Source: an uncultured Bacteroides sp.
GTDB taxonomy: Bacteria; Bacteroidota; Bacteroidia; Bacteroidales; GCA-2748055
Assembly (NCBI GenBank): GCA_964453785.1
Contig: CAYVRK010000013.1
Span: 25,370 to 89,369, forward strand
DNA length: 64,000 nt
Reading direction: 5' to 3'
Part shown: piece by piece, positions 1 through 64,000 of the stretch
Layout: each line of letters opens with the position of its first letter
How positions within the stretch are numbered: position 1 is the first letter of the stretch
Notes under the pieces: generated by a model
What the model was told of the DNA's origin: nothing
Seen by the model: only the letters and a program-made list of their open reading frames with translations
Databases searched by the model: none
Program-made: the position numbers and the translations under genes

Positions 1-1037
1 AGGTTGGTAACCAATGACACCACCTTCTCCCTTCTGAATATCCCTGCCAGTTTGATCACCTTGAAGGGATTCAGAAAACTGAGATTTGATACCCTGATTT
101 GATACCCTGAGACGCCTATCTCCTGCATCTTGCGGGCCAGAGGGCTGTCAGGTGAGGAGATGAACAGGACCTTGTAGCCTTTTCTAACCAGATGGGATGC
201 CACATCCACATGCCATTTCTCCCCACCTCCCCAGGACCGCTGTGAATTGAACAAACAGATGGTCTGCTTTTGCCTGCGCTTTTCATCCTTGTAGATATTT
301 TTGAGTTTCACGTATTTCAAAAATACCTCATGGGCTGAATTTACACTGACGATAAAACCGTAGTAGCCATCCATAAAACCCGTTCTCAGGAAGAAGTCTT
401 TGATGAATCGCCAGAGCGGGTGAAGTACAATGCTGGAGATATAGACGTGCCTGCCCCGGTCATAGTAAGACCGGGCCATGATGGTGGAAAAGGAGTTCAT
501 CTGCGCGATGTGCTCGGAAACCGTATAATAGGAGTAATGCAAAATATCCCCTTTCAGAAATTTCCGAGTGGATCCCTTGGTCAGGAAGAACCTGTCATGG
601 GGATTGAATCCTCCCCAGCTTCCTTTCCTGGAATCCCAGAGGCGCAATTTCCTGGCAGGGTACCAGCTTGTATGCCTGATCCATTTTTCACAATAGCTGG
701 TCAGCCGGTTGAAGTAGTACCCGTCGTGGGTCCAGTTTTCCTTCACCTTCATGATGGACGAACGCAATTCATCTGAGAGAGCCTCATCAGCGTCCAATGA
801 AAGGATAAAAGGGGAAGAGGCCTGGAGAATGGCCCAGTTTTTCTGTTCTATATGTCCGGTGAATCTGTGCCGGATAAAGCGGACATTGAATGCGCTGCAG
901 ATTTCCTCGGTCCTGTCGGTGGAATAACTGTCCACTACCACAATCTCATCGGCAATGCTTACCAGTGATTCAAGGCAGCGGTGGATATTCCGCTCCTCGT
1001 TATAGGTGATGATGACTGCCGATATTTTGACTTTCAT
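1..1037 (-). CDS. Glycosyltransferase, partial: an N-terminal GT2 (GT-A) domain runs on into a GT4/GT1-like domain, and the 3' end leaves the window
   Basis: Absent from the ORF track because it is open to the window edge. My translation from the ATG at 1037-1035 gives MKVKISAVIITYNEERNIHRCLESLVSIADEIVVVDSYSTDRTEEI..., then ...ILSLDADEALSDE (DxD-type motif), then ...ICLFNSQRSWGGGEKWHVDVASHLVRKGYKV (GT4-like N-terminus). There is no stop codon down to position 1. Confidence 0.75.
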   Translation of the reverse strand, partial: MKVKISAVIITYNEERNIHRCLESLVSIADEIVVVDSYSTDRTEEICSAFNVRFIRHRFTGHIEQKNWAILQASSPFILSLDADEALSDELRSSIMKVKENWTHDGYYFNRLTSYCEKWIRHTSWYPARKLRLWDSRKGSWGGFNPHDRFFLTKGSTRKFLKGDILHYSYYTVSEHIAQMNSFSTIMARSYYDRGRHVYISSIVLHPLWRFIKDFFLRTGFMDGYYGFIVSVNSAHEVFLKYVKLKNIYKDEKRRQKQTICLFNSQRSWGGGEKWHVDVASHLVRKGYKVLFISSPDSPLARKMQEIGVSGYQIRVSNLSFLNPFKVIKLAGIFRREKVVSLVTN

Positions 1038-1039
1038 AA

Positions 1040-3499
1040 TTATTCCTGCAAATATACTCTTTTCACCCGCTCGGGAATTGATGTCAGTATCTCATAGGGA
1101 ATTGTGCCTGCCATTTGTGCCACCTCCTTCACAGTGAGGTTCTTACCAAATATTTCCACCTGGTCTCCTTCCACAGCATCAATCCCGGTCACATCAACCA
1201 TGGTCATATCCATGCAGATATTCCCTATGGTGGGCGCCGACACTCCATTGATCCGGACAGATCCGATCCCGTTGCCCAGTCTCCGGTCCATTCCATCGGC
1301 ATAGCCTACACGCAGGGTAGCCACCAGGCGGTCCGATCCGGCCTTCCCGCTTCGTGAATACCCAATGGTTTCGCCCTTTTTCACCATCCTGACCTGTGAG
1401 ATGGTGGTCATATAGGAACTGGCAGGAGTTAGCTGTTTACCCTGGCCTATCCCGTGTAATCCGATTCCCAGCCGGACCATCTGATACTGTGCATCGGGAA
1501 ACCTCTCAATGCCAGCCGAGTTCAGTACATGCCTGATGAAGGGAACCTCAAGCGAATCAGCCAGTCTGCCCGATACCCTGTCATAGAGCTCCAGCTGTTG
1601 CCGACTGAAAGCGTCATGTTCAGGCTCATCGCTTGCTGCAAGGTGTGTAAACACGGAAGCGACCCTGAATTCGTGACGTTTGATCAGCGGTATCACCTCA
1701 TCCAGTTCCTCCTCCGGGAATCCCAGCCGGTGCATGCCAGAATCCAGCTTGAAATGGACTGGATAATGGCTGATCTCCCGGTAATGAAGGATCTGGTAGA
1801 GTTCCTCAAGTCCCTTGAGATTGTACACCTCCGGTTCGAGGTTGTAATCGATCATCTGTGCGTATCCCGACTGATCGGGATTCAGCACCATGATGGGCAG
1901 GTGAATGCCTGCTTTCCTCAATTCCACCCCTTCGTCAATAAAAGCAACTGCCAGGTAATCAACCTTTTGATATTGAAGCAAATGGGCAATCTCCACACTC
2001 CCGCTTCCATAGGACAGGGCTTTCACCATGACCATGGTTTTCACTCCATCATTCAACAGAGACCTGTAATAGCTCAGGTTTGAGAGCATGGCGTTCAGAT
2101 CAATTTCCAGCCGGGTCTGGTGGGATTTCAACTGCAGGTCTCCCGTGATCCGCTCAAAACCGAATCTCCTGGATCCCTTGATCAGAACTGAAGCATTCAG
2201 AAACAGGGTTCTGTCGCACCTTTTCAGGAATTCGTCCGTATCATGGAAGAACCGGCTATTCACTGCAAAGAGTTTTCTGTTGGCCAATAATGCCGGCCCG
2301 ATCCCGATAAATTGGCTAATCCCTTTCTGGTTGACCAGGCCGGATATCTCCATGTACAACTCCTGGTCCTCCAGGCCACTCTGCAACAGGTCAGACAGAA
2401 TCAGTACCTTTTCTGTATGTTGTTCCTGCTGATTCAGCAAGTCAAGTGAAGCGCCCAATCCCCTGATATCCGAATTATAGGTATCATTGATCAGGGTGCT
2501 TCCATTGATTCCCCGAAGGATCTCCATTCGCATGGAGACGGGTTCAAGTCTTTCTGCCCTGCCTGTAAGCTCTTCAACATTCAGCCCCATCTCCATGGAA
2601 AAGGTTAGTGCATGCAATGCATTCTCTACGGATGCTTTGTCGGTGAAGGGCAGGCTAAAACTGAAATCTCCGGCTGGGGAACGGGCTGAAATTTTCATTC
2701 CCCGTGAATCTTTAGCATCAACGCTGTACAGATAGGAGCCCTCCCCACCCATACTCCAGCTTATCAGTTTAGCCCCTGTCTCCTGCAGGTGCCGTAGAAG
2801 GATCGTCCCGTAAGGATCTTCGGCATTTGACCTGTAAATAATACGCTTGCAGCCCCTGAATAGCTTCAGCTTTTCTGTAAGTTTCTGCTCCATGCTTTTA
2901 AAATTCTCCTGGTGAGCAGTGCCCAGGTTGGTAAACAATCCTATATCGGGCGCAATGATACCGTGGAGTTTCTCCATCTCTCCGGGAAGGGAAATCCCCG
3001 CCTCAATGACAGCAAGCTGGTGATGATCCTGTATCATCCAGACAGAAAGCGGGACTCCCAGCTGACTGTTGTAACTTTTTGGGCTTCGATGGATCTGAAG
3101 GCGCCCATTCATGATCTGGTAGATCCACTCTTTCACAATGGTTTTTCCATTGCTTCCTGTCACGGCTGCCACCACTCCCGTGAAAGCCATCCTTCGTGCT
3201 GTAGCCAGCATCTGCAATCCCACGAGCGTGTCATCCACCTTGCAAAAACCTGCTTCCGGATAGGATGACAGGTCGGGCAAAACCGACACCAGAAAGGCCC
3301 TTACACCCTTATCATACAACTCACCAATGAACTGGTGACCATCATGGTGTTCTCCCGACAGGGCAACAAAAAGCGTTGAGTCAACCGGAATGACTGTCCT
3401 GCTGTCAAATGCAAGTGTGGTGATCCTGATCTGGCTCTCTCCAAAAGTCGTACCATTGATGCGAAAGCCTATCTCCTTGAGCGTCCATCCGGGTTCCAT
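1040..3499 (-). CDS. murF-alr: Bifunctional UDP-N-acetylmuramoyl-tripeptide--D-alanyl-D-alanine ligase (MurF) / alanine racemase (Alr)
   Basis: 819-aa ORF. The N-terminal half has the Mur ligase P-loop VTGSNGKT. The C-terminal half has the alanine racemase PLP-lysine region MVKALSYGSG and an Alr-type C-terminus (YADG...GNICMD). This fusion is a known Bacteroidota architecture. Confidence 0.9.
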   Translation of the reverse strand: MEPGWTLKEIGFRINGTTFGESQIRITTLAFDSRTVIPVDSTLFVALSGEHHDGHQFIGELYDKGVRAFLVSVLPDLSSYPEAGFCKVDDTLVGLQMLATARRMAFTGVVAAVTGSNGKTIVKEWIYQIMNGRLQIHRSPKSYNSQLGVPLSVWMIQDHHQLAVIEAGISLPGEMEKLHGIIAPDIGLFTNLGTAHQENFKSMEQKLTEKLKLFRGCKRIIYRSNAEDPYGTILLRHLQETGAKLISWSMGGEGSYLYSVDAKDSRGMKISARSPAGDFSFSLPFTDKASVENALHALTFSMEMGLNVEELTGRAERLEPVSMRMEILRGINGSTLINDTYNSDIRGLGASLDLLNQQEQHTEKVLILSDLLQSGLEDQELYMEISGLVNQKGISQFIGIGPALLANRKLFAVNSRFFHDTDEFLKRCDRTLFLNASVLIKGSRRFGFERITGDLQLKSHQTRLEIDLNAMLSNLSYYRSLLNDGVKTMVMVKALSYGSGSVEIAHLLQYQKVDYLAVAFIDEGVELRKAGIHLPIMVLNPDQSGYAQMIDYNLEPEVYNLKGLEELYQILHYREISHYPVHFKLDSGMHRLGFPEEELDEVIPLIKRHEFRVASVFTHLAASDEPEHDAFSRQQLELYDRVSGRLADSLEVPFIRHVLNSAGIERFPDAQYQMVRLGIGLHGIGQGKQLTPASSYMTTISQVRMVKKGETIGYSRSGKAGSDRLVATLRVGYADGMDRRLGNGIGSVRINGVSAPTIGNICMDMTMVDVTGIDAVEGDQVEIFGKNLTVKEVAQMAGTIPYEILTSIPERVKRVYLQE

Positions 3500-3505
3500 A
3501 CGGTT

Positions 3506-4087
3506 CTATCTTCCAGGGTTGACTTTTGAATAACAGGCCCTGCAAAGGGGCTCATAAATATCGGTTTCACCCAGGACAATCAGTTTGTCATCCTCTGACA
3601 ATCGGTGTGTATGGTTGGCCAGCGTCCCGCACCTGACGCAAATGGCATGAACCTTGGTCACATATTCAGCGATAGAAAGGAGTTTTGGCATGGGCCCAAA
3701 AGGAATCCCGCGATAATCCATATCCAGTCCGGCTACAATTACCCTGGTCCCGCTGTTAGCGAGCTGGTTACAAACACCAACCAGACCGTCATCAAAAAAC
3801 TGTGCTTCATCAATCCCCACCACTTCCACCTGGTTTGCAAGAAGTAAAATGTTTGATGCTGAATCAACCGGCGTACTATGGATGGCATTGGCATCGTGGG
3901 ATACCACCTCTTCTACCGAATAACGAATCTCGATACGGGGTTTAAAGATCTCCACCTTTTGTTTTGCAATCTTTGCCCTTTTAAGCCTCCGAATCAGCTC
4001 CTCGGTTTTCCCTGAAAACATGGATCCGGTAATGACCTCAATCCAACCCCGACCACGGGATCTGTCAACCGTGTTTTCAAGAAACAT
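3506..4087 (-). CDS. tdk: Thymidine kinase
   Basis: 193 aa. P-loop [20 protein letters not shown] motif, and a C-terminal Zn-ribbon (CVRCG...CRAC). Confidence 0.95.
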
Positions 4088-4155
4088 GCTGTGCGGTTAT
4101 ATGAAGAATATCCTTAATTTTGTATGAATCTTCTGACCTAAAGTGCTCATCAATC

Positions 4156-4872
4156 ATGGAAATAAAATACACCATAGAAATACTGACCAAAGATATACAA
4201 GATATAGAAAAATTGGTGGCTAACATTCAAAATTCTCCCAATGGTTCTACCCTTGAACTGGACCTTGCCCTTTCAAAACTGAGAAACGTCTATGACATCC
4301 TCACAATGATCAGGACCGATATGTCCCTGGCAGGTAAAATCCCGAAGGTGTCAGATGAACCGCAACATGCTGAAACCCCGGTTGTAGAAGCTGAACCACC
4401 AGTTGCTGAAACTCCGGTTGTAAAAGCTGAACCGCAGGTTGCTGAAACCCCGGTTTCAGAAGCTGAGCCTCCGGTAGTTCAACCTCCTGTTGCCGAGGCC
4501 CCGACGGTGGCTCAGAAAGAGCCGAAGATCACCCATGGACATACGGGGACCATCGCAGAGAAATTCACTGCCGAATCGAGTATCAATGAAAACCTGGCAG
4601 GAACAAGGGATCCGGACAAGGAGTCCAAACTGCTGGGCAAACCCATCGACAGCATCAGCAGGAACATTGGGATCAACGACAGGTTTCTCATCATCCGGGA
4701 GCTTTTTGATGGTAATTCGGATGGTTTTGTCAAACTGATCGAGGAACTTGACAATGCCGGAGATCTTCTGACAGCCAGCCAGCTACTTGAATCCAAATTT
4801 GAACAGTCCAGGGATCATGAAGGGATCTCCATCCTGACCAATCTGGTGAAACGGAGGTACAACAGGATCTGA
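4156..4872 (+). CDS. Hypothetical protein with an internal Pro/Glu/Val-rich tandem-repeat linker
   Basis: The ORF track starts at a TTG at 4120. The first ATG (MEIKYTIEIL) is at 4156. The central segment is AETPVVEAEPPV/AETPVVKAEPQV/AETPVSEAEPPV. The conserved-looking C-terminal part is IGINDRFLIIRELFDGNSDGF. I do not recognise a family. Confidence 0.7.
   Translation: MEIKYTIEILTKDIQDIEKLVANIQNSPNGSTLELDLALSKLRNVYDILTMIRTDMSLAGKIPKVSDEPQHAETPVVEAEPPVAETPVVKAEPQVAETPVSEAEPPVVQPPVAEAPTVAQKEPKITHGHTGTIAEKFTAESSINENLAGTRDPDKESKLLGKPIDSISRNIGINDRFLIIRELFDGNSDGFVKLIEELDNAGDLLTASQLLESKFEQSRDHEGISILTNLVKRRYNRI
4369..4476 (+). repeat. Three tandem copies of a 36-bp in-frame repeat (12-aa AETPVxxAEPxV unit) inside the CDS 4156..4872
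   Basis: Read directly from the sequence: gctgaaaccccggttgtagaagctgaaccaccagtt / gctgaaactccggttgtaaaagctgaaccgcaggtt / gctgaaaccccggtttcagaagctgagcctccggta. Confidence 0.8.
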
Positions 4873-4873
4873 T

Positions 4874-5548
4874 ATGTCAAAACTAACCCTGGTACCTACA
4901 CCCATCGGCAACCTTGGGGATATCACTTTCAGGGCACTGGAGGTACTGAAAGAATCGGACCTCATCCTGGCAGAAGATACAAGGAAGACCGGGAATCTTC
5001 TGAAACATTTCCAGATTACAAAACCGATCCGCTCACACCATAAATTCAATGAACACGGCACCCTCGAATCACTTGTCTCACAACTCATGGCCGGAACCAC
5101 CATGGCCCTGGTTACAGACGCAGGTACCCCGGGGATCTCGGATCCCGGGTTCCTTTTGGTCCGTGCCTGTATTGAACATGAAATCCAGGTTGAAACACTG
5201 CCCGGACCAACTGCATTTATTCCAGCCCTTGTGAATTCAGGCCTTCCCTGTGACAGGTTTGTATTCGAGGGTTTTCTGCCACCCAAGAAGGGAAGAAACA
5301 AACGGATCTCCGAACTGGCTGAAGAGAAACGGACCATGGTCCTGTATGAATCTCCTTTCAGGCTGGAGAAGACTTTGCGACAACTGGCAACCCATCTGGG
5401 GGTGGACAGAAAAGCATCGGTCTCCAGGGAAATTTCAAAAATTCATGAAGAGACCGTCAGGGGTACACTTGTTGAAGTTGCCGATCATTACTGCAACAGG
5501 CAGGTGAAAGGCGAAATCGTGATTGTGGTTGCCGGTTCAGATGAATGA
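4874..5548 (+). CDS. rsmI: 16S rRNA (cytidine1402-2'-O)-methyltransferase
   Basis: 224 aa. The N-terminus LTLVPTPIGNLGDITFRALEVLKESDLILAEDTR and the motif DAGTPGISDPG are typical of RsmI. Confidence 0.93.
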   Translation: MSKLTLVPTPIGNLGDITFRALEVLKESDLILAEDTRKTGNLLKHFQITKPIRSHHKFNEHGTLESLVSQLMAGTTMALVTDAGTPGISDPGFLLVRACIEHEIQVETLPGPTAFIPALVNSGLPCDRFVFEGFLPPKKGRNKRISELAEEKRTMVLYESPFRLEKTLRQLATHLGVDRKASVSREISKIHEETVRGTLVEVADHYCNRQVKGEIVIVVAGSDE

Positions 5549-5556
5549 TCTGCCGA

Positions 5557-6456
5557 TTAATATGGCCGGACACTTCCAGAACCTGTAATCCTGGTGGTGA
5601 TCATTGGATTTCCTCTGTATATGACATCTCCCGAGGCCGATATGGTTACATCCAGGAAATCCGTAGCATATACATAGACCTTTCCCGAACCACTGATCGA
5701 TACTTCCGCATCTTCAACCATGAGTTCAACAGCATCTATTTTACCGGAAGCGCTCAGGTAATAATCAGCTGTTTCTGCATTTCCCCAGAGTGTAATCCTG
5801 CCAGACCCAGTAAGCCTTGCATCCACTTTCACCCCGTCAATCAGTGTACCATAAACGCTGCCCGAACTGGTATGATTAACATCCAAAAGAGCTGCTCCGT
5901 AAACTGCTCCCGCATCAATTTTTCCTGAACCGGTTTGAACTGCCTGTATCTCATTCACATACGCCGCCAGCATGGACAGGTCGCCGGAGCCGGAATTTTT
6001 TAGGGCGGCTGACAAAGCAAATACCGAATCGATACTGATTTTACCCGATCCCGAATTGGTGATTTCAAACTCGTTCGAATCAGCCCTGTCCGCTGAAAGT
6101 TTCCCCGATCCTGTATTCCTGATCTCCGTCAATTCGGGCAATGACACATAGACGAGTATCGGAGCTATTGAATTAATGCACTCACCGTTTCTGGTTTTCA
6201 CAATCAGCGTGCCACCCGAGACATATGTTTCAATGAATTGCAAAAGGTTCTCCTGTGCTTCAACCTCCACTGCAAAACTATCGGCTTGCGTAACCCTAAC
6301 TTCAAAAGAGCCAGTGTTGCTTACTGCTGTAAACCCGTCAAGGTCACGCACATCAACCATTATAGGTCCGTACCCCTGAATGCAGGGTCCTAAAAATGAA
6401 CAAGCTGTGAATACCATCATCAGAATACAAACGCCTGCAACTACTATATTTTTCAT
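5557..6456 (-). CDS. DUF2807-like (GIN/head-domain) putative lipoprotein
   Basis: 299 aa. Signal peptide with lipobox (MMVFTAC), followed by repeated GSG[KD][IL] beta-helix-like units (NTGSGKLSA, NSGSGKISI, NSGSGDLSM, QTGSGKIDA, LTGSGRITL, ISGSGKVYV). Confidence 0.8.
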   Translation of the reverse strand: MKNIVVAGVCILMMVFTACSFLGPCIQGYGPIMVDVRDLDGFTAVSNTGSFEVRVTQADSFAVEVEAQENLLQFIETYVSGGTLIVKTRNGECINSIAPILVYVSLPELTEIRNTGSGKLSADRADSNEFEITNSGSGKISIDSVFALSAALKNSGSGDLSMLAAYVNEIQAVQTGSGKIDAGAVYGAALLDVNHTSSGSVYGTLIDGVKVDARLTGSGRITLWGNAETADYYLSASGKIDAVELMVEDAEVSISGSGKVYVYATDFLDVTISASGDVIYRGNPMITTRITGSGSVRPY

Positions 6457-6745
6457 TGTTTTTCCTGTTGAGATTAAACGCTATCGTGATTCTTCAATCT
6501 AAAAGACAAAGGTTCGGTCGGAAAGATGCATGAAGCGTCAATTATTTTAAACCCCTTGTTCATGAGAAAGGTGGCGCGATCAGGCACCGATGTTCGTTTT
6601 CGTACGCTCCTGTTACACTTTCGATCAGAATTATGAAATTTTAACATTCATATATATCGGCTTTATATATCTTATTATATGTCATTTACGGATTTTGGCA
6701 CACAATATGAACATGGTGAGGCAAAACAGCAAAATCACAAGGGTC

Positions 6746-7210
6746 ATGAAAAACGCAAGAATCATCATCAGCATCGCACTGGTCGCCCTGGCGACCACCT
6801 CTTTCGCCCAACTGAGCAACCTGAATGACAAATTATTTCACAACAAAACGGATATCCATCCAGTTGTCTACACTTCCGAAACTGCCGGTTTCAGAGACTG
6901 GAAATCTGATCTTCAGGACAGGTTGGACCATGGTCACTTACGGATTTCCGGATCTCCTTCAGTTGACAAAACCTTTTTTTTCAGCCAGGTAGAGGTGATC
7001 TATGAAAATGAAAGTGGATTGGAAGACTGGATGTCAGTTCCTTTCGAATCTACAAAAGATGAAGAAGATCTTTCCATAGAGCCCTGGATGGCCAAACCTT
7101 TTCTTTCATCTTGTGAAATTGAAGATTTGAAACTTGAATCATGGATGGCTGTCCCATTTGAATGCGACACTCCTGCGGAAAAGTGTATTGTAGCAGACAA
7201 CGGCCAATAG
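6746..7210 (+). CDS. Small secreted hypothetical protein with three acidic WMxxPF repeats
   Basis: The track ORF 6590..7210 has an unlikely N-terminal extension. The ATG at 6746 gives MKNARIIISIALVALATTSFAQ, a Sec signal peptide. The repeats are EDWMSVPFES, EPWMAKPFLS and ESWMAVPFEC. Confidence 0.6.
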   Translation: MKNARIIISIALVALATTSFAQLSNLNDKLFHNKTDIHPVVYTSETAGFRDWKSDLQDRLDHGHLRISGSPSVDKTFFFSQVEVIYENESGLEDWMSVPFESTKDEEDLSIEPWMAKPFLSSCEIEDLKLESWMAVPFECDTPAEKCIVADNGQ

Positions 7211-7250
7211 CCTGATTCAGATCTGGCGTTTTAATCACCTACATATTTCA

Positions 7251-7279
7251 AGAGGCTGTCTTCAAATAGGGCAGCCTCT
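7251..7279. terminator. Hairpin between convergent genes, a possible bidirectional terminator
   Basis: AGAGGCTG-tcttcaaataggg-CAGCCTCT forms an 8-bp perfect stem. A T-rich stretch (tctatttat) follows on the + strand. Confidence 0.45.
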
Positions 7280-7377
7280 TCTATTTATCGCCCTTTTCCC
7301 TTGTTCCGTTCTTCGCCTGTCGGCTCAGTCCCTCCGGTGCCCCTTGTTCCTCACACTGGGCACCAGGCACTGAGCAC

Positions 7378-8901
7378 TTAGAACGGGGCAGGTTCATCGA
7401 ACCCGTTGTTCATTCCAATATCGTTGTTCATCCCTCCTTCTCCCTCTATCCTGTTCATTTTCGACTGATAGATGGCCTTTGAATTTCCATTCTCGTCATC
7501 TTCAACAAGGGCCAGGTGATCATCCAGATCAACAAACTTCGCAAACTCCCTTACAAACTTCAGGGTAATATCACCCACCGGTCCGTTCCTGTGTTTGGAA
7601 ACGATGATCTCCGCGATTCCTTTGAGGGAGTTTCCATCCTCATCCACATCCAATCCGTAGTATTCCGGCCGGTGTATGAAAATCACCAGGTCGGCATCCT
7701 GTTCAATGGCTCCCGATTCCCGCAGGTCGGAAAGCTGTGGCCTTTTGTTCCCGGACCGCATTTCCACACTCCGGTTCAGCTGTGAAAGTGCGATCACAGG
7801 AATATCCAGCTCTTTTGCCACACTTTTCAGTGACCTGGAAATATTACTAACCTCCTGTTCCCTGCTTCCCGATTCCTTTGACCCGGTCATGAGCTGGAGA
7901 TAGTCAATGACCACGGCCTGAATATCATATTTCTGCTTTAGCCGCCTGCATTTTGCCCTGAATTCGAAAATGGATATGGCAGGAGTATCATCCACATACA
8001 TGGGGGCTTTTTCCAGATCCTTTATTTTATACTCCAACTGCTCCCACTCGTAATTTTCAAGCCTGCCTGTCCGGATCTTATCAGAAGCAAGCTGTGTCTC
8101 ACCGATGATCAGCCTGTTTACAAGCTGGATGGAAGACATTTCCAACGAGAAAAAAGCTACCGGACGGTTGTGTTCCACAGCCATATTCCTGGCCATGGAG
8201 AGAACAAAGGCAGTCTTCCCCATGGAGGGCCTGGCAGCCACAATAATCAGGTCAGACTTCTGCCATCCCGATGTGAGCCTGTCCAGCCGTGTAAATCCGG
8301 AAGGCACTCCGCTCAGGCTATCTTCCCGCTTTCCAGCCTCTTCAATCTGTTCAAGAGCGGTTTTTAGCAGGTTATTGAGCTTAATGGTCTCCTTCTTAAT
8401 ATGTCCTTCAGCAATGTTGAGTAGTTCCCGTTCAGAGTAATCCAGCAGATCATCTACATCAGTTCCTTCATCAAATGCCCTTTCCTGAATATCAGAAGAG
8501 ACCCGGATCAACTCTCTCTGTATGTATTTCTGAGCCACAATCCGGGCATGGTACTCCAGGTGAGCAGCAGACCCAACCCTGGACGTAAGCTGAGCAATAT
8601 AGACCGCTCCTCCCACAGATTCCAGTTTCTCCTGTTTTCGAAGCTCCTCTGTCACTGTCAGCAGGTCGATGGGTTTCTCCTGCTGGGATAGGGATTGAGC
8701 CACCTCATAGATTTGCTGATGAGATTCCTTATAAAAACTGTCTGGTTCCAGAATATCAAGCACAGAAAGGATGGCATCCTTCTCGAGCATAATTGCTCCC
8801 AGCACCGCTTCTTCCAGATCAAGCGCCTGGGGCGGGATTTTTCCATAATCCAGAGCGATGGCCTGGTTCTTCTTCGTAACGGATGTCTGTTGTTTCGCCA
8901 T
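7378..8901 (-). CDS. dnaB: Replicative DNA helicase
   Basis: 507 aa. Walker A ARPSMGKTAF, the motifs IDYLQLM and ALSQLNR, and a DnaB N-terminal domain (PPQALDLEEAVLGAIM). The length indicates no intein. Confidence 0.97.
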   Translation of the reverse strand: MAKQQTSVTKKNQAIALDYGKIPPQALDLEEAVLGAIMLEKDAILSVLDILEPDSFYKESHQQIYEVAQSLSQQEKPIDLLTVTEELRKQEKLESVGGAVYIAQLTSRVGSAAHLEYHARIVAQKYIQRELIRVSSDIQERAFDEGTDVDDLLDYSERELLNIAEGHIKKETIKLNNLLKTALEQIEEAGKREDSLSGVPSGFTRLDRLTSGWQKSDLIIVAARPSMGKTAFVLSMARNMAVEHNRPVAFFSLEMSSIQLVNRLIIGETQLASDKIRTGRLENYEWEQLEYKIKDLEKAPMYVDDTPAISIFEFRAKCRRLKQKYDIQAVVIDYLQLMTGSKESGSREQEVSNISRSLKSVAKELDIPVIALSQLNRSVEMRSGNKRPQLSDLRESGAIEQDADLVIFIHRPEYYGLDVDEDGNSLKGIAEIIVSKHRNGPVGDITLKFVREFAKFVDLDDHLALVEDDENGNSKAIYQSKMNRIEGEGGMNNDIGMNNGFDEPAPF

Positions 8902-9001
8902 TTCTGGTTTATTTGGGTCCTAAAGATAAGAAACCACCCTGCGGCAAGGCTTGCCCGTATACTGCTTTTTTAAACAGCATTCCATTAGTTATAATTAACA
9001 A

Positions 9002-9871
9002 ATGTTGAAAAAACAAATATCTTTATCTTTCATGATACTTTTCTCACCGGCCAAGGTCAATATTGGCCTGCATATAACCGGACGCAGACCGGATGGATTT
9101 CACAACCTTCAGTCCGTGATGGTTCCAATCGGGCTCTGTGACATTCTGGAAATAAGGCAAATGAAATCCCATAAAGGAGGTTTGCATTTCTCACAGTCAG
9201 GCATCCCGGTGGATGGGGACCCGGGGAAGAACCTCGTTGAAAAAGCCTATGAAATCATGTCCGGGGTATCAGATCTGCCTCCGGTGGAGATACATCTGCA
9301 CAAGCAAATCCCGGTGGGTGCGGGGCTTGGAGGAGGATCATCCAATGCCAGCGTGACCTTGAAAGGGCTGAACCAGCTTATACCAAAAGCCCTTTCACTG
9401 GAACAACTGTCTCAAATGGCCACTCATCTTGGAAGTGATTGCCCGTTTTTTTTGTATCAAAAGCCGATGTTCATGGAAGGCAGGGGGGAAATACTCGGCC
9501 AGGTGTCCATTGGACTTGAGGGCATGACCATGGTGGTCCTGTTCCCTCGGATCCATTTATCCACAGCAATGGCCTATGCGGGTGTGGAACCGCTTGCTCC
9601 GATGACACACCTCAGAGAGCTGATTGCAGCCCCGATAGAAGATTGGAAAAAATTGATTATCAATGACTTTGAGAAGGGTATTTTTGAAAAATACCCTGAA
9701 CTTGAGATCTTCAAGCAGGGCCTTTACAAATCAGGAGCAATCTATGCTTCACTGAGCGGAAGCGGCTCCTCGCTTTTTGGAATTTTCCCGGGGATGCCAA
9801 ACCTGCCGCCACATCTCTCCAGGTTTGTGATATGGAAAGGTGAGGCAGGCAAGCTGCCTGCCCCTATTTAA
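9002..9871 (+). CDS. ispE: 4-(cytidine 5'-diphospho)-2-C-methyl-D-erythritol kinase
   Basis: PAKVNIGLHITGRRPDGFHNL and the GHMP kinase motif IPVGAGLGGGSSNAS. The true start may be the ATG at 9032 (MILFSPAKVN). Confidence 0.9.
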   Translation: MLKKQISLSFMILFSPAKVNIGLHITGRRPDGFHNLQSVMVPIGLCDILEIRQMKSHKGGLHFSQSGIPVDGDPGKNLVEKAYEIMSGVSDLPPVEIHLHKQIPVGAGLGGGSSNASVTLKGLNQLIPKALSLEQLSQMATHLGSDCPFFLYQKPMFMEGRGEILGQVSIGLEGMTMVVLFPRIHLSTAMAYAGVEPLAPMTHLRELIAAPIEDWKKLIINDFEKGIFEKYPELEIFKQGLYKSGAIYASLSGSGSSLFGIFPGMPNLPPHLSRFVIWKGEAGKLPAPI

Positions 9872-10214
9872 ACTCAAGAAGCGGTTGTGCCTTTGATACC
9901 AGTTCCCCCTCCTTTACGTGGATTTTTTTAATCACGCCGGGTCTCAACGCCCTGATTTCATTGCGCATTTTCATGGCCTCAAGGATCAGCATGGGTGTGC
10001 CTGACTCCACTGCATCCCCAACTTTCACCATCAGTCTCTGAATGGTACCGGGAATCACGGCAAGGATCATCTTTTCGTTGGGGCGGCTCCAAAATCTCCG
10101 GTTCCTGAACTTGGTTGTGATCCGGGTCACATACCGGACACTACCGATCTCAAGTTCCACCAGGGGAGGTTCAGGTTTCGAGGTGGTCTTTCCGGGTTTA
10201 TATGCAGTACTCAT
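9864..10214 (-). CDS. Biotin carboxyl carrier (biotinyl-domain) subunit
   Basis: 116 aa. The C-terminal biotinyl domain carries the biotin-attachment motif LILEAMKMRNEI. It lies immediately downstream of the carboxyltransferase gene. Confidence 0.85.
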   Translation of the reverse strand: MSTAYKPGKTTSKPEPPLVELEIGSVRYVTRITTKFRNRRFWSRPNEKMILAVIPGTIQRLMVKVGDAVESGTPMLILEAMKMRNEIRALRPGVIKKIHVKEGELVSKAQPLLEFK

Positions 10215-10223
10215 GGTGTGGGT

Positions 10224-11768
10224 TTAAAATGGTGGAACTCCATGCTTTTTTGCCGGCATGCCTACACTCTTGTCGCCGGATACTTCCAGCGCATGGAGAA
10301 GTGACTTCCTGGTTTCACTGGGTTCGATCACAGAATCGATATACCCCTTAGCAGCTGCCACATATGGATTGGCAAACTTATCCTTGTATTCCTGTACTTT
10401 CTGTGCTCTGACTTTGTCAGGATCTTTGGCAGTCGCAATCTCCTTTCTGAAAATGATATTGGCAGCACCTTCGGGACCCATAACAGCCACTTCAGCGTCC
10501 GGCCAGGCGAACACGAAATCTGCCCTCAGATGCCTTGAATTCATGGCAATATATCCACCACCATAAGCTTTCCTCAAAATCACACTAATTTTCGGGACTG
10601 TCGCTTCCGAATATGCATACAGCACCTTGGCTCCGTGCCTGATCACACCTGCATGCTCCTGGTCCACACCCGGAAGGTATCCAGGCAGGTCTACAAAGGT
10701 GACAATGGGTATATTAAATGCATCACAGTATCGAATGAACCTGGCTGACTTATCGGACGAATCAACATCAAGCACTCCAGCAAGAACAAGGGGTTGGTTT
10801 GCAACAAAACCCACGGTGTGTCCATTCATGGTCCCGAAACCGATGACAATGTTGGCAGCCCAGCTCTCCTGGACTTCAATGAAATCTGATCCGTCTGTCA
10901 CCGCTCTGATCACATTTCTCACATCATAGGGCTGTCTCTTTTCAGCCGGAACAATATTGGAGATATTGTACTTCTTCAATGGTTCCTTGAGCTCTCTCTG
11001 TTTCGGAACATCCGTATTTGACCTTGGGAGATAGGAGAGCAGGGATTTGATCTGCTCAAAACACTCGTCTTCTGTTTCAGCAAAGAAGTGTGCATTCCCG
11101 GTAATCTCGGAGTGTACCCGGGCACCACCCAACTCCTCCATGGTAATGTCCTCGCCCAGCACAGTCTTGATCACTTCCGGTCCGGTGATAAACATCTTTG
11201 AGATTTTGTCTACTACAAACACAAAATCGGTTAATGCAGGAGAATAAACGGCTCCTCCGGCACATGGCCCCAGGATGACAGATATCTGTGGGATGACACC
11301 CGATGCCAGGGTGTTGCGAAAAAAGATCTCCCCATATCCTGCAAGGGAATTCACTCCTTCCTGGATTCGGGCCCCACCTGAATCATTGATCCCAATCAAC
11401 GGAATCCTCATTTTCAGGGAGTGGTCCATGATCTTGGTAATTTTCCTGGCATGCATATTCCCCAACGAACCTCCAGCCACAGTAAAATCCTGCGCAAAGA
11501 TACACACCGGTCTCCCGCCGATTGCCCCTGAACCGGTGATTACTCCGTCCCCGTGGAGCTTTTTCTGGTCCATGCCGAAGTCCCGTGCTTCATGCTCCAC
11601 AAACAGGTCATATTCATTGAATGAGCCTTCATCCAATAGTTTCAGGATCCGTTCACGGGCAGTCATTTTTCCCATGGCTACCTGCTTCTGTATGGCTTGT
11701 TCACCACCGCCCTGGAGTACCTCCTCCCTGCGCTTAATGAGTTCCTCAACCTTTTTTTTAGAAGCCAT
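10224..11768 (-). CDS. Acyl-CoA carboxylase carboxyltransferase subunit (methylmalonyl-CoA/propionyl-CoA carboxyltransferase family)
   Basis: 514 aa. Two crotonase-like CT halves with typical motifs: AQDFTVAGGSLG, NDSGGARIQEG and RKAYGGGYIAM. Confidence 0.92.
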   Translation of the reverse strand: MASKKKVEELIKRREEVLQGGGEQAIQKQVAMGKMTARERILKLLDEGSFNEYDLFVEHEARDFGMDQKKLHGDGVITGSGAIGGRPVCIFAQDFTVAGGSLGNMHARKITKIMDHSLKMRIPLIGINDSGGARIQEGVNSLAGYGEIFFRNTLASGVIPQISVILGPCAGGAVYSPALTDFVFVVDKISKMFITGPEVIKTVLGEDITMEELGGARVHSEITGNAHFFAETEDECFEQIKSLLSYLPRSNTDVPKQRELKEPLKKYNISNIVPAEKRQPYDVRNVIRAVTDGSDFIEVQESWAANIVIGFGTMNGHTVGFVANQPLVLAGVLDVDSSDKSARFIRYCDAFNIPIVTFVDLPGYLPGVDQEHAGVIRHGAKVLYAYSEATVPKISVILRKAYGGGYIAMNSRHLRADFVFAWPDAEVAVMGPEGAANIIFRKEIATAKDPDKVRAQKVQEYKDKFANPYVAAAKGYIDSVIEPSETRKSLLHALEVSGDKSVGMPAKKHGVPPF

Positions 11769-11842
11769 TGTAGTTGGTATTGATTTGCGGATACAATCTT
11801 ACGAAAAACTGAACGCATTGTAAAACTGTTTCATAATATATC

Positions 11843-12976
11843 CTATTTGGGTGCCAAGCGGAACAGGAAGAGTGCCACCACCAGAAAGAACACATTGGGA
11901 AGCCAGACTGCAACCATGACCGGAAGAAGTCCGCCGATGGCAAACTGTTTCGAAAACTGCGTAAACAGGATGTACGTGAAACTGATAACCACACCTATGG
12001 CAATCTGCAGTCCGATCCCTCCTCTCATTTTCCGTGAAGATACCGCCACACCGATCAGAGTCAGGATAAAAGTTGAAAATGGGAACGAGAGCCTGTTTTG
12101 TCTTTCGATCTGGTAAACAGTTACATTGGTTTCCCCCTGCATGATTTGCTTTTTAATAAATTCATCCAGCTCTTTGAGTCTCATGGTTTCTACAATATTC
12201 AGGCGGATTTTGAAATCATCCGGATGAATACTGAGGGTGGTATCAATCATTTTTCCTTCCTCGATCGTTTCATTCAGTCCATCAATGGTTCTGATGTAAT
12301 AGCGCCTGGCCTGCCATTTATTGACAGCTGTATCCCACCTGATCTGGTCGGCAAACATTTTCGAAACCAGTTCACCGTTCTCAAATTTCTCAATGGTAAA
12401 ATTGTATCCCACTTTTGAAACGTTGCTGTAATTCTGCAGATACACGTAAATTCCTGGTTCAATCTGCCTGTGAAAATCTTTCGTTTTAAACTTGATCGGC
12501 TTTTTCCTCACAAAGGTCTCCTCGAAATCCAGTTTCACTTTGTTTGCATTGGGGATCACCCGGTCACTCAGGTAAAATGAGAGACCGGCGATCAGGGTGG
12601 CTGAGATCAGATAGGGTACAAGCAGTCTGCGGAAACTCATCCCGCTGCCCAGGATGGCAACTATTTCTGTATTGTAAGCCATCCGGGATGTGAAATAGAT
12701 CACCGCGATAAAAGCAAACAGGGAACTGAACAGGACCGCAAAATAAGGAATAAAGTTCAGGTAGTAATCGAACAGGATCTCATTCAGCTTTGCACCGCTT
12801 TCGATAAAATCATCGATTTTCTCTGAGAGGTCGAAGATTACCACAATGGAAAGGATAAGGGCAATGGAAAGGAAAAATGAACCCAGAAACTTCCGGATTA
12901 CATACAGATCAATGATTTTAAGACCCAAAAGCCTTACAATCTTGTACTTAAAAGCGGTGCCATTTTTGATTTCCAT
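11843..12976 (-). CDS. LptF/LptG-family LPS export permease
   Basis: 377 aa. The N-terminus IIDLYVIRKFLGSFFLSI is typical of YjgP/YjgQ. The layout is 3 TM helices, a periplasmic beta-jellyroll segment, then 3 TM helices. The first 43 nt overlap the tgt 3' end. Confidence 0.85.
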   Translation of the reverse strand: MEIKNGTAFKYKIVRLLGLKIIDLYVIRKFLGSFFLSIALILSIVVIFDLSEKIDDFIESGAKLNEILFDYYLNFIPYFAVLFSSLFAFIAVIYFTSRMAYNTEIVAILGSGMSFRRLLVPYLISATLIAGLSFYLSDRVIPNANKVKLDFEETFVRKKPIKFKTKDFHRQIEPGIYVYLQNYSNVSKVGYNFTIEKFENGELVSKMFADQIRWDTAVNKWQARRYYIRTIDGLNETIEEGKMIDTTLSIHPDDFKIRLNIVETMRLKELDEFIKKQIMQGETNVTVYQIERQNRLSFPFSTFILTLIGVAVSSRKMRGGIGLQIAIGVVISFTYILFTQFSKQFAIGGLLPVMVAVWLPNVFFLVVALFLFRLAPK

Positions 12977-14064
12977 GTGGCAAAAGTTCCTCGTTTGATC
13001 TCTTTAAAAGCCTGTCTGACCAGCCAGAGATAAAAGGCCAGGTTATGAAGGCTGGCGATCTGGGCGCCCAGCATTTCGCCAGATATAATTAAATGACGCA
13101 GATAAGCCCTTGAATATTGCATATCTACAAAACTGTGGGCGTCAGGATCGACGGGTGAAAAGTCGTCCATCCATTTCCTGTTCCTGATATTGATGATTCC
13201 AAGGGCGGTGAACAGCATACCGTTTCTTCCATTGCGCGTGGGCATGACGCAATCAAACATATCCACGCCCAGAGAGATGGCCTCCAGGATATTTACCGGT
13301 GTACCAACTCCCATGAGGTAGCGGGGCTTGTCGACCGGTAAAATGCCATTGACAAGCTCCACCATGGCATACATCTCTTCAGGGGGTTCCCCCACGGAAA
13401 GTCCCCCGATGGCATTCCCAACAGCCCCCTGGTGAGCCACAAAATGTGCAGATTCTATTCTCAGTTCAGGGAAAACGCTTCCCTGCACAATGGGAAAGAA
13501 AGCCTGTCCGTGACCGTACAGGGGCTCAGTCTCCCGGAATTGCTTAAGTCCTCGCTTCAGCCATTGATGTGTCAGGGTCAGGGACTCCCTGGCATACTTC
13601 AGGTCGCAGGGCCAGGGGGTACACTCATCGAAGGCCATCATGATGTCGGCCCCGATGATCCGCTGGATATCAACTATGGACTCTGGAGTGAAGAGATGTT
13701 TGGAACCATCAATGTGAGAATTGAACCGGGCCCCTTCCACCGTCAGCTTCCTGTTGGCTGCCAGGGAAAAAACCTGGTATCCCCCGCTGTCAGTAAGGAT
13801 AGACCGGTCCCAGTTCATAAATGAATGCAGGCCCCCTGCCTGTTTCATGATCTCAAGGCCCGGACGAAGATACAAATGGTATGTGTTCCCCAGAATGATT
13901 GCTGCATCAATATCATTGCTTAACTCCCGTTGATGGATTCCCTTCACACTGCCGGCAGTCCCCACGGGCATAAAAACCGGTGTCCTGATCTCAGAATGAT
14001 CGGTCCGGATGATTCCTGCCCGGGCCTGGCTGCCCGGGTCTGTGTGTAGGATCTCAAACTTCAT
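12934..14064 (-). CDS. tgt: tRNA-guanine transglycosylase (queuine tRNA-ribosyltransferase)
   Basis: The track ORF extends to 14217. The homologous start is the ATG at 14064 (MKFEILHTDPGSQARAGIIRTDHSEIRTPVFMPVGT). Motifs are LTDSGGYQVFSL and the Zn site (C..C.C...H region CVMPTRNGRNG). Confidence 0.95.
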   Translation of the reverse strand: MKFEILHTDPGSQARAGIIRTDHSEIRTPVFMPVGTAGSVKGIHQRELSNDIDAAIILGNTYHLYLRPGLEIMKQAGGLHSFMNWDRSILTDSGGYQVFSLAANRKLTVEGARFNSHIDGSKHLFTPESIVDIQRIIGADIMMAFDECTPWPCDLKYARESLTLTHQWLKRGLKQFRETEPLYGHGQAFFPIVQGSVFPELRIESAHFVAHQGAVGNAIGGLSVGEPPEEMYAMVELVNGILPVDKPRYLMGVGTPVNILEAISLGVDMFDCVMPTRNGRNGMLFTALGIINIRNRKWMDDFSPVDPDAHSFVDMQYSRAYLRHLIISGEMLGAQIASLHNLAFYLWLVRQAFKEIKRGTFATWKSKMAPLLSTRL

Positions 14065-14137
14065 AGGAAATTCAACCAGCCAAAGATAAGCAATTGTTGA
14101 AAATCTACTTTTTCTTTTCCAAACCTGCCGGTTAAAT

Positions 14138-15289
14138 TTGCAAAGCATGAATCTGAAAACGATGATAGGAAGCGCCGGGGTACCTGAATGGATCCTGCTG
14201 GCACTGTTTTTTACCACATTTCTAATACAATGTTGGTATTACCTGGGCGTATATATTCAATTACCTCTGTATAAACCTTCCAAAAAGCAGAAAAAAAGCA
14301 AGGGAATCTCAGTGGTGATCTGCGCAAAGAATGAGGCCCATAACCTGGAAAAATTCCTTCCTATGATACTCACACAGGAGTATCCTGAATATGAAGTGAT
14401 TGTTGTGAACGATTGTTCCACGGACCATACCGAGGAGGTTCTAAACCAGTTTTCAGCCCGGTATAAACATCTCAGGTTTACCACCATCCCGGCCAATGAA
14501 AAATTCCGGCATGGCAAAAAACTTGCCCTGACCGTGGGACTAAAATCGGCAGGCTTTGACCAGGTCCTGCTTACAGACGCGGACTGCTATCCAGCTACAG
14601 ATCAATGGATTCGGCACATGTCTTCCCGTCTGAGCAAAGAGAAGGCGTTTGTTCTCGGCTATGGTCGTTATGAACAAAAAAAAGGACTTCTGAATGCGCT
14701 GATCAGGTATGAGACAGTCTTTACAGCCATTCAATATTTTTCATTTGCCCTGAAGGGGAGACCCTATATGGGGGTAGGAAGAAACCTGGGATACCGGAAA
14801 TCACTCTTTTTTAAAAGCGGGGGCTTTTCGAATCACTACCATATTGCTTCAGGAGATGATGACCTTTTTGTAAATGAGCATGCCAACAGGAAAAACACGG
14901 CCATAGAGATTGATCCCGAAAGCCATACAATTTCAATACCAAAAGTAAGCCTTGGAAGCTGGATCAGGCAGAAACAGAGGCATGTTTCGGCAGGAAACCT
15001 GTACGATCCGGGGTCACGGTTCAGGCTGGGGACAGACATGATCAGCCGCCTGTTGTTTTACATCACCTTTGGAATACTCTGTTTCATGTCAGCATGGATA
15101 TGGCCTGTGGTCTTCCTGTTTGGGTTATTCCAGATCATCCGGATGACCATTTTCAAATTGGGAATGGTCCGTTTGAATGAAAAGTATTTATTGCTACCTT
15201 CGTTCCTGTTTGATCCGGTCCTCCCTCTTGTTCTGGGTATTATCTGGTTCAGAAATATTTTTGTTACAAAGTATCAGCCATGGAGTTAA
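14138..15289 (+). CDS. Family 2 glycosyltransferase with flanking TM helices (membrane GT2)
   Basis: 383 aa. ISVVICAKNEAHNLEKFLP, VVNDCSTDHT, the LTDADC (DxD) motif and a QRxRW-like segment (WIRQKQRHVSAG). TM helices lie at the N- and C-termini. Confidence 0.85.
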   Translation: MQSMNLKTMIGSAGVPEWILLALFFTTFLIQCWYYLGVYIQLPLYKPSKKQKKSKGISVVICAKNEAHNLEKFLPMILTQEYPEYEVIVVNDCSTDHTEEVLNQFSARYKHLRFTTIPANEKFRHGKKLALTVGLKSAGFDQVLLTDADCYPATDQWIRHMSSRLSKEKAFVLGYGRYEQKKGLLNALIRYETVFTAIQYFSFALKGRPYMGVGRNLGYRKSLFFKSGGFSNHYHIASGDDDLFVNEHANRKNTAIEIDPESHTISIPKVSLGSWIRQKQRHVSAGNLYDPGSRFRLGTDMISRLLFYITFGILCFMSAWIWPVVFLFGLFQIIRMTIFKLGMVRLNEKYLLLPSFLFDPVLPLVLGIIWFRNIFVTKYQPWS

Positions 15290-15885
15290 ATCCCAATCTT
15301 TCCCAGAAAGCACAGCAGGACATGGAACTGGTGGAAAAAGCCAAGAAAGGTGACCAGCTTGCTTACGGAGAACTTCTTGGCCGCTACCGGGATGCCATCT
15401 ATTTCATGCTTCTTAAGATGGTAAACAGTCCGGTTGATGCGGAAGATCTTACCATAGAGGCCTTTGGTAAAGCCTTCAAAAACATCGATCAATACACTCC
15501 GAACTTTGCATTCTCAACCTGGCTTTTCAAAATAGCCACGAACAATTGTATAGATTTTATCAGAAAAAAGCGGGCAAGTCATGTTTCCCTGGACCAGACC
15601 ATGGATGGTGATGACTCCCTGACCCCCTCTGCTATGATACAATCTGACGTCCTGGATCCCGAATCATATTTGATCAACAAGCAGAAAATCAAGCATATGC
15701 ATAATGTAGTCTCCAGGCTTAAGCCGAGGTACAGGACGCTGGTTGAACTACGTTATTTCAAAGAGTATTCCTACGACGAGATCGCGGAAGAACTGGATAT
15801 TCCCATTGGCACTGTAAAAGCACAACTTTTCAGAGCCAGGGAACTGCTTCTGAATATCCTCAATAGGTCCAGGGAGAAGCCCTAA
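15280..15885 (+). CDS. ECF-type RNA polymerase sigma-70 family factor
   Basis: 201 aa. Region 2 reads YRDAIYFMLLKMVNSPVDAEDLTIEAFGKAF...STWLFKIATNNCIDFIRK. Region 4 reads EYSYDEIAEELDIPIGTVKAQLFRAR. The start ATG lies inside the GT2 stop context (ccATGGAGTTAA). Confidence 0.9.
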   Translation: MELNPNLSQKAQQDMELVEKAKKGDQLAYGELLGRYRDAIYFMLLKMVNSPVDAEDLTIEAFGKAFKNIDQYTPNFAFSTWLFKIATNNCIDFIRKKRASHVSLDQTMDGDDSLTPSAMIQSDVLDPESYLINKQKIKHMHNVVSRLKPRYRTLVELRYFKEYSYDEIAEELDIPIGTVKAQLFRARELLLNILNRSREKP

Positions 15886-15888
15886 TCC

Positions 15889-16506
15889 ATGGACCTGATC
15901 CGAAAATACTTCCCGGAGATTGATACGAAACAGTCCAGACAGTTTGAGAAACTCCTTGAGGTGATTCCCAATCTGAATCAAAAGGTAAATGTGATCTCCA
16001 GGAAAGATGTTGATTCCCTTGAAGAGAGACACATCCTGCATTCCTTATCCATTGCCAGGCAATTTACCTTCGAATCCCATCAGTCGATTATCGATGCGGG
16101 GACTGGCGGGGGATTCCCCGGCATTCCCCTGGCCATTCTTTTCCCGGAAACCGGTTTTACCCTGGTGGATTCAATAGGTAAAAAGATCAACCTGGTCAGG
16201 GAGGTAAGTGAAGTGCTTGAATTGAAAAATGTCCGACCGGTGCATGCACGGGTGGAAACACTGAACATCAGGGCTGATTTTGTGGTATCCAGGGCAGTAA
16301 CAGCTTTGCCCAGACTCTATCAATGGACCCGGAGACTGATCAAACCTGGCTCCAATGATGCCCGGAATGGCCTGATCGCCCTGAAAGGTGGCGCCCTAGA
16401 TCCGGAACTGACATCCTTTACGGGAAGGGTTGAATTGTATCCCATATCAAGGTGGTTTGAAGAGTCATTTTTTTCAACTAAAATGATTGTTTTTCTAAAA
16501 TATTAG
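15889..16506 (+). CDS. rsmG: 16S rRNA (guanine527-N7)-methyltransferase
   Basis: 205 aa. SAM motif IDAGTGGGFPGIPLAI with an overall GidB-like layout. Confidence 0.92.
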   Translation: MDLIRKYFPEIDTKQSRQFEKLLEVIPNLNQKVNVISRKDVDSLEERHILHSLSIARQFTFESHQSIIDAGTGGGFPGIPLAILFPETGFTLVDSIGKKINLVREVSEVLELKNVRPVHARVETLNIRADFVVSRAVTALPRLYQWTRRLIKPGSNDARNGLIALKGGALDPELTSFTGRVELYPISRWFEESFFSTKMIVFLKY

Positions 16507-16535
16507 CTACTTTTGCACCCTCAAAATAGATTGTC

Positions 16536-16694
16536 ATGAAAAGAACATTTCAGCCATCCAACAGGAAAAGGAAGAACAAACACGGGTTCAGGGAGCGGAT
16601 GGCAACGGCCAGTGGCCGCAGCATTATTTCCGGAAGGAGAAGGAAAGGTCGCAAGAAATTATCAGTTTCTGACGAACCCAGGCACAAAGCATAA
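16536..16694 (+). CDS. rpmH: 50S ribosomal protein L34
   Basis: Below the ORF-track size cutoff. My translation is [52 protein letters not shown], which carries the canonical L34 signature [16 protein letters not shown]. Confidence 0.93.
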
Positions 16695-16722
16695 CTGTTC
16701 TTCTGAAAAAGATACTTTGAAT

Positions 16723-16752
16723 AACTGACCGGTTTCCGGTTGGTTATTTTTT
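16723..16752 (+). terminator. Candidate intrinsic terminator after rpmH
   Basis: AACTGACCGG-TTT-CCGGTTGGTT followed by ATTTTTTT. The core stem is ACCGG/CCGGT, with flanking AAC/GTT. Confidence 0.55.
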
Positions 16753-16803
16753 TGTCCGGACTTTTGTGGAGAATTTGTAATTTGGCATCTGTTTTTATTC
16801 CCC

Positions 16804-19590
16804 ATGGCGAAAAGTATTCCCCATAAAAAAAATAACTATTCGCTCCAGTTCCTGTTTCCCGAAACTGAGAGCAACAAGCTTCCGCCGGGCTACCTTACAG
16901 AATTTGCCTCCAAGATCAGCTCAGAACATGTGGCCCGGGCAAACATCTGTTGTTTGAGCCAATCTGAACCTTCTGCACCTGACCAGCACCAGCTGATTCA
17001 ATACGTGACCGAAAGTTCCGGTGCCATGCAGGATGTCATCAGGGATGGGTATGTAATGATTTTCGAACCGGGATCCCTGGAGCATCAGGTAAATCCCAAT
17101 GAATTCTTCCGGCTGGAGCTTCCCGAACCGGCTACTGACAAAGTTTATTGTGATGTCTTTTTTAAGGGAAAGAAGGGTGTGCAACAGGGAGGGCTGATCG
17201 TCCCTTCCGATGCATTGAAATATGTGATGGCCATTAAAAATCACCGTGCAAAGGTTCATCCCGGTTTAATCCGCTTTATCCTCAACAAGGTTGGCTTCAT
17301 TGGTGAAGCGGTGACCATTCACCAGGAGATGCCAGTCGGAAGAATCTCCAAAGCAAGCTCTGTGCTTGCACAAAAACTCAGGATGAACCTGGCATGGAAC
17401 ACAATAATTCCGGTGAGGGAGGCACGGAATCCTTTCCTGAGAAACCTCTTCTTCACAGATGAACACCCGCTTTTCAGGCTGGCTTTTTTCGGCTTTGCAC
17501 TTGCCATTTTTCTGATCATTCCCATATTGAGCCTTGATGCTGGATTATCGGGCGACGATGAAAAACATTACAACCAGGCCATCAAGGTCTATAACTATTT
17601 TTCGGAAGGGGATTCTTCCGCACTGGACGATCCACAGTTCAAACTCAATTACTACGGTCAGTCCTTTGATTTTTTCACTTACCTGCTGATCAAGCTGTTC
17701 AACCTTGAAGATACTCCTTTCGAAGCCAGGCATGTGATGGTTGCCATTTCGGGGGCCGCTGCCATTTTATTTACCGGTCTGCTTGTGAAGCTGTTTTCCG
17801 GATATTCCGGAGGAATCCTGGCCATGGTCCTCATGTTCCTGTCGCCCCGGTTCCTGGGTCACTCCTTCAACAATTCCATGGATATACCCTTTGCACTTGG
17901 TAACATTTTCACCCTATATTATATCATCCTGTTCCTGAAAAAATTACCAAAGTTCAGTCTGAAGTATGTCATCTGGATAGCAGTGGGTATCGGATGGACC
18001 AATGGAATCAGGATCGGTGGCCTTTTATTGATTCCATACCTTTTCATGTTTGCCGGGTTTTACCTTTTACTGCACAAATGGCCATGGAAATTCTTTTCAG
18101 CAGAATGGTGGAAATTTTCACTTCGCGGACTGGGGCTTCTTATTCTCATTTCCGCTGCCGGATACCTGATCAGTGTCCTAACCTGGCCGTACGCCCTCCA
18201 GGACATCATCAACCACCCCTTGCAGGCCTTCAAGATGATGACAAACATCCAGGTCTCTATACGGGTGTTGTATGATGGACTTGTTCAGTGGTCTGACCGC
18301 CTTCCATGGCACTACATCCCGAAAAATATATGGCTCACAGTACCAGTATTGATCCTGCTGGGTTGGATTGCCTCTGGTTTCACCTGGATCACTGACAGAA
18401 AAGAAGGGAACGGATTTTGGTATTTCATGCTCTGGTTCACAATCCTCTTTCCTGTGATCTTCATTATCTACAGGAAATCAAATGTGTATGGCGGATGGAG
18501 GCACATGATGTTCATCTATCCATCCATGGTAGCCCTGTCAGCCATGGCCATCAGCCGCCTGGTGAAACGGACAGGCAAACCATGGGCCAGATATCTGGCG
18601 ATCGCGTTGATCATTGCAGGATTGGTCCATCCGCTGAAACATGAGGTCCGAAACCATCCAAACACGTACATCTATTTTAATGAATGGGCAGGAGGTATCA
18701 ACCATACCTTCGGTAAAATGGAAACCGACTATTACTCAAACAGTCTCAGGCCGGCATCTGACTATTTTATCGAATCTATCCTGCCCGGATTGGAAGCCGG
18801 TACGGAAGAACCTGTCAGGGTGGCAAGCAATTTTGCCATCAACTACTATTTCAGGAATCACCTGGACCAGGTGCAGCCTTTTTACGCGAGGTATTACGAC
18901 CTGGGGAGATATGACTGGGATTATGCCATTTTATACTGTAACTATATCCATCCCTTCCAGCTAAACAATGGATTTTGGCCTCCCAAGAACACCATCCATG
19001 AGATCAAGGTTGATGATGTGGTGGTTGCAGCCATTGTAGAGAGGAAGAACAAGGATGACTACCTCGGGGCTACCCTGCTTTCGGAAGGCATGAACGAGCA
19101 GGATGGCGCCAAACTGGAACAGGCCCTGCTATACCTGGAGAGTGCCGTTGATTATAATCCCAATAATGAGGTTGCCCTGCTGGAACTGGGGAATGTCTAT
19201 TCAGCATTTTTAATGTTCGACGAAGCCAGGAATACCATGGATACATTGCTTCAAATATACCCGGACTATGACAAAGCTATCAATGTAAAAGGTTATTCTT
19301 ATCTGATCCAGGCGGAGTACACACAGGACTTTTCATATATCGATGATGCCATCAGGATTATTAACCTGGCCATCAAATCCAATTATAAGTTCTATTCGGG
19401 CTATTATAACCTCGGCTTATGTTATGGCCTGAAAGGGGACCGGCCCAATGCCGAGTACAATTTTAAACAGGCCATCAATTACAATGCAAAGTTCAGCGCT
19501 GCATATGTGAAACTGGCTGAACTTTATGACGCATATGGTGATTTAGAGTCCGCACAGCTGGTACGGGAACAGTTAAACAGATTGAAATGA
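16804..19590 (+). CDS. Large membrane protein: unknown ~230-aa cytoplasmic N-domain, GT-C-like (ArnT/PMT-type) polytopic glycosyltransferase core, and C-terminal TPR repeats
   Basis: 928 aa. An Asp-rich first periplasmic loop follows TM1 (LDAGLSGDDEKHYNQA). About 11-13 hydrophobic helices follow. The C-terminal ~190 aa are TPR-like (ALLELGNVYSAFLMFDEARNTMDTLLQIYPDYDKA..., YYNLGLCYGLKGDRPNAEYNFKQAINYNAKF). Confidence 0.7.
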   Translation: MAKSIPHKKNNYSLQFLFPETESNKLPPGYLTEFASKISSEHVARANICCLSQSEPSAPDQHQLIQYVTESSGAMQDVIRDGYVMIFEPGSLEHQVNPNEFFRLELPEPATDKVYCDVFFKGKKGVQQGGLIVPSDALKYVMAIKNHRAKVHPGLIRFILNKVGFIGEAVTIHQEMPVGRISKASSVLAQKLRMNLAWNTIIPVREARNPFLRNLFFTDEHPLFRLAFFGFALAIFLIIPILSLDAGLSGDDEKHYNQAIKVYNYFSEGDSSALDDPQFKLNYYGQSFDFFTYLLIKLFNLEDTPFEARHVMVAISGAAAILFTGLLVKLFSGYSGGILAMVLMFLSPRFLGHSFNNSMDIPFALGNIFTLYYIILFLKKLPKFSLKYVIWIAVGIGWTNGIRIGGLLLIPYLFMFAGFYLLLHKWPWKFFSAEWWKFSLRGLGLLILISAAGYLISVLTWPYALQDIINHPLQAFKMMTNIQVSIRVLYDGLVQWSDRLPWHYIPKNIWLTVPVLILLGWIASGFTWITDRKEGNGFWYFMLWFTILFPVIFIIYRKSNVYGGWRHMMFIYPSMVALSAMAISRLVKRTGKPWARYLAIALIIAGLVHPLKHEVRNHPNTYIYFNEWAGGINHTFGKMETDYYSNSLRPASDYFIESILPGLEAGTEEPVRVASNFAINYYFRNHLDQVQPFYARYYDLGRYDWDYAILYCNYIHPFQLNNGFWPPKNTIHEIKVDDVVVAAIVERKNKDDYLGATLLSEGMNEQDGAKLEQALLYLESAVDYNPNNEVALLELGNVYSAFLMFDEARNTMDTLLQIYPDYDKAINVKGYSYLIQAEYTQDFSYIDDAIRIINLAIKSNYKFYSGYYNLGLCYGLKGDRPNAEYNFKQAINYNAKFSAAYVKLAELYDAYGDLESAQLVREQLNRLK

Positions 19591-21026
19591 GAATAGCTGT
19601 GATTGGCGCCGGACCTGCAGGCATGACTGCTGCGTTTGAGCTTTCAAAACACATGGGAACCCTTATTACACGGCTGGATGTGTATGAAAAAAGTGAAGAT
19701 GTGGGGGGCCTTTCAAAATCCATCAACCTTTGGAACCAGAGGGTTGACCTTGGGCCGCACAGATTTTTCAGCCGCGATCCAAGGATTAATGCGCTTTGGC
19801 TGGAGGTGGTCAAAGACCAATATGAGATCGTGAACCGCCAGACCAGGATCTACTATAACAAGCGTTTCTTTGACTATCCCATAAGGGCATTCAATGCCCT
19901 GGGCGGACTGGGCCTGCTTGAGGCTGCCCGCTGTGTATTCAGTTACGTGGCAGAGCGCATGAACCCAAGCTCCGATACCTCAACCTTTGAAGGATGGGTC
20001 ACCGGCAGGTTTGGGAAAAGGCTGTACACCATTTTCTTCAAGACCTATTCAGAAAAACTATGGGGAATACCCTGCACCAAACTGGATTCGGACTTTGCTG
20101 CACAGCGGATTAAAAAACTGTCTCTTTGTGAAGCCATTAAAAACGCACTTTTTCAGGACAGCGGGAAAAAACACGCCACCCTTGTGGACCAATTTGCTTA
20201 TCCTGTGGGAGGTACAGGGGCGGTGTATGCTTCCATGAGAGCATCCATCGAATCCAATGGCGGACATCTCTTCCTGAAAACGGGCATTGATAAGGTGATC
20301 ACAAAAAATGGCATGGTCCAATCTGTTCAGCTTGAAAACGGGGAGGTCCGGGAATATGACCAGGTGGTCTCATCCATGCCAATTTCCCTCCTGGTGGAAA
20401 AGCTCCCTGATGTACCGGACACCATTCGGGAGCATACAAGAAAACTGACCTTCAGGAACACAATCCTGGTCTACCTCAGGGTAGAGCGGACCGATCTTTT
20501 TAATGACCAGTGGCTTTACATCCATGACCCTTCGGTGCAATTCGGACGTGTCACCAACTTCCGGAACTGGGTCCCCGAATTGTATGGCAGCTCTGACTCA
20601 AGCATTATCTGCATGGAATACTGGTGTAATTTTCAAGATGAACTATGGGGTATGGGAACAGAACACCTGGTAAAACTGGCTACGGAGGAGATTGTCCGCA
20701 CAGGCCTTGTACCCGAGGGGCAGGTCGAAGAGGGCGAAGTGATCAGGCTTCCCAGGTGTTACCCGGTATATTTCAGCGGATACCGCCAGGTACTTGAACC
20801 GGTTGAAAAATACCTGGCCAGCCTCAAGGGGCTTCAGGTGATTGGACGCTACGGTGCATATAAATACAACAACCAGGATCACAGTATCCTGATGGGAATA
20901 CGTGCAGCAGAGAACATTGTTTACGGCACGGAGCATGATCTCTGGTCCATCAATACAGATTATGAGGTGTATCAGGAATCGTCGGTGATCACCAAAACAG
21001 GGCTGGTCACAACTCAAACATCGTAA
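19587..21026 (+). CDS. FAD/NAD(P)-binding oxidoreductase (amine-oxidase/UDP-galactopyranose-mutase-like fold)
   Basis: 479 aa. N-terminal Rossmann motif MRIAVIGAGPAGMTAAFEL...YEKSEDVGGL. The start overlaps the upstream stop (ATGA). Confidence 0.85.
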   Translation: MRIAVIGAGPAGMTAAFELSKHMGTLITRLDVYEKSEDVGGLSKSINLWNQRVDLGPHRFFSRDPRINALWLEVVKDQYEIVNRQTRIYYNKRFFDYPIRAFNALGGLGLLEAARCVFSYVAERMNPSSDTSTFEGWVTGRFGKRLYTIFFKTYSEKLWGIPCTKLDSDFAAQRIKKLSLCEAIKNALFQDSGKKHATLVDQFAYPVGGTGAVYASMRASIESNGGHLFLKTGIDKVITKNGMVQSVQLENGEVREYDQVVSSMPISLLVEKLPDVPDTIREHTRKLTFRNTILVYLRVERTDLFNDQWLYIHDPSVQFGRVTNFRNWVPELYGSSDSSIICMEYWCNFQDELWGMGTEHLVKLATEEIVRTGLVPEGQVEEGEVIRLPRCYPVYFSGYRQVLEPVEKYLASLKGLQVIGRYGAYKYNNQDHSILMGIRAAENIVYGTEHDLWSINTDYEVYQESSVITKTGLVTTQTS

Positions 21027-21051
21027 TTCATTGAATTAACATTACTTTTGA

Positions 21052-21900
21052 ATGAAATCATCGGTCATGAATTTTTTAAAATTTCTCATCAGCAAACTAT
21101 TCTTCCGGCACCTGGGTCTTGCCCTTGCCATCTTGTTGATCCTCGTGCTGGCAGTGCTGGTTTGGCTCCGAATTTACACACACCATGGGAAAACCATTAT
21201 GGTACCTGACCTTGCCGGCCTTACGCTGGATGAGGTGGGAGATGTAACCTCATCAAGAACCCTCCGGTTTGAGATTGTCGATTCTGTATTTTCATCGGAA
21301 ATGCCCAGGGGAACTGTAGTCAAACAGAATCCCAAAGCCAGTTCCAGAGTAAAAAAGAACCGGAATATTTTCCTGACAATGAATGCTGTCAACCCGGAGA
21401 TGGTAACCATGCCCAAGCTGGTCGGGCTCTCCATCCGCCAGGCCAGGCTTGCTTTACAGAATGCCGGGCTGAAACTGGGAAACATCACCTACAAACCGGA
21501 TTATGCGGTTGACAATGTATTACAACAATTCCACCTTGACTCCGTTATTAATGAAGGAACCGAAATCAGGAAGGGAGAAGTGATCGACCTGGAGTTGGGA
21601 ATGGGACTGAGCAACGAGACCACAAGGATACCAGATCTGGTCGGACTGGGATTGGAGACAACCAGGGATATCATTGCTGATTATCACCTGAATATAGGGG
21701 CTATTACCTATGATAAATCGATGACTGATAAGAAAGATAGCGCCAAGACCTTTGTTTGGAGGCAATATCCTGAGTATGATGAACTTAAAAGGATTATTAA
21801 AGGAATGGAAGTGGATATTTGGCTAACCATCGATTCCACCCTTCTACCGGTAACCGACACCCTCCATTTGGGAGCGGATACAGAAATGGTGAATGAATAG
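21052..21900 (+). CDS. PASTA-domain protein: an N-terminal TM anchor plus three PASTA repeats, with no kinase or PBP domain
   Basis: 282 aa. The repeats begin MVPDLAGLTLDEV, MPKLVGLSIRQARLALQNAGLKLG and IPDLVGLGLETTRDIIADYHL. Confidence 0.85.
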   Translation: MKSSVMNFLKFLISKLFFRHLGLALAILLILVLAVLVWLRIYTHHGKTIMVPDLAGLTLDEVGDVTSSRTLRFEIVDSVFSSEMPRGTVVKQNPKASSRVKKNRNIFLTMNAVNPEMVTMPKLVGLSIRQARLALQNAGLKLGNITYKPDYAVDNVLQQFHLDSVINEGTEIRKGEVIDLELGMGLSNETTRIPDLVGLGLETTRDIIADYHLNIGAITYDKSMTDKKDSAKTFVWRQYPEYDELKRIIKGMEVDIWLTIDSTLLPVTDTLHLGADTEMVNE

Positions 21901-23764
21901 ATCTGCAAAGTATTTATCGGGAAGTATATTCTGTCTGGTCACATTGTCCGGATTATTTGCGCAGGAGGTGATTACTCCGCTGGCAGGGAATCCCCTGGCA
22001 GAGGCTTACCACAGCAAATTGAAGCGGGTAAAGAAATCAGCTGCAACGGCTGATACACTTGATCTTCCAATATTTGACGATTTTTCATCTGCTTCGGTTG
22101 AGCCCGACCAGGAGATATGGAGTGATGCCAGCGCTTTTGTAAATAACAATTACTGTGTGGATCCCGTAACCAATGGGGTTGCTACACTGGATGCCCTGGA
22201 TTTTAACGGAAGTGTCTATCCGGGAGCAACTTATGATCCCACAAGCTTTGTTGCAGATCACCTGACCAGTCATCCCATCCGGCTCAAATATCCGGCCGGG
22301 GACAGCATCTATCTCAGTTTCCTTTATCAGCCCCGCGGACTAGGAGACAAACCCGAAGAACAGGACTCACTGCTGGTGGACTTTTATAATCCTGTTGACA
22401 GTCTGTGGATCAATGTTTGGGGTATACCGGGCACCGATCTCCACCCTTTCCGCAATGTGATGATTCCCATTACCGGGGAAGAATTTTTGAACACCGGGTT
22501 CAGATTCAGGTTCAGAAACAGGGCAAGTTTTCCCAGGAACAACGACTATCCTGATAAAAGGGCCAACCTGGACCACTGGCATCTGGATTATATACGGTTG
22601 GATATCAATAGATATGCTGCTGATACCGTACTCCGTGATGTTGCTTTCAACAAACCTATTCAGGCTGCCCTGGTTGACCTCACTTCCTTACCTTGGGCCC
22701 ATTATATGGAGGCTTCTTTCACGATGCTGGAGCCCACCATTCCTGTCCATTACAGGAACAACGATACCATTTCAAGAAACGTGACCCGGTCGCTGGACAT
22801 CGAAGAACCATTCTATAATGAAACCTATTCTCCGGGAGCACCCACTGCACAGGATCTGCCTGCCATGAAAGATACCGTAGTGGAATTCGAATACATATAT
22901 CCCATTGACTATAACCGCGGGGATTCAGCCCTGGTCAGGTTTAAAGCATCTCTTCGAACCGATGAATTTGATCCCAAAGTGAATGATACGGTTGTACTCG
23001 ACCAGTGGTACAAAGACTACTACAGCTATGATGACGGCACCCCTGAAGCAGGCTACGGTTTAAGGGGACAGGGAACCCGCAGTGGCAATGTGGCCATGAA
23101 ATATTACGCATTCAAAGCTGATGAGCTGGGAGGCGTGGATATCAGTTTCAACCAGTTGCTCGATTCAGTGAACCTGAAATACTACTTTAAATTAATTGTA
23201 TGGGGAGACAATGCGGGAATACCCGGAATGGTGCTCTTTGAAGACGAGGATGACCATATCCCTGCATATACCAAACACTTCCCCGGATTTATCAGGTTCT
23301 ACTTTCAAGAACCGGTGAAAGTAGATGGAACCTTTTATGTGGGTTGGAGGCAGTACAATGAGTATATGCTGAATGTGGGACTGGACCTGAACAACAATCC
23401 CACTCCCCATGTCATGTTCTACAACTACCAGGGGATATGGGAAATATCCAATGCGCCGGGCGTAATACTTCTCAGGCCTTTCCTTTACGATGAATCAATG
23501 AGTGTGGAACCAAGCGGGAACTCAGGACATTTGCTGAATGTATATCCCAATCCCGCATCGGACCATGTCATCATCCGGATCCCGGGTACAGAACAGCCAG
23601 GTGAGTTGATCCTGGATCTCTATGATGCATCCGGGCGGCTGGCCGATCAAAGGATCATATACAACAACAGGCTGGATTTGAATGGACTCCCGGTCGGGAT
23701 ATACCATCTGAAAATTCAATCTAAAGAGGGCATCTTTTTTTCCAAACTTCTGATTAACCGTTAG
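21893..23764 (+). CDS. Secreted protein with a T9SS (Por) C-terminal sorting domain
   Basis: 623 aa. Signal peptide SIFCLVTLSGLFAQ. The C-terminal ~80 aa match the T9SS CTD pattern (LNVYPNPASDHVIIRIP...LDLYDASGRL...GLPVGIYHLKIQSKEGIFFSKLLINR). Confidence 0.85.
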   Translation: MNRSAKYLSGSIFCLVTLSGLFAQEVITPLAGNPLAEAYHSKLKRVKKSAATADTLDLPIFDDFSSASVEPDQEIWSDASAFVNNNYCVDPVTNGVATLDALDFNGSVYPGATYDPTSFVADHLTSHPIRLKYPAGDSIYLSFLYQPRGLGDKPEEQDSLLVDFYNPVDSLWINVWGIPGTDLHPFRNVMIPITGEEFLNTGFRFRFRNRASFPRNNDYPDKRANLDHWHLDYIRLDINRYAADTVLRDVAFNKPIQAALVDLTSLPWAHYMEASFTMLEPTIPVHYRNNDTISRNVTRSLDIEEPFYNETYSPGAPTAQDLPAMKDTVVEFEYIYPIDYNRGDSALVRFKASLRTDEFDPKVNDTVVLDQWYKDYYSYDDGTPEAGYGLRGQGTRSGNVAMKYYAFKADELGGVDISFNQLLDSVNLKYYFKLIVWGDNAGIPGMVLFEDEDDHIPAYTKHFPGFIRFYFQEPVKVDGTFYVGWRQYNEYMLNVGLDLNNNPTPHVMFYNYQGIWEISNAPGVILLRPFLYDESMSVEPSGNSGHLLNVYPNPASDHVIIRIPGTEQPGELILDLYDASGRLADQRIIYNNRLDLNGLPVGIYHLKIQSKEGIFFSKLLINR

Positions 23765-23767
23765 GAG

Positions 23768-24811
23768 ATGAAAGAAGATCTTGTTGATCAGAATGAATTG
23801 TATGAGCATTTTCGATTCATGGCCGATCCCGGTCAGACAGTACTCAGAATCGATAAGTTCCTGTTCAACAAACTGGAGAACACCTCCAGGAGCAGGATCC
23901 AGGCCGCAGCCATAGCGGGCAATATCCTGGTAAATGAGTTACCGGTGAAACCCAACTACAAGGTGAAACCTGGCGATTCGATACGCATTGTCCTGCCCCA
24001 CCCTCCAAGGAAAATTGAGTTGATTCCCGAAGCAATCCCCCTGGATATTGTCTACGAAGACCAGGATGTGATTGTAATCAATAAACAGGCAGGAATGGTC
24101 GTGCATCCCGGGTTTGGAAACTATACAGGCACCATGGTGAATGCGCTGATGTACCACCTGAAAGACAATCCCCTGTTCAGCAGCGGAGAGGAAAGGCCCG
24201 GATTGGTCCACAGAATTGATAAAAATACCTCGGGATTGCTGGTGGTGGCAAAGAACGATATTGCACTCGCCAAACTTGCCGGCCAGTTCTACAACAAAAC
24301 GTCAACCCGCACCTATCATGCACTGGTATGGGGTGATGTGAAGGAGGAGCAGGGAACCATCACAGGAAACCTCGGCCGTAATCCCAAAAACAGGAAGCAG
24401 ATGCATGTGTTTCCCGAGGGAGACCAGGGCAAGGTGGCCATAACCCATTACAGGGTGCTGGAGCGTCTGGGTTATGTCAACCTGATGGAGTGCAGGCTCG
24501 AAACTGGCCGTACCCACCAGATCAGGGTCCATTTCCAATATATCAACCACCCCTTGTTCAATGACCCTGAGTATGGAGGTGATAAGATCCTGCGCGGAAC
24601 CACATTCACCAGGTACAAACAGTTTGTTAGCAATTGTTTCGATTTGCTGCCCGGGCAGGCCCTCCATGCAAAAACCCTGGGATTCGTACATCCATCAACC
24701 GGCAATGCAGTATCCTTTGATGCGGAACTGCCGCCCGGTTTCCAGACATTGCTTCAAAAGTGGCGTACATACCTGTCTGGACGAAAGGAGGAAGATCAGC
24801 CAATGGTCTAA
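23768..24811 (+). CDS. rluD: RluA-family 23S rRNA pseudouridine synthase (RluD-like)
   Basis: 347 aa. N-terminal S4 domain (RIDKFLFNKLENTSRSRIQ) and the catalytic motif HRIDKNTSGLLVVAKN. Confidence 0.92.
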   Translation: MKEDLVDQNELYEHFRFMADPGQTVLRIDKFLFNKLENTSRSRIQAAAIAGNILVNELPVKPNYKVKPGDSIRIVLPHPPRKIELIPEAIPLDIVYEDQDVIVINKQAGMVVHPGFGNYTGTMVNALMYHLKDNPLFSSGEERPGLVHRIDKNTSGLLVVAKNDIALAKLAGQFYNKTSTRTYHALVWGDVKEEQGTITGNLGRNPKNRKQMHVFPEGDQGKVAITHYRVLERLGYVNLMECRLETGRTHQIRVHFQYINHPLFNDPEYGGDKILRGTTFTRYKQFVSNCFDLLPGQALHAKTLGFVHPSTGNAVSFDAELPPGFQTLLQKWRTYLSGRKEEDQPMV

Positions 24812-24921
24812 TACCAAGATGCATTCATGGATATATGGATGCATTCGTCAAAATAGACCATTCAAATCCCCGTCACTATCGTTTAAAAGGTATTAACTTT
24901 ATGTTAAGACCGAAAGGAGCC

Positions 24922-25911
24922 ATGAACATTGCCATATTTACAGGAGGGGATTCATCAGAATCGGTGATCTCGGTAAAAAGTGCCAAAGAAGTAAAGCGCT
25001 GGCTGGAGAGTGCCGGACATACCTGTTATACTGTTACCGTTACAGGACCAAAGTGGACTGTGATTCATAACGGGCAGGAATCCCAGCTGGACAAGAATGC
25101 TTTCGGATTTAAAAGTCGGGCCGGTCAGATTCAATTTGACTTTGCATGGAACATGATCCATGGTACTCCGGGAGAGGACGGTAAATTACAGGGGTATTTC
25201 GATATCATGGGAATTTCATACAGCAGTTCCAATCATTTCTCGGCTGCATTGACCTTCAATAAATATGCCTGCAAAACCTATTTAAAACAACACCAGGTAC
25301 TCACCCCTGAAGCCAGTCTTGTCCGGAAAGGTATGGATACCGACCTGGAAAAAGTTGCTGAAAAAGTGGGATTCCCCTGTTTCGTGAAACCCAACAGCGG
25401 AGGTTCCAGTTTTGGTATTGTAAAAGTTGTAAGGCTTGAGGAATTGCATCCGGCACTGGATGTCGCACTGAAGGAAGACCAGGAAGCCATTGTAGAACGC
25501 TATATCAAAGGCACGGAAGTTACATGTGGGCTGATCAAGGCGGATGGGAAGTTCACCATCTTTCCGGTCACCGAGATCATTCCGGTAAATGAATTCTTTG
25601 ATTACGAAGCAAAATACACCGAAGGAAAAGCAGAGGAGATCACTCCGGCCCGCATTGACGACAACCTTACCCGGAAATGCCAGGAGCTTGCAAGCAGTAT
25701 TTACGACCTGACCGATTCCTCAGGGTTGATCAGGGTTGATTTTATCATCAAAGGAAACCAGGTCTATTTTCTGGAATTAAACTCCATCCCCGGAATGTCC
25801 AGGGAGAGCATTGTTCCCAAACAGGTGATGCATGCGGGTCTGAAAATGGAAGAAGTTCTCCAGTGGGTCATCGACGATGCCACCGCTTCCTCCCGGCGGA
25901 ACAGGAAATAA
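24922..25911 (+). CDS. ddl: D-alanine--D-alanine ligase
   Basis: The track ORF starts at 24760. The homologous start is the ATG at 24922 (MNIAIFTGGDSSESVISVKSA). ATP-grasp motifs are FVKPNSGGSSFG and ELNSIPGM. An ATG at 24901 is an alternative start. Confidence 0.92.
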   Translation: MNIAIFTGGDSSESVISVKSAKEVKRWLESAGHTCYTVTVTGPKWTVIHNGQESQLDKNAFGFKSRAGQIQFDFAWNMIHGTPGEDGKLQGYFDIMGISYSSSNHFSAALTFNKYACKTYLKQHQVLTPEASLVRKGMDTDLEKVAEKVGFPCFVKPNSGGSSFGIVKVVRLEELHPALDVALKEDQEAIVERYIKGTEVTCGLIKADGKFTIFPVTEIIPVNEFFDYEAKYTEGKAEEITPARIDDNLTRKCQELASSIYDLTDSSGLIRVDFIIKGNQVYFLELNSIPGMSRESIVPKQVMHAGLKMEEVLQWVIDDATASSRRNRK

Positions 25912-25924
25912 ATACTATGTTTGG

Positions 25925-26125
25925 CTAATCCCTGTCAAAATGGATGTCCAGCCTGACAATCATTTCATCCGCGATGAAGTTGTCCTTCTCAATATCTTCA
26001 TTTCTGATGGTATTCATGTCTATCTCGAACGAACCTCCTGTAACTACCTTGTCACCTGCAGTGGCTGTCCCGGATACCGCTTCCATAATTTTTGCTACTT
26101 TTGAATCTCCATGAAGATCCTCCAC
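25925..26125 (-). CDS. Small acidic hypothetical ORF (66 aa; may start at an internal Met to give 53 aa)
   Basis: It is the only sizeable ORF in the 199-bp ddl/lipoprotein spacer, and it overlaps the next + strand gene start by 15 nt. I recognise no family. It could be spurious. Confidence 0.3.
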   Translation of the reverse strand: MEDLHGDSKVAKIMEAVSGTATAGDKVVTGGSFEIDMNTIRNEDIEKDNFIADEMIVRLDIHFDRD

Positions 26126-26584
26126 CCATTCATCATTTTATCAGCAATTTCCTTTTTTCTGATTGGTTGCAGTTATTCAAATAAGGAAATTTACCTTGTG
26201 GATCCCGAACCGGGTGAGCCGGCCATTATTTTTGCCACTTCCAACCTGGATACCATGGTTGATCCCACGGTTACAGACAGCCTGTTGATCATTTATGAGG
26301 TTGAAATTGATCATGCGGAGTTATACTATGTGGAGGGCGGAATGGAGAATTACAGGGTTTACGAGCTGACTCCTGTCTATGATCCGGATACCCTGGTGGG
26401 GCCATTTGTGGTGACCGACTCATTCTGGCTGCAGGGGACCCTGCCGGTGGAACCGGGTGCAAAATCTCTTTTCCTCTCGTTTTATTACAGTTCCAATACC
26501 AACAGCCTGGGTGATATATTGGGTGTAGAGGTCGATATCCTTGACCTGGAATACACCATTACCATGGAAGGAGGGACAGAATGA
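26111..26584 (+). CDS. Hypothetical lipoprotein
   Basis: 157 aa. Signal peptide with lipobox (ISFFLIGCSYS). Translationally coupled to the next gene (ATGA at 26581). Confidence 0.65.
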   Translation: MKILHPFIILSAISFFLIGCSYSNKEIYLVDPEPGEPAIIFATSNLDTMVDPTVTDSLLIIYEVEIDHAELYYVEGGMENYRVYELTPVYDPDTLVGPFVVTDSFWLQGTLPVEPGAKSLFLSFYYSSNTNSLGDILGVEVDILDLEYTITMEGGTE

Positions 26585-27285
26585 GAAGAGTGCTGACTGG
26601 AATTCTGTTGATTGTTATGGCTTCGCTGTCCGCACTCCATGCCCAGAATTTTGGATTACAGGCAGGCTTCGGGATGCACGCTTCAAGAATGGATGACATG
26701 AAATACCTCCAGAAATATTTCCTGGAAAGTTACCCTGTAGAGGGAAAAATTATTTCCTCTTTCCCGGTGTATACAATGGGTTCGCTCCGGATCGTAAAAC
26801 AACTCAGTCCGGAGCTGAAAATCGGTGCCGGATATGCTTTGGCTGTCACAGGAGGCAGATCCAATTACACCGACTATACAGGAAATATCAACACCGACAT
26901 GCTGGCCTCTTCTCACCGGCTTGGAGCCTATGTTTCTTATGCGGTGTTCGGTGGTGCATGGTATGACATAGCAGTATTCGGACAACTGGATGCCAACTAT
27001 TCCGTGATGGGTATCACCACCACCCTTTATGTGTTGGGTTACCAGGATGGTGTGGTGTACAAATATACATCCATCACGCCCAGTGGTACCGCAGGATTGG
27101 AGTTCCTCTTTCATCTCAATGACTTTACCATTGGGCTGAACGGAGGGTACCAGGTCGATAAGCCGGGGAAAATGGCAGACCGGGATGGTGGCAATGACCT
27201 GAAGGATCCCAAAAACAGGGAGCGGATCCTGACATCAGACTGGACCGGTTGGATGGCCCAGTTGACAGTGCTGATCTGGTTTTAA
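26581..27285 (+). CDS. Putative small outer-membrane beta-barrel protein
   Basis: 234 aa. Signal peptide (MASLSALHAQ), alternating aromatic/Gly-rich strands, and a C-terminal aromatic residue (...LTVLIWF). Confidence 0.6.
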   Translation: MRRVLTGILLIVMASLSALHAQNFGLQAGFGMHASRMDDMKYLQKYFLESYPVEGKIISSFPVYTMGSLRIVKQLSPELKIGAGYALAVTGGRSNYTDYTGNINTDMLASSHRLGAYVSYAVFGGAWYDIAVFGQLDANYSVMGITTTLYVLGYQDGVVYKYTSITPSGTAGLEFLFHLNDFTIGLNGGYQVDKPGKMADRDGGNDLKDPKNRERILTSDWTGWMAQLTVLIWF

Positions 27286-28088
27286 ATTTCCTGGCTCTGT
27301 CCCTTTCTGATTGTGCTCAGGAAACTTCCTATGTTTTCTTCCAGCGGGCCTTCTTCCGACAGCATACTGATAAATGCACTTCCGATAATAGCACCGCTGG
27401 CATGCTTACAGGCCGATTTGAAGGTTTCCTGACTGGATATTCCAAATCCAACAAGGCCTGGAATCCCCAGATTCATGGCTTTAATTCTGCTGAAGTATTC
27501 CACCTGGTGCTGTTTCACAGATGATCTGGCCCCCGTGGTGGACGAATCAGCCACCAGATAAATGAATCCTCCGGACAGCCGGGCAATGTTGCGAATCCTC
27601 TCCTGAGATGTATGCGGGGTAATCAACAGGGCAAGGTGAACCCCATACCTGTCAAAAAGTCCCATGTATTCAGATTCATATACATCAGGGGGAAGGTCGG
27701 GAATGATCACACCATCGATCCCTGTTTCATGGCACTTCTCAAGGAATGGCTCCATTCCATACTGCATCATCGGATTCAGGTATCCCATCATTACCAGAGG
27801 GATCTGCACCGACCGGCGGATCTCCTGCAACTGCGAGAAAAGCAGTTTCAGGGTCATTCCGTTGGAAAGTGCGACCTGACTGCTCTTCTGGATCACAGGT
27901 CCGTCAGCCAGGGGATCTGAAAAGGGGATTCCGATTTCAACCATATCAGCACCATGCTTCTCCAGGGCTCTCAGGATCTTTACGGTATCATGAAGTTCCG
28001 GGTACCCGGCGGTTATATAGATGGAGAGAATCTCCCCGCTCTTTTCAGAAAACAAGCGGTCAATTCTGTTCATATTCTGATGGCTCAT
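27282..28088 (-). CDS. trpA: Tryptophan synthase alpha chain
   Basis: 268 aa. Motifs [22 protein letters not shown] and GFGIS. Last gene of the trp operon. Confidence 0.95.
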
Positions 28089-29269
28089 AATCCAAGTTTT
28101 TCAATATACGTATCCATGTCTTTATCCCCTCTCCCTGACAGGTTTACCACGACCACATCATCCTTCCTGAAGGTCAGCTTCTCAAGGGCCACCAGCGCAT
28201 GGGCTGACTCCAGCGCAGGAATGATACCCTCCTGGCGCGTGCAAAAAAAGGCAGCTTTCAGGGCTTCATCGTCTGTAGCTGCCAGAACCCTGGCCCTGCC
28301 CGTTCGGGCCAGCCATGCGTGCAGGGGCCCTACCCCGGGGTAGTCGAGTCCGGCCGATATGGAGTAGGGTTCCTCAATCTGACCGTCTTCATCCTGCATC
28401 AGGAGTGTCTTGCTTCCATGGATGATCCCGGAACTGCCCAAAAGGGAGGTAGCGGCCGAATACCCGGAGTCCGTACCCAGTCCGGCTGCTTCCACCGAAA
28501 TCAGGTTCACCCGCGGATCATCCAGGAAATGATAATAGGCGCCGGCAGCATTGCTTCCTCCCCCCACACAGGCAATGATGTAATCGGGGATCTCCCTGCC
28601 GGTTTTTTCAGCAAGCTGGGGCCTCATCTCCGCTGAAATCACCGACTGGAAACGGGTCACCATATCGGGATAGGGATGGGGACCCACCACCGAACCGATA
28701 ATATAGTGGGTATCCACCGGATGGTTGATCCAGTCCCTGATGGCTTCATTGGTTGCATCTTTCAGGGTCTTGTTACCGCTGTGGACAGGGACCACCTCAG
28801 CCCCCAGCATCTGCATCTTCTTCACGTTGGGCGCCTGGCGCTCCACATCCAGGGCACCCATGTACACGATACAATGCAGACCGGAGAGTGCACATACAGT
28901 AGCTGTGGCCACACCATGCTGTCCGGCACCTGTCTCTGCAATGATCCTTTTTTTTCCAAGGTGCCTTGCCAGCAGGATCTGGCCAATGGTATTGTTAATT
29001 TTATGGGCTCCGGTATGGTTGAGATCTTCTCTCTTCAGATAGATATTTGTACCATAATGACCGGAAAGCCGGCCGGCCCTGTACAGGGGTGTGGGGCGGC
29101 CTGCATAGTCCTTTAAAAGCATGGTGAATTCTTCTCTGAACTGGTTCGATTCAATTACGGAAAGGTAATTCTCTTCCAGTTCTTTGATATTGGGGTAAAG
29201 CATTTCAGGGATATAAGCTCCTCCAAAATCTCCGTAAAAGCCTCTTTGATCCACTTGATAATCCATCAT
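28085..29269 (-). CDS. trpB: Tryptophan synthase beta chain
   Basis: 394 aa. PLP-lysine motif [11 protein letters not shown], plus [11 protein letters not shown] and GGGSNAAG. Confidence 0.97.
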
Positions 29270-29926
29270 TCAGTCTTTTCTAATTTCTCTCATAAAATTC
29301 TCGAGCTGCTTCACATTTTTTACTCCGGGTTCAAGCTCAAACCGGCTGTTCACATCCACGCCATGGAACCACATCTGATCCAGATTCATGATTGCAGCTC
29401 CGTCGTGAGGACCAATCCCCCCACTCAGCAGGAAAGGAACGGGGAGGGAATATCCTTCCAACAGGTCCCAGTTGAATTTCCTTCCCGTTCCCCCATGGCC
29501 TTTGCCGGGTGTGTCAAACAGGAAGTAGTGTACCACACCGTAATATGCCTTCAATGCATCCTGATTCCCCAGCACCTCAGGATCAAGAGCCTTGATCACA
29601 TGGACTCCTTCATTCACAAGCGATTTACAGTAATCCGGTGTCTCATTTCCGTGAAGCTGCACCATATCAAGCCAGCCCGATTCCACAATTCGCTTGACCG
29701 ACATAAGCGGTTCATTCACAAAAACGCCCACTCGTGTTATACTGTTATCCGGGATACCAAACAGAACAGGGTCCGGCTGATCTCCCACAAACCTTCGGGA
29801 ACCCCTGAAAAAAATATATCCGACAAAATCAGGCCTCAGGATGCAAACCTCTTCCAGGTTTCCAGCGTCCTTCATCCCGCATACTTTTATTTTCAGAGAA
29901 TCAGCCATGGCGTCGAATGTTGTCAA
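29270..29926 (-). CDS. trpF: Phosphoribosylanthranilate isomerase
   Basis: 218 aa. KVCGM at the N-terminus, QLHGNE, and operon position between trpC and trpB. Confidence 0.92.
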   Translation of the reverse strand: MTTFDAMADSLKIKVCGMKDAGNLEEVCILRPDFVGYIFFRGSRRFVGDQPDPVLFGIPDNSITRVGVFVNEPLMSVKRIVESGWLDMVQLHGNETPDYCKSLVNEGVHVIKALDPEVLGNQDALKAYYGVVHYFLFDTPGKGHGGTGRKFNWDLLEGYSLPVPFLLSGGIGPHDGAAIMNLDQMWFHGVDVNSRFELEPGVKNVKQLENFMREIRKD

Positions 29927-30692
29927 TAAATGTCCTGCACTCCAGTCCCGGTTCGGTTCCTTTCATAAAAGTTTCACCCACCAGGAAAAGCCTGAATCCT
30001 GCCATTGAAAGCTTCAGTATCTCATCAGGTATGCTGATGCCGCTTTCCGATACCGGTACAACCCCAGGGGGCATTTTACCTATCAACGCAAGACTCCGGT
30101 TTGTATCCACCCTGAAGGTTGTCAGATCGCGGTTGTTTACTCCGACGTACTGAATAGAGGAATCATATTTTTCAAGTTCCTCCTCCGCGTGTACTTCAAA
30201 CAACACATGAAGTCCCAGGGAACGGGCTACACCAGCCAGATCAGCCACCTCCTGCTTTTCCAGGATGGCAGCAATGAGAAGAATAACATCCGCCCCACAG
30301 GCACTTGCTTCGTGGACCTGGTAAGAGTCGATGATAAAGTCCTTTTTAAGCAAAGGGAGATCAGGAAGTGTACTCCTGACCTCCGTCAGGTCATTCATTG
30401 AGCCTCCAAAGAAATGTTGGTCTGTCAATATACTCATGGCTGCAACACCTGCAGAACTGTAACCACTGGCCACTTCAACCGGGTTTGCATTCTCGTTGAT
30501 AGGTCCTCTTGATGGTGATCTTCGCTTGAATTCAGCAATAATTCCAATCCCCTGCCCTGGTTCCGGAAGTTCAATGGCATTGGTCTCCCTCCTGTAAAAC
30601 TGTGATACAGCGAGTTTTGACAAGGGTGTGCCCTTCTTCCTTTTCAGCACTTCAATCCTCTTATGTGCCACAATGGCATCCAGAATATTCAT
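29901..30692 (-). CDS. trpC: Indole-3-glycerol phosphate synthase
   Basis: 263 aa. Motifs IIAEFKRRSPSRG, LLKKDFIID and GVNNRDL. Confidence 0.94.
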   Translation of the reverse strand: MNILDAIVAHKRIEVLKRKKGTPLSKLAVSQFYRRETNAIELPEPGQGIGIIAEFKRRSPSRGPINENANPVEVASGYSSAGVAAMSILTDQHFFGGSMNDLTEVRSTLPDLPLLKKDFIIDSYQVHEASACGADVILLIAAILEKQEVADLAGVARSLGLHVLFEVHAEEELEKYDSSIQYVGVNNRDLTTFRVDTNRSLALIGKMPPGVVPVSESGISIPDEILKLSMAGFRLFLVGETFMKGTEPGLECRTFIDNIRRHG

Positions 30693-31684
30693 GACACTCC
30701 CTCCACCAGCAGTTTAAAAGCTTTCAGGGCTGCACCCGACTCCAGTGATTGCCTCGCCCTCTCGATCCCGCTGACCAGCCCCTTGCTTTCATCCATACAA
30801 TAGAGTGCAAAAGCAGCATTGGCAATCACCACATCATTCTGGGCTCTATTCCCTTTGCCTTCGAGTATCTTCAGGAATATCCCTGCTGCTTTCTCTACGG
30901 TTGAACCGCCAAAGATCTGATCCGCAGTTACCCGGTTCAGACCCAGGTCTCCCGGGGAAAGTGTTCTCTCGGTCAGCATGGTAAAGGATTTAAACTGCCC
31001 TGTAAGGGAAATCTCATCATATCCGTCCAGCGAGTGAATAATGCAATACTTCTTGTCCGATTCCTGGTATAGATAGTTGTAGAGCCTCGCCACATCGAGG
31101 CTGAAGACCCCCACCATCTGGTTTTGTGGAAAGGACGGGTTGACCATGGGTCCGAGCATGTTAAAGAATGTTTTGATCCTTAAACTCCTCCGCACCGGAG
31201 CCACGTTCTTCATGGCAGGATTAAAAAGGGGCGCATGCAGAAAACAGATGTTACAGCGGTCCATCTCCCTTTTCAATCTGTCACTGTCACTGGTAAATTT
31301 ATAACCGAAATACTCCAGTACATTGGAAGAGCCGCATGCCGATGAGACACTGTAATTCCCATGTTTGGCTACTTTCTCTCCGGCTCCGGCCACGACAAAG
31401 GAGGTGAGTGTTGAGATATTAAACGTATTCTTCTCATCCCCGCCCGTGCCACATACATCGATGGTATTGAATTCTGAAAGGTCAACGGGTGTACACAGTT
31501 CGAGCAGGGCATCCCGGAATCCGGCGAGTTCTTCCACTGTAATACTCCTCATCAGATAAACCGAAATGAAAGCGGCAATCTCCGCATCATTATAATTTCC
31601 CTGTGCCATGTTTGTAAGGACAAATTTGGCATCCTCTTTTCCCAGGGTCTTATGGTCGAACAGGTACTGTAAGGTCTCTTTCAT
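30689..31684 (-). CDS. trpD: Anthranilate phosphoribosyltransferase
   Basis: 331 aa. Motifs DVCGTGGDEKNTFNIST and KHGN. Confidence 0.95.
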   Translation of the reverse strand: MKETLQYLFDHKTLGKEDAKFVLTNMAQGNYNDAEIAAFISVYLMRSITVEELAGFRDALLELCTPVDLSEFNTIDVCGTGGDEKNTFNISTLTSFVVAGAGEKVAKHGNYSVSSACGSSNVLEYFGYKFTSDSDRLKREMDRCNICFLHAPLFNPAMKNVAPVRRSLRIKTFFNMLGPMVNPSFPQNQMVGVFSLDVARLYNYLYQESDKKYCIIHSLDGYDEISLTGQFKSFTMLTERTLSPGDLGLNRVTADQIFGGSTVEKAAGIFLKILEGKGNRAQNDVVIANAAFALYCMDESKGLVSGIERARQSLESGAALKAFKLLVEGVS

Positions 31685-31688
31685 ACTT

Positions 31689-32282
31689 TTACCTTTTTCC
31701 TTTCACCCAGTTTAATATGATCCTTCCCCCGTATTCAGTCAGCACAGATTCGGGGTGAAACTGAACACCCCTGACATCATACTCCTTGTGCCGGAGAGCC
31801 ATGATGTAACCTTCATCATTTTCCACCGTGACTTCCAATGCCTCCGGTAAAGTCTCCGGTTCCACCACCCAGGAATGATACCTACCGGCATCAAATTCCA
31901 CGGGAACTCCCTCCAGCAGGTAATCCCCGGGAATAATCTGTTTCATCTGCCCTATCACACCGTGGTACACAGTGGAAAGGTTTGCAATGGATCCGCCAAA
32001 AGCTTCGGCAATGGCCTGATGGCCCAGGCATACGCCAAGAATACTTTTCGTGGGACCATACCTCCTGATTAGTTCCAGGGTGATTCCCGCCTCTTCAGGA
32101 ATCCCGGGGCCCGGACTGATGAGAATTTTGTCATAGCCGCCGATCTCTTCCAGGGAAATCCGGTCATTTCTGAAAACATCCACCGGACTTTTAAGCACCC
32201 GTTCGATATACTGGACCAGGTTGTAGGTAAATGAATCGTAGTTATCCAGAACCAATATCTTCATCTGCTTTCTATTTATCAC
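31689..32282 (-). CDS. trpG: Anthranilate synthase component II (glutamine amidotransferase)
   Basis: 197 aa. ILVLDNYDSFTYNLVQY, the catalytic Cys motif GVCLGHQ, and HPES. Confidence 0.95.
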   Translation of the reverse strand: MINRKQMKILVLDNYDSFTYNLVQYIERVLKSPVDVFRNDRISLEEIGGYDKILISPGPGIPEEAGITLELIRRYGPTKSILGVCLGHQAIAEAFGGSIANLSTVYHGVIGQMKQIIPGDYLLEGVPVEFDAGRYHSWVVEPETLPEALEVTVENDEGYIMALRHKEYDVRGVQFHPESVLTEYGGRIILNWVKGKR

Positions 32283-33690
32283 TGTTTATTTTCCGTGCCA
32301 TTTCAATGGCCGATTTCAGGGCTGCCAGTTTGTTGTTTACTTCCTGAAGTTCACCCTCCTCGGTAGATTCAGAAACAATTCCCGCACCAGCCTGATAATA
32401 GAGCACATGATCGCGTGAAAGGAACGAACGGATCATGATGGCATGATTGATATCCCCGTTAAACCGTATAAAACCGATGGTCCCGCCGTAGTAACCCCTC
32501 CTCTTCCCTTCGTATTTATCGATAAGTTCCATGGCCTTATACTTGGGAGCGCCCGATAGGGTACCGGCCGGAAACGACTCGGCCATGATCCTGATGGTAT
32601 TGGCCTCCTCCGGAAGTGTTCCTGAAACCTTGGAGACCATATGGATCACATGTGAATAGAACTGAATCTCACGATAAAACTCAACCGTCACTTTGCTGGT
32701 TGTCCGGCTCAGATCATTCCTTGCCAGATCCACCAGCATCACATGCTCTGCATTTTCCTTGTCATCCGCAGCCAGTTTTTTGGCCAGCTCCTGATCCTCC
32801 CGGTCATTCCCTGTCCTTCTGAAGGTTCCTGCAATGGGATTGATATAGGCTTTCCCTTGCTTGACCTCGATTTGCGCTTCCGGTGAGGAGCCAAACAATT
32901 TGTAACTGCCGTAATCAAAATAGAAGAGGTAGGGAGAGGGATTGATAGAACGCAGTGCCCTGTAAACATTAAATTCATCACCGGTAAAAGACTGGTAGAA
33001 CTGGCGTGAAAGTACGATCTGGAAAACATCGCCCCGAAAACAATGTTCTTTTCCTTTCACAACCATGTGGCGGTACTCTTCATCGGTCAGGTTGGATGAT
33101 TCAGATCCTGTGACCCCAAAAACATAGGTAGCTATATTCCGGTTATGGAGCAGGGATGTCACCGAGTCAATTTCACTCTCCCCTCCGTTTACAATATTCT
33201 CAAACAAAAGCAACTCATTGGTCAGATGGTTGATGGCAAGTACATACCGGAAAAAATTGTACCTGATCTCCGGTATCTCCTCCTTTTCGGGCATGGGAGA
33301 TGTGAACGAAATATCCTCAAAATACTGGACAGCATCATAGGTGGAATAACCAAACACGCCGTCCACCATCATATCCTTCCCGCCGGCAGTGACATCAAAA
33401 GATGATACAAAAGCATTCAACTGATCCACTGCATTATTTTCTTCCGATATGATGGTCTGAAGCGGTTCCTCCCCGGGAAGCATGATCATTGCCATCCCGT
33501 TATGAACCTGGAATTCTGCCAGCGGGTCCATGCAGATAAAGGAGAAGGAGTTCTCCTTGCTGTGATAATCCGAACTTTCAAGGAGCAGCGACCCCGGGTA
33601 AATATCTCTCATTTTCAGGTAAATGCTCACTGGTGTGATGATGTCTGCCAGAATTTTTCTGGATTCGACTCTGACTGGTATTTTCTTCAT
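32272..33690 (-). CDS. trpE: Anthranilate synthase component I
   Basis: The track ORF extends to 33756 through the leader terminator. The ATG at 33690 (MKKIPVRVESRKILADIITPVSIYLK) is the homologous start. Chorismate-binding motifs are GYYGG and GAGIV. Confidence 0.95.
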   Translation of the reverse strand: MKKIPVRVESRKILADIITPVSIYLKMRDIYPGSLLLESSDYHSKENSFSFICMDPLAEFQVHNGMAMIMLPGEEPLQTIISEENNAVDQLNAFVSSFDVTAGGKDMMVDGVFGYSTYDAVQYFEDISFTSPMPEKEEIPEIRYNFFRYVLAINHLTNELLLFENIVNGGESEIDSVTSLLHNRNIATYVFGVTGSESSNLTDEEYRHMVVKGKEHCFRGDVFQIVLSRQFYQSFTGDEFNVYRALRSINPSPYLFYFDYGSYKLFGSSPEAQIEVKQGKAYINPIAGTFRRTGNDREDQELAKKLAADDKENAEHVMLVDLARNDLSRTTSKVTVEFYREIQFYSHVIHMVSKVSGTLPEEANTIRIMAESFPAGTLSGAPKYKAMELIDKYEGKRRGYYGGTIGFIRFNGDINHAIMIRSFLSRDHVLYYQAGAGIVSESTEEGELQEVNNKLAALKSAIEMARKINSDK

Positions 33691-33707
33691 TTCTGTTGTT
33701 TTAAGAC

Positions 33708-33737
33708 AAAAAAAAAAGCTTCCGCCGAAGTGGAAGC
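33708..33737 (-). terminator. Intrinsic terminator (attenuator) 17 nt upstream of the trpE start codon
   Basis: The minus-strand RNA reads GCUUCC-A-C-UUCG-G-C-GGAAGC followed by U10. That is a 6-bp GC-rich stem plus a C-G pair closing a UUCG tetraloop, then GUCUUAAAACAACAGAA and the AUG. Confidence 0.8.
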
Positions 33738-33769
33738 CCTTTATTTTATGATGCACAAAGAGGCAGATC

Positions 33770-33829
33770 CTAATCTCCGGCTTGTCGGAAAAAAGTTTGC
33801 CACCACCAATTTGTGCGAATCTGTATCAT
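33770..33829 (-). CDS. trp operon leader peptide (19 aa) with three consecutive Trp codons
   Basis: My minus-strand translation: ATG ATA CAG ATT CGC ACA AAT TGG TGG TGG CAA ACT TTT TTC CGA CAA GCC GGA GAT TAG = MIQIRTNWWWQTFFRQAGD*. The TGG codons occupy 33808..33800. The stop codon lies 32 nt upstream of the terminator stem. Confidence 0.75.
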   Translation of the reverse strand: MIQIRTNWWWQTFFRQAGD

Positions 33830-33919
33830 GTTCAATTATTATTCAGGGTCAAAATAAAAGAAAGATTTCTATTATTCCAAATTTGATTACTTTCATCCAA
33901 CTGATATAAATGGTTACAA

Positions 33920-34687
33920 ATGGACAATAAATACCTTAGGAACGCCGTGCTTTTTTTCACCATCTGGGTGATTGTCATGGTAATCTATTCTTTGTCAGGT
34001 AAAGTAACGGATTTCGAATACCTCTGGAAATTTTTTCTTTTTCCCGGCCTTTTTCTTTCCGGAATTGCACTCCTGGCAACTGGATTTTCACAACTCTTCC
34101 GGGTAAAAAAAGGGATCAACTGGCTCTTTCTGGTTGCAGCAGTTGGCATGGATCAGGGCATCAAAGCGATTCTGTTCTCCCTGGAATGGGAAACCATGTC
34201 CATTCCCCTGATCCCTCCCGTATTCTATATTCAACCCACCCAAAACACACTGGGTTCATACCTGTGGGTGCTGCTTGGCCTCAAGGATGGTTCTCATCTG
34301 CTGAACATCATCCTGTTCAGTATCATCGGAATTGTATTCATTGAGGTGTGGCGGTTTTATGTGAAACGAAAAAGGAACAGTTTCTGGATCAATGGTTTCA
34401 TACACCTGTTTCTGGCGGGGCTTGCAGCCAACCTGATTGATAATGCCTTCTGGGGTGGGTCTCTGGACTACCTGACCATCAAGCCATTCTACACCTTCGA
34501 CCTGAAGGATCTATACATCACCCTTTGTGAGCTCTTCCTGATCACCGAACTGATTGACAATAGCTTGCTAAAACGATTTTTGAAAATGCCCAAAGCGGAC
34601 AGCAAAAGAATCAACAGGGATTTTATCCAATTTGTAAAAAGGGATTTCCGGCTTGGAAAGAAAAATGGTGGTGACAAGAATACCTGA
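33920..34687 (+). CDS. Polytopic membrane protein, divergent signal-peptidase-II (LspA, peptidase A8)-like
   Basis: 255 aa with about 5-6 TM helices. LAGLAANLIDNAFWGGSLDYL...FYTFDLKDLYITL resembles the two Asp-containing LspA motifs (GNLIDR...VVDF...FNxAD). The assignment is by eye only. Confidence 0.5.
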   Translation: MDNKYLRNAVLFFTIWVIVMVIYSLSGKVTDFEYLWKFFLFPGLFLSGIALLATGFSQLFRVKKGINWLFLVAAVGMDQGIKAILFSLEWETMSIPLIPPVFYIQPTQNTLGSYLWVLLGLKDGSHLLNIILFSIIGIVFIEVWRFYVKRKRNSFWINGFIHLFLAGLAANLIDNAFWGGSLDYLTIKPFYTFDLKDLYITLCELFLITELIDNSLLKRFLKMPKADSKRINRDFIQFVKRDFRLGKKNGGDKNT

Positions 34688-34719
34688 ATGTTGGGATGCA
34701 GCATTTGGAATGAAAGCAC

Positions 34720-37716
34720 CTATTCCTCTCCGTTTCCAAGGTCAAACGGAAAAAGTTGCTCCCCCTCTCTGAACTGAATACCCCGCCGCTGTTCCTCAAA
34801 TTTAAAATCCAGGTTGATGATTTTGTTGTCTGTAAACTGGACTTTGTAGCTCCCCCGTTCCAGTCTGAAATTCTCACCAAAAACATTGTAGATACTAACC
34901 TCGTAGGATGTGGCGCGGGGCAAATCAAGAACGAATGTACCAAAACCACTCGACAGGGTAGAAAATGTCTCCCCGTTTTCACCCACTGCAGTCACCCTGA
35001 TACCCTGTGGTGAAACAGTCCCCTCATTGGAATTTGGATCTCTGTCAATGATAATCCTCCCTTTGATTTTATAACTCTCCACAAGAGGAAGATAGTGAAC
35101 CATATCATTGTTGATCTCGATGGTCTGATGATGTCCGTTCAGGAAATAGAGGTTCTCCAGGTTTGAAAGTGGTATAAGCGACAGGTCATAAACGCCATAA
35201 GGGATTCTCTCGTAAAAAATCTCCCCGCGCGGATCTGTAATCATACTAACCTCAACAAAGCCGCTTCTGCTTTCAACATTCTTATCAGGATCCCTGGAAA
35301 TTTGTACCAAAACGTTTGAAATTGGTTTTTCCTCTTCACTTTTAATCCCATCTCCATCCAGGTCGTTGAAACCTATGATGGTTAGATCACCATAACCCAT
35401 CCTGGGTTGTTGAATGTCAAAAGCTTTCCGGACACCAAGGAAAAGATTCACATCCCTGCTTGTCATCCTACCCACATCCACATCCCTTCTGCTTACCCTG
35501 TAAATATTGAAACTGCCATAAAAATCCCAGGTCTTGTGCACATGGATGTTCCCGGTGAGGTTGAAAAGAATGTTTTCCCTCATGGAAGGCATATAGTAGG
35601 AGTAATTCAAAAATGCACTCACGCGAAGAGTCTCTTTGAAGAAATAACGCTCGTAGTATGGCCGTATATGGAAGGCCTGATTCACCAGGGGAGTATTGTT
35701 TACCACCGAGCTGCGATAAACATCGGTTACATCGCCGGAGGTATAGTATGCATTCAACTTAAAAGCCTGATCATAATAGTTGATCCCGACGGTGTAGGTC
35801 CATTGCCAATCCATATTGGACGTTTCATTCACTTCAATACCCCTGTCATACCTGTAGAACATGGTATTGAAACTGGCGTGAGGAGAGATGCTCCGTCCGT
35901 TTTTTAACCTGAAAGAAACCGAACCCAAAATCCCTGGTTGGTAGTTGTAATAACCAGTTTGATAATCCCCGTTAATCACATACATCTTGCGTATGGTTCC
36001 TGAATATCTGGGTCCACCCTGATACACCACCCTGCCCCTGTGAACTGAGAACAGGATACGTGCGTTTTCATTCATGTTCACATTGGGTGGATAAAGGAAA
36101 TTATAGGGATACTTGGTGGAGGTATAATCACTCCGGTAGTACATGGTCTTAAGCAGGAGTTTTTCAGTGATTTTATAATTGCCTGAAAAATTGATCCTGT
36201 TGATCCCGCTGTTCCTGATATAGGTAAACAGGGTATTGGTATTATCAAAGTTGATCAGGAGCCGGTTTCCCCTGTATCTGTAAATGAACTGGTATGCGAA
36301 TCCCAGAACAGTGGTGTCATGTTCTGTGTAGCTGGAGGCTTTGAAGTTGCTCAGGGATGTGGCCGTCTGCAGATGAAAACTGTGTCTCTGATTTAACTGG
36401 TAGTTGCCTCCCAAATGCCATGTGGCATGACTGTACAACTGTTGGGTTGTGGTTTCAAGAGTGACACCCGTATTAACGCCTACATTGCCCAGGTATCCTC
36501 CATAACCTGCAAATCCTCCAATACTTCCGCCATATGGGTTTTGAATCACGTTGAGCAAAAACATGTTTCTGTCGTTGAGCTGGTGGGTGGCACTGATCCC
36601 TCTTCCGGTTAATGTGTGCAACTGTCCCGTACCCAGCCTGTCCCCGATCATTACCATTGTATTCTGATCCATATACCTGATTGAGTAACGCAGCTGCTGG
36701 TAAAGGTCAATCTCCCTGTTCATATCAGCATCGAAATAAAGGTTATAATAACCAAGTGAATAGTATAGTTCCTGGGTTCCGGGAAACAATACCTGGCCAA
36801 ACACCCTTGCCGACATTTTTTTTCTTTGCTGCGACAGCAGGTTATACACTGTAAGCTCAGCATTGAGCGGTGCATTATAAAAAGGCAGCGAGTTGATGAT
36901 TTCACTTTCCAACGGAGTTGCCCTGATTGAGCCGTACTTGGAAGTATTGGACGTGGAAGCGTGTATGTCCAGGGTCGCGGCCCTCCAATTGTTGTTCAGC
37001 GCTTTCTTTTCGGAATAGGAAAGATCATCCCTACGCTGAATCACCAATTTGATGGAAGTATCGGCATACGCGGGAAGGTCCACATAAAGGAAACTATCCG
37101 CCTGAATTTCACTTCGGAATTCCAACAAATCTCCCAGGTCCAGAGAAAGTTTCACCAGTTCATTGGAATTTCCTGAATTGGACAGAGATACATTTACCTC
37201 TCCATAAGGCTTGAAATCAGATATGTAAATCTGGTTTGTACCCAGCCTCATATCCCATTTTGACTTCCTTTGGATGGATACATATGAATTGGCATAGCTG
37301 TATAAATCCTTACCAAACAACTCAGCACCTATCACATATGAGACCCCACCAACGGTGTTTCCAGGAATGGAAACCCTGACAGGTATCATTTTATATCCAC
37401 CAGGTTCAAGATTCAGGGTATCAATTCCCATTCCAATCATGCGCCATGAATCCGGGCAATCAATTCGCACAATTCCGGAAATGCGATTCCTGCCATTATT
37501 CTTGATTTCCAGAACATTAAAATGTGATCCCGGTTTTTCCAACACCACCTCCGGTCGGAGGAATTGCATCGTAAGGAGGCTGTCCGGCGTGGATACTTGT
37601 GCAAGGGATAGTCCAGGCAGACACAACAAAGGAATCATCAGGCCCCACAGGACCATTCCGGGGACACCTTTCTTGGTGTATTTTCTGCCTTGATCCACCT
37701 TCATCATTCGGTACAA
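34720..37716 (-). CDS. Large secreted/outer-membrane protein: N-terminal Ig-like modules, a central Tyr/Asn/Gly-rich putative beta-barrel, and C-terminal beta-sandwich modules. Candidate usher-like component
   Basis: 998 aa. Signal peptide ...LLCLPGLSLAQV. N-terminal CARDB/NEW3-like segments (FNVLEIKNNGRNRISGIVRIDCP...LEPGGYKMIPVRVSIPGN; EVNVSLSNSGNSNELVKLSL). The central ~450 aa are rich in Y/N/G/T with alternating polarity. The C-terminus reads DLDGDGIKSEEEKPISNVLVQISRD...GVYDLSLIP (SdrD-B/CarboxypepD_reg-like). The start could be an internal Met. Confidence 0.75.
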   Translation of the reverse strand: MYRMMKVDQGRKYTKKGVPGMVLWGLMIPLLCLPGLSLAQVSTPDSLLTMQFLRPEVVLEKPGSHFNVLEIKNNGRNRISGIVRIDCPDSWRMIGMGIDTLNLEPGGYKMIPVRVSIPGNTVGGVSYVIGAELFGKDLYSYANSYVSIQRKSKWDMRLGTNQIYISDFKPYGEVNVSLSNSGNSNELVKLSLDLGDLLEFRSEIQADSFLYVDLPAYADTSIKLVIQRRDDLSYSEKKALNNNWRAATLDIHASTSNTSKYGSIRATPLESEIINSLPFYNAPLNAELTVYNLLSQQRKKMSARVFGQVLFPGTQELYYSLGYYNLYFDADMNREIDLYQQLRYSIRYMDQNTMVMIGDRLGTGQLHTLTGRGISATHQLNDRNMFLLNVIQNPYGGSIGGFAGYGGYLGNVGVNTGVTLETTTQQLYSHATWHLGGNYQLNQRHSFHLQTATSLSNFKASSYTEHDTTVLGFAYQFIYRYRGNRLLINFDNTNTLFTYIRNSGINRINFSGNYKITEKLLLKTMYYRSDYTSTKYPYNFLYPPNVNMNENARILFSVHRGRVVYQGGPRYSGTIRKMYVINGDYQTGYYNYQPGILGSVSFRLKNGRSISPHASFNTMFYRYDRGIEVNETSNMDWQWTYTVGINYYDQAFKLNAYYTSGDVTDVYRSSVVNNTPLVNQAFHIRPYYERYFFKETLRVSAFLNYSYYMPSMRENILFNLTGNIHVHKTWDFYGSFNIYRVSRRDVDVGRMTSRDVNLFLGVRKAFDIQQPRMGYGDLTIIGFNDLDGDGIKSEEEKPISNVLVQISRDPDKNVESRSGFVEVSMITDPRGEIFYERIPYGVYDLSLIPLSNLENLYFLNGHHQTIEINNDMVHYLPLVESYKIKGRIIIDRDPNSNEGTVSPQGIRVTAVGENGETFSTLSSGFGTFVLDLPRATSYEVSIYNVFGENFRLERGSYKVQFTDNKIINLDFKFEEQRRGIQFREGEQLFPFDLGNGEE

Positions 37717-37736
37717 TACTCCTGCTGCGATTCTTA

Positions 37737-38324
37737 TCAGAACCCACCCCCTGTGGGCACCAGTTCAAGCTCTATTTCCACAACGTAATAATCGGGTTGT
37801 TCCCCCAAAAGACTTCCATTTCCTCCTGCAGCCACCGGCATCCCGCATTGGTATGATATGGCCAGCTGGTGGACGCTCCAAACCAGGTCATCAAACACTG
37901 CATCCGGATCAGTATATGAACAAAGCAACTCGAATCCGGGAGGAAGATCAATATATCCAGGGCTTGTAAAGCCCGGGCCAAAACCCTGGAAGCTTTCAGC
38001 CTTGATCCGAATCGTATTCAGATCAAGGCTGTTGGCATCACCGGTAATTTCAGTTGCACCGTTAAAAGCCTGTACGTTCAGGTCGAATCCTGTCAGGTTT
38101 CTGCCTGGCTGGGTTGAATCGGCCAGGGTCACACCCAGAATAGTCCCGTTCTCAATTTCTATACCTTCCGAATACTTTTTTAAGGAATTAAAATTAAACG
38201 GGATGTTTCCTCCATAGATCAAAACAAGCCGGGCATAATTCCACTCCTGCGCCACCGTCCCCTGGGAGAATGCAATCAGGAAAACGACCACCCAGAATTT
38301 TGAGACGACGCGGAAAAAACTCAT
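37737..38324 (-). CDS. Secreted subunit B (195 aa), paralog of the 239-aa protein upstream. Candidate minor fibre subunit
   Basis: The ATG at 38324 gives MSFFRVVSKFWVVVFLIAFSQGTVAQ, a signal peptide with no lipobox. The track start at 38369 would lie inside the hairpin at 38359..38387. Motifs shared with the 239-aa protein are GGNIxFxFNSxxxY, N[ST]LDL, CGxPVxAG and a C-terminal YVxxIxxEL strand. Confidence 0.7.
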   Translation of the reverse strand: MSFFRVVSKFWVVVFLIAFSQGTVAQEWNYARLVLIYGGNIPFNFNSLKKYSEGIEIENGTILGVTLADSTQPGRNLTGFDLNVQAFNGATEITGDANSLDLNTIRIKAESFQGFGPGFTSPGYIDLPPGFELLCSYTDPDAVFDDLVWSVHQLAISYQCGMPVAAGGNGSLLGEQPDYYVVEIELELVPTGGGF

Positions 38325-38358
38325 TACAAATTTGAATGATTTTCGATTTTGTAAAACA

Positions 38359-38387
38359 GGAATAGTCAACCTCAGGCTGACTATTCC
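38359..38387 (-). terminator. Perfect 10-bp-stem hairpin between the two paralogous subunit genes, a candidate partial terminator or RNA-stability element
   Basis: GGAATAGTCA-n9-TGACTATTCC. On the minus strand it is followed by TGTTTTAC. It lies 45 nt downstream of the stop of the 239-aa gene. Confidence 0.55.
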
Positions 38388-38431
38388 ATTTATGTATAGA
38401 CCAGTCGAGCTGGCTCCACTGTTACTTTGAT

Positions 38432-39151
38432 TTACAGTACGTTAACTCCAAGTTCGAAGATTACATTGGTCACATACCTGTCCGGTGCCGGACTTGGATC
38501 CTGGTCAAGCAGGCTCACATCAATCATCGGAAGAGGAGCGGCTCCAGCCTCAACCGGTCCGGTTCCACATCTCCATACAATCTGAAATGAGTTGTCCGTA
38601 CCATCTCCTGCGTTGGCATCTCCGCCTACACCAAAGGTATTGTCATCAATGAGCAAGGTGGGATAGTTTTCAAGACCTGCAACCTCCGTTCCATTGACAG
38701 TTGGTGCGCTCCAGAGTTCAGCTGTCAGTGTGGTCCCCTGTCCAACAGCAGTTTCAAAATCATGTGTCCCGTTGGATGTAAGTGTAAATCCTACATTGGC
38801 AAGATCCAGGGTATTGGTGGGATCATCCGTCCCAATGAATGTCAGCTCTTCCGATCCATAATTTAAATCCCACCTGGTGGAAGCAGCCACCGTAAAATCA
38901 GTCACATAAAAAGGATTGGAAGAAGCGGGGTTGGCAGATCCTGAAGTACCGGCATCCCCGGATAGTCCCAGACGATAATCATCAATTGAATTGAACACAA
39001 ACTCAATGTTGCCGCCATTGGTAATGGTCATTCGAAGCACCTGGTTAAGATTGACCGCCACAGGAATAACCTGCCTGTCTTTAACTGCCTGGGAAAAGCC
39101 TGCCACTCCAATGACAAGCATTCCTGCGATAATTATTACTTTTCTCTTCAT
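38432..39151 (-). CDS. Secreted subunit A (239 aa). Candidate major fibre subunit
   Basis: Signal peptide MKRKVIIIAGMLVIGVAGFSQA with no lipobox Cys and no T9SS CTD. The protein is Thr/Gly/Asn/Asp-rich and predicted all-beta. First gene of the minus-strand operon. Paralogous to the 195-aa protein. Confidence 0.75.
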   Translation of the reverse strand: MKRKVIIIAGMLVIGVAGFSQAVKDRQVIPVAVNLNQVLRMTITNGGNIEFVFNSIDDYRLGLSGDAGTSGSANPASSNPFYVTDFTVAASTRWDLNYGSEELTFIGTDDPTNTLDLANVGFTLTSNGTHDFETAVGQGTTLTAELWSAPTVNGTEVAGLENYPTLLIDDNTFGVGGDANAGDGTDNSFQIVWRCGTGPVEAGAAPLPMIDVSLLDQDPSPAPDRYVTNVIFELGVNVL

Positions 39152-39239
39152 AACTTTTCGATTTAATTTATAAAATGGGTTGATAATAATTTGCTAATCG
39201 TATTGGCCCTTGTAATTTTGAACTAAAATATAATAATAA

Positions 39240-40076
39240 ATGAGGACAATTTTGACCAATAAGCAATTCTTTTCAACAAACCATAAGTTTTTGCTGGTTA
39301 ATCTGCTTTTAACATGGGTGATAATTGGAAATGCCCAGGATTTTGAGGTGGCTCCGGTGCTGGTTTCCTTTGATGCAAATCCAGGAGAAAACCAGAACCA
39401 GACCCTCACCATCAGAAACCATGGGAATGAAAAACAAAAATTTGTACTTAACCTTGTGGACTATGAATTAGACGAAGAGGGAGCCAAAAGATCGGTCCCC
39501 GCTGGCACTACAAACCGGACCCTGGCCGACTGGCTGACCACCAATCCCTCTTTTTTTGAATTGAATCCCAATGAATCCAGGGAAGTTGATTTGATCATGA
39601 CCGTTCCTAAAACCGGATTCAACACCCGATGGGGAATGATTCAGGTCCAGGTGGCGAAAGAGCAGGAAGCTTACCAGGCCGACAAACAACTTTCAACCGG
39701 GGTAATCGTAGTGCCCAGGATCGTTGTCCTTGTAAAACAAAGTCCCAGATCGAACCAAAACTTTCAGGGTTCTGTAAAGGAATTAAAAGAAGTCGAAAGC
39801 AGATTGTCAGGGCTGCGAAGTTTTGAAGCGATTCTGGTCAATACCGGAGATAATATATTAGAAGGCAAGGTATTCCTGGCTCTGGCAAACCTGGAAACAG
39901 CCGAAGAAAAGAAATTCAATCCGGTGGCTGTATCCATCTATCCGGACCATCAACGAAAGGTTGTACTTACATTGCCGGAGAATCCCGAACCCGGACAATA
40001 TGCACTTGCATTCCTGTTGGATTATGGTCATCGTGCACCCATTGAAGGAGCCCAGATTTTACTTCATGTGGAATGA
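39240..40076 (+). CDS. Periplasmic PapD/MSP-like (Ig-fold) protein. Candidate fibre chaperone
   Basis: 278 aa with a signal peptide (LLLTWVIIGNAQD). FEVAPVLVSFDANPGENQNQTLTIRNHGNEKQKFVLNLVDY and FFELNPNESREVDLIMTVP follow the pattern of pilus-chaperone N-domains. There is a second beta-rich domain. Transcribed divergently from subunit A. Confidence 0.6.
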   Translation: MRTILTNKQFFSTNHKFLLVNLLLTWVIIGNAQDFEVAPVLVSFDANPGENQNQTLTIRNHGNEKQKFVLNLVDYELDEEGAKRSVPAGTTNRTLADWLTTNPSFFELNPNESREVDLIMTVPKTGFNTRWGMIQVQVAKEQEAYQADKQLSTGVIVVPRIVVLVKQSPRSNQNFQGSVKELKEVESRLSGLRSFEAILVNTGDNILEGKVFLALANLETAEEKKFNPVAVSIYPDHQRKVVLTLPENPEPGQYALAFLLDYGHRAPIEGAQILLHVE

Positions 40077-41266
40077 TGCCGCGTAGCTATATCACAATCA
40101 CACTCCTTCTAGGTAATGCCATTATTTTTTCTCAGGAGGTCTATACCTCCTTCTGGGATATGAATCATAAACTGGTAAGGGAGACATACACATATGCTCT
40201 ATCCGGAACCGACACCATCAGGCAAGGAGTCTACTCCATATTCTACAGAGACGGAACCCTATGGCAGCAAGGTTCTTATGTAAACGGAAGTATGGATGGT
40301 ACCTGGTACGATTACTATGAAGACGGCAGCATCCGGCAGGAATTACCCTATGTCAACGGTGTGTTGCAGGGCACCCTGTTTTATTACTACCCGGACGGAA
40401 TTGTATACCAGGAAGCCGAATACAAGAATGATCTTCTGGATGGTCAGGTACAGATCTACCACCCAAACGGAAAACTCAATGAGAGGGGGGAATACCATAA
40501 AGGACAGCGGAATGGTGTCCTGGTTTGTTATCACGAAAACGGAAATATGCGTCTAAAAAGGAATTACCTGAATGGCCTGGAAAATGGGCCACAGCAGGTT
40601 TACTTTGAGAACGGGAAAATCCGGGAATTATCCAGCTTGGAAAATGGGAAGTACCAGGGCGAGTTCAGAGGATTCTACAAGGAATACGAGGATGGTACCC
40701 TTCAAAAGATCTGTTACTACCAGGATGGCCGGTTGAACGGCCCCTTCAAGGGTTATTACCCTTCCGGTAATCCCATGAATCACTACACGTTTAAAGACGA
40801 CCTGATCGAAGGCGAGTGGACCATGTTTTTTGACTTGCTGACCAATGACTCAGTACCGGTTATACAGGAAACCGGACAATACCATGAAGGAAAAAAAACC
40901 GGCCTTTGGAGGACCTATTACCCCGATGGCCAGCTCTATACCGAAGGAGCCTATGTGAATGAGAAATTTGAAGGTGACTGGATGATCTATCATCCCAACG
41001 AAGAAATAAAACAGAAGGGGAGTTACAGGGATGGATTGGCCACCGGGGAGTTTTTGATGTATTACGAATCGGGAAAACTAAAGAACAGAGGAATATACCT
41101 CGATAACAAAAAAACAGGAGTCTGGACCACCTATTATGAATCCGGAGGAATCATGACCACGATCCCCTTTCTGGATGGATTACGGCACGGAACAGCCCGG
41201 GCATTTGATGAATCAGGAAACCTTGTGGAAACGCTGAACTATGAAAATGGAGAAGAAATCAAGTAA
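40073..41266 (+). CDS. MORN-repeat-variant (YwqK-like) repeat protein with a signal peptide
   Basis: 397 aa. About 14 repeats of the form YYxDGxxxxEgxYxnGxxxGxw (for example YYEDGSIRQELPYVNGVLQGTLFYYYPDGIVYQEAEYKNDLLDG). The start overlaps the upstream stop (ATGATG/TGA). Confidence 0.85.
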   Translation: MMPRSYITITLLLGNAIIFSQEVYTSFWDMNHKLVRETYTYALSGTDTIRQGVYSIFYRDGTLWQQGSYVNGSMDGTWYDYYEDGSIRQELPYVNGVLQGTLFYYYPDGIVYQEAEYKNDLLDGQVQIYHPNGKLNERGEYHKGQRNGVLVCYHENGNMRLKRNYLNGLENGPQQVYFENGKIRELSSLENGKYQGEFRGFYKEYEDGTLQKICYYQDGRLNGPFKGYYPSGNPMNHYTFKDDLIEGEWTMFFDLLTNDSVPVIQETGQYHEGKKTGLWRTYYPDGQLYTEGAYVNEKFEGDWMIYHPNEEIKQKGSYRDGLATGEFLMYYESGKLKNRGIYLDNKKTGVWTTYYESGGIMTTIPFLDGLRHGTARAFDESGNLVETLNYENGEEIK

Positions 41267-41654
41267 ATGGTTTTTTGTGCTGGCAGGTATTCCGCTGCTG
41301 ATGTTTGCATGTGACAGAAACAACGAACCGTTGGACTACAGCTCCATCGCGGGGATCTATACCTGCAATGAATCCTCTGTCCATGCCGGCCTCAGACAGT
41401 ATCCTGTTGAAATTGAAAAGGTACATGATGCAGAAAACAGATACATCATTGTCAATTTTCATAACAAGGGAGAAAATGAATTTCTGTTCTCGGAGCTGAC
41501 CCGGGATACGCTCAGAATAAACAACCAGGCCATATCTGACATTAGTGTAAATGGAAAAGGAATGGTAGCCAGTGATTTCAGATCTATTCAGCTCAACTAT
41601 GTAACCGACGACGGAACAACCATCCTTGATTACTACGCCACTTTTACACGCTAA
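41241..41654 (+). CDS. Small hypothetical lipoprotein
   Basis: 137 aa. Lipobox LLMFACD. Overlaps the MORN gene end by 26 nt. An ATG at 41247 is an alternative start. Confidence 0.6.
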   Translation: MKMEKKSSKWFFVLAGIPLLMFACDRNNEPLDYSSIAGIYTCNESSVHAGLRQYPVEIEKVHDAENRYIIVNFHNKGENEFLFSELTRDTLRINNQAISDISVNGKGMVASDFRSIQLNYVTDDGTTILDYYATFTR

Positions 41655-42148
41655 ATATCACTGGCAGGTGCAAGCGGATATTTCTTGAAAATCTCAGCGG
41701 CCAGTTCTGGCAATTTTGCCGCCCTTGCCTGGGGGTCATAGTCCAGTTCGCCAACAGCGGCGCAATGCCATACATGCTTCTGGGTATGGTTGTCGTACAT
41801 GTCAACCGCAATGGCACGTTCCATATAATTATGCCTGTAGGGGTAATAATAGTAACCCGTCATCGCCAGACGGTGATACACGGTGATCTGCAAGGATACA
41901 TCAGGATTAATTTCCGAAAATTTCAACCCCTTCTGCTCAATTTCCCTGGCAAAGGCCACCTTGATCCGTTCCAGTTCCATATCGGTAATGGTCTTCTTGT
42001 TACCCTCGGTAAATTCCAGGAAATTGTAGGAGGCGTAACTTTCAAAGGACCCGGATTCATCTATGTCGTTATAGATCCTCACCGGTGCCCCACACCCGGC
42101 AAGCAATCCAAGCGAAAACAGAACGAGAAACATGCGATTCCCTTTCAT
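41651..42148 (-). CDS. DUF4136-like lipoprotein
   Basis: The ATG at 42148 gives MKGNRMFLVLFSLGLLAGCG (lipobox). The track extension to 42268 overlaps the SDR gene. Confidence 0.7.
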   Translation of the reverse strand: MKGNRMFLVLFSLGLLAGCGAPVRIYNDIDESGSFESYASYNFLEFTEGNKKTITDMELERIKVAFAREIEQKGLKFSEINPDVSLQITVYHRLAMTGYYYYPYRHNYMERAIAVDMYDNHTQKHVWHCAAVGELDYDPQARAAKLPELAAEIFKKYPLAPASDI

Positions 42149-42188
42149 GGTTGCAGTGTTTGGTTTGACAAACAGAAAGATGCAAATA

Positions 42189-43133
42189 CTATGCCACTGA
42201 TACGATATTGAAGCTGATTCCTGTGAGTTCTTCTGACAATTTCCACAGCTCCCTGGCAGCAATATCATTTACCCGGCCCGGATTGGGTTTTTCAGGACCA
42301 GGCCATCCCCACAGACTCAAAAATCCGGCGGGGCCAAAAAAGTCCCCCTGCCCTACCCCGGGGGCAGTAGCAGCATAGAGTGAGGGGAGAACGCCCATTT
42401 CGCCCGACTGAGCGATGACTCGATTCACCAGATGAAAAGCACCCGCTTTCCATTTTGAACCGACCTGCAGCATGCTGCTGGTCGTAAGTGAAGTATCGGC
42501 ATAACCCGGATGGGCAGCAAGGGCCAGGATATCTGATTTGCTTTCACCCAATCGTCGAGACAACTCCTTTATGAACAAAAGATTGGCCAGCTTGCTCATT
42601 CCATAAGCTCCCCATTTATGGTACTCTTTCTCCCAGTGTATATCACCAAATCTGATCTTGCCAAAATGGTGTGCCATACTGCTTACACTTACAATCCTGG
42701 CCCCTGGAATATCTTGCATACCGGGCCATAAAAGTGCCGTCAGCGCAAAATGACCCAGGTGGTTCACCCCGAATTGCATTTCAAATCCATCCTCAGTCTT
42801 CATATAGGGTGTTGCCATCTGTCCTGCATTGTTGATCAGCAGATGGGGACCACCCTGGGCTGACAGGAATTCCTCAGCAAAAGAGCGGACGGAAGACAAT
42901 TTGGAAAGGTCCAGGTACCGCAATTCGGGAGTTATTTCAGGTTGTTCGTCCAGGATCTTCTGTCTGGCCATATCACCCTTTTCCATGTTCCGGCAGGACA
43001 TGATCACCCTGGCTCCCTTTCTGGCCAGCGCCAGGGAAGTCTGAAATCCCAGACCGCTGTTGGCTCCTGTAACCACCACGGTTTTCCCCCTCTGGGATGG
43101 AATGTTCTCACTGGTCCATTTCATTGCAGGCAA
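42189..43133 (-). CDS. Short-chain dehydrogenase/reductase (classical SDR, retinol-dehydrogenase-like)
   Basis: 314 aa. Cofactor-binding motif VVVTGANSGLGFQT, NNAG, and the catalytic YGMSKLAN (YxxxK). Confidence 0.9.
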   Translation of the reverse strand: MPAMKWTSENIPSQRGKTVVVTGANSGLGFQTSLALARKGARVIMSCRNMEKGDMARQKILDEQPEITPELRYLDLSKLSSVRSFAEEFLSAQGGPHLLINNAGQMATPYMKTEDGFEMQFGVNHLGHFALTALLWPGMQDIPGARIVSVSSMAHHFGKIRFGDIHWEKEYHKWGAYGMSKLANLLFIKELSRRLGESKSDILALAAHPGYADTSLTTSSMLQVGSKWKAGAFHLVNRVIAQSGEMGVLPSLYAATAPGVGQGDFFGPAGFLSLWGWPGPEKPNPGRVNDIAARELWKLSEELTGISFNIVSVA

Positions 43134-43232
43134 TTCTCTCTACTAAAAAAAACAGATCAGCGCATAGGGTAAATTCCCTTTTGTGCATCCTGATATTAAA
43201 GAGCGTGAAAATACCATTAATAATCATATCAT

Positions 43233-44519
43233 ATGAAAACAACAGCCAAATTTAGCAGAGCCTGGATCGTGGCAGTGATCCTGTTCAGTACTACCTCCAT
43301 ATTCGCCATGGGCGAAAAAGAGGAAATCATCGATACCACAGAATTCGATGTCTATCAGGGAAAGATTGTGGATGCCATGAACGGGCGGACACTTCCATTT
43401 GCCACGGTGGAAGCCGCCGGCAGCAACGTTGCCACGGTGACCAACATTGACGGGGATTTTACCATTAAGATTGCCAAAGATGCGCGTGTATCCGAACTGA
43501 AGATCTCCTATATCGGATATGCCAACAAGACCGTTAAGCTGAGCGAGTTTAAGGGTGACAGGTCCAAGTCCATTTCACTCAATCCAAGCGCTGTTCAGCT
43601 TCAGGAGATTACCATCAGACCTGAAGATGCGCTGGATTTGATCACGGACGTCCTTGCCAATATCAAGAACAACTATAGTCAGGTCCCCATGATGATGAGG
43701 GGCTTTTACAGGGAGACCATTCAGCGGGGACGTAGTTATGCCTCCATTTCAGAAGCTGTTGTGGACATTTATAAAAGTCCCTATGCCACTACCTTCCAGA
43801 CCGACCAGGTCAGGCTTTTTAAAGGGAGGAAAAGTGCCGATGTTGAGAAAATGGATACAGTACTGTTTAAACTCCAGGGAGGACCCTCCACTTCCGTGCT
43901 GCTTGACGTGGTTAAAAACCCATACATCCTTCTTTCCATTGAATATGGAAAAATCTATGATTTCTATCTGAGTGATGTAATCTCCATCAATGATAAACTT
44001 CATTACGTGGTCACGTTCAATCAGAAATCGTTTGTGGATGATCCCTATTATAAGGGCAAACTCTATATTGATATGGATAAACTGGCCATTACCGAAGCCG
44101 AATTCGAGCTGAATACGGATAACAAAGAAGAGGCTGCCCGGCTTTTCATTCAGAGAAAACCCATGGGGATGGATATCCTACCTGAGAAAGCAGTTTATCG
44201 AGTTAAGTATACCATTGAGGACGACCACTGGTACTTCAGCTATGCCCGTGCAGAGGTAAAATTTAATGTGGACTGGCATAAGAAGCTATTCAATACCACA
44301 TACTCTGCCATGTCGGAAATTGCCATCACAGACCGCAGCTATGAAGGTATCGAAAAGTTTGCTAACAAAGACCGGTTTAAGAGCAGTGATGTGATGAATG
44401 ACATGGTCTATGTTTTCTTCGATCAGGGATTCTGGGGCGGATACAATGTGATCGAACCGGACCAGTCCATCGAAAGCGCCATCCGCAGATTAAACCGCAA
44501 ATATCTGAAGAGAGAATAG
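43233..44519 (+). CDS. CarboxypepD_reg-like domain protein with a ~330-aa uncharacterised C-terminal domain (paralog of 46159..47682)
   Basis: 428 aa. Signal peptide, then GKIVDAMNGRTLPFATVEAAGSNVATVTNIDGDFTIKI. Extended collinear similarity to the 507-aa protein (FYRETIQRG/YYRESVRRD, SEAVVD/SEAVLD, DTVLFKL/DTVLIKL, FWGGYNVIEPDQSIESAIRRL/FWGIYNTIEPEATLMESLQRI). Confidence 0.8.
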   Translation: MKTTAKFSRAWIVAVILFSTTSIFAMGEKEEIIDTTEFDVYQGKIVDAMNGRTLPFATVEAAGSNVATVTNIDGDFTIKIAKDARVSELKISYIGYANKTVKLSEFKGDRSKSISLNPSAVQLQEITIRPEDALDLITDVLANIKNNYSQVPMMMRGFYRETIQRGRSYASISEAVVDIYKSPYATTFQTDQVRLFKGRKSADVEKMDTVLFKLQGGPSTSVLLDVVKNPYILLSIEYGKIYDFYLSDVISINDKLHYVVTFNQKSFVDDPYYKGKLYIDMDKLAITEAEFELNTDNKEEAARLFIQRKPMGMDILPEKAVYRVKYTIEDDHWYFSYARAEVKFNVDWHKKLFNTTYSAMSEIAITDRSYEGIEKFANKDRFKSSDVMNDMVYVFFDQGFWGGYNVIEPDQSIESAIRRLNRKYLKRE

Positions 44520-44524
44520 TCCCT

Positions 44525-44590
44525 AAAGCGCTGTCTGAAGTTTTGTGTAACTTTACCTTCCCACGTCCAATCAAGCCAGGACAGCGCTTT
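44525..44590 (+). repeat. 11-bp perfect inverted repeat enclosing 44 nt, just upstream of the ECF sigma gene
   Basis: AAAGCGCTGTC (44525-44535) ... GACAGCGCTTT (44580-44590), followed by ATTTAAATG, the sigma start codon. Confidence 0.6.
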
Positions 44591-44596
44591 ATTTAA

Positions 44597-45151
44597 ATGA
44601 AAATGATCCTGAAAGACCAACATCAGCTGAGGAAGTTAAGAGAAGGGGATATCGGTTCCTTTGAGAGACTTTTTCACATGCATTATCAGGGTATGTTTGG
44701 ATACGCGATGAGCCTCGTCCGTTCGGACGAAACAGCCGAAGAAGTTGTTCAGGATGTGTTCTATAATATATGGAAAAACAGGGAATCCCTGAGAATTACA
44801 CACAGTTGGAAAAGCTACCTGTACCGGGCTGTATATAACAACTCGATGATGGTACTCAGGAAATCCAGGAGGGAGTTCAGGCTGGAGGATGAAATGGTGC
44901 AGGACCTGGAGGGTTCGTCTCAGGATCCTTCCCAGGAGATGCAATTTCAGGAGGTATCAGACCTGGTCTCCCGAACAGTGGAAGGCTTACCTGAAAAGAC
45001 CCGGCAGATATTCCTCATGAACAGGCAGGAAGGTCTGAGATACAAAGAGATCGCCGAGAAGCTTTCCATCTCGGTGAAAACGGTGGAAGCCAACATGGGG
45101 AAAGCGCTCAGGGCTTTAAAAAACAGCCTGCAGAAATATGGTGAAGCATAA
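44597..45151 (+). CDS. ECF RNA polymerase sigma factor (Bacteroidetes FecI-like group)
   Basis: 184 aa. FERLFHMHYQGMFGYAMSLVRSDETAEEVVQDVF, and region 4 GLRYKEIAEKLSISVKTVEANMGKAL. Confidence 0.92.
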   Translation: MKMILKDQHQLRKLREGDIGSFERLFHMHYQGMFGYAMSLVRSDETAEEVVQDVFYNIWKNRESLRITHSWKSYLYRAVYNNSMMVLRKSRREFRLEDEMVQDLEGSSQDPSQEMQFQEVSDLVSRTVEGLPEKTRQIFLMNRQEGLRYKEIAEKLSISVKTVEANMGKALRALKNSLQKYGEA

Positions 45152-45157
45152 TTTGAT

Positions 45158-46150
45158 ATGAAAATGAGCACCCAAACATGGATCTCTCTGGCCCGCTATC
45201 TGGCCGGTGAGATGAGTATGAAAGAGGAGATTGCATTCAGGAATAATCTGGAGAGGAATCCGCAACTACAAACAGAATTAAATCAAATGGAAAAAAGCTG
45301 GAAATATTTTAGTGCAAATCCAACCATAAGGGATTCCGGAAAAGCCTGGGAAAAGCTTTACAGCCGGCTTGAAAGCGACGGGCTGTTGGATGATCAGCAA
45401 TCGGTGTTCAGGAAACGCTTGTATACTCCCAACCTGAAAATTGCTGCAGTCATCCTGTTGATTCTCGCCATCGGGATACCCACTTTATACCTTGAACTTA
45501 CCCGCAACAAGGCGGAGGTCTCTACCCGTTATCAGGTTGCTGAAAAAGGCGTAAGTACTGTTGATTTACCCGATGGAAGCCGGGTATTCCTGAATGAGGG
45601 GGCTGAAATCAGCTATCCCGAAGAATTTGGCCAGGGTCGTTCCGTGAAACTCAGGGGAGAAGCCTTTTTCGAAGTGATGTCGGATCCGGCCAACCCCTTT
45701 ACCGTTTGCTCGGGCAAGGTGGTGGTCTCGGTGCTGGGTACTTCATTCAACGTGAAAGAGGCCGGAGGGAAAGAAACTGTGGAGGTATACGTAGAAACCG
45801 GCAAAGTGAAGGTATCTATGGAAAATTCAGCTGAATTCATTACCCTGCAGCCTGGAGAAGTTGGTCATATCGGACCCGTAAGCCTGTCCAGTTCAGAACA
45901 GTCCGATCCGAATTATATTTCATGGAAAACAAAAGATTTTAAATTTATAGATGAAGACCTTGATCATGTGCTCCGGGAACTGGAGGATTCATACCATGTG
46001 ATCATTCATTCGGAAGATGTTTCCCTGTCAGAACTGAGGATTACTTCCACTTACCGGCAACAATCCATTGATGCCATCCTGGAAACCATCGGAACAGCAT
46101 TCGGGTTAAACGTCAGTAAAAAGGAGGATCAATATTACCTGAATCAATAA
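45158..46150 (+). CDS. FecR-family anti-sigma factor / transmembrane sensor
   Basis: 330 aa. N-terminal anti-sigma segment (LARYLAGEMSMKEEIAF), one TM helix (AAVILLILAIGIP), a FecR domain (DLPDGSRVFLNEGAEISYPEEF...RSVKLRGEAFFEV) and a C-terminal DUF4974-like part. Confidence 0.92.
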   Translation: MKMSTQTWISLARYLAGEMSMKEEIAFRNNLERNPQLQTELNQMEKSWKYFSANPTIRDSGKAWEKLYSRLESDGLLDDQQSVFRKRLYTPNLKIAAVILLILAIGIPTLYLELTRNKAEVSTRYQVAEKGVSTVDLPDGSRVFLNEGAEISYPEEFGQGRSVKLRGEAFFEVMSDPANPFTVCSGKVVVSVLGTSFNVKEAGGKETVEVYVETGKVKVSMENSAEFITLQPGEVGHIGPVSLSSSEQSDPNYISWKTKDFKFIDEDLDHVLRELEDSYHVIIHSEDVSLSELRITSTYRQQSIDAILETIGTAFGLNVSKKEDQYYLNQ

Positions 46151-46158
46151 AAGAGTTT

Positions 46159-47682
46159 ATGGGATCACGACCGATCCAGCTTTTACAGATAGTGATCCTG
46201 GGTGTATCATTTACCCTGGCCGGCCAGGATTCTTTGCCCGATATAACTGTAACTCTTTCAGCCAGAAGCACGACCATCAACCGGATTCTGGATGAGTTAA
46301 CACTTCAGACAGGTTATTACTTCACTTATAATACTGCCCTGGTTTCCGGAGATGATAAAGTCCATTTTCAGGCAGACAGGGTGCCGCTTCAGGAAGCGCT
46401 GGACACCTTGCTGAACGATTCCCGCTTAAAATACCGTGTAATCGAGCGGAATATAGTGATATACAAGACAAATGATGTGCCCCCTTCTCCTGTAGCCATG
46501 GAGATAGACCGGTCCATTTTGAAGGGGAGGGTTGTGGACAAACGTTCAGGAAAACCCCTTGACTATGCAACCATCGCCCTGTATGAAAGTTCCCTGGGGT
46601 CGGTCACCAATGAGACAGGTGATTTTTCATTCAAGATCCCTTCCAGCCTGCAGGACCCTTTGTTGGTGATCTCGTACATGGGATACAAAAACCTGTTGTT
46701 TCCTGTAACTTATCCGGTTGACCAGGATCTGACCATCAGGATGGAAAGGGAGACCATTCCCCTCCAGGAAGTGATTATCAGGTATACTGACCCTGTTTCA
46801 CTATTAAAAGAAGCCATTAAAAGGATCCCTGAAAACTATTCCCAGGATCATGCCGCCATGACAGCTTACTACAGGGAATCGGTCAGACGCGATGACCACT
46901 GCATGATTTTTTCGGAGGCAGTCCTGGATGTGGCAAAGGGGCCCTACTCTCCCTATGCACAGGGAGACAATGTAAGGATCCGAAAAGGAAGAAAGATTAC
47001 AGACACCTCCACTGAAGATACGGTATTGATCAAACTGCGATCCGGGATTTACTCATCCCTTAGCCTGGATGTGGTTAAGGACCGGCCCGATTTTCTTTCC
47101 GAAAACTTCGCGGACCTGTATGACCTGGAATTTACGGATATGATGACCTACGGGGACAGGCTGGTATATGTGATCAGCTTCAAACAGAAAAGTCAAATAC
47201 CAGACCTGATGTTCCGTGGTAAAATTTACCTGGACCAGGAAACCCTGGCCATCCTGGCTGCTGATTTTGAATATAATCCGGAGCTGATTCATAAGGAACC
47301 CGGCCTGTTTCTGGTAAGCCGGGCACCCCGCATCCATATCAGGCCCATGTTGGCAAGGTATCATGCGGATTACAGGAAACTTGATGGGAAATTTTATGTG
47401 AGCCAGGTGCGGGCCGAAGTGGAGATGAAAGTGCGCAAAAAGCGTAAATGGATGGGTGCCCGCTACAGGATTACCATCGAGATGGCCATTACCGATATAA
47501 TCCCCGGGGAAAAAATGAAAATCCAGGCAGCCGACCGGGTCAAAATCAATACGGTCCTTGCGGACCAGCCCTTTGATTTTGATCCCTTCTTCTGGGGGAT
47601 TTACAATACCATTGAACCCGAAGCCACACTCATGGAATCCCTTCAGCGTATCCAACACAACCTGCTGGAAATTAACAAATAA
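46159..47682 (+). CDS. STN (secretin/TonB N-terminal) domain, CarboxypepD_reg domain and an uncharacterised C-terminal domain. No TonB-dependent barrel
   Basis: 507 aa. STN-like segment TINRILDELTLQTGYYFTYNTALVSGDDKVHFQADRVPLQEALDTLLNDSRLKYRVIERNIVIYK. Then LKGRVVDKRSGKPLDYATIALYESSLGSVTNETGDFSFKI. The remainder is collinear with the 428-aa paralog. It is too short for a plug plus 22-strand barrel. Confidence 0.8.
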   Translation: MGSRPIQLLQIVILGVSFTLAGQDSLPDITVTLSARSTTINRILDELTLQTGYYFTYNTALVSGDDKVHFQADRVPLQEALDTLLNDSRLKYRVIERNIVIYKTNDVPPSPVAMEIDRSILKGRVVDKRSGKPLDYATIALYESSLGSVTNETGDFSFKIPSSLQDPLLVISYMGYKNLLFPVTYPVDQDLTIRMERETIPLQEVIIRYTDPVSLLKEAIKRIPENYSQDHAAMTAYYRESVRRDDHCMIFSEAVLDVAKGPYSPYAQGDNVRIRKGRKITDTSTEDTVLIKLRSGIYSSLSLDVVKDRPDFLSENFADLYDLEFTDMMTYGDRLVYVISFKQKSQIPDLMFRGKIYLDQETLAILAADFEYNPELIHKEPGLFLVSRAPRIHIRPMLARYHADYRKLDGKFYVSQVRAEVEMKVRKKRKWMGARYRITIEMAITDIIPGEKMKIQAADRVKINTVLADQPFDFDPFFWGIYNTIEPEATLMESLQRIQHNLLEINK

Positions 47683-47698
47683 CCAATTCCCCTATACC

Positions 47699-48040
47699 AT
47701 GAAATCAATCATCCGCCTGTTCATGATCCTGGTAACCCTGGTGGTGGTGGTTTTCTCCTGGATCACCCACCAGCTGGATCAACAAAAGGTAGTGATTACA
47801 GTACTCATTGCGGCAACTTTGGCTGTATTCCTTCTGATAAATTTGCTGGATCGCAGGGAAAACAGGAAAATGAGGGAGAAGCTTGAGTCCGGGGATTCAC
47901 CCGGACAATCCCAATCCGGGAAGCGGTCCCCCATCTCTTTCGGACCCAGGGAACGTAAATCCGGGCTCACCTGGGGAGGCGGCAACATCAAGGCATCGAA
48001 TGCCACAAGAGGAACCAGGAGAAAGTTCCTTGGCAAATAA
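47699..48040 (+). CDS. Small membrane protein (2 TM helices and a basic Gly/Ser/Arg-rich tail)
   Basis: The ATG at 47699 gives MKSIIRLFMILVTLVVVVFSWI... The track start at 47558 overlaps the upstream gene. Confidence 0.55.
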   Translation: MKSIIRLFMILVTLVVVVFSWITHQLDQQKVVITVLIAATLAVFLLINLLDRRENRKMREKLESGDSPGQSQSGKRSPISFGPRERKSGLTWGGGNIKASNATRGTRRKFLGK

Positions 48041-48045
48041 TTTGA

Positions 48046-48522
48046 CTATTTTTTCAGCAAGTCCCTGATTTCGGTCAAAAGGACTTCTTCTTTTGAAGGA
48101 GCCGGAACTGCTGCAGGGGCTTCTTCCTCTTTCTTTTCCATGTTTGCCTTCATCCTGTTGTATCCTTTTACCACCATGAATATTGCGAAAGCAACGATGA
48201 TGAATGTGATGATGGTATTCAGGAACATTCCATAGCCAATGGCTACTTCCGGAACCACAAAATCACCGTTCATGGTAGCTCCCTTTAATACGATTTTCAG
48301 GTTTGAAAAATCCACGTTTCCAAGCAGCATCCCAATGGGGGGCATGAGGATGTGGTCAACGAGCGATTTTATGATGGCTCCAAAATATACTGCCATGATC
48401 AGACCAACGGCCATTTCCATGACATTTCCCCTGCTAATAAACTTCTTGAATTCTTTTAACTTAATGATATTTTTTAGGGTTTGAAAACGAAACAGTGATA
48501 CGGGAATATTGTTCATGATCAC
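48046..48522 (-). CDS. mscL: Large-conductance mechanosensitive channel
   Basis: KEFKKFISRGNVMEMAVGLIMAVYFGAIIKSLVDHILMPPIGMLLGNVDFSNL matches the MscL N-terminus and TM1. The ATG at 48522 adds ~20 aa before the usual start position, so the exact start is uncertain. Confidence 0.88.
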   Translation of the reverse strand: MIMNNIPVSLFRFQTLKNIIKLKEFKKFISRGNVMEMAVGLIMAVYFGAIIKSLVDHILMPPIGMLLGNVDFSNLKIVLKGATMNGDFVVPEVAIGYGMFLNTIITFIIVAFAIFMVVKGYNRMKANMEKKEEEAPAAVPAPSKEEVLLTEIRDLLKK

Positions 48523-48599
48523 GCACGGTGATTCTTCAGATTTTCTGAATTTGACTTTTGAAGTCTCCTGTAGTACCTTTGGCAGATCACATAAACCGG

Positions 48600-49013
48600 A
48601 TGGAAGAGAATCCTGAAAATATGATAGAAGCTTTGGCCCGCCAAAAGCTGGAAGGGAGAAGTTACAGCGAGATACGGGCCGAACTTCTGGATTCCGGTTT
48701 ATCCGGGACCGAAGTGAGCAATCTGATCAGGCAGGTGGATGAAAAGGTGCTGGAAGAGACGGTTACAGTCAGCCGAACAGACATTGCCGGTCAGCTTTAC
48801 CGGGTGGGGCTGGTTTTTGCCATTGGCGGCTTGATCGTCACCATCCTATTCAATCTCGGACTCGTCGCTGTGAACCTGCCTGCATTGGCTGTATATGCTC
48901 CCTTTATTGCCGGTATCCTTTTGATGTTTTACGGGAGAATGCTGCAGCGAAAAAAATCCCCGGCACAGGCCAAGGGGCCGGGGCCCATCCGGAGCAGAAG
49001 ACCTTTCAAATAG
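48600..49013 (+). CDS. Hypothetical membrane protein
   Basis: The first ATG, at 48600, gives MEENPENMIEALARQKLEG... (the track start at 48558 is a TTG). Soluble N-domain, 2 TM helices and a basic tail. Confidence 0.55.
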   Translation: MEENPENMIEALARQKLEGRSYSEIRAELLDSGLSGTEVSNLIRQVDEKVLEETVTVSRTDIAGQLYRVGLVFAIGGLIVTILFNLGLVAVNLPALAVYAPFIAGILLMFYGRMLQRKKSPAQAKGPGPIRSRRPFK

Positions 49014-49048
49014 GGATTTTCTTCCTACCTTCGGCTAAAATTATTTTC

Positions 49049-49687
49049 ATGATCGAGGAGATTGTCAAGAAGCGATTCCCCTTTTTTGAATCGGGGCTCC
49101 GGGACGCCATTCTTGAATCGGGCACCTACAAGGAGTTTTCCGTCGGAGAGGAATTGATCAGGGAGGACCAGTACATCAGGTCCTTTCCCATCGTCATCTC
49201 CGGACTGATCAAAGTTTGCAGGACCGACGAAGCGGGGAATGAACTGTTGCTTTATTACCTCCGTCCGGGAGAGGTGTGCACCGTTTCATTGATTTGCTGC
49301 ATGGACCGGACACGTAGCCGGGTAAAGGCGCTTACAGAGGAAGATACCACAGTGATCCTGGTACCGGTTGAATTGCTTGACAGCTGGATGACCCTTTTCC
49401 AGACCTGGAAAGAATACGTGATGAGATCCATGCAAAAGCGTTTTGATGAATTGCTCGATGCCCTTGACAGCATTGCTTTCATGAAAATGGACGAACGTCT
49501 GGAGAAGTTCTTTACAGACAGGAATAAATCCACCGGAACCACCATATATGAAGGTTCGCACCAGGAAATAGCCCTGGCACTGAACAGCTCTCGTGAAGTG
49601 ATCTCCCGCTTGCTGAAACAGATGGAAAAGCAGGGAATGGTGGTTCTCTCCAGGGGACGGATCGATTACTCTTCCTTATGTGACTAA
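49049..49687 (+). CDS. Crp/Fnr-family transcriptional regulator
   Basis: 212 aa. cNMP-binding-like beta-roll (LLYYLRPGEVC) and a C-terminal HTH (SHQEIALALNSSREVISRLLKQMEKQG). Confidence 0.88.
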   Translation: MIEEIVKKRFPFFESGLRDAILESGTYKEFSVGEELIREDQYIRSFPIVISGLIKVCRTDEAGNELLLYYLRPGEVCTVSLICCMDRTRSRVKALTEEDTTVILVPVELLDSWMTLFQTWKEYVMRSMQKRFDELLDALDSIAFMKMDERLEKFFTDRNKSTGTTIYEGSHQEIALALNSSREVISRLLKQMEKQGMVVLSRGRIDYSSLCD

Positions 49688-49748
49688 AGTTACTGTACAG
49701 CGTTCCCTCCTTTCTTTTCTTTGCGCAATTAATTGTCAAAGCAAAAGG

Positions 49749-50330
49749 ATGAAAAAAATCGCAGTACAATCTTATGGTGAACTGGAAGAGCATCTGTCCG
49801 GCACGGAACGTGCATTTCTGCTTCTGTACAAAGGTGGATCCGAACAGAGTGAATGTGCATTGAAACGGATCGGCGGGCTCAAATCGGACGATGGGCACAC
49901 CATCATTACTGCTGATGTGAGCCGGGTCCGGGATATCCATGAAAAACTCGGGGTTGACACAGCTCCCAGCCTGGTGGTCTTCAGAAATGAGAGGGTGGTA
50001 AACATCATCAAAGGTTGCCAGACCGGTTCATCCTATGATTCAATCATCTCAGGAAGGGAGATTGGAACATCTATGGAAGATGGCAGCAGAAAATCCAGGC
50101 AGGTTACAGTGTACACAACGCCTTCCTGTTCCTGGTGCACCACACTAAAAACTTACCTGGATCAGCAAAATGTGAAATACCGGGAAGTCAATGTTGCCGC
50201 TGACACAGCTGCTGCCGGGGCCATGGTTAGAAAGAGTGGTCAGCAAGGTGTGCCCCAGACAGAAATTAACGGGCAGATGATTGTGGGGTTTGATAAGCCC
50301 AGGATCAATCAGCTGCTTGAAATACAGTGA
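49749..50330 (+). CDS. Fusion of a thioredoxin-like domain (no CxxC) and a glutaredoxin-like domain (CSWC)
   Basis: The ATG at 49749 (MKKIAVQSYGELEEHL) is the likely start. The N-domain has Trx-fold-like spacing but carries SEQSEC instead of CxxC. The C-domain VTVYTTPSCSWCTTLKTYLDQQNVKYREVNV...GVPQTEINGQMIVGFD is glutaredoxin/NrdH-like. Confidence 0.75.
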   Translation: MKKIAVQSYGELEEHLSGTERAFLLLYKGGSEQSECALKRIGGLKSDDGHTIITADVSRVRDIHEKLGVDTAPSLVVFRNERVVNIIKGCQTGSSYDSIISGREIGTSMEDGSRKSRQVTVYTTPSCSWCTTLKTYLDQQNVKYREVNVAADTAAAGAMVRKSGQQGVPQTEINGQMIVGFDKPRINQLLEIQ

Positions 50331-50366
50331 GTTCAACTCGATTAGTAAACCTAAAAAACAATTAAG

Positions 50367-50648
50367 ATGAAAGAGTTACAGCCAATCAATCAACATGTGC
50401 TTCTTGAATTAGAAGCTTCCGAAGAGAAGACCGCATCGGGCATCATTATTCCTGATACAGCCAAAGTGAAACCAACATTTGCCAAAGTACTGGCTATAAG
50501 CGGGATTGAAGATCCTGAAATAGCAGTTGGCGACGTGGTTTTTTATAAGAATTTCTCAGGCACCGAACTGGAATTCGAGGGCAGGGAATACCTGATGATG
50601 CCCTACGCGGATATTCTTGGACGGGTGGTTGAAACAGATAAAATCTAA
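50367..50648 (+). CDS. groES: Co-chaperonin GroES (Cpn10) family, with no groEL downstream
   Basis: 93 aa. LQPINQHVLLELEASEEKTASGIIIPDTAKVKP (mobile-loop region) and VGDVVFYKNFSGTELEFEGREYLMM. Followed directly by a strong terminator. Confidence 0.85.
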   Translation: MKELQPINQHVLLELEASEEKTASGIIIPDTAKVKPTFAKVLAISGIEDPEIAVGDVVFYKNFSGTELEFEGREYLMMPYADILGRVVETDKI

Positions 50649-50710
50649 TGAGATTCTGTTTTCCTGGCTGATTGCAATTTCACCGTTATCAAAATCTTTA
50701 GGTTTCTGCC

Positions 50711-50749
50711 AAAGGGCTGTTGCTCGACACAACAGCCCTTTCTTTTTTT
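50711..50749 (+). terminator. Intrinsic terminator after groES
   Basis: AAAGGGCTGTTG-ctcgaca-CAACAGCCCTTT followed by CTTTTTTT. The stem is 12 bp and perfect. Confidence 0.85.
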
Positions 50750-50788
50750 GTCTATATTTGGCCCACTAAACTCAAAATCTGTATTCTA

Positions 50789-52894
50789 ATGAGAAAAATA
50801 TTAGCAATTATTGCTGTTTCCCTGATCCTGACATCAGGGTGCCAGACAAGCAAACATGAAAACATGAATCCATTTTTATCCGAATACGCTACACCTTTTG
50901 GTGTACCGCCCTTTGACCTGATAAAAAATGAGCACTACCTGCCGGCTTTTGAAGAGGGAATCAAACAACAGGAGACAGAGGTAGAGGCCATCATCGCCAA
51001 TCCGGAAGCGCCAAACTTTGAAAATACCATTGCTGCCCTGGACCAGAGCGGGGAGATCCTGCGCAGGGTAGACGGCGTTTTCTACAGGCTGCTGTCAGCC
51101 GAAACAACCAAGGAGATTGATTCCATTGCCAAATTGCTGGTACCGATCACATCGGCCCACCAGAGCAATATCATGCTGAATGAGGCCCTTTTCCAGAAAG
51201 TGAAAACCGTCTATGACCTTCGTGATTCATTGGATCTCAATACCGAACAGGCCAGGGTCCTGGAAAAAACCTACAAGTCTTTTGAACGCGGAGGCGCCAA
51301 CCTGGATGAAGAAGGCAAAGCCAGAATCAGACAGATTGATGAAAAACTATCCATGCTCACCCTTGAGTTCGGGAACAATCTTCTGAAGGAAACCAACAGT
51401 TACCATATGCTTCTTGAAAATGAAGAGGAACTGGCCGGCCTTCCCGAATCGGTTCGATCAGCAGCAGCAGAGGCTGCCTCCAAAGCAGGTTTCGAAGGAA
51501 AATGGCTTTTTACATTGCAAAAACCCAGTTGGATTCCATTCCTCCAGTACTCAGAAAAAAGGGAACTTCGGGAGAAGATCTACAAAGCCATGTATAGCCG
51601 AAGCAACAACGACAACGAATACGACAACAAGGCACTTATCCAGGAAATTCTTAGGCTTCGGATAGAAAGGGCCAATCTGTTGGGATACAAAACCCATGCG
51701 GATTATATGCTCGCCGACCGGATGGCCAAGGAACCTGGCAATGTATATAATCTCCTGATGACCATCTGGGACCCAGCCCTGAAAAAAGCCAAGGAGGAGG
51801 CAAACATGATGCAGGAAATGATTCATAAAGAGGGTGGTGATTTCGAACTTGCCTCGTGGGACTGGTGGTATTATGCCGAAAAGATCCGCAAAGAAAAGTA
51901 TGATCTTGACGAAGAACAGGTCCGGCCCTATTTCAGCCTTGAGGCTGTGAAAGCAGGCCTTTTCAGTGTGGTAAACAAGCTCTATGGGCTGACTTTCGAG
52001 GAGCGCAAGGATCTTCCTGTCTACAACAAAGAGGTAGTGGCCTATGAAGTAAACGAGAAGGATGGTTCCCATTTGGGAATCCTTTATATGGATTTCTATC
52101 CCAGGCCAGGAAAAAAAGGCGGTGCCTGGAGTACTTCTATTCGTCGGGCCCATGTGGAAAACGGCCAAAAGGTAACTCCGGTTCATATGATCGTTATGAA
52201 CTTTACCCGCCCCACGGGAAGAAAGCCTGCATTGCTGAGTTTTGATGAGACACAGACCTTCTTTCATGAATTCGGTCATGCCCTCCATTCCATGCTGACC
52301 AAATGTGAATACCTCACTACATCAGGTACTGCTGTAGTAAGGGATTTTGTTGAGCTTCCTTCTCAGATCATGGAAAACTGGGCTGCTCATCCCGATGTCC
52401 TGAAAACTTATGCCAAACATTATGAAACCGGCGAAATGATCCCTGCTGAAATGATCAATAAGCTGGAAGCAGCGGGCAAATTTAACCAGGGTTTTGTAAC
52501 CGTTGAGTATCTGGCTGCTGCCATCCTGGATATGGACTTTCATACATTGACAGCAGGATATGAAGTGAATGTAAATGAATTTGAGAAGAGCTCCATGGAC
52601 AGGATCGGTCTCATCAAGGAAATCATTCCACGCTACCGTCCTACTTACTTCTCCCATATCTTCGCCGGCGGTTACTCAGCCGGATATTACAGCTATATCT
52701 GGGCTGAAGTTCTGGATAAGGATGCTTTCAATGCTTTCCTTGAAACCTCTTTGTTTGACAGCAAGACAGCCCTGTCTTTCAGGGAGAATATCCTGGAAAA
52801 AGGAGGTTCGGTTGATGAGATGGAAATGTATATGAATTTCCGGGGAAAAGAACCTACCATTGAACCGCTGCTGAAAGGCAGGGGCCTGCAATAG
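50789..52894 (+). CDS. dcp: M3-family peptidyl-dipeptidase (Dcp-like) lipoprotein
   Basis: The ATG at 50789 gives MRKILAIIAVSLILTSGC (lipobox). Zinc motif FHEFGHALH. Overall M3A length is 701 aa. Confidence 0.9.
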   Translation: MRKILAIIAVSLILTSGCQTSKHENMNPFLSEYATPFGVPPFDLIKNEHYLPAFEEGIKQQETEVEAIIANPEAPNFENTIAALDQSGEILRRVDGVFYRLLSAETTKEIDSIAKLLVPITSAHQSNIMLNEALFQKVKTVYDLRDSLDLNTEQARVLEKTYKSFERGGANLDEEGKARIRQIDEKLSMLTLEFGNNLLKETNSYHMLLENEEELAGLPESVRSAAAEAASKAGFEGKWLFTLQKPSWIPFLQYSEKRELREKIYKAMYSRSNNDNEYDNKALIQEILRLRIERANLLGYKTHADYMLADRMAKEPGNVYNLLMTIWDPALKKAKEEANMMQEMIHKEGGDFELASWDWWYYAEKIRKEKYDLDEEQVRPYFSLEAVKAGLFSVVNKLYGLTFEERKDLPVYNKEVVAYEVNEKDGSHLGILYMDFYPRPGKKGGAWSTSIRRAHVENGQKVTPVHMIVMNFTRPTGRKPALLSFDETQTFFHEFGHALHSMLTKCEYLTTSGTAVVRDFVELPSQIMENWAAHPDVLKTYAKHYETGEMIPAEMINKLEAAGKFNQGFVTVEYLAAAILDMDFHTLTAGYEVNVNEFEKSSMDRIGLIKEIIPRYRPTYFSHIFAGGYSAGYYSYIWAEVLDKDAFNAFLETSLFDSKTALSFRENILEKGGSVDEMEMYMNFRGKEPTIEPLLKGRGLQ

Positions 52895-52935
52895 AGAAAA
52901 ATCAAAAGCGTTTTGGATCGGGGGGTATGGCTTTG

Positions 52936-54354
52936 CTATACTCCCCTTCCTTTTACAATGGTAATCACCGTATAGAAGAGGATTTTCAGATCCACAAACA
53001 GAGACATGTTTTCTATATAAAGGATGTCATAACGGAGCCGCTTGATCATCTCCTCCACATTCTCTGCATACCCATACTTGACCTGTCCCCATGAGGTAAT
53101 GCCCGGCTTCACTTTATGAAGGTGTACATAGTGAGGAGCCTGCTCGGTAATTTTATTGATAAAGTACTGTCTTTCGGGACGTGGTCCCACAAGTGCCATA
53201 TCTCCCTTCAGTACATTGATGAAATTCGGAATCTCATCCAGCCGGTGTTTGCGCATAAACTGACCGAAGCGCGTGACCCGGGGATCGTGCTTTGAAGATA
53301 GTTCAGGCCCATTCTCCTCTGCCTTGTGATACATGGATCTGAACTTGTATATGTGGAAATACCTGCCAAACCTTCCAACCCTCTGCTGCCTGTAAAATAT
53401 GGGGCCAGGGGAAGAAAGCTTCACTCCGGCTATCAGGAAGATGATCAGGGGTGTCAGAATAACCAGGGAAACAACAGACAGTACAATATCAAGCATCTGT
53501 TTCACATTCTGTTGCCATGCCGGCATCAGTTCATGGGTCACCTCCAGCAAAGGAGTACCAAAAATCGTTGAGCTTTTTACTTTACCGGCCAGAATATCGG
53601 TCATACTCGGGATAGCGCTGATGCGGAGATCCAGCAGGGACAAGCGGTTGATAATATCCCCGATCTTTCCATGTTCGGATGGTTCCAGAGCAATGATCAC
53701 CTCCTCCACGGACAGATCACGAAGGATGGCCTCCATGTTTTCATGTCCTCCCAGGTGGGCAATATGGTCCTGCAACTGGTAATGCTCCTTCTCCTGTAAA
53801 TTAATAAATCCCAGGATTTCGTGCCCGCTGGATTTTTTCTGGTCGAGAATCTCCATGTAAACATCCACCGCATTTTCATTGCTTCCGATCATCACGGTCT
53901 TAAATCCGAGTTTTCGTTGATGGACCCTGCGTACAGTCCGACCGGTGATAATCATTCTCGGAATAAGGGTAATGGTCAGATGAAGCAGGAAAAGGGTGAA
54001 GAAGAGGCTGTAATAATTTGTATAATCCACAATGGTATCATCCAGGATCAGAAGAAAGAAAATCATCAGAACACCAAACATAGATGACATGAAGGTGCGG
54101 GCAAAATCATCCAGTCTGGAACGTCTGAAAACGTTGTTGTAAAACCCGGTAAAATAGTAAAATATGATCCATGCAAACGGGAGGCCAATGGCTCCTGCCC
54201 AGAACCTGGGACCCAGGGCAATTGGAATATCAATGCCAAAGACCTGTGGCTCAATCTGGACCTTCCTGAATAGGTAAAACAGAATCCATGCCACGGATGC
54301 AGCAATGAAGTCAAAAACAATGTAGAGAAGGCGTTGGTTCCCTTGGTTCTTCAT
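52936..54354 (-). CDS. Polyprenyl-phosphate hexose-1-phosphate transferase (WbaP/EpsB-type initiating sugar transferase)
   Basis: 472 aa. Four to five N-terminal TM helices, a central Rossmann-like segment, and a C-terminal bacterial sugar-transferase domain (GPIFYRQQRVG, DEIPNFINVLKGDMALVGPRP, PGITSWGQV). Confidence 0.9.
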   Translation of the reverse strand: MKNQGNQRLLYIVFDFIAASVAWILFYLFRKVQIEPQVFGIDIPIALGPRFWAGAIGLPFAWIIFYYFTGFYNNVFRRSRLDDFARTFMSSMFGVLMIFFLLILDDTIVDYTNYYSLFFTLFLLHLTITLIPRMIITGRTVRRVHQRKLGFKTVMIGSNENAVDVYMEILDQKKSSGHEILGFINLQEKEHYQLQDHIAHLGGHENMEAILRDLSVEEVIIALEPSEHGKIGDIINRLSLLDLRISAIPSMTDILAGKVKSSTIFGTPLLEVTHELMPAWQQNVKQMLDIVLSVVSLVILTPLIIFLIAGVKLSSPGPIFYRQQRVGRFGRYFHIYKFRSMYHKAEENGPELSSKHDPRVTRFGQFMRKHRLDEIPNFINVLKGDMALVGPRPERQYFINKITEQAPHYVHLHKVKPGITSWGQVKYGYAENVEEMIKRLRYDILYIENMSLFVDLKILFYTVITIVKGRGV

Positions 54355-54475
54355 TCAGTAGCAAAGCTCTTCCTAGTATAACTGCAAATCAAACCAAATA
54401 ATTGCATGATGGATAAAAAAATTGGCCAAATATGTTCAAGAATATAAACTATATTTGAATTTTCAAAGAGGGACT

Positions 54476-55117
54476 ATGGATAATTTTCGCCATAAAGGGT
54501 TAAGAAAGAAGCTGATAGAGTCAATAAAGGAAAAAGGGATCGGGAACGAGGATGTGCTTAAGGCCATGGACCGGGTACCCCGGCATCTGTTCATGGATAG
54601 TAGTTTTGTAAACCACTCTTACACGGATAAAGCATTCCCAATTGCCGCCGGGCAGACCATCTCCCAACCTTATACAGTAGCATTTCAGACTGAACTGCTT
54701 GAGGTTTCCAGGCACCTGAAAGTCCTGGAGGTAGGAACCGGATCGGGGTATCAGACCGCTGTGTTGCTTGAACTGGGTGCCAGGGTCTATACCATTGAAC
54801 GCCAGAGGCAGCTTTTCCTGGATGCACAGAAAACCCTTGCACCCCTTCATTACAAACCTGTCTTTTTTTATGGAGACGGTTACGAAGGATTGCCTTCCTA
54901 TGCACCGTTTGACAGGATCCTGGTCACAGCCGCAGCCCCGGAAGTTCCACAACAGCTTCTGGACCAGCTGGCTGTAGGGGGCATCCTTGTGATCCCCGAA
55001 GGAGGCCCCTCGGGTCAGAAAATGACAAAGGTTTACAGGAAAGCGGAAAATGTTTACCAGAGAAGTGAACATGGATTCTTCTCATTTGTTCCGCTACTGA
55101 AAGGGAAAAACGCATAG
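54476..55117 (+). CDS. pcm: Protein-L-isoaspartate O-methyltransferase
   Basis: The ATG at 54476 (MDNFRHKGLRKKLI) is the likely start; the track start at 54422 is a TTG. Motifs are TISQPYTVA and the SAM motif VLEVGTGSGYQTAVL. Confidence 0.92.
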   Translation: MDNFRHKGLRKKLIESIKEKGIGNEDVLKAMDRVPRHLFMDSSFVNHSYTDKAFPIAAGQTISQPYTVAFQTELLEVSRHLKVLEVGTGSGYQTAVLLELGARVYTIERQRQLFLDAQKTLAPLHYKPVFFYGDGYEGLPSYAPFDRILVTAAAPEVPQQLLDQLAVGGILVIPEGGPSGQKMTKVYRKAENVYQRSEHGFFSFVPLLKGKNA

Positions 55118-55118
55118 C

Positions 55119-55766
55119 ATGATTCGTACAGAGGCCATTGTATTCAACGCATTTCAGGTGAACACATACCTGGTGTGGGATGAAACCGGGGATTGCCTGG
55201 TAGTGGATCCAGCTTTCTATTCCACTGAGGAACAAAACGCTTTGGAATCCCTTATCAGCGAAAAAGGGCTGGTTGTTGCCGGGCAGATCAATACACACTG
55301 CCACGTGGATCATGTGCTGGGCGTACACCATATGAAATCGGAATACAAATGTGCCATTCGGGCTCACAACGAAGAGTTGAGGGTGGCTGCCAATGTTCCC
55401 CTCATGGGTGACCTTTTCGGATGGAGCGTGGAACCCATCAACGGGATTGACGAATTCATCGAAGACAACCAGCATATCCCTGTCGGAAATCATTTCCTGC
55501 AGGCCATTCATGTGCCCGGACATTCTACGGGAAGCCTTGCATTCTATTCCAGAGAAGGTGGTTTTATAATCACCGGAGATGCCCTGTTCCGGGGAAGCAT
55601 CGGAAGGACCGACCTGCCCGGAGGTGATTATAACACACTTGTTAAATCCATTAAAAGCCGTCTGTTGGTTCTGCCCCCGGAAACAGTGGTCTATCCCGGG
55701 CACGGCCCCTCTTCAACCATCGGTGAAGAAATAAGCACCAATCCTTTCCTGAGGGCCGTTGAATAA
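55119..55766 (+). CDS. MBL-fold metallo-hydrolase (glyoxalase II-like)
   Basis: 215 aa. Metal motif THCHVDH, then PGHSTGS and the C-terminal GHG. Confidence 0.88.
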   Translation: MIRTEAIVFNAFQVNTYLVWDETGDCLVVDPAFYSTEEQNALESLISEKGLVVAGQINTHCHVDHVLGVHHMKSEYKCAIRAHNEELRVAANVPLMGDLFGWSVEPINGIDEFIEDNQHIPVGNHFLQAIHVPGHSTGSLAFYSREGGFIITGDALFRGSIGRTDLPGGDYNTLVKSIKSRLLVLPPETVVYPGHGPSSTIGEEISTNPFLRAVE

Positions 55767-55816
55767 CATGATTTCTGATATAAAAATTGAAGTCCCTTTT
55801 ACCTATATTTGGCTTC

Positions 55817-58687
55817 ATGAAAAAAGACAGTTTTAGCCAACGTCACCTTGGCCCCCGCCAGCCGGAAATCGATGAGATGCTTGAGAAAATCGGCGTCAGT
55901 TCACTGGATGAACTTGTAAAAAAAACCATTCCTTCCTCCATCTTCAAGCAACAATCGCTGAACCTTCCTGAAGGAATCGATGAGCATGCATACTTGCAGA
56001 AAATGCGTGAGATTGCGGGTAAAAATAAGATGTTCAATTCATATATTGGGCTTGGATATTACAACACCAACCTCCCGTCTGTCATACAGCGCAATATCCT
56101 GGAAAATCCCAACTGGTATACTTCATATACTCCTTATCAGGCTGAGATCTCACAGGGCAGGCTGGAGGCCCTGCTGAATTTCCAGACCATGATCATGGAC
56201 CTAACCGGGATGGAAATTGCCAATGCATCACTCCTGGATGAAGCTACGGCTGCTGCTGAAGCCATGATCATGTTGTTCAATGCCCGGTCAAGGGCTGCTG
56301 TGAAGGAAGGGAAAAACAGGTTTTTCGTGGATGAGAACATCTTTCCCCAGACAAAATCCGTATTGATAACCAGGTCCGGGCCCCTTGGAATTGAGCTCTC
56401 ATTTGGGGCCTATTCGGATGTCTCCCTGGATGATTCCCTGTTTGGATGCTTTATCCAGTATCCCGCCGCAGACGGTGCCATCAGAGATTATGCCGGATTC
56501 ACCAGCGCTGCCCACGAAAAGGATATTGCCGTTGCTGTAGCTGCGGATCCCATGAGCCTTGTGCTGATCACTCCTCCCGGTGAATGGGGTGCGGATGTGG
56601 TGGTGGGGTCTACCCAGCGTTTCGGGATACCCATGTTCTACGGCGGACCGCATGCGGCCTATTTTGCCACCGGGGAGGACTATAAAAGGCATTTGCCCGG
56701 CAGGATCATCGGCATTTCCATCGATGTGAATGATAGACCTGCTCTCAGGATGGCATTGCAAACCAGGGAACAGCATATTAAAAGGGAGCGGGCCACATCC
56801 AATATCTGCACGGCCCAGGCACTGCTGGCCAGCATGGCAGGGATGTATGGTCTGTACCATGGTCCCGAAGGTTTACAGCGGATCGCTTCCAATATCCACA
56901 CCGGAGCTGCCTACCTGGCTGCACAATTAAAGGGCTTGGAATACAAAGTGGTTCATGAAGATTTCTTTGATACCCTGCTGATCCAACTGCCCTCGGGCAT
57001 GTCCCATGAAACCATCCGGGAACTCGCTACTGAAAAGGAGATCAACTTCTACTACCCGGCTGAGAATCTGATCCAAATGTCCACCGATGAAACAACATAT
57101 GAAGAGAGGCTCAATGAGATTGTCGAGATATTCGCTTTTGCAGTGAAAAAGGCTGTGCATTTCAAGGAAACACTGGAGCCAACTGAGGCTTTTGCTCCCT
57201 CATTTAAAAGGCAGTCACCCATTCTTGAACAGGAGATCTTTAACAAATACCGCTCGGAAACAGACCTGATGCGGTACATCAGGATGCTGGAGCGAAAAGA
57301 CATCTCACTGACCCAGTCCATGATCTCTCTGGGCTCTTGCACCATGAAGCTGAATGCGGCCACCCAGCTCATGCCTGTGAGCTGGCCTGAGTTTTCCACC
57401 ATTCACCCTTTTGTGCCCATTGAACAGACCGAAGGATTCCACCAGCTGATCAATGAACTGGAATCCGCTTTGAAGGAGATCACCGGTTTTGATACCATCT
57501 CCTTCCAGCCCAATTCGGGCGCTTCAGGGGAATATGCCGGATTGATGGTGATCCAGGCCTATCACCGGGATCGTGGTGAAGCCCACCGGAACATCGTTCT
57601 GATCCCGGCTTCGGCTCACGGGACCAATCCGGCCAGCGCAGTGATGGCCGGACTGCAGGTCAAAGTGGTCGATTGCGATGAATTCGGAAACATTGATTCA
57701 CGGCACCTGAAAGAGCTGGCAGAGACACACAAAGAAGAGCTCTCTTCGATCATGATTACCTATCCCTCCACCCATGGTGTATTTGAAGACAACATCCGTG
57801 ACATCATCAATATGGTGCATGAGAACGGGGGCCAGGTCTATATGGACGGGGCCAACATGAATGCACAGGTGGGCCTCACCAGTCCGGCCTACATCGGTGC
57901 GGATGTCTGCCACCTGAACCTGCATAAAACCTTTGCCATTCCCCATGGAGGAGGAGGGCCGGGTGTAGGTCCCATTGGTGTGGCCAGCCACCTGGTGGAA
58001 TTCCTGCCAACCCATCCTCTGGTGGCAACCGGAGGGATCAAAGGTATCGATGCTGTGGCTGCAGCTCCCTATGGCAGCGCCGGAATCCTGGGTATTTCCC
58101 ACGCGTATATCCAAATGCTCGGTGGAAAAGGCCTTACGGAAGCCACCCGCATTGCCATCCTGAACGCCAACTACGTAGCGGCATCACTGAAGGATCATTA
58201 TGACATCCTCTACAAAGGGAGCGAAGGTTTTGTGGCCCATGAAATGATTCTGGATTGCAGGAAATTCAAGACACTTGCTGACATCACAGAGGCCGACATT
58301 GCAAAAAGGCTGATGGATTACGGCTTCCACGCCCCTACCCTTTCCTTCCCTGTGCACGGTACCCTGATGATGGAACCCACCGAGAGTGAATCCAAGGCTG
58401 AACTGGACCGGTTTATCCAGGCCATGATAGACATACACAACGATATTATGGAGATTGCCGATGGAAAGCAGGAGGTGGAGGAGAGTGTACTCCGCAATGC
58501 CCCGCATACAGCAGAGATACTCCTTTCAGAAAACTGGGATAAGCGCTATTCCCGTGAAAAAGCAGCCTTCCCCCTTCCCTGGGTAAAGGAAAACAAATTC
58601 TGGCCAACGGTAAGCCGCATTAATGACGGATACGGAGACCGGAACCTGGTCTGCTCATGCGAACCCCTGGAGGCCTACCGGGATTGA
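55817..58687 (+). CDS. gcvP: Glycine dehydrogenase (aminomethyl-transferring), single-chain P protein
   Basis: The ATG at 55817 (MKKDSFSQRHLGP) is the likely start. Motifs are YTPYQAEISQGRLEALLNFQ and the PLP-lysine region CHLNLHKTF. 956 aa. Confidence 0.96.
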   Translation: MKKDSFSQRHLGPRQPEIDEMLEKIGVSSLDELVKKTIPSSIFKQQSLNLPEGIDEHAYLQKMREIAGKNKMFNSYIGLGYYNTNLPSVIQRNILENPNWYTSYTPYQAEISQGRLEALLNFQTMIMDLTGMEIANASLLDEATAAAEAMIMLFNARSRAAVKEGKNRFFVDENIFPQTKSVLITRSGPLGIELSFGAYSDVSLDDSLFGCFIQYPAADGAIRDYAGFTSAAHEKDIAVAVAADPMSLVLITPPGEWGADVVVGSTQRFGIPMFYGGPHAAYFATGEDYKRHLPGRIIGISIDVNDRPALRMALQTREQHIKRERATSNICTAQALLASMAGMYGLYHGPEGLQRIASNIHTGAAYLAAQLKGLEYKVVHEDFFDTLLIQLPSGMSHETIRELATEKEINFYYPAENLIQMSTDETTYEERLNEIVEIFAFAVKKAVHFKETLEPTEAFAPSFKRQSPILEQEIFNKYRSETDLMRYIRMLERKDISLTQSMISLGSCTMKLNAATQLMPVSWPEFSTIHPFVPIEQTEGFHQLINELESALKEITGFDTISFQPNSGASGEYAGLMVIQAYHRDRGEAHRNIVLIPASAHGTNPASAVMAGLQVKVVDCDEFGNIDSRHLKELAETHKEELSSIMITYPSTHGVFEDNIRDIINMVHENGGQVYMDGANMNAQVGLTSPAYIGADVCHLNLHKTFAIPHGGGGPGVGPIGVASHLVEFLPTHPLVATGGIKGIDAVAAAPYGSAGILGISHAYIQMLGGKGLTEATRIAILNANYVAASLKDHYDILYKGSEGFVAHEMILDCRKFKTLADITEADIAKRLMDYGFHAPTLSFPVHGTLMMEPTESESKAELDRFIQAMIDIHNDIMEIADGKQEVEESVLRNAPHTAEILLSENWDKRYSREKAAFPLPWVKENKFWPTVSRINDGYGDRNLVCSCEPLEAYRD

Positions 58688-58688
58688 C

Positions 58689-59150
58689 CTAGAGGAGTTT
58701 TTGGAGTACCGGTTTCAATCCCTCACTCAGAACCTGGGATGCATATACTTTACAATCCCTGCAATTCTCGTTTTTACAAATATTCCCTTTTTCAGAGGCT
58801 TCCCAGCATGGCTGGAAGCTCTCTTTATAAGCATCACAGGAAATTCTGTCACTTTCTGAACACTTTCGGATGGCCCAGCACGGAACAACTGCCATCAGCG
58901 TTCGGAGACCCGCAAAATTAAGTCCGTGATCACGTATCAAAACCTGTATTGACTTTAGTCTTTTAATGTCGTTCTGAGAAAAAAGGTGTCGACCCGACTT
59001 AAGCTTATAGGGAATAATCAGCCCCATGTCGATATATTGCCGGATGGAGTGGGAGGGGATTTCAGAGAGCTGGGAGGCCACGCCCAATGTATAAACCGGC
59101 CTGTTGCTTTTCAGTATACCGGTGTCTCCTGTGGGTGCTATTGAATTCAT
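58689..59150 (-). CDS. MerR-family transcriptional regulator with a Cys-rich C-terminal domain
   Basis: The ATG at 59150 gives MNSIAPTGDT... MerR HTH: VYTLGVASQLSEIPSHSIRQYIDMGLIIPYKLKSGRHLFSQNDIKRL. C-terminus with 7 Cys: CWAIRKCSESDRISCDAYKESFQPCWEASEKGNICKNENCRDC. Transcribed divergently from the cytochrome operon. Confidence 0.8.
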   Translation of the reverse strand: MNSIAPTGDTGILKSNRPVYTLGVASQLSEIPSHSIRQYIDMGLIIPYKLKSGRHLFSQNDIKRLKSIQVLIRDHGLNFAGLRTLMAVVPCWAIRKCSESDRISCDAYKESFQPCWEASEKGNICKNENCRDCKVYASQVLSEGLKPVLQKLL

Positions 59151-59183
59151 TATTCTTATTTGGTATAATTCTAAATAGATTGA

Positions 59184-59201
59184 TATAGAAACACTTCTAT
59201 A
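59184..59201. promoter_or_regulatory. Perfect 18-bp palindrome in the MerR/cytochrome divergent spacer, a candidate operator
   Basis: TATAGAA-acac-TTCTATA, lying 34 nt from the MerR-like start and 79 nt from the cytochrome start. Confidence 0.4.
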
Positions 59202-59279
59202 CTGCAAAGATAATGATTGTCCTGTTTTTTCTGTATCATTATTCACTTATTTTATGTATTATTTAATGCAGTTTATATC

Positions 59280-59735
59280 ATGCCTTCGCAACTGAAAAGA
59301 CTCATTCCCCTGTTCATCATCTTTATCGGGTTGTTTCTCGTGGTCAGGCATTTCCTTATTCCGGAATCATTTGGACAGTACGGATATTATCGAGGTAATT
59401 CGTTGCAGGAAATTGCTTCAAAAGAGGCAGTCTATGCGGATAAGGAGGACTGTATTGCCTGTCACGATGATATATGGGAGAAACTGGAAGGTGAGATGCA
59501 TGCCGGCCTCTCCTGCCTGGTCTGTCATGGACCTGGGAGTGTACATGTGGAGGATCCACAGCCGGATAACATTGTTAAAGAAAGCGGCAGGGCATTTTGC
59601 GGCCGGTGCCATGACATCAATACCTCAAGACCCTCAGATGTTGTTTTTCAAATTGATCTACATACACATCACACCGAGAAATCGAATTGTATAGAGTGTC
59701 ATAATCCACATGCATTATGGGAGGGAATGGAATGA
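59280..59735 (+). CDS. Membrane-anchored tetraheme c-type cytochrome (cytochrome c3/NrfB-like)
   Basis: The ATG at 59280 gives MPSQLKRLIPLFIIFIGLFLVV (N-terminal TM anchor). Four CxxCH sites: CIACH, CLVCH, CGRCH and CIECH. 151 aa. Confidence 0.85.
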   Translation: MPSQLKRLIPLFIIFIGLFLVVRHFLIPESFGQYGYYRGNSLQEIASKEAVYADKEDCIACHDDIWEKLEGEMHAGLSCLVCHGPGSVHVEDPQPDNIVKESGRAFCGRCHDINTSRPSDVVFQIDLHTHHTEKSNCIECHNPHALWEGME

Positions 59736-60484
59736 ATTCATCGCGAAGAAAATTCATAAAAGCTTCCGCTACTACAGCAGGAGCGTTGCTTCTTACCTCT
59801 GTAACCAGGCCATTTCAAGTGCTTCTCATGGCATCAGACCCTCCTCCCGAAGATGGCCCCTGGTGGGGAATTGGCATAGACATCAGCCTTTGTATCGGTT
59901 GCGGGCTCTGTGCCAGGGGTTGTAAAACAGAGAACCATGTGCCGGAGGAACCTTTCTATTTCCGCACCTGGGTTGAACAGTATACCGTATTAAACAATGG
60001 GGAGGTAAAAATTGAATCCCCGAACGGGGGGATTGATGGGTTTAAACAATCTGCCCCTGAGGAGGAGATTTTTAAAACCTTCTTTGTACCCAAGATGTGC
60101 AACCATTGCGCCAAATCACCCTGCACACAGGTTTGCCCGGTGGGAGCAACTTATGAAAGCCCGGATGGAATCGCTCTCGTGGACCAGGAGTATTGCATTG
60201 GCTGCGGCTATTGCATCCAGGCCTGTCCATATGGATGCCGCTATTTACATCCCGTAAAGAAAGTGGCTGATAAATGCACATTATGCTACCATCGCCTGGC
60301 AAAAGGTCTCGCTCCTGTCTGTATGGAAGTTTGTCCCACCAAGGCCAGAATATATGGGAATCTCAGGGACCGGGAAAGTGACCTTGTAAAATTCCTGCGG
60401 GAACATAACTATCAGGTATTAAAACCACATTTGAATACCGGTTCGAAACTGTTTTATAATGCCCTCACTGCTGAAGTAAGTTGA
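59732..60484 (+). CDS. Tat-exported 4x[4Fe-4S] ferredoxin-type subunit (NrfC/PsrB/HybA family)
   Basis: Twin-arginine signal MNSSRRKFIKASATTAGALLL. Four Cys clusters: CIGCGLCARGC, CNHCAKSPCTQVCP, CIGCGYCIQACP and CTLCYHR...CMEVCP. The ATG at 59732 overlaps the cytochrome stop (ATGA). An ATG at 59717 is an alternative start. Confidence 0.9.
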   Translation: MNSSRRKFIKASATTAGALLLTSVTRPFQVLLMASDPPPEDGPWWGIGIDISLCIGCGLCARGCKTENHVPEEPFYFRTWVEQYTVLNNGEVKIESPNGGIDGFKQSAPEEEIFKTFFVPKMCNHCAKSPCTQVCPVGATYESPDGIALVDQEYCIGCGYCIQACPYGCRYLHPVKKVADKCTLCYHRLAKGLAPVCMEVCPTKARIYGNLRDRESDLVKFLREHNYQVLKPHLNTGSKLFYNALTAEVS

Positions 60485-60485
60485 A

Positions 60486-61679
60486 ATGGTAGATCATACA
60501 CAACATCTTTACGAAATGCTGTCCATGGTGGATGGTTATATCTACCCCAACGAGATATCGCTTCAATGGGGTATTCTCATTGTCCTGTATCCCTATATCA
60601 CGGGCTTGGTCGCAGGCGCATTTATTCTGGCATCCCTTGAAAGGGTATTCAAGATCAAAGTCCTGGGACCCACCTACCAACTGGCACTTGTCACAGCCCT
60701 TGCATTTCTGATTTGTGCTCCCCTTCCCCTGATCTCCCATCTTGGGCACCCCGGAAGAGCCTATGAAATTATGATCACCCCCCATGGAAAATCGGCCATG
60801 GCTATCTTCGGATTTGTCTACCTCTGGTACCTGATGGTTGTGCTATTGCTGGAGATATGGTTCGATTACCGGCGCGATTTTGTGATATGGTCAAAGGAGA
60901 AAAAAGGGATCATGCGTATGGTATACAGAATTCTGAGTTTGGGAGTAAATGACATTTCACCAAAAGCCGTAAAGTGGGATGAAAGGCTTGGCTATATCAT
61001 CACTGTCATCGGCATTCCATCAGCCTTTCTTCTTCACGGTTACGTGGGTTTCATCTTTGGTTCCATCAAAGCAAATCCATGGTGGTCCACTGTGCTTATG
61101 CCTGTCATTTTCCTTTTCTCTGCCATGGTATCCGGAATAGCGCTGGTCATGGTGCTGTACATGATCGTCTCATGGATCCGCAAAGTCAAAATCGATATGG
61201 CATGCCTTGACATGGTGGCCAAATACCTGCTTTATATGCTCATCCTCGATTTCTCACTGGAATCGCTGGACCAGGTACACCGGATTTATGAAGCAGAGGA
61301 ATCATTTGACATATTACATATGCTTGTGAATGGCAAATTGTTCATTACCCTGTTTGGATTGCAGATCACACTGGGCATGGTTATTCCAATGGTCAGCATT
61401 GGTACGCTGCAGATCATAAAAGTCAGAGAGCAGGTGCGAAGGCCCATCTACATTGCAACGGGTCTGATGGTACTGGTAGGCATTTTCTTCATGCGTTGGA
61501 ACGTGGTTATCGGAGGCCAGCTATTTTCCAAAGGATTTCATGGATTTACCAGCTTCAAACTGGGCCTGGTGGGTTCGGAAGGCTTATTTATGGCCATAGT
61601 CTGGATAATCCTCCCTTTCCTGATTCTGGCATTTTTAATATGGTTGTTGCCTCCCTGGAAAAAGCAGGAACAACTCTGA
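60486..61679 (+). CDS. NrfD/PsrC-family integral membrane quinone-interacting subunit
   Basis: 397 aa with about 10 TM helices. The gene starts 1 nt after the FeS subunit stop. The NrfD-like N-terminus is WGILIVLYPYITGLVAGAFILASL. Confidence 0.85.
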   Translation: MVDHTQHLYEMLSMVDGYIYPNEISLQWGILIVLYPYITGLVAGAFILASLERVFKIKVLGPTYQLALVTALAFLICAPLPLISHLGHPGRAYEIMITPHGKSAMAIFGFVYLWYLMVVLLLEIWFDYRRDFVIWSKEKKGIMRMVYRILSLGVNDISPKAVKWDERLGYIITVIGIPSAFLLHGYVGFIFGSIKANPWWSTVLMPVIFLFSAMVSGIALVMVLYMIVSWIRKVKIDMACLDMVAKYLLYMLILDFSLESLDQVHRIYEAEESFDILHMLVNGKLFITLFGLQITLGMVIPMVSIGTLQIIKVREQVRRPIYIATGLMVLVGIFFMRWNVVIGGQLFSKGFHGFTSFKLGLVGSEGLFMAIVWIILPFLILAFLIWLLPPWKKQEQL

Positions 61680-61692
61680 ATCTTAAGCAGAT

Positions 61693-63360
61693 ATGATGAA
61701 AGAAAGTAATCGTCCCGATAATGAAGAAATCGTTCATCTGAAACAAAGGATCGCAGATCTTGAAAGTCGCATGTCCCGGATTGAACAAGATGTGACTGAT
61801 CCGGTCTTTTACAGATTAGGCAGATCTCATACCCAACAAACCGTAACGAACGAATCAGGTCTCGGGAAAGCCACAATCCATGACGATGTCATAGAATCTC
61901 GAATCGGCGAATATGGCATGGCATGGCTGGGGAATATTGTCCTTCTTTTTGGCATTCTTTTTCTGTCGCAATTTTTACAGAAAAACAACCAGGAGATCAT
62001 CTCCCTTATTTTTGGACTTGTTTCTATTGCAGTGGTATACCTGATTGGATATTATACCCGTAGATCCCTCCCTTATATGTCCAGGCTTTTCAGCTACAAC
62101 GGCCATCTCCTTCTGTTTATACAAGCTTTGAGAATCTGTATGTTCCAGGGAAGTAAAGTCATAGACAGTCCCGTCCTTGGACATGCGGTAGTCCTTTTGG
62201 TCCTCATTTCCTTGATATATATGGCTTACAGGAACAACTCCCATGTGCTGGCTGTCATTGTATGGCTGATGGTGGTTATTGCGGCCATTGCCAGTGGATC
62301 CACCCATTTCATGCTTCCCCTGATGGTTGGCATAACCGGATCTGCCATATTATTTGCCATCAGGAAAGGCTGGTGGACTGGCTTGATCATCTCTATTTTC
62401 CTTGTCTATTTCATATACCTGAACTGGATCCTGGGCAATCCGTTTATGAGCAAGTCATTTAAATTCATCTCCATCCATCAGTTGGGTTATGTGTATTTAT
62501 TTGCCTGCGCGCTCGCATATTCCCTCCTGGCACTTCTACCCGACTCGGAAAACCTTCCCAAAAATGCACTCAATCAAACCATCATTCTGAACGGACTTGG
62601 TTTTTCTTTCATTTTCACGCTGTCGGTCCTTGCCTTTTTTACCGAAAACTACTTTATCTACTTTGGCATCATTGCCGCCTTTTGCATTGGGTTCTCCATC
62701 TGGCTGCAACTGCGCGGAATCTGGAAATCAATAGCGGCCTTGTACGCCATCTACAGTTTTGTTTCATTGAGTATAACCATTGCCGGAATCTATCAATTCC
62801 CCCTGGCTTTTCTCCTGCTCTCCATCCAGAGTCTTCTGGTAGTCATCGTGGCTTTATGGTTCCGTTCGAGGTTTATGGTGATCATGAATACCATTCTGTT
62901 CATTGGCTTGTTGATCACCTACCTTGCTTCCGCCGAAATCCTGGATACCATCAACTTTTCATTCGCTCTTGTGGCGCTTGTTACAGCAAGAATTCTGAAT
63001 TGGAGAAAGCAACGGCTGGAGATACGTACCGAGCTGATCCGGAACATATTTCTGTTCGCCGGCGCTGTTATGGTCCTTTTCAGCCTTCAAAAGGCAGTAC
63101 CACCACACTTTGTTACCCTATCCTGGACTCTTGCTGCCATGCTATTCTTTTTACTCAGCATTGTTCTCGGAAACATGAAATACCGATGGCTCGCCATTAT
63201 TACCGTGATGATCACCGTATTTTACCTTTTCATTGTTGACCTCAGCAACATCAGTCTCGGCTACCGCATAGTCGCACTGATGTTCATATCCGCCATTTCA
63301 CTGGGTATCTCAATTTTCTATTCCAGGCGCCAGAAGGAGAGGGAAGAAGACCAGACCTGA
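61693..63360 (+). CDS. DUF2339-like polytopic membrane protein with an N-terminal coiled-coil
   Basis: 555 aa. The N-terminus is EEIVHLKQRIADLESRMSRIEQDV, followed by about 16 closely spaced TM helices. Confidence 0.7.
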   Translation: MMKESNRPDNEEIVHLKQRIADLESRMSRIEQDVTDPVFYRLGRSHTQQTVTNESGLGKATIHDDVIESRIGEYGMAWLGNIVLLFGILFLSQFLQKNNQEIISLIFGLVSIAVVYLIGYYTRRSLPYMSRLFSYNGHLLLFIQALRICMFQGSKVIDSPVLGHAVVLLVLISLIYMAYRNNSHVLAVIVWLMVVIAAIASGSTHFMLPLMVGITGSAILFAIRKGWWTGLIISIFLVYFIYLNWILGNPFMSKSFKFISIHQLGYVYLFACALAYSLLALLPDSENLPKNALNQTIILNGLGFSFIFTLSVLAFFTENYFIYFGIIAAFCIGFSIWLQLRGIWKSIAALYAIYSFVSLSITIAGIYQFPLAFLLLSIQSLLVVIVALWFRSRFMVIMNTILFIGLLITYLASAEILDTINFSFALVALVTARILNWRKQRLEIRTELIRNIFLFAGAVMVLFSLQKAVPPHFVTLSWTLAAMLFFLLSIVLGNMKYRWLAIITVMITVFYLFIVDLSNISLGYRIVALMFISAISLGISIFYSRRQKEREEDQT

Positions 63361-63364
63361 TCTT

Positions 63365-63721
63365 CTATTCACTGGTCTCCCCGTTGTTTCGGGGGGAAAG
63401 GAACAGGAAGTTATCACAGATAACTTCGGTGCTGTAGTGCTTGTTCCCCTCCTTGTCGTCCCAGGAATTGGTGGTGATCTTACCCTCCACATAAAGTGCA
63501 TCCCCCTTTTTCACATGGTTCTTCACAATCTCTGCTCCCTTGTTCCACACCACGATACGGTGCCACTCAGTTTTTGACACCTCCTCCCCCTCCTTGTTCC
63601 GGTAAAATTCATTGGTCGCCAGCGGAAAGTTGGCCACAAAAGCCTCCCCTTCCCGTTCTGAAACCCGTGGCTCATCACCCACATTTCCTACGAGTGTTAC
63701 CCTGTTTACTCCGTATTTCAT
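63365..63721 (-). CDS. ssb: Single-stranded DNA-binding protein (short form)
   Basis: 118 aa. OB-fold signature VNRVTLVGNVGDEPRV...TEWHRIVVWNKGAEIV. It lacks a long Gly-rich tail. Confidence 0.9.
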   Translation of the reverse strand: MKYGVNRVTLVGNVGDEPRVSEREGEAFVANFPLATNEFYRNKEGEEVSKTEWHRIVVWNKGAEIVKNHVKKGDALYVEGKITTNSWDDKEGNKHYSTEVICDNFLFLSPRNNGETSE

Positions 63722-63902
63722 AATGTTTAAGTTTTGGTTACAGGGGTTTATGTGATAAGTGGTGCTGAGATCGGTTATGCAACTTTTTGAAAATGCTTGC
63801 CCGATTGACTTAAGTACACATATTCAGTAATTTAGGAGAAACGACTCACCTCGCGAACTTAATCACTTGTTGTATGGTATACCTTAAATAAAACCAAATG
63901 CA

Positions 63903-64000
63903 ATGAAAAATTCCCTAGTTACAATTTTAACAGAACTTAGGAATGCTAATATCGCCGTACATGAGCCTATTGGCAAAGTAATAAAAGGATTATCCCGGGG
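63903..64000 (+). CDS. 5' end of an unidentified ORF running off the window
   Basis: The ATG at 63903 gives MKNSLVTILTELRNANIAVHEPIGKVIKGLSR... Only 32 codons are visible and no family can be assigned. Confidence 0.3.
   Translation, partial: MKNSLVTILTELRNANIAVHEPIGKVIKGLSR

Follow-up and report, generated by a model that had tools for sequence, protein, structure and literature searches.

The closest described system is the Bacteroid-trp leader (RF01692, 'Bacteroidete tryptophan peptide leader RNA'; Weinberg et al. 2010, Genome Biol 11:R31, PMC2864571). In the portion of that report devoted to the motif, it is called 'a loosely conserved hairpin', no consensus diagram is given and attenuation by a peptide leader is presumed; the same passage describes no antiterminator. 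For another member of the Bacteroidota, Flavobacterium psychrophilum, transcriptome mapping yielded 'strong clues' for leader-peptide attenuation 5' of amino acid biosynthesis operons (Guerin et al. 2021, PMC9723704). As in the genome studied here, which has a His and a second Trp candidate, F. psychrophilum carries several candidate leaders, but it belongs to another order, and the part of that paper considered here gives neither a mechanistic model nor a mutational test (PMC9723704). Transcriptome work on B. thetaiotaomicron mentions leader-peptide-like sORFs. In the literature considered, no experimental dissection of a Bacteroidota trp leader and no demonstration of transcription-translation coupling in Bacteroidota were found. 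The other reference system is the E. coli trpL leader (RF00513, Yanofsky model).

The window (the whole stretch of 64,000 nucleotides that was analysed, from an uncultured Bacteroidales bacterium) contains a trp operon on its minus strand. The region 5' of trpE is very probably a ribosome-mediated transcription attenuator that tunes trpEGDCFBA to the supply of charged tRNA-Trp. The anatomy of this region, its conservation and its mutually exclusive folds were established by computation. The coordinates are collected in Table 1.

Table 1. Features of the trp leader region and operon, in positions of the window.
Feature	Position	Strand	Details
Promoter-like block (putative function)	33850..33884	-	-33 TTTG (33881..33878), 21-nt spacer, -7-like TATTTTG (33856..33850)
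Leader ORF (trpL-like; predicted to be translated)	33770..33829	-	ATG at 33829, 19 sense codons, TAG at 33772..33770
Three consecutive Trp codons, TGGTGGTGG	33800..33808	-	Codons 8-10; proposed sensing site; present in 22/22 genus genomes
P1, anti-antiterminator	33753..33816	-	GCACAAA (33816..33810):UUUGUGC (33759..33753) and GGUGG (33807..33803):CUGCC (33766..33762)
P2, inner hairpin	33774..33791	-	UUUCCG (33791..33786):CGGAGA (33779..33774); MFE
Antiterminator 5' strand 'A', GCCGGAG	33775..33781	-	Codons 17-19, ends 3 nt before the stop; complementary to terminator apex CUUCGGC
Inner antiterminator	33736..33770	-	GGA (33770..33768):UCC (33734..33732); GCC (33764..33762):GGC (33738..33736); CUUUGU (33760..33755):AUAAAG (33744..33739)
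Intrinsic terminator	33708..33742	-	Stem GCUUCCAC/GCGGAAGC, C(UUCG)G apex, A:U-extended stem, U10
trp operon, seven genes, trpE-G-D-C-F-B-A	27282..33690	-	NCBIfam matches for all seven
trpE	33690..32272	-	NCBIfam
trpG	32282..31689	-	NCBIfam
trpD	31684..30689	-	NCBIfam
trpC	30692..29901	-	NCBIfam
trpF	29926..29270	-	NCBIfam
trpB	29269..28085	-	NCBIfam
trpA	28088..27282	-	NCBIfam

Read on the minus strand, the leader ORF has the product MIQIRTNWWWQTFFRQAGD (codons ATG ATA CAG ATT CGC ACA AAT TGG TGG TGG CAA ACT TTT TTC CGA CAA GCC GGA GAT TAG). The distance to the trpE ATG is 139 nt from the leader ATG and 79 nt from the leader stop. A Shine-Dalgarno sequence is absent before the leader ORF, and the region 5' of the ORF is A-rich. 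The terminator stem, GCUUCC-A-C-UUCG-G-C-GGAAGC (33737..33718), starts 32 nt past the leader stop and carries the strand CUUCGGC (33730..33724) at its apex. It is followed by a U10 tract (33717..33708) that ends 17 nt before the trpE ATG (33690). The same hairpin was called independently by a terminator scan. The first-pass annotation of this DNA had placed a 19-codon ORF with three consecutive Trp codons 139 nt 5' of trpE, and a UUCG-capped stem with U10 between the two; the minus-strand reading confirmed the ORF to the base, and all coordinates of the terminator were confirmed as well.

The longest trpE frame opens at GTG 33756 and would pass through the terminator. The TrpE proteins of at least 20 relatives align from residue 1 of the protein that begins at ATG 33690, indicating that this ATG is the trpE start and that the GTG model is wrong, as had been suspected at first reading. 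The length of the open frame 5' of the trpE ATG differs from genome to genome. The annotation should therefore be changed to the ATG at 33690, and the leader ORF and attenuator should be added.

The position of the leader bears on one alternative, in which leader translation acts on the translation of trpE or on mRNA stability (through re-initiation, unmasking of the ribosome binding site or Rho-dependent polarity) and not via the intrinsic terminator. It has been proposed that leader ORFs near structural genes raise translation through re-initiation, but the re-initiation peak in Bacteroidetes lies at 11-14 bp (PMC4833913), against 79 nt between the leader stop and the trpE ATG here, with a strong terminator and the U10 tract in between. 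The features conserved in this region are, moreover, those of a terminator/antiterminator switch. We consider this alternative highly improbable.

The TGGTGGTGG nonamer occurs 7 times in the window (0.8 expected), chiefly inside coding sequence, and the case for the leader therefore rests on context and conservation. The regions 5' of trpE were aligned from 22 genomes of the same genus that carry trpE, at 71-97% identity. The leader ATG and WWW at codons 8-10 were invariant (22/22). The ORF was 19 codons long in 21 of the 22 genomes and 20 codons long in the remaining one. The stop codon was likewise TAG in 21 genomes; in G006, which has a 1-nt deletion, it is TAA, 4 nt further on. The spacing of 19 nt from WWW to CCGGAG was constant in all 22 genomes, and the (nearly) invariant elements of the alignment were ATG, TGGTGGTGG, CCGGAG, TAGG, GGC-TTCC, C(TTCG)G and the T-run. 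The leader residues outside WWW differed freely. Since frame, length, WWW and stop position are kept while the remaining codons vary, the pattern is that of a regulatory ORF and does not suit a functional peptide. The terminator and its U-tract were kept in all 22 genomes. For the terminator pairs, 99% of cells in the alignment were paired; G-C/G-U/A-U exchanges occurred among the 22 genomes, as did a single compensatory pair.

The 156-nt leader region folds with -41.5 kcal/mol, compared with -30.3 +/- 3.7 kcal/mol for shuffled sequences (z = -3.1; 0/200 shuffles as stable). The MFE structure of the free RNA includes P1, which encloses the Trp codons and P2. In the 22-genome alignment, 85-95% of cells were paired in P1 helices 1-3, with some compensatory changes, and 89% were paired in P2, whose CCG:CGG core is invariant. 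Taken together, the 29 pairs of P1, P2 and the terminator were paired in 93.2% of cells, compared with 34-58% when the 3' partners were slid by 1-3 columns, and 5 of the 29 pairs showed double-sided changes. The antiterminator pairs were similarly paired in 91.8% of cells across the genus, compared with 41-63% when slid. Within the antiterminator, CCGGAG is (nearly) invariant and the 6-bp core CCGGAG:CUUCGG was paired in 98.5% of cells; in the inner part, GG:CC was paired in 98% and GCC:GGC in 88%. The CUUU:AAAG pairing is confined to this lineage, and other genus members carry a small AUUGU:ACAAU hairpin there. Covariation within the genus was not significant for the antiterminator helices, for which 61-122 of 500 shuffles reached the observed values, because these helices are nearly invariant. 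Support from covariation was therefore drawn from the comparison between families. RNAalifold recovered the terminator from the genus alignment, and not P1 or the antiterminator; these helices were therefore defined by hand and tested by pair counts.

The first-pass annotation had sketched a four-segment arrangement by eye, in which segment 1 (GGUGGCA) lay within the Trp codons, segment 3 (AAAGGGC) overlapped the terminator 5' arm and the 3:4 pairing was the terminator. A 1:2 pairing is indeed present; its conserved core, however, is formed by GCACAA:UUGUGC, on either side of the Trp codons, and GGUGG:CUGCC is secondary. The GCC:GGC part of the 2:3 pairing held up across the genus; the CUUU:AAAG part is specific to the lineage. 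As the main antiterminator, the 2:3 pairing did not stand, since the scheme missed the chief conserved strand, GCCGGAG in the last codons before the leader stop, which pairs with CUUCGGC. Folding of the window sequence with and without constraints, which had been proposed as a check, gave mutually exclusive terminator and antiterminator structures. With a ribosome mask placed with its A site at W9 or W10, the antiterminator was the MFE structure (-23.8 and -22.6 kcal/mol, respectively). It forms a single long imperfect helix of UUUCC:GGAAG, GCCGGAG:CUUCGGC, GGA:UCC, GCC:GGC and CUUUGU:AUAAAG, which uses up the terminator loop and both arms. In the free RNA, or with the ribosome mask at the stop codon, the terminator folded. 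Moving the A site to W8 left P2 and the terminator in place.

Folding of other genus members gave a more varied picture at full length, as the terminator was still the MFE structure under the stall mask in four of five members (G010, G005, G003 and G024). In prefixes ending before the terminator 3' arm, 6-12 nt of the 5' arm were paired alternatively in every genus member, with energies of -10.9 to -18.6 kcal/mol. Because the terminator is the equilibrium structure in most of the folded members, the antiterminator would have to win kinetically, during transcription; under the proposed model the switch must be kinetic, like that of E. coli. By itself, the apex helix involves just the terminator loop and the uppermost part of the stem, and would exclude the terminator only jointly with the 5'-arm pairs and a topological argument. 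We infer that a pseudoknot combining the apex helix with the full terminator is impossible, because crossing the 7-bp helix would take linker nucleotides, and none separate the apex strand from the 3' arm.

A sequence of events can be proposed from these structures, in which we infer that the leader is translated, that ribosomes stall on it, that ribosome and polymerase are coupled and that the outcome responds to Trp. Transcription would start at the conserved promoter of Bacteroidota type, about 15 nt 5' of the leader ATG. If the leader is untranslated or the ribosome has gone, P1 and P2 would form, P2 would sequester GCCGGAG, the terminator would fold and the polymerase would stop at U10. 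When Trp is plentiful, the ribosome would reach the UAG and its footprint would cover GCCGGAG, 3-9 nt before the stop, together with the following GGA and GCC, so that no antiterminator could form and the terminator would fold. When Trp is scarce, the ribosome would stall with its A site on W9 or W10, opening P1 and the base of P2. GCCGGAG, about 19 nt past the last UGG, would stay exposed and pair with the apex CUUCGGC, while GGA, GCC and CUUUGU would pair with the 5' arm of the terminator. The 3' arm would then be left without a partner, and the polymerase would enter trpE.

The comparison was extended to the regions 5' of trpE in 59 genomes that belong to other families of the order. At 31 of these 59 trpE loci, a terminator is preceded by a mini-ORF that starts with ATG, is 14-28 codons long and contains WW, WWW or WWWW; a further three loci have variants, with either a TTG start or W-x-W. 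At about 20 of the 59 loci trpB lies directly 5' of trpE, so that trpE is not the first gene there. The comparison suggested at first reading thus found the W-rich mini-ORF and terminator kept both throughout the genus and at 31 of the 59 loci from other families.

The 31 leaders have a segment at or overlapping the stop codon that is complementary to the terminator apex, which comprises the loop and the upper end of the 3' arm, and the sequences differ between families. Examples of leader segment and apex are CCGUGAG:CUCACGG, UACCGUGA:UCACGGUA, AUCGUGAAA:UUUCACGAU, CCGUAA:UUACGG, GUGGAGAGGU:ACCUCUCAC and CUUGUUGUGUUAAGC:GCUUAGCACAAG. In many of the 31 leaders, a UGA stop lies inside the complementary segment. 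The native duplexes between leader end and apex had a mean energy of -9.56 kcal/mol, compared with -7.41 +/- 0.41 kcal/mol for permuted partners, a value that was not reached in any of 20,000 permutations. When the leader segments were shuffled, the mean z was -1.9, and in 11 of the 32 loci the native segment was equalled by at most 5 of 200 shuffles. In Weinberg's alignment, the first five sequences, which are the part of it considered here, have the same complementarity between leader end and apex (-9.9 to -16.2 kcal/mol). The complementarity co-varies across families.

It is an even question whether the Bacteroidota trp leaders share a phylum-wide, undescribed antiterminator of this kind. 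In such an antiterminator, the nucleotides next to the stop would mimic the terminator 5' arm and invade the apex (the loop and the upper end of the 3' arm), the terminating ribosome would mask that strand directly, and the fixed distance from the Trp codons would serve as a ruler. Were this the case, an extension of the Rfam model could raise its sensitivity greatly, and there would be a concrete, mutable model with which to test coupling in a phylum that lacks Shine-Dalgarno-led initiation.

The trp operons of Firmicutes are controlled via TRAP and T-box elements. By analogy, the leader RNA might be sensed by a protein or a tRNA, with the UGG repeats as a binding site and not as codons; the UGG repeat is indeed the most conserved RNA element of the leader. 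However, there are just 2-4 UGG triplets, and without exception they share their frame with an ATG and a stop: an ORF was present in the UGG frame at 32 of 32 loci, compared with 1 and 5 loci in the other two frames, a count that is partly circular because the loci had been chosen for having the ORF. The stop is placed such that a terminating ribosome covers the antiterminator strand. The TRAP gene (mtrB, PF02081) is absent from the genome, whereas the B. subtilis control was positive, and no T-box or other riboswitch family matched the leader strand at E <= 10. Sensing by a TRAP-like protein or by tRNA binding is thus very hard to reconcile with these data. The ribosome-mediated attenuation put forward in the first-pass annotation is supported by the conserved frame, WWW and stop, by the terminator and the alternative structures, and by the lack of a TRAP gene and of a T-box match.

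The promoter-like block is the best-conserved stretch of the 22-genome alignment, with TTTGG and AAATCTTT invariant. It contains a TTTG box and a TAnTTTG-like box 21 nt apart, which we take to resemble the Bacteroidota -33/-7 promoter consensus. This conservation, which includes the spacer, would be expected if the operon were regulated by a repressor at the spacer between -33 and -7, with a constitutive or leaky terminator downstream and the mini-ORF being incidental or coding for a micropeptide. The dominance of the terminator at equilibrium in most folded genus members, even with the leader masked, points the same way. Against this, the ORF is conserved in frame, in length and in the position of its stop, and yet not in its peptide outside WWW. 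Trp codons are found again ahead of Trp genes in the 31 leaders of other families, in the Rfam family and before trpB2 in this genome. The complementarity of leader end and apex co-varies, and a plain terminator does not need it. The conserved 24-mer of the block has a single occurrence in the genome and so gives no sign of a regulon. Repression at the promoter in place of attenuation is therefore very improbable, but a repressor could act in addition to attenuation. We know of no TrpR-type repressor acting beside this leader.

The relation of the attenuator to RF01692 was assessed with cmscan. At a permissive threshold, 33852..33732 on the minus strand aligned to RF01692 over its full length (model positions 1-131), with UGGUGGUG matched to UGGUGGUG, AAAGGGCUUCC matched to the 3' end of the model and the outer and inner hairpins in register. 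The score was 23.8 bits, below the gathering threshold of 49 by which Rfam assigns membership, and a whole-genome Rfam scan gave no match to RF01692 at the gathering threshold or at E <= 0.001. In other families of the order the best scores, 47.5 and 39.6 bits, were below 49 too. The locus shares with RF01692 the position 5' of trpE (or trpB) in Bacteroidota, a short ORF with at least two conserved UGG codons, and a long hairpin that carries the UGG codons on its 5' side, encloses an inner hairpin and is followed by the 5' arm of the terminator. It differs in that the genus has CCGGAG/CUUCGG in place of the common CGUGAG/CUCACG, a UUCG tetraloop at the apex and an ORF fixed at 19 codons. The published description, as far as it was considered here, and the Rfam model end at the terminator 5' arm, without an antiterminator; the pairing of leader end and apex is an addition of this study. 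From the sequence comparison, the element is best treated as a divergent homologue or analogue of RF01692 rather than as a member by Rfam's criterion.

Because its score falls under the Rfam threshold, the attenuator is missed by annotation pipelines. The statement at first reading that such leaders are rarely annotated in Bacteroidota holds for this locus, which is unannotated, but the kind was already known as the Bacteroid-trp leader since 2010. As the Rfam model misses the whole genus and scores below 49 in the other families, leader-peptide attenuation is under-counted in Bacteroidota.

Some further matches were considered and set aside. A fluoride-riboswitch-like match on the plus strand (33532-33654; 24.4 bits, gathering threshold 34) is antisense within trpE and needs a 67-nt insertion; it recurs in a 97%-identical genome, as expected from identity alone. 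The matches to ctRNA_p42d, sau-19, Phe_leader and suhB comprise the terminator hairpin only and are far under threshold. The pattern TGGTGGTGG N17-21 CCGGAG NN TAG proved too loose as a search motif, with many chance matches in unrelated phyla among the matches listed.

RF00513, the Trp_leader of E. coli, was not among the 16 matches at E <= 10 in the scan of the leader region, and there is no similarity in sequence or model to E. coli trpL. The organization is alike in the tandem Trp codons, in the 1:2 anti-antiterminator that includes these codons, in the terminator before trpE and in the 5' strand of the antiterminator, which a ribosome at the stop would cover. The leader differs from that of E. 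coli in having three Trp codons instead of two, no Shine-Dalgarno sequence and the extra hairpin P2, and in an antiterminator that reaches the terminator loop and the top of the 3' arm besides the 5' arm. Two features of an attenuator of the E. coli type, tandem cognate codons in a leader ORF and an intrinsic terminator before the first structural gene, are present here. A third, a mutually exclusive antiterminator tied to the position of the ribosome, was found computationally, by constrained and prefix folds, conservation and co-variation between families. For a fourth, the predicted translation of the leader with termination that responds to charged tRNA-Trp, the kept frame and stop are indirect evidence.

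The general picture is unchanged by these results, as a textbook mechanism is found in another phylum for which it was predicted in 2010. What is new is the correction of the annotation and the antiterminator model, the type of attenuator itself being already known (Weinberg 2010). The model, with P1, P2, the stop-proximal strand and the apex, provides a testable structure for a switch that has so far only been predicted in this phylum. A functioning attenuator would imply tight coupling of ribosome and RNA polymerase in Bacteroidota.

The whole assembly was scanned for arrangements in which a short ORF containing a codon run precedes a terminator and, after it, a long ORF. The scan recovered the trpE leader and two further leaders. 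One is a candidate His leader before hisG (MRNNNQHWIHHHRHHVSG). The other is a second Trp-rich candidate with 6 Trp (MNNYTVINVWRWHWWQFTWNASWAMDGL) before a gene for a TrpB-like PLP enzyme (trpB2). Judging from these candidates, this organism appears to make general use of leader-peptide attenuation.

The -33 and -7 boxes of the trp leader promoter are separated by a 21-nt spacer, which is conserved throughout the genus to a degree beyond what a promoter on its own would need. The spacer might serve as an operator for some regulator. The 24-mer around it occurs only once in the genome. Only 36 nt separate the -33 box from the ATG of the divergently oriented membrane protein gene, so the divergent control region common to both genes is very short. 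This protein matched lspA (signal peptidase II) only weakly (TIGR00077, 34.8 bits versus a cut-off of 73.95).

Features near the trp leader and other leader candidates in the genome of the window (G000; C1 and C67 are its contigs)
Feature	Location	Strand	Sequence	Remark
Promoter spacer	window 33857-33877	minus	GAATAATAGAAATCTTTCTTT	21 nt
Divergent membrane protein	window 33920-34687	plus		255 aa
His leader candidate and terminator	G000:C1:138797-138977, outside window	minus	MRNNNQHWIHHHRHHVSG	5 His in 6 codons
Second Trp-rich leader and terminator	G000:C67:6706-6941, outside window	minus	MNNYTVINVWRWHWWQFTWNASWAMDGL	6 Trp

In about 20 of the 59 trpE upstream regions from other families of the order Bacteroidales, the 3' end of trpB immediately precedes trpE, representing a different operon order, and trpE has no leader of its own (loci L170, L172-L175, L177, L179-L182, L187-L190, L192, L194-L196, and L201). 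Within the genus, three members (L003, L005, and L006, from genomes G001, G012, and G004, respectively) have about 30 additional nt inserted between the U-tract of the terminator and the ATG of trpE. This distance is about 50 nt in these three members, whereas it is 17 to 23 nt in most others.

A weak fluoride riboswitch match at window positions 33532-33654 (plus strand) scored 24.4 bits versus a gathering score of 34 and was judged spurious; it is antisense within the trpE coding sequence and requires a 67-nt insertion.

Two other leader candidates were found in the same genome. The second Trp-rich leader was not matched by RF01692, the Rfam Bacteroid-trp leader model, at genome scale. Downstream of this leader come a strong terminator (CGGGGC...GCCCCG and U10) and then a gene for a TrpB-like PLP enzyme (NF009057, 727 bits). 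The His leader candidate is followed by the terminator GGUUUGCAGAUACUGCAGACC with U6, and hisG (TIGR00070, 188.7 bits) is located directly 3' of both.

What the first reader, a model, noticed from the sequence alone, without database searches (positions are those of the whole stretch)
34720..41654. Candidate chaperone-usher-like surface-fibre locus built from unrecognised families
Two operons diverge from an 88-bp spacer at 39152-39239.

The minus operon encodes a 239-aa Sec-secreted beta-rich protein, then a perfect 10-bp hairpin, then a 195-aa paralog, then a 998-aa signal-peptide protein. The 998-aa protein has N-terminal Ig-like modules, a central Tyr/Asn/Gly-rich barrel-like region and C-terminal beta-sandwich modules.

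The plus operon encodes a 278-aa periplasmic protein whose N-domain follows the PapD/MSP pattern (FEVAPVLVSFDANPGENQNQTLTIRNHGNEKQKFVLNL; FFELNPNESREVDLIMTVP). It is translationally coupled to a MORN-repeat protein with a signal peptide and to a small lipoprotein.

The gene logic matches chaperone-usher pili: a major subunit first, a stem-loop, a minor subunit, a large outer-membrane protein with periplasmic Ig domains at both ends, and an Ig-fold periplasmic partner. The pili best known in Bacteroidota are instead type V (FimA/Mfa), whose subunits are lipoprotein precursors. The two subunits here have no lipobox and no T9SS CTD. If this reading is correct, it is an undescribed fibre-assembly route for this phylum.
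Basis: partly seen in the sequence, partly recalled or inferred. Interest (0 to 1): 0.8.

Follow-up and report, generated by a model that had tools for sequence, protein, structure and literature searches.

The report
Chaperone-usher-like pilus locus in Bacteroidota
This gene cluster most likely builds a surface fibre by the same strand-swapping logic as E. coli chaperone-usher pili, using protein families no database recognises, and related clusters encode the orphan "TLP-1" fibrils that cryo-EM found in pond water.

Summary

- **Chaperone-like D (278 aa):** it models (pLDDT 88.6) as a two-domain Ig-fold protein. Its best PDB matches are WxLIP and pilus chaperones of every class (CfaA, CsuC, FimC, Caf1M).
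- **Usher-like C (998 aa):** it models as two N-terminal Ig domains, a ~26-strand barrel and two C-terminal beta-sandwiches. FimD and PapC ushers are the top PDB matches.
- **Subunits A and B:** A carries a near-invariant N-terminal strand (VIPVAVNL). Its paralog B lacks exactly that strand, as a pilus tip subunit would.
- **Conserved terminator hairpin:** one follows the major-subunit gene in 75 of 77 related loci.
- **Co-conservation:** relatives of A occur in at least 139 GTDB species of Bacteroidales and Flavobacteriales, and the block is linked in two different gene orders in the loci examined.
- **Link to TLP-1:** the only PDB hits of the A family are the TLP-1a/b fibrils (CryoSeek, 2024), which are donor-strand-exchange polymers of unknown origin. 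Metagenome genes 60-75% identical to TLP-1 sit in D-A-B-C operons, one beside a T9SS-tailed protein.

No Pfam or NCBIfam family covers A, B or the barrel of C. I rate this a new class of chaperone-usher-like system.

The parts
38432..39151 (-). A: major fibre subunit (239 aa, Sec signal peptide of about 22 aa, no lipobox)
   Evidence: ORF. The family has 493 clusters at 90% identity and 252 at 50%. No Pfam hit in 74 members. Its only PDB hits are TLP-1a/b.
39044..39085 (-). Codons 23-36 of A (VKDRQVIPVAVNLN): predicted N-terminal donor strand
   Evidence: Nearly invariant across the family. It aligns to the start of the TLP-1 chain, the region the paper describes as the beta1 donor strand. The paralog B lacks exactly this segment.
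38359..38387 (-). 13-bp stem-loop plus U-tract after gene A: intrinsic terminator or attenuator that would set the major:minor subunit ratio
   Evidence: An equivalent hairpin with a lineage-specific stem sequence occurs in 75 of 77 related loci and in 6 of 6 TLP-1-type loci.
37737..38324 (-). B: minor subunit, a paralog of A without the donor strand; predicted tip or initiator subunit
   Evidence: hhalign A-family vs B-family: probability 96%, E 2e-9, with a 12-residue gap at A's donor strand. B sits next to A in 79 of 82 loci.
34720..37707 (-). C: usher-like outer-membrane protein (two N-terminal Ig-like domains, ~26-strand barrel, two C-terminal prealbumin-like domains)
   Evidence: AF2 model, pLDDT 79.8. 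Foldseek top hits are FimD and PapC. Pfam finds only SdrD_B, CarboxypepD_reg and NEW3 in the flanking domains. Distant homologs carry a C-terminal OmpA domain.
39152..39239 (.). 88-bp divergent promoter spacer between A and D
   Evidence: Coordinates. No promoter was demonstrated; sigma-70-type scan hits do not exceed the shuffle expectation.
39240..40076 (+). D: periplasmic two-domain Ig-fold, chaperone-like protein
   Evidence: AF2 model, pLDDT 88.6, with a disordered loop (low pLDDT 147-157) before strand 160-167. Foldseek hits: WxLIP, CfaA, CsuC, DraB, FimC, Caf1M and others. The A1-like and G1-like strands are its most conserved elements. Weak PapD-like-superfamily Pfam hits occur in up to 59 of 60 members.
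40073..41266 (+). E: secreted MORN_2-repeat protein, start overlapping D's stop codon (ATGA); conserved accessory of unknown role
   Evidence: Pfam MORN_2 with 12 repeats. ATGA overlap. Adjacent to D in most of the 82 loci (54 E hits against 57 D hits). Absent from TLP-1-type loci.
41241..41654 (+). F: small lipoprotein-like accessory (LMFAC lipobox), found in Bacteroidales only
   Evidence: Present in 34 of 82 loci and in none of the Flavobacteriales loci.

Best explanation
The locus encodes a non-canonical chaperone-usher-type pilus.

**Proposed pathway (all steps are inferred unless marked otherwise)**
1. A and B are exported by Sec.
2. In the periplasm, the two-Ig-domain protein D caps each subunit. 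It would insert its conserved G1-like strand (PRIVVLVKQ, residues 159-167) into the groove left by the subunit's missing strand.
3. D-subunit complexes dock on the periplasmic Ig-like domains of C, a ~26-strand outer-membrane barrel.
4. B has a groove but no donor strand. It would enter first and end up at the distal tip.
5. Each incoming A then displaces D from the previous subunit by inserting its own N-terminal strand (VIPVAVNL). This is donor-strand exchange, and it grows the fibre from the base through C.
6. The terminator hairpin after gene A would keep A in large excess over B and C.
7. E (periplasmic MORN-repeat protein) and F (lipoprotein) are lineage-variable accessories of unknown role.

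**What is shown by computation**
- The folds of C and D.
- The A/B paralogy with loss of the strand in B.
- The synteny and the conserved hairpin.
- Homology of A, C and D to the components of loci that encode TLP-1-type proteins.

**What is shown by experiment elsewhere**
- TLP-1 fibrils polymerise by donor-strand exchange.

**What is inferred**
- That D donates a strand.
- That C is the secretion pore.
- The order of assembly.
- That A's fibre resembles TLP-1.
For: **D**
- AF2 pLDDT 88.6, two beta-sandwich domains.
- Full-length Foldseek hits: WxLIP 4e-12, CfaA 1.8e-10, CsuC 4.6e-9, DraB, FimC, CupB2, Caf1M, YadV, EcpB and FaeE, with target-normalised TM 0.5-0.6.
- Its most conserved elements are the A1-like strand (3.90 bits) and the G1-like strand (3.98 bits), against 2.95 bits overall.
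- Weak PapD-like-superfamily Pfam hits: Cep192_D6 in 59/60 members, WxLIP_PGBD in 44/60, ASH in 39/60, MSP in 31/60.

**C**
- Model shows two Ig domains, ~26 strands and two beta-sandwiches.
- FimD (2.6e-11) and PapC rank above LptD and TonB-dependent transporters.
- Distant homologs end in an OmpA peptidoglycan-binding domain. This places the C-terminus in the periplasm, as in ushers.

**A and B**
- hhalign probability 96%; B lacks A's 12-residue N-terminal strand.
- A's conservation peaks at the N-terminal strand, beta2 and the C-terminal strand.

**Hairpin**
-.

**Synteny**
- 139 GTDB species carry a relative of A.
- A-B-C is colinear. D-E lies either divergent upstream of A or convergent downstream of C.

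**TLP-1 link**
- The only PDB hits of the A profile are 9ikk and 9ikj, E 0.0013. A single family member also hits them at E 0.0075.
- Metagenome genes 60-75% identical to the TLP-1 fragment are hit by the A HMM (E as low as 5e-12).
- They are flanked by D-like ORFs (E as low as 5e-36) and C-like ORFs (E as low as 2e-54).
- A6 profile vs the L108 TLP-like protein: hhalign 97.3%, E 2.4e-11.
- D vs the L108 D-like protein: BLASTP 5e-15 over the full length.
- TLP-1 is a donor-strand-exchange fibril (PMC11494351).
Against: - No sequence-level homology to PapD_N, PapD_C or Usher families appears in Pfam. hhalign against E. coli chaperones and ushers gave 1-2% probability. That test also failed on the genuine EcpB and EcpC, so it is insensitive.
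- C shows about 26 strands and no plug domain inserted in the barrel. pTM is only 0.54 and Foldseek TM-scores are low (0.18-0.33).
- D's best structural hit is WxLIP, which is not a pilus chaperone.
- D has no Arg in the A1-like strand that would correspond to PapD Arg8.
- I could not model A, so its incomplete Ig fold is not shown.
- A and TLP-1 align only over the N-terminal ~90 residues. A C-terminal-only profile and the B profile do not retrieve TLP-1.
- Some divergent loci (L092, L096, L104, L070, L073) have A-B-C with no D nearby.
- TLP-1's n+4 donor geometry implies four parallel donor-strand-linked strands. A single usher pore does not obviously explain this.
Confidence: 0.78

Rival explanations
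1. A polymerises by donor-strand exchange without a chaperone-usher cycle, as TasA, archaeal threads and cannulae do. In this reading C is only an export pore or anchor. D is a WxLIP-like adaptor that tethers the fibre or its subunits to the envelope rather than a transient chaperone.
For: - WxLIP is D's top Foldseek hit, and WxLIP_PGBD is a recurrent weak Pfam hit.
- Some loci have A-B-C with no D nearby.
- C lacks the usher plug and has no Usher-family signal.
Against: - D has a Sec signal but no membrane anchor. It matches every class of periplasmic pilus chaperone nearly as well as WxLIP.
- D's conservation is concentrated on the two edge strands that bind subunits in true chaperones.
- D stays linked to A-B-C through gene-order rearrangements and in TLP-1-type loci.
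- A diderm must keep polymerisation-prone subunits capped while they cross the periplasm (established knowledge of chaperone-usher systems).
Confidence: 0.12
2. The locus is not a fibre system. C is a large-substrate outer-membrane channel (LptD- or TonB-receptor-like), and A, B, D and E are periplasmic or surface binding partners.
For: LptD and TonB-dependent transporters also appear among C's Foldseek hits, with similar TM-scores. There is no direct evidence here that A forms filaments.
Against: - The A family is homologous to the TLP-1 filament protomer, and TLP-1-type loci have the same D-A-B-C makeup.
- The A/B pair, with and without the N-terminal strand, plus the attenuator hairpin after A, fits a polymer with a cap.
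- No TonB box, Plug or LptD family signal was found.
Confidence: 0.05
3. The locus is a divergent type V (FimA/Mfa) pilus or a T9SS-secreted adhesin system, the fibre routes already known in Bacteroidota.
For: The phylum fits. Type V pili also use strand exchange.
Against: - A and B have SPase I-type signal peptides and no lipobox cysteine.
- There is no FimA/Mfa family hit and no Por_Secre_tail hit.
- Type V pili use neither a PapD-like chaperone nor a large dedicated barrel.
Confidence: 0.02

Closest known systems
TLP-1a/b fibrils (PDB 9IKJ/9IKK; CryoSeek, PMC11494351)
   Same: - The A family shares the signal-peptide-cleaved N-terminus, the donor strand and the beta2 motif (V.V..L..iL.L....i.FvF..i.eY..G).
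- Genes 60-75% identical to TLP-1 lie in D-A-B-C operons with a terminator hairpin after the subunit gene.
- One such contig carries a T9SS-tailed protein, which points to Bacteroidota.
   Different: - Only the first ~90 residues of A align; the heads are not alignable.
- TLP-1-type loci are co-directional (D, A, B, C on one strand) and lack E and F.
- Whether A's fibre has TLP-1's n+4, 8-nm tubular geometry is unknown.
Archaic (Csu, CupE) and alternate (CFA/I, class 5) chaperone-usher pili
   Same: - The gene logic matches: major subunit, minor subunit, usher, chaperone.
- D's fold matches CsuC and CfaA over both domains.
- C has the usher-style layout of barrel plus periplasmic beta-sandwich domains.
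- The tip-type subunit lacks an N-terminal extension.
   Different: - No Pfam PapD_N, PapD_C, Usher, Fimbrial or SCPU signal.
- About 26 strands and no mid-barrel plug.
- Two N-terminal Ig domains instead of one NTD.
- An additional MORN-repeat protein.
- The phylum is Bacteroidota.
Classical chaperone-usher pili (Fim, Pap)
   Same: - FimD and PapC are C's top PDB matches. FimC, YadV, Caf1M and FaeE match D.
- A terminator after the major-subunit gene fits the stoichiometric control I recall for pap and fim. That comparison is from memory and was not tested here.
   Different: - hhalign gives 1-2% probability against E. coli chaperone and usher profiles.
- No counterpart of Arg8 in the A1-like strand.
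- The tip subunit B has a single domain, not a two-domain adhesin.
WxL / WxLIP surface-protein clusters of Firmicutes
   Same: WxLIP is D's best structural match (E 4e-12). WxLIP_PGBD gives weak Pfam hits in 44 of 60 family members.
   Different: - A and B have no WxL domain.
- D has no C-terminal membrane anchor.
- The host is a diderm and the locus has a dedicated outer-membrane barrel.
Type V pili (FimA/Mfa) of Bacteroidota
   Same: Same phylum, and polymerisation by strand exchange.
   Different: Type V subunits are lipoprotein precursors matured by proteolysis, with no PapD-like chaperone or usher. A and B have no lipobox and no FimA/Mfa family hit.

Membership tests
Chaperone-usher pathway (any class) | Periplasmic chaperone with two Ig-like domains (PapD fold) | tested here: met
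   AF2 model of D, pLDDT 88.6. Full-length Foldseek hits to CfaA, CsuC, DraB, FimC, Caf1M, EcpB and FaeE.
Chaperone-usher pathway (any class) | Chaperone belongs to Pfam PapD_N / PapD_C | tested here: not met
   No PapD_N or PapD_C hit at E<=1 for D itself, and neither is among the 25 families most often hit by the 60 family members. Only sister families of the PapD-like superfamily appear. hhalign against 9 E. coli chaperones gave 1.8%, but the EcpB control also failed.
Chaperone-usher pathway (any class) | Conserved basic residues in the chaperone cleft that anchor the subunit carboxylate (PapD Arg8/Lys112) | tested here: inconclusive
   R160 is invariant at the start of the G1-like strand, and position 166 is Lys in the family consensus. 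There is no Arg in the A1-like strand.
Chaperone-usher pathway (any class) | Outer-membrane usher: large barrel with periplasmic N-terminal and C-terminal beta-sandwich domains | tested here: met
   AF2 model. FimD and PapC are the top Foldseek hits. OmpA fusions place the C-terminus in the periplasm.
Chaperone-usher pathway (any class) | 24-strand barrel with a plug domain inserted between strands 6 and 7; Pfam Usher family | tested here: not met
   DSSP shows about 26 consecutive strands with only short connections and no inserted domain. No Usher, PapC_N or PapC_C hit in 33 members.
Chaperone-usher pathway (any class) | Subunits with an incomplete Ig fold, completed in trans by an N-terminal extension | tested here: inconclusive
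   Supported indirectly. The N-terminal strand is the most conserved segment, B lacks it, and it aligns to the TLP-1 donor strand.
Chaperone-usher pathway (any class) | Tip or initiator subunit lacking the N-terminal extension | tested here: met
   B's mature N-terminus starts 6 residues before the beta2 motif. A 12-residue gap lies opposite A's VKDRQVIPVAVNL.
Chaperone-usher pathway (any class) | Subunit, chaperone and usher genes clustered and co-inherited | tested here: met
   In 82 loci: A 82, B 79, C 74, D 57, E 54, with many loci cut by contig ends. Two arrangements occur. The block is also seen in L001 and L002 with unrelated flanks.
TLP-1 fibril protomer family | N-terminal donor strand plus beta2 sequence motif at the mature N-terminus | tested here: met
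   Profile vs PDB, E 0.0013, with TLP-1a/b the only two hits. hhalign against a real TLP-type protein gave 97.3%, E 2.4e-11. The mature N-termini are in register within one residue.
TLP-1 fibril protomer family | Same head-domain fold and the n+4 helical assembly | not tested
Type V pili (FimA/Mfa) | Lipoprotein precursor (lipobox Cys) and FimA/Mfa family fold | tested here: not met
   No lipobox in A or B. No Pfam or NCBIfam hit.
T9SS cargo | C-terminal sorting domain (Por_Secre_tail / TIGR04183) | tested here: not met
   No hit in A, B or C at E<=1. The same search detects the domain in a neighbour of the TLP-type locus.
WxL cluster | WxL-domain proteins plus a membrane-anchored DUF916/DUF3324 protein | tested here: not met
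   D resembles WxLIP in fold but scores below the Pfam cut-off. A and B have no WxL domain hit.

The most novel reading that the evidence does not exclude
Bacteroidota carry a previously unrecognised, widespread class of chaperone-usher machinery, with a plug-less ~26-strand usher, a PapD-superfamily chaperone outside PapD_N, and often a MORN-repeat partner. Its products include the TLP-1 tubules. These are built from four parallel donor-strand-linked protofilaments (n+4 donor), which would need a mode of usher-mediated assembly, such as several cooperating ushers or post-export lateral association, that has no precedent in known chaperone-usher pili.
Probability: 0.4. Interest if true: 0.9.

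Novelty: new variant of a known kind. Interest (0 to 1): 0.82.

Why it matters
**It points to the source of an orphan structure.** The CryoSeek authors solved TLP-1a/b at 3.2-3.5 A. They could not find the gene, the organism or the assembly route by metagenomics or mass spectrometry (PMC11494351). The loci found here offer candidates for all three: Bacteroidota, D-A-B-C operons, and real sequences to refit into the maps.

**It extends chaperone-usher-type assembly to a new phylum.** In Bacteroidota, the full-text searches run here found only type V pili and T9SS adhesins described, and no chaperone-usher system.

**It defines four new protein families.** These are the subunit, the tip subunit, the usher-like barrel and the chaperone-like protein. 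They occur in at least 139 species, so many "hypothetical proteins" in freshwater, sediment and wastewater Bacteroidales and Flavobacteriales could be annotated.

**It poses a testable mechanistic question.** A plug-less, larger barrel would have to be gated somehow, and a four-stranded donor-strand-exchange tubule would have to be assembled somehow.

Tried and rejected
- **Sequence searches of PDB with C and D.** Single sequences and the D profile found nothing. Only fold comparison was informative.
- **A alone against PDB.** phmmer gave only a spurious hit.
- **Independent confirmation of the TLP-1 link.** A C-terminal-only profile of the A family and a B-family profile did not retrieve TLP-1. 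The link rests on the N-terminal ~90 residues plus the operon context.
- **hhalign against E. coli families.** The D family against 9 E. coli chaperones and the C family against 6 ushers gave 1-2% probability. The positive controls EcpB and EcpC also failed, so the test cannot settle remote homology.
- **Locating UniProt A0A2M8AA21.** This is the CryoSeek authors' best AlphaFold-database match. Two cluster look-ups returned no accessions, and the paper's supplement is not held.
- **Other libraries.** PADLOC gave one sub-threshold hit for E (Cas7d, E 0.0077) and nothing for the other five proteins. NCBIfam gave nothing significant, apart from a sub-threshold LIC20035 adhesin-family hit for E.
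- **Literature.** Searches for chaperone-usher systems in Bacteroidota, and for follow-ups that identify TLP-1, found none.
- **Rejected readings.** Type V pili, T9SS cargo and WxL-cluster membership each lack a defining feature.

Full report
**Observation**

The six ORFs, the 88-bp divergent spacer, the ATGA overlap between D and E, and the 26-nt E/F overlap are all as described.

The stem-loop between A and B is a 13-pair hairpin at 38359-38387 (-) followed by UGUUUU. Its fold z-score is -5.0, and it is the strongest terminator-like site in 34000-42500.

Pfam and NCBIfam recognise only the MORN_2 repeats of E and, weakly, generic beta-sandwich domains at the ends of C and in D. A, B, F and the central part of C match nothing. 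Scanning whole families member by member gives the same picture:
- The A family has no recurrent hit in 74 members.
- The C family hits only SdrD_B, CarboxypepD_reg and NEW3 domains.
- The D family gives consistent sub-threshold hits to the PapD-like superfamily: Cep192_D6 in 59/60 members, WxLIP_PGBD in 44/60, OCRL ASH in 39/60 and MSP in 31/60. PapD_N is not among them.

**The large protein C**

I modelled C with a 33-sequence alignment. The AF2 model has pLDDT 79.8 and pTM 0.54. It shows four parts:
- a signal helix;
- two Ig-like domains (about residues 48-148 and 154-268);
- about 26 consecutive long beta-strands (284-766) joined by short loops;
- two C-terminal beta-sandwiches (775-975).

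Against the PDB, the best matches are the ushers FimD (2.6e-11, 1.1e-10) and PapC (1.5e-8). LptD and TonB-dependent receptors rank below them. TM-scores are low (0.18-0.33), as expected for a multi-domain protein.

No plug domain is inserted in the barrel. Distant homologs (P0057 and the C-like proteins of L092 and L096) end in an OmpA peptidoglycan-binding domain. This places the C-terminal domains in the periplasm, which is the usher topology.

**The 278-aa protein D**

The AF2 model has pLDDT 88.6 and two beta-sandwich domains. A loop (residues 140-158, pLDDT below 50 at 147-157) precedes strand 160-167, RIVVLVKQ.

The top Foldseek PDB hit is WxLIP of Enterococcus faecium (4e-12). Full-length two-domain matches to pilus chaperones of every class follow directly: CfaA, CsuC, DraB, FimC, CupB2, Caf1M, YadV, EcpB and FaeE. 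Their E-values run from 1.8e-10 to 4e-7, with target-normalised TM 0.5-0.6.

The most conserved elements of D are the first strand after the signal peptide (3.90 bits) and the strand after the disordered loop (3.98 bits), against 2.95 bits overall. In true chaperones these positions are the A1 and G1 strands that hold the subunit.

**The subunits A and B**

A's family is large: 493 clusters at 90% identity and 252 at 50%. It is unusually conserved. A stays about 60-65% identical in loci where C has fallen to 27%.

Conservation in A peaks in three places:
- the mature N-terminus (VKDRQVIPVAVNLN);
- the following GGNIEFVFN strand;
- the C-terminal DRYVTNVIFEL strand.

Profile comparison shows B is a full-length paralog of A (96%, E 2e-9). 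It has one clean 12-residue deletion that removes A's N-terminal strand. A subunit that can accept a strand but cannot donate one is what sits at the tip of chaperone-usher pili.

**Context in other genomes**

Relatives of A were found in 139 GTDB species genomes. All of the 80 listed are MAGs. They belong to Bacteroidales (Paludibacter and others) and Flavobacteriales (Crocinitomix, Cryomorphaceae, Putridiphycobacter).

A-B-C is colinear wherever the contig allows. D-E lies either divergently upstream of A or, in Paludibacter-type genomes, convergently downstream of C. F is present only in Bacteroidales. Flanking genes differ between lineages.

A strong hairpin follows the A gene in 75 of 77 loci, and the stem sequences differ between lineages.

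A few divergent loci have A-B-C with no D nearby.

**Link to TLP-1**

The only PDB sequences hit by an A-family profile are 9IKK_A and 9IKJ_A. The E-value was 0.18 with a narrow profile and 0.0013 with a 74-sequence profile. One family member alone reaches E 0.0075.

These entries are TLP-1a/b, 8-nm fibrils found by cryo-EM in Tsinghua Lotus Pond water. In them the N-terminal strand of protomer n+4 completes the Ig-like fold of protomer n. The authors could not identify the gene, the organism or the assembly route. Their best AlphaFold-database match was a Flavobacteriales protein (PMC11494351). Later CryoSeek papers add nothing on this point.

I searched JGI metagenomes with the 62-residue TLP-1 fragment and recovered 22 loci encoding proteins 60-75% identical to it. 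HMMs built from the 82 loci above hit these loci as follows:
- the TLP-like ORF, with the A HMM, E as low as 5e-12;
- a ~1180-aa ORF downstream, with the C HMM, E as low as 2e-54;
- a ~300-aa ORF upstream, with the D HMM, E as low as 5e-36;
- weakly, a B-like ORF between the TLP-like and C-like ORFs.

A terminator hairpin again follows the subunit gene.

Direct comparisons with L108 support the same relationship:

| Comparison | Method | Result |
|---|---|---|
| A vs L108 TLP-like protein | BLASTP | E 2e-7 |
| A6 profile vs L108 TLP-like protein | hhalign | 97.3%, E 2.4e-11, N-terminal ~85 columns only |
| D vs L108 D-like protein | BLASTP | E 5e-15 over the full length |
| C vs L108 C-like protein | BLASTP | E 5e-12 and 1e-8 for the terminal domains |

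The L108 contig also encodes a protein with a T9SS sorting domain scoring above the Pfam cut-off, which indicates a Bacteroidota origin.

**Interpretation**

The locus is best read as a new class of chaperone-usher-like pilus system. In this reading A is the major subunit that polymerises by donor-strand exchange, and B is the strand-less tip subunit. D is the periplasmic chaperone, C the outer-membrane assembly pore, and the hairpin the device that sets subunit stoichiometry. E and F are lineage-variable accessories.

It is not a member of the Pfam chaperone or usher families. Its usher-like protein departs from the canonical architecture, with more strands, no inserted plug and two N-terminal domains. 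hhalign against E. coli families was negative, but it was also negative for the genuine Ecp proteins, so it is uninformative.

Several points are unproven:
- the incomplete fold of A;
- strand donation by D;
- passage of the fibre through C;
- whether A's fibre shares TLP-1's four-stranded geometry.

The main rival reading keeps the donor-strand-exchange fibre but gives D a WxLIP-like adaptor role.

**Novelty**

Full-text searches found no description of such loci, and none of chaperone-usher pili in Bacteroidota. I rate this a new variant of a known kind. Its added value is that it supplies the likely genetic origin of an experimentally solved orphan fibril.

Noticed in passing
window 33920-34687 (+): A 255-aa protein with a signal peptidase II domain (Peptidase_A8, E 1.2e-15) lies convergent to C. 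By my recollection it is longer than typical LspA. It lies next to, or within about 2 kb of, the C gene in 13 closely related loci at 63-92% identity.
   Followed up: partly
window 41651-42268 (-): A DUF4136 protein lies convergent to F. It travels with the locus in 12 close relatives only, so this is probably neighbourhood synteny rather than function.
   Followed up: partly
window 29901-33756 (-): Four consecutive ORFs whose translations look like the tryptophan biosynthesis genes trpE, trpG, trpD and trpC. This is read from the sequences and was not checked with a family search.
   Followed up: no
window 44597-46150 (+): An adjacent pair whose translations look like an ECF sigma factor and a FecR-type anti-sigma factor. 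This is read and was not checked.
   Followed up: no
L092 9372-13001; L096 1947-5468: In divergent branches of the family, the usher-like protein is about 1170-1210 aa and ends in an OmpA peptidoglycan-binding domain. No D or E homolog lies within the DNA held for these loci.
   Followed up: partly
L094 1746-6436: In a marine locus, three genes lie between the D/E-like genes and A-B-C: a methyltransferase, a PMT_2/TPR glycosyltransferase-like protein and a 732-aa MORN_2 protein. This hints that some of these fibres may be glycosylated.
   Followed up: no
L108 13076-14668 and 6862-7461: In a TLP-1-type locus, a 530-aa protein with an N-terminal hydrophobic, signal-like stretch and four FKBP-type prolyl isomerase domains starts 7 nt after the usher-like gene. 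A Uma2-family nuclease gene sits between the chaperone-like gene and the subunit gene.
   Followed up: no
B family C-termini (e.g. window 37740-37760, -): B-family proteins end in a conserved motif...YY.VEIE.ELVPTGPGF in Bacteroidales and ...IPDF in Flavobacteriales. Both finish on a terminal Phe. The A family has no such ending. The meaning is unknown.
   Followed up: no
L070, L073, L104: These loci have several kb of flank on both sides of A-B-C but no detectable D homolog. The chaperone-like gene may be encoded elsewhere in these genomes or may be dispensable.
   Followed up: no

Follow-up and report, generated by a model that had tools for sequence, protein, structure and literature searches.

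A putative Cbc4-like menaquinol:cytochrome c module encoded by an operon found widely in Bacteroidota, divergent from a cysteine-rich MerR-family regulator in one Bacteroidales clade

Results

Organization of the gene cluster

The analysis of the 64-kb stretch of DNA under study (the window) outlined a five-gene cluster that we read as a Cbc4-like menaquinol:cytochrome c core, accompanied by an accessory DUF2339-like membrane protein and placed, within one Bacteroidales clade, under the probable control of a MerR-family regulator with a cysteine-rich C-terminal domain (MerR-Cys). As a whole, this reading is given a probability of roughly 0.55. Its central element, the cytochrome–NrfC–NrfD triad, was kept in every one of the 80 related Bacteroidota genome loci, encompassing Bacteroidales, Prolixibacteraceae, Lentimicrobiaceae and Flavobacteriaceae. 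Yeosuana aromativorans, Gaetbulibacter and Mariniphaga are among its carriers.

The regulator gene (58689..59150, minus strand) encodes 153 amino acids counted from its ATG; a longer alternative is a 185-aa ORF with a GTG start. On the plus strand, the cluster comprises genes for a membrane-anchored tetraheme cytochrome c, here Cyt4 (59280..59735; 151 aa), an NrfC/PsrB-type ferredoxin with predicted Tat export (59732..60484; 250 aa), an integral membrane subunit of the NrfD/PsrC family (60486..61679; 397 aa) and a polytopic membrane protein remotely related to the DUF2339 family (61693..63360; 555 aa). The cytochrome stop and the ferredoxin start overlap in an ATGA, and the two following junctions span 1 nt and 13 nt, respectively. 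The cluster is flanked by gcvP (plus strand, ending at 58687) and ssb (63365–63721, minus strand), and among the other ORFs of the window no plausible gene with more than one CxxCH-like motif was detected. The five genes and their spacing, the four CxxCH motifs, the 16-cysteine Tat ferredoxin, the NrfD subunit and the seven-cysteine MerR protein were all found as an earlier, sequence-only reading had described them. The interpretation built upon them in that reading is partly supported.

Cofactor motifs and family membership of the core subunits

Cyt4 presents a single N-terminal transmembrane helix (approximately residues 8–27), a conserved linker (FG..GHYR) and a heme domain starting at residue 58, with four CxxCH motifs (CIACH, CLVCH, CGRCH and CIECH) that are invariant among 69 homologues. 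In the same set, His74, His130 and His144 are kept in 99–100% of sequences and His89 in 87%, marking these four residues as possible distal ligands in a set of four bis-His hemes. Cyt4 matched c3/c7-type cytochrome models of Pfam barely over threshold and the NrfH model only as a fragment, and its best PDB sequence match was the multiheme cytochrome c552 5ze8 (E = 1e-8).

The ferredoxin begins with MNSSRRKFIK, containing the twin-arginine motif RRKF, and its 16 cysteines, arranged in four [4Fe-4S] ferredoxin motifs, are invariant in 75 homologues. It matched Pfam Fer4_11 with 83.5 bits, and among solved structures Thermus PsrB (2vpw_B, E = 4e-46) is its closest match. Since the protein carries its own Tat signal, no molybdoenzyme would be needed as an export carrier, an argument that draws on the contrast between NrfC and HybA, on one side, and DmsB and PsrB, on the other. 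The membrane subunit, with about nine helices and 67–91% identity across Bacteroidota orders, matched Pfam NrfD with 118.6 bits and is the presumed site for quinone or quinol. Sequence searches with this subunit returned no PDB match; its AlphaFold model, of modest confidence (pLDDT 66), was closest in structure to ActC of alternative complex III (8k9e_C and 6btm_C; TM ~0.6) and then to PsrC. All scores of the module against NCBIfam equivalogs, including TtrB, DsrO, NrfC, QrcC, NrfD and DsrP, fell under the respective cutoffs.

Genomic context and the case for a split reductase

The absence of a catalytic subunit from the cluster, noted in the sequence-only reading, held beyond this cluster with its gcvP and ssb flanks: in a survey of ±8 kb around each of the 80 loci, no catalytic subunit recurred beside the module. 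The flanks consist instead of unrelated housekeeping genes that differ by lineage. Genes for multiheme cytochromes neighbour the module in several lineages; they include a NapC/NirT-like hexaheme protein, a fusion of a 19-heme cytochrome with cytochrome b, and hexahemes with MtrC domains.

These observations bear on the possibility that a known reductase has been split, the module supplying its quinol-dehydrogenase half and an NrfA, MccA/SirA-type or Psr/Ttr catalytic subunit being encoded elsewhere. NrfBCD, MccCD and SirCD operate in this manner, the ferredoxin scores highest with the TtrB (186 bits), DsrO (165) and NrfC (157) models and, among solved structures, with PsrB, and the survey reached only 8 kb to either side. 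The lack of a recurrent catalytic neighbour argues against a split reductase, however, as do the equivalog scores, which are all far under cutoff, and the architecture of Cyt4, which is tetraheme and membrane-anchored, unlike the soluble pentaheme NrfB. Furthermore, carriers of the module include aerobic flavobacteria as well as anaerobic Bacteroidales, a distribution that speaks against a single dedicated substrate. We hence regard a split reductase as unlikely.

Comparison with known electron-transfer systems

By described architecture, the module most resembles the little-understood Cbc4 system of Geobacter sulfurreducens (CbcS/CbcT/CbcU; GSU0068–0070), which shares the gene order cytochrome, ferredoxin, membrane subunit and likewise lacks a catalytic subunit. 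CbcS (160 aa) binds four bis-His hemes and comprises an anchor (residues 1–29) followed by a linker (30–58), with an apparent reduction potential of −139 mV; CbcS and Cyt4 thus have in common a size of about 150–160 aa, a transmembrane anchor, a linker of some 30 residues and four predicted bis-His hemes. CbcT contains four [4Fe-4S] clusters, as does the predicted ferredoxin, and CbcU, like the NrfD-like protein, is integral to the membrane. The presumed role, menaquinol:cytochrome c oxidoreductase, would also be the same; a Geobacter cbcS mutant showed no phenotype. The two systems differ in that a DUF2339-like gene usually forms a fourth member of the Bacteroidota operon, to which one clade adds the divergent cysteine-rich MerR gene, and in that CbcS has been placed in the NapC/NirT family, whereas Cyt4 matches c3/c7-type models and just a fragment of NrfH. 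The comparison of the module with NrfBCD, DsrJOP or Nhc-type electron-conduit cores made in the sequence-only reading was apt, but it missed this closest named analogue.

With NrfBCD, MccCD and SirCD the module shares an NrfC-type Tat-exported ferredoxin and a heme-free NrfD-type membrane subunit, electrons passing in those systems between quinol and periplasmic multiheme cytochromes. Its scores, however, remain well below the Nrf cutoffs (NrfC, 157 vs 378; NrfD, 47 vs 348), and nrfA, mccA or sirA was adjacent in none of the surveyed loci. There are precedents for such a mechanism: in Shewanella SirCD is able to replace CymA, and orphan NrfCD pairs of Melioribacter have been interpreted as quinol:cytochrome reductases. 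DsrJOP likewise has, on the periplasmic side, a small membrane-tethered multiheme cytochrome together with a ferredoxin resembling NrfC and a subunit resembling NrfD, but DsrJ is triheme and DsrMK is absent from the window module, which fails the DsrO (165 vs 200) and DsrP (32 vs 350) models. Alternative complex III (ActABCDEF), common in Bacteroidota, follows the same logic from quinol through Fe-S clusters to a multiheme cytochrome; the window module, with about 800 aa in three proteins, has no ActB-type fused 1000-aa subunit, ActD, ActE or ActF (the second NrfD), and its cytochrome is tetraheme instead of pentaheme.

Nothing in the sequence fixes which way electrons would flow, and Qrc and Nhc, built alike, run the opposite way. 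The module could be a reductase of menaquinone, possibly electrogenic, for periplasmic donors, as are Qrc, Nhc or Hmc; a periplasmic hydrogenase, a formate dehydrogenase or cytochromes are the donors proposed. It shares its subunit logic with NhcABC and QrcBCD, low-potential bis-His hemes are expected from the conserved His residues of Cyt4 and from the potential of CbcS, and many of the carriers are anaerobic Bacteroidales from sediment or fen. Nevertheless, no gene for a periplasmic hydrogenase, a formate dehydrogenase or a type I cytochrome c3 was identified near any locus, the module matches the QrcC and QrcD models badly, if at all, and the occurrence of the module in aerobic Flavobacteriaceae also counts against this direction, which we consider improbable.

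The DUF2339-like membrane protein

The 555-aa protein itself matched Pfam DUF2339 (PF10101) below threshold and over its last 72 residues only (E = 0.004; 16.3 bits, cutoff 33.6). Among its close relatives, 30 of 38 match PF10101 at E ≤ 0.01 (best, 6.5e-9), and the window protein can hence be considered a remote DUF2339 relative, which qualifies the original assignment. An AlphaFold model (pLDDT 77) presents about 18 long helices after a cytoplasmic N-terminal helix (residues 9–34), in rough agreement with the approximately 16 transmembrane helices and N-terminal coiled coil first proposed. No structural relative was found in the PDB, and the conserved residues are W, R, N, Y and G only, with no conserved His or Cys.

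A DUF2339-like gene lay directly 3' of the NrfD gene in 59 of the 77 loci that were informative, bearing out its suggested co-conservation with the module; the 18 loci without it include every Flavobacteriaceae locus. The only characterised relative, the DUF2339 member Arc3A of Pseudomonas aeruginosa, functions in lysophospholipid control, not in respiration. Both proteins are polytopic and without obvious catalytic residues, but Arc3A has 35 helices against about 18, and the DUF2339-like protein sits in a respiratory operon with no Arc3B-like partner seen.

The MerR-Cys regulator and its putative operator

MerR-Cys contains a winged HTH domain (approximately residues 18–88) followed by some 45 C-terminal residues that form a domain with seven cysteines (PCW…C…C…PCW…C…C..C). 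The number of cysteines is as first reported; their spacing is C-x5-C-x7-C-x9-C-x9-C-x4-C-x2-C, the earlier series (x6/x7/x10/x10/x5/x2) being off by one in four gaps. All seven are invariant across 20 homologues, which makes a cysteine-rich sensing role plausible; that the operon is redox-regulated, as originally labelled, we infer. The cysteine domain had no Pfam match and, used as sole query, returned 95 clusters at 50% identity in which it lies nearly always C-terminal to a MerR HTH. It is probably a previously undescribed sensor domain.

MerR-Cys matched Pfam MerR_1 (44.6 bits) and, under the cutoff of 105, NCBIfam HspR (53 bits), and its profile matched GlnR in the PDB (4r4e, E = 1e-14). 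Its winged HTH is hence closest to the GlnR/TnrA and HspR branch, from which it differs by ending in the seven-cysteine domain and not in a glutamine-synthetase-binding or HspR tail. GlnR/TnrA and HspR bind inverted repeats, and an HTH of this type suggests repression at an inverted repeat rather than classical MerR promoter distortion.

The 129-bp divergent control region (59151..59279) is strongly conserved across the clade and had no Rfam match. The alignment of 30 orthologous intergenic regions, lying upstream of either the Cyt4 module (type A) or an alternative, DsrOP-like cytochrome module (type B, with cyt11), revealed conserved blocks. One of them is a candidate operator, TGTATTATTTAATGCA (59255..59270), which ends 10 nt short of the cytochrome ATG and presents one mismatch to the clade consensus (T)GTATTA-N2-TAATAC(A); in the clade, a distance of 10–12 nt separates the palindrome GTATTA-N2-TAATAC from the start codon of the cytochrome gene downstream. 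Such proximity to a start codon is an unusual location for a classical MerR operator. The TGT-N10-ACA frame of the candidate operator resembles the TnrA/GlnR box, TGTNA-N7-TNACA. A second, half-site-like element, TCTGTATCATTA (59230..59241), precedes the palindrome by some 21 bp; it is found as TCTGTAT[C/T]ATTA in nearly all aligned regions and may have a regulatory function.

Within the window alone, the palindrome is not significant (one match vs 1.24 expected). In 1.58 Mb of fetched loci, allowing at most one mismatch, 45 sites were identified, 38 of them at a fixed position adjoining a MerR-Cys gene and two some 50 nt ahead of an operon that encodes a T9SS-exported octaheme cytochrome together with MerR-Cys. 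One locus (L123) carries a symmetric double change, GTACTA-AA-TAGTAC. In sister loci the type-B module, which passes the DsrP model (408 vs 350), takes the slot of type A, and the conserved promoter region, the palindrome and MerR-Cys persist. Some of the palindrome's conservation within the clade could stem from common ancestry of the whole intergenic region; the octaheme operon is its sole independent context.

MerR-Cys adjoins the module in one Bacteroidales clade only and is absent from most module-carrying loci. The link proposed between regulator and module proved tighter than first described within this clade, through the shared palindrome and promoter, but MerR-Cys is not a general partner. 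The regulator, the DUF2339-like gene or both might be mere neighbours, the former controlling another target or only itself and the latter encoding an unrelated membrane-homeostasis factor on a shared transcript. Consistent with this, one locus (L119) retains the MerR gene with no module at all, many MerR-Cys paralogues lie in unrelated contexts without the palindrome, 147-aa forms being scattered among them, and the distribution of the DUF2339-like gene, its lack of conserved His or Cys and the lysophospholipid role of Arc3A point the same way. We give this alternative little credence: the palindrome keeps a fixed spacing to the start of the cytochrome gene in 38 loci, recurs before the octaheme operon and, with the promoter region, survives the module swap, and the DUF2339-like gene follows both module types after very short gaps.

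Discussion

Under the Cbc4-like reading, the three core proteins would form an NrfCD-type complex in the inner membrane that connects the menaquinone pool with c-type cytochromes of the periplasm. In it, the NrfD-family subunit would bind quinol or quinone, the exported ferredoxin would relay electrons via its four [4Fe-4S] clusters, and the tethered Cyt4, with probably four low-potential bis-His hemes, would be the point of docking and exit towards periplasmic partners whose genes lie elsewhere. Electrons would most likely flow from menaquinol to multiheme cytochromes or periplasmic reductases. The DUF2339-like protein, presumably co-transcribed, may act as an accessory partner in the membrane or in membrane homeostasis, and not as a redox subunit. 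In the Bacteroidales clade, the operon is probably under the control of MerR-Cys, acting as a GlnR/HspR-like dimer and probably as a repressor. It would likely bind TGTATTA-N2-TAATACA just 5' of the cytochrome start codon, with its seven-cysteine domain sensing a redox, metal or Fe-S signal. Overall, the operon is widely conserved across the Bacteroidota, in which it most likely provides a small electron shuttle between the quinone pool and periplasmic cytochromes.

A conserved cytochrome–NrfC–NrfD module lacking a catalytic subunit

The cluster comprises five genes, which were located in the ORF list and in the raw sequence. A MerR-family gene (58689–59150, − strand; 153 aa from its ATG; Pfam MerR_1) is separated by a 129-bp divergent intergenic region from the gene encoding a tetraheme cytochrome c, here termed Cyt4 (59280–59735, + strand; 151 aa), which matches c3/c7-type Pfam models and presents four CxxCH motifs and one N-terminal transmembrane (TM) helix. 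The genes for an NrfC-like ferredoxin (59732–60484, + strand; 250 aa; Pfam Fer4_11), an NrfD-family protein (60486–61679, + strand; 397 aa; Pfam NrfD) and a DUF2339-like membrane protein (61693–63360, + strand; 555 aa) follow after an ATGA overlap, a 1-nt gap and a 13-nt gap, respectively, confirming the gene content and tight spacing described in the sequence-only reading. The cluster is flanked by gcvP and ssb and is therefore complete within the window. No further c-type cytochromes or redox enzymes were found in the whole 64-kb window.

Elsewhere in the window, an 819-aa ORF (1040–3499, − strand) combines a Mur-ligase middle domain with alanine racemase N- and C-terminal domains, an apparent MurF–Alr fusion, and a 998-aa ORF (34720–37716, − strand) matches nothing in Pfam at E ≤ 1e-5. 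The sole recognisable domain of a 623-aa protein (21893–23764, + strand) is a predicted T9SS C-terminal sorting domain, confirming a T9SS-bearing member of the Bacteroidota as the host.

A genome scan with the NrfD-like subunit returned 80 loci, all of them in the Bacteroidota, encompassing the Bacteroidales, Prolixibacteraceae/Mariniphaga, Lentimicrobiaceae and Flavobacteriaceae (e.g. Yeosuana, Gaetbulibacter and Lutibacter), with 67–91% identity of this subunit across orders. When neighbouring ORFs were compared by tblastn and clustered against one another, the cytochrome–NrfC–NrfD triad appeared in every locus with available sequence. The genes flanking the module are housekeeping genes that vary by lineage, among them those for release factor 2, methylmalonyl-CoA mutase, RecX, RibD, ribosomal protein S16 and glutamyl-tRNA reductase. 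The sequence-only reading had noted no catalytic subunit in the cluster, and had named a catalytic subunit usually encoded beside such modules as the observation that would speak against it. Within ±8 kb of the 80 loci, no catalytic subunit is encoded repeatedly, be it of the molybdopterin, NrfA-like or another type.

The sequence determinants of cofactor binding are well conserved. The four CxxCH motifs of the cytochrome and the 16 Cys residues of the ferredoxin, arranged in four cluster motifs, are invariant in the 69–75 homologues aligned, in which the additional cytochrome residues His74, His130 and His144 are maintained at 99–100% and His89 at 87%. This pattern fits four hemes in Cyt4, putatively all bis-His ligated, and four [4Fe-4S] clusters in the ferredoxin. 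The TM helix of Cyt4 spans residues ~8–27 and its first CxxCH lies at residue 58, while the ferredoxin opens with a twin-arginine motif (MNSSRRKFIK) and has Thermus PsrB as its nearest solved relative. The membrane subunit falls within the NrfD/PsrC family (Pfam PF03916, 118.6 bits against a cutoff of 25.8). Sequence searches, including one with a profile and a threshold of E ≤ 10, returned no PDB match for it; in Foldseek searches, its AlphaFold model (pLDDT only 66) was structurally nearest to ActC of alternative complex III, followed by ActF and PsrC, all with probability 1.0. The core of the original reading, in which the module lacks a catalytic subunit and conducts electrons into or out of the quinone pool without being a complete reductase, is supported.

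Relationship to known NrfCD-type systems

The closest named analogue is the Cbc4 complex of Geobacter (CbcS, CbcT and CbcU; GSU0068–0070). CbcS is a 160-aa tetraheme cytochrome with an anchor (residues 1–29), a linker (residues 30–58), four predicted bis-His hemes and an apparent reduction potential of −139 mV; CbcT carries four [4Fe-4S] clusters and CbcU is the integral membrane subunit. Compared with the description of CbcS, Cyt4 (151 aa) is likewise a tetraheme cytochrome of similar length with a membrane anchor, and in both systems the cytochrome is accompanied by a four-cluster ferredoxin and an integral membrane subunit without a catalytic subunit. Since layout and predicted cofactors both correspond, the module can be set beside CbcSTU, by description, as a putative complex of the Cbc4 kind at the architecture level; the NCBIfam matches included no model for CbcS, CbcT or CbcU. 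Cbc4 is taken to act as a menaquinol:ferricytochrome c oxidoreductase; its physiological role is unassigned and a cbcS mutant has no phenotype. Similarly, orphan NrfCD pairs of Melioribacter have been read as multifunctional quinol:cytochrome reductases, and SirCD is able to replace CymA in Shewanella.

To assess membership in other systems, NCBIfam equivalog cutoffs were applied to the ferredoxin and the membrane subunit. In this HMM placement, which the sequence-only reading had proposed, both fell below all the cutoffs, including those for Nrf, Dsr, Qrc and Hmc. Against the DsrO and DsrP models, the ferredoxin scored 165.3 (cutoff 200) and the membrane subunit 32.3 (cutoff 350); moreover, DsrMKJOP contains a triheme DsrJ, whereas Cyt4 is a tetraheme cytochrome, and DsrMK-like genes are absent from the cluster flanks. 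The corresponding scores for NrfC (TIGR03149) and NrfD (TIGR03148) were 156.8 (cutoff 377.6) and 47.5 (cutoff 347.6). NrfBCD also differs in its soluble pentaheme NrfB and adjacent nrfA, as opposed to the four CxxCH motifs and N-terminal TM anchor of Cyt4, and no nrfA-like gene was found in the window or the 80 loci. The ferredoxin likewise scored below the cutoffs for TtrB (186 against 416), DmsB (100 against 214), ArrB (132 against 450), HmcB (103 against 420) and QrcC (82 against 400). Alternative complex III, with its ActB-type fused large subunit, pentaheme ActA, two NrfD-like subunits (ActC and ActF), ActD and ActE, is ruled out by the single NrfD-like gene, the 250-aa ferredoxin, with which ActB chains align over their ferredoxin part only, and the tetraheme cytochrome, in line with the much smaller size noted from the sequence.

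This cytochrome–NrfCD class of the Bacteroidota is absent from the NrfD-family review, which gives only "NhcC in 2 Bacteroidetes", and a literature search found no publication on the module.

The DUF2339-like partner gene

A family HMM placed the DUF2339-like gene immediately after nrfD in 59 of the 77 informative loci, while all Flavobacteriaceae loci and a few Bacteroidales lineages lack it. The gene is thus a frequent, not universal, partner of the module. It also follows a different, DsrOP-like NrfCD module (type B, described below, as opposed to the type-A Cyt4–NrfC–NrfD module), which points to a functional connection with complexes of this type. As to the proposed assignment to DUF2339, 30 of 38 close relatives match PF10101 with E-values of 0.01 or lower (6.5e-9 for the strongest), but the window protein itself matches below threshold (16.3 bits against 33.6, E = 0.004) and over its C-terminal 72 residues only. 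Its polytopic nature was correctly recognised, but the AlphaFold model (pLDDT 77, an adequate confidence) contains ~18 helices instead of the ~16 estimated. The protein has no conserved His or Cys, making a redox cofactor unlikely. Foldseek searches of the PDB identified no structural relative that would confirm the DUF2339 link; the matches amounted to noise from helical repeats (best E = 0.013, TM < 0.3), so the fold provides no functional lead. Arc3A of P. aeruginosa, a 35-TM protein that prevents lysophospholipid accumulation, is the sole characterised DUF2339 protein.

The MerR-Cys regulator and its candidate operator

The divergently encoded regulator, designated MerR-Cys, contains a MerR-type HTH (PF13411, 44.6 bits against a cutoff of 21.6) followed directly, after the winged HTH, by a C-terminal domain with seven Cys. 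Their number had been stated correctly, but the spacing is C-x5-C-x7-C-x9-C-x9-C-x4-C-x2-C and not the x6/x7/x10/x10/x5/x2 first given. All seven are invariant in the 20 homologues aligned, and the family numbers at least 619 proteins at E ≤ 1e-3. The nearest relatives of the HTH are GlnR/TnrA (PDB 4r4e, E = 1e-14) and HspR. Identity with HspR was rejected (NF047375, 53.3 against a cutoff of 105, with no dnaK or clpB context seen). In SoxR, a C-terminal CI(G/Q)CGC-x5-C motif follows a long dimerisation helix; a SoxR-type [2Fe-2S] MerR protein is ruled out by the seven Cys, differently spaced and placed straight after the winged HTH. The isolated Cys-rich domain matched no Pfam family and, searched against 1.84 billion representatives, returned 95 clusters, nearly all C-terminal to a MerR HTH, with rare fusions to a receiver or OmpR-type domain. 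The protein matches P0430 and P0436 exemplify these fusions: in one arrangement the Cys domain lies N-terminal to a response-regulator receiver domain, and in the other it is combined with an OmpR-wHTH and a MerR-HTH. These fusions suggest that the 7-Cys domain may be a portable sensor module. On sequence grounds, the regulator is a clade-specific member of the GlnR/HspR branch with a previously undescribed Cys-rich domain.

Alignment revealed that the MerR–cytochrome intergenic region is maintained with either type A or type B downstream. It contains a palindrome, GTATTA-N2-TAATAC, located 10–12 nt upstream of the start codon of the cytochrome gene (59256–59269 in the window, GTATTATTTAATGC). 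With at most one mismatch, the palindrome occurs at 45 sites in 1.58 Mb of fetched sequence: 38 at a fixed position beside a MerR-Cys gene, two ~50 nt upstream of an octaheme cytochrome–MerR operon, one near a stand-alone paralogue and four elsewhere. A third octaheme locus presents the symmetric variant GTACTA-AA-TAGTAC. The palindrome is found at the operon head only, with none ahead of a downstream type-B module, and is essentially absent near stand-alone 147-aa MerR-Cys paralogues. Its single match in the window is insignificant on its own, and its weight comes solely from its position across loci. In design, we take it to resemble the TnrA/GlnR box. There is hence good comparative evidence that the regulator would bind this candidate operator and control cytochrome operons, and the operator would tie it to three kinds of them. 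An inverted repeat in the same region (ATAATGAT-N17-ATCATTAT, 59210–59242) was rejected as an operator because orthologous regions do not conserve it. Positions 58600–63800 gave no match in Rfam; the conserved region therefore does not correspond to any known riboswitch or sRNA. Scans for sigma-70 promoters and terminators, uninformative for Bacteroidota, gave counts at or near chance.

Regulator neighbourhoods and the type-B module

The gene-neighbourhood survey bore out the proposed link of the module with the DUF2339-like gene (59/77 loci), but not a general one with MerR-Cys, which among the genome loci adjoins the module only in the window's own clade, with shared gcvP synteny. A metagenome scan anchored on the regulator encountered four situations. 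The window arrangement was seen in ~25 loci. In others, a type-B module occupies the same slot, between the MerR and DUF2339-like genes, or follows the latter (A–DUF–B, as in locus L161). In one metagenome contig (L119:5491-6420), gcvP–MerR-Cys–ssb are contiguous and nothing of the cytochrome/NrfCD/DUF block is present, so that the regulator can be retained in the absence of the module. Lastly, paralogues lie just downstream of an octaheme cytochrome with a T9SS sorting domain, or stand by themselves in unrelated surroundings.

The type-B module, paralogous to type A, encodes a lipoprotein tetraheme cytochrome (~195 aa), a 308-aa NrfC-like protein and a ~405-aa NrfD-like protein, and was located at L109:2098-4819 (−) and L161:11828-14549 (+), as well as in L098, L104, L108, L110, L095, L101 and L117. 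As its NrfD-like protein scores above the cutoff of the NCBIfam DsrP model (408 against 350), automatic annotation would label this protein a sulfate-reduction subunit; no DsrMK was found near type-B modules in the Bacteroidales. Several sister loci encode a ~320-aa TPR protein between gcvP and the MerR gene (L161:6017-6976 and L162:5983-6951; also L002, L006, L103, L105, L117 and L121), which has faint matches to CcmH/CycH-type TPR families and is absent from the window.

Multiheme neighbours and possible partners

In five of the 80 loci only (the Lentimicrobiaceae-like L023, L032, L037 and L049, together with L025), genes for multiheme cytochromes surround the module. Among their products are NapC/NirT-like hexahemes, lipoproteins that combine six hemes with collagen-like repeats and MtrC-type domains, and heptaheme and pentaheme proteins. 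In the Lentimicrobiaceae-like MAGs L023 (2163–4973, −), L032 and L037, hexaheme lipoproteins with MtrC/MtrF-type domains and N-terminal collagen-like G-x-x repeats flank the module, and NapC/NirT-like 499-aa hexahemes lie downstream. At L025:11085-17135 (−), a 932-aa protein that fuses 19 CxxCH motifs to a cytochrome b561 (Ni_hydr_CYTB) domain is encoded next to the module, together with a 202-aa membrane protein and heptaheme, pentaheme and c554-like tetraheme cytochromes, a layout reminiscent of the CbcL/ImcH-type inner-membrane cytochromes of Geobacter.

The octaheme cytochrome encoded just ahead of same-strand MerR-Cys paralogues (L123:1854-3988, L126:2921-5096 and L138:4281-6420) is ~520 aa long, with eight CxxCH motifs and a T9SS sorting domain (Por_Secre_tail) that predicts a cell-surface location in the Bacteroidota. 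Because of the multiheme neighbours and of the regulator shared with this putatively T9SS-exported octaheme cytochrome, we favour a role of the module in feeding multiheme cytochrome networks, a link that is indirect. In the Flavobacteriaceae, one or two tandem four-gene sets adjoin the module (L078:9256-16500, −, and L038, from Yeosuana and Gaetbulibacter; also L074, L027, L045, L021 and L039). Each set encodes an NrfC-like protein (327 aa), an NrfD-like protein (445 aa), a ~300-aa membrane-anchored protein with no Pfam match and a 132-aa monoheme cytochrome c, and would point towards oxidase-linked electron transfer.

A bolder proposal, which we consider improbable, is that MerR-Cys governs, as its master regulator, a regulon confined to the Bacteroidales for electron export through multiheme cytochromes, using a T9SS-based extracellular route and the 7-Cys domain as an Fe-S or metal sensor. 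Inner-membrane quinol dehydrogenases of the Cbc4-like and DsrOP-like types, with the DUF2339-like protein, would then pass electrons to cytochromes including T9SS-exported surface octahemes. A literature search on T9SS and extracellular electron transfer (EET) returned nothing relevant.

Of the routes by which electrons enter and leave the quinone pool, cytochrome–NrfC–NrfD modules without a catalytic subunit are the most poorly understood. The family described here is well bounded, and its carriers include flavobacteria that can be cultured and Bacteroidales that are abundant in sediments and fens. The candidate regulator and operator, the natural module swap that retains both the regulator and the DUF2339-like gene, and the putative regulatory link to a T9SS-exported octaheme cytochrome all provide handles for experiments. 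Should this link prove real, it would explain how Bacteroidota with a fermentative or anaerobic metabolism get rid of electrons; a new type of Cys-rich sensor domain would be defined, and DUF2339 would gain a second functional setting.
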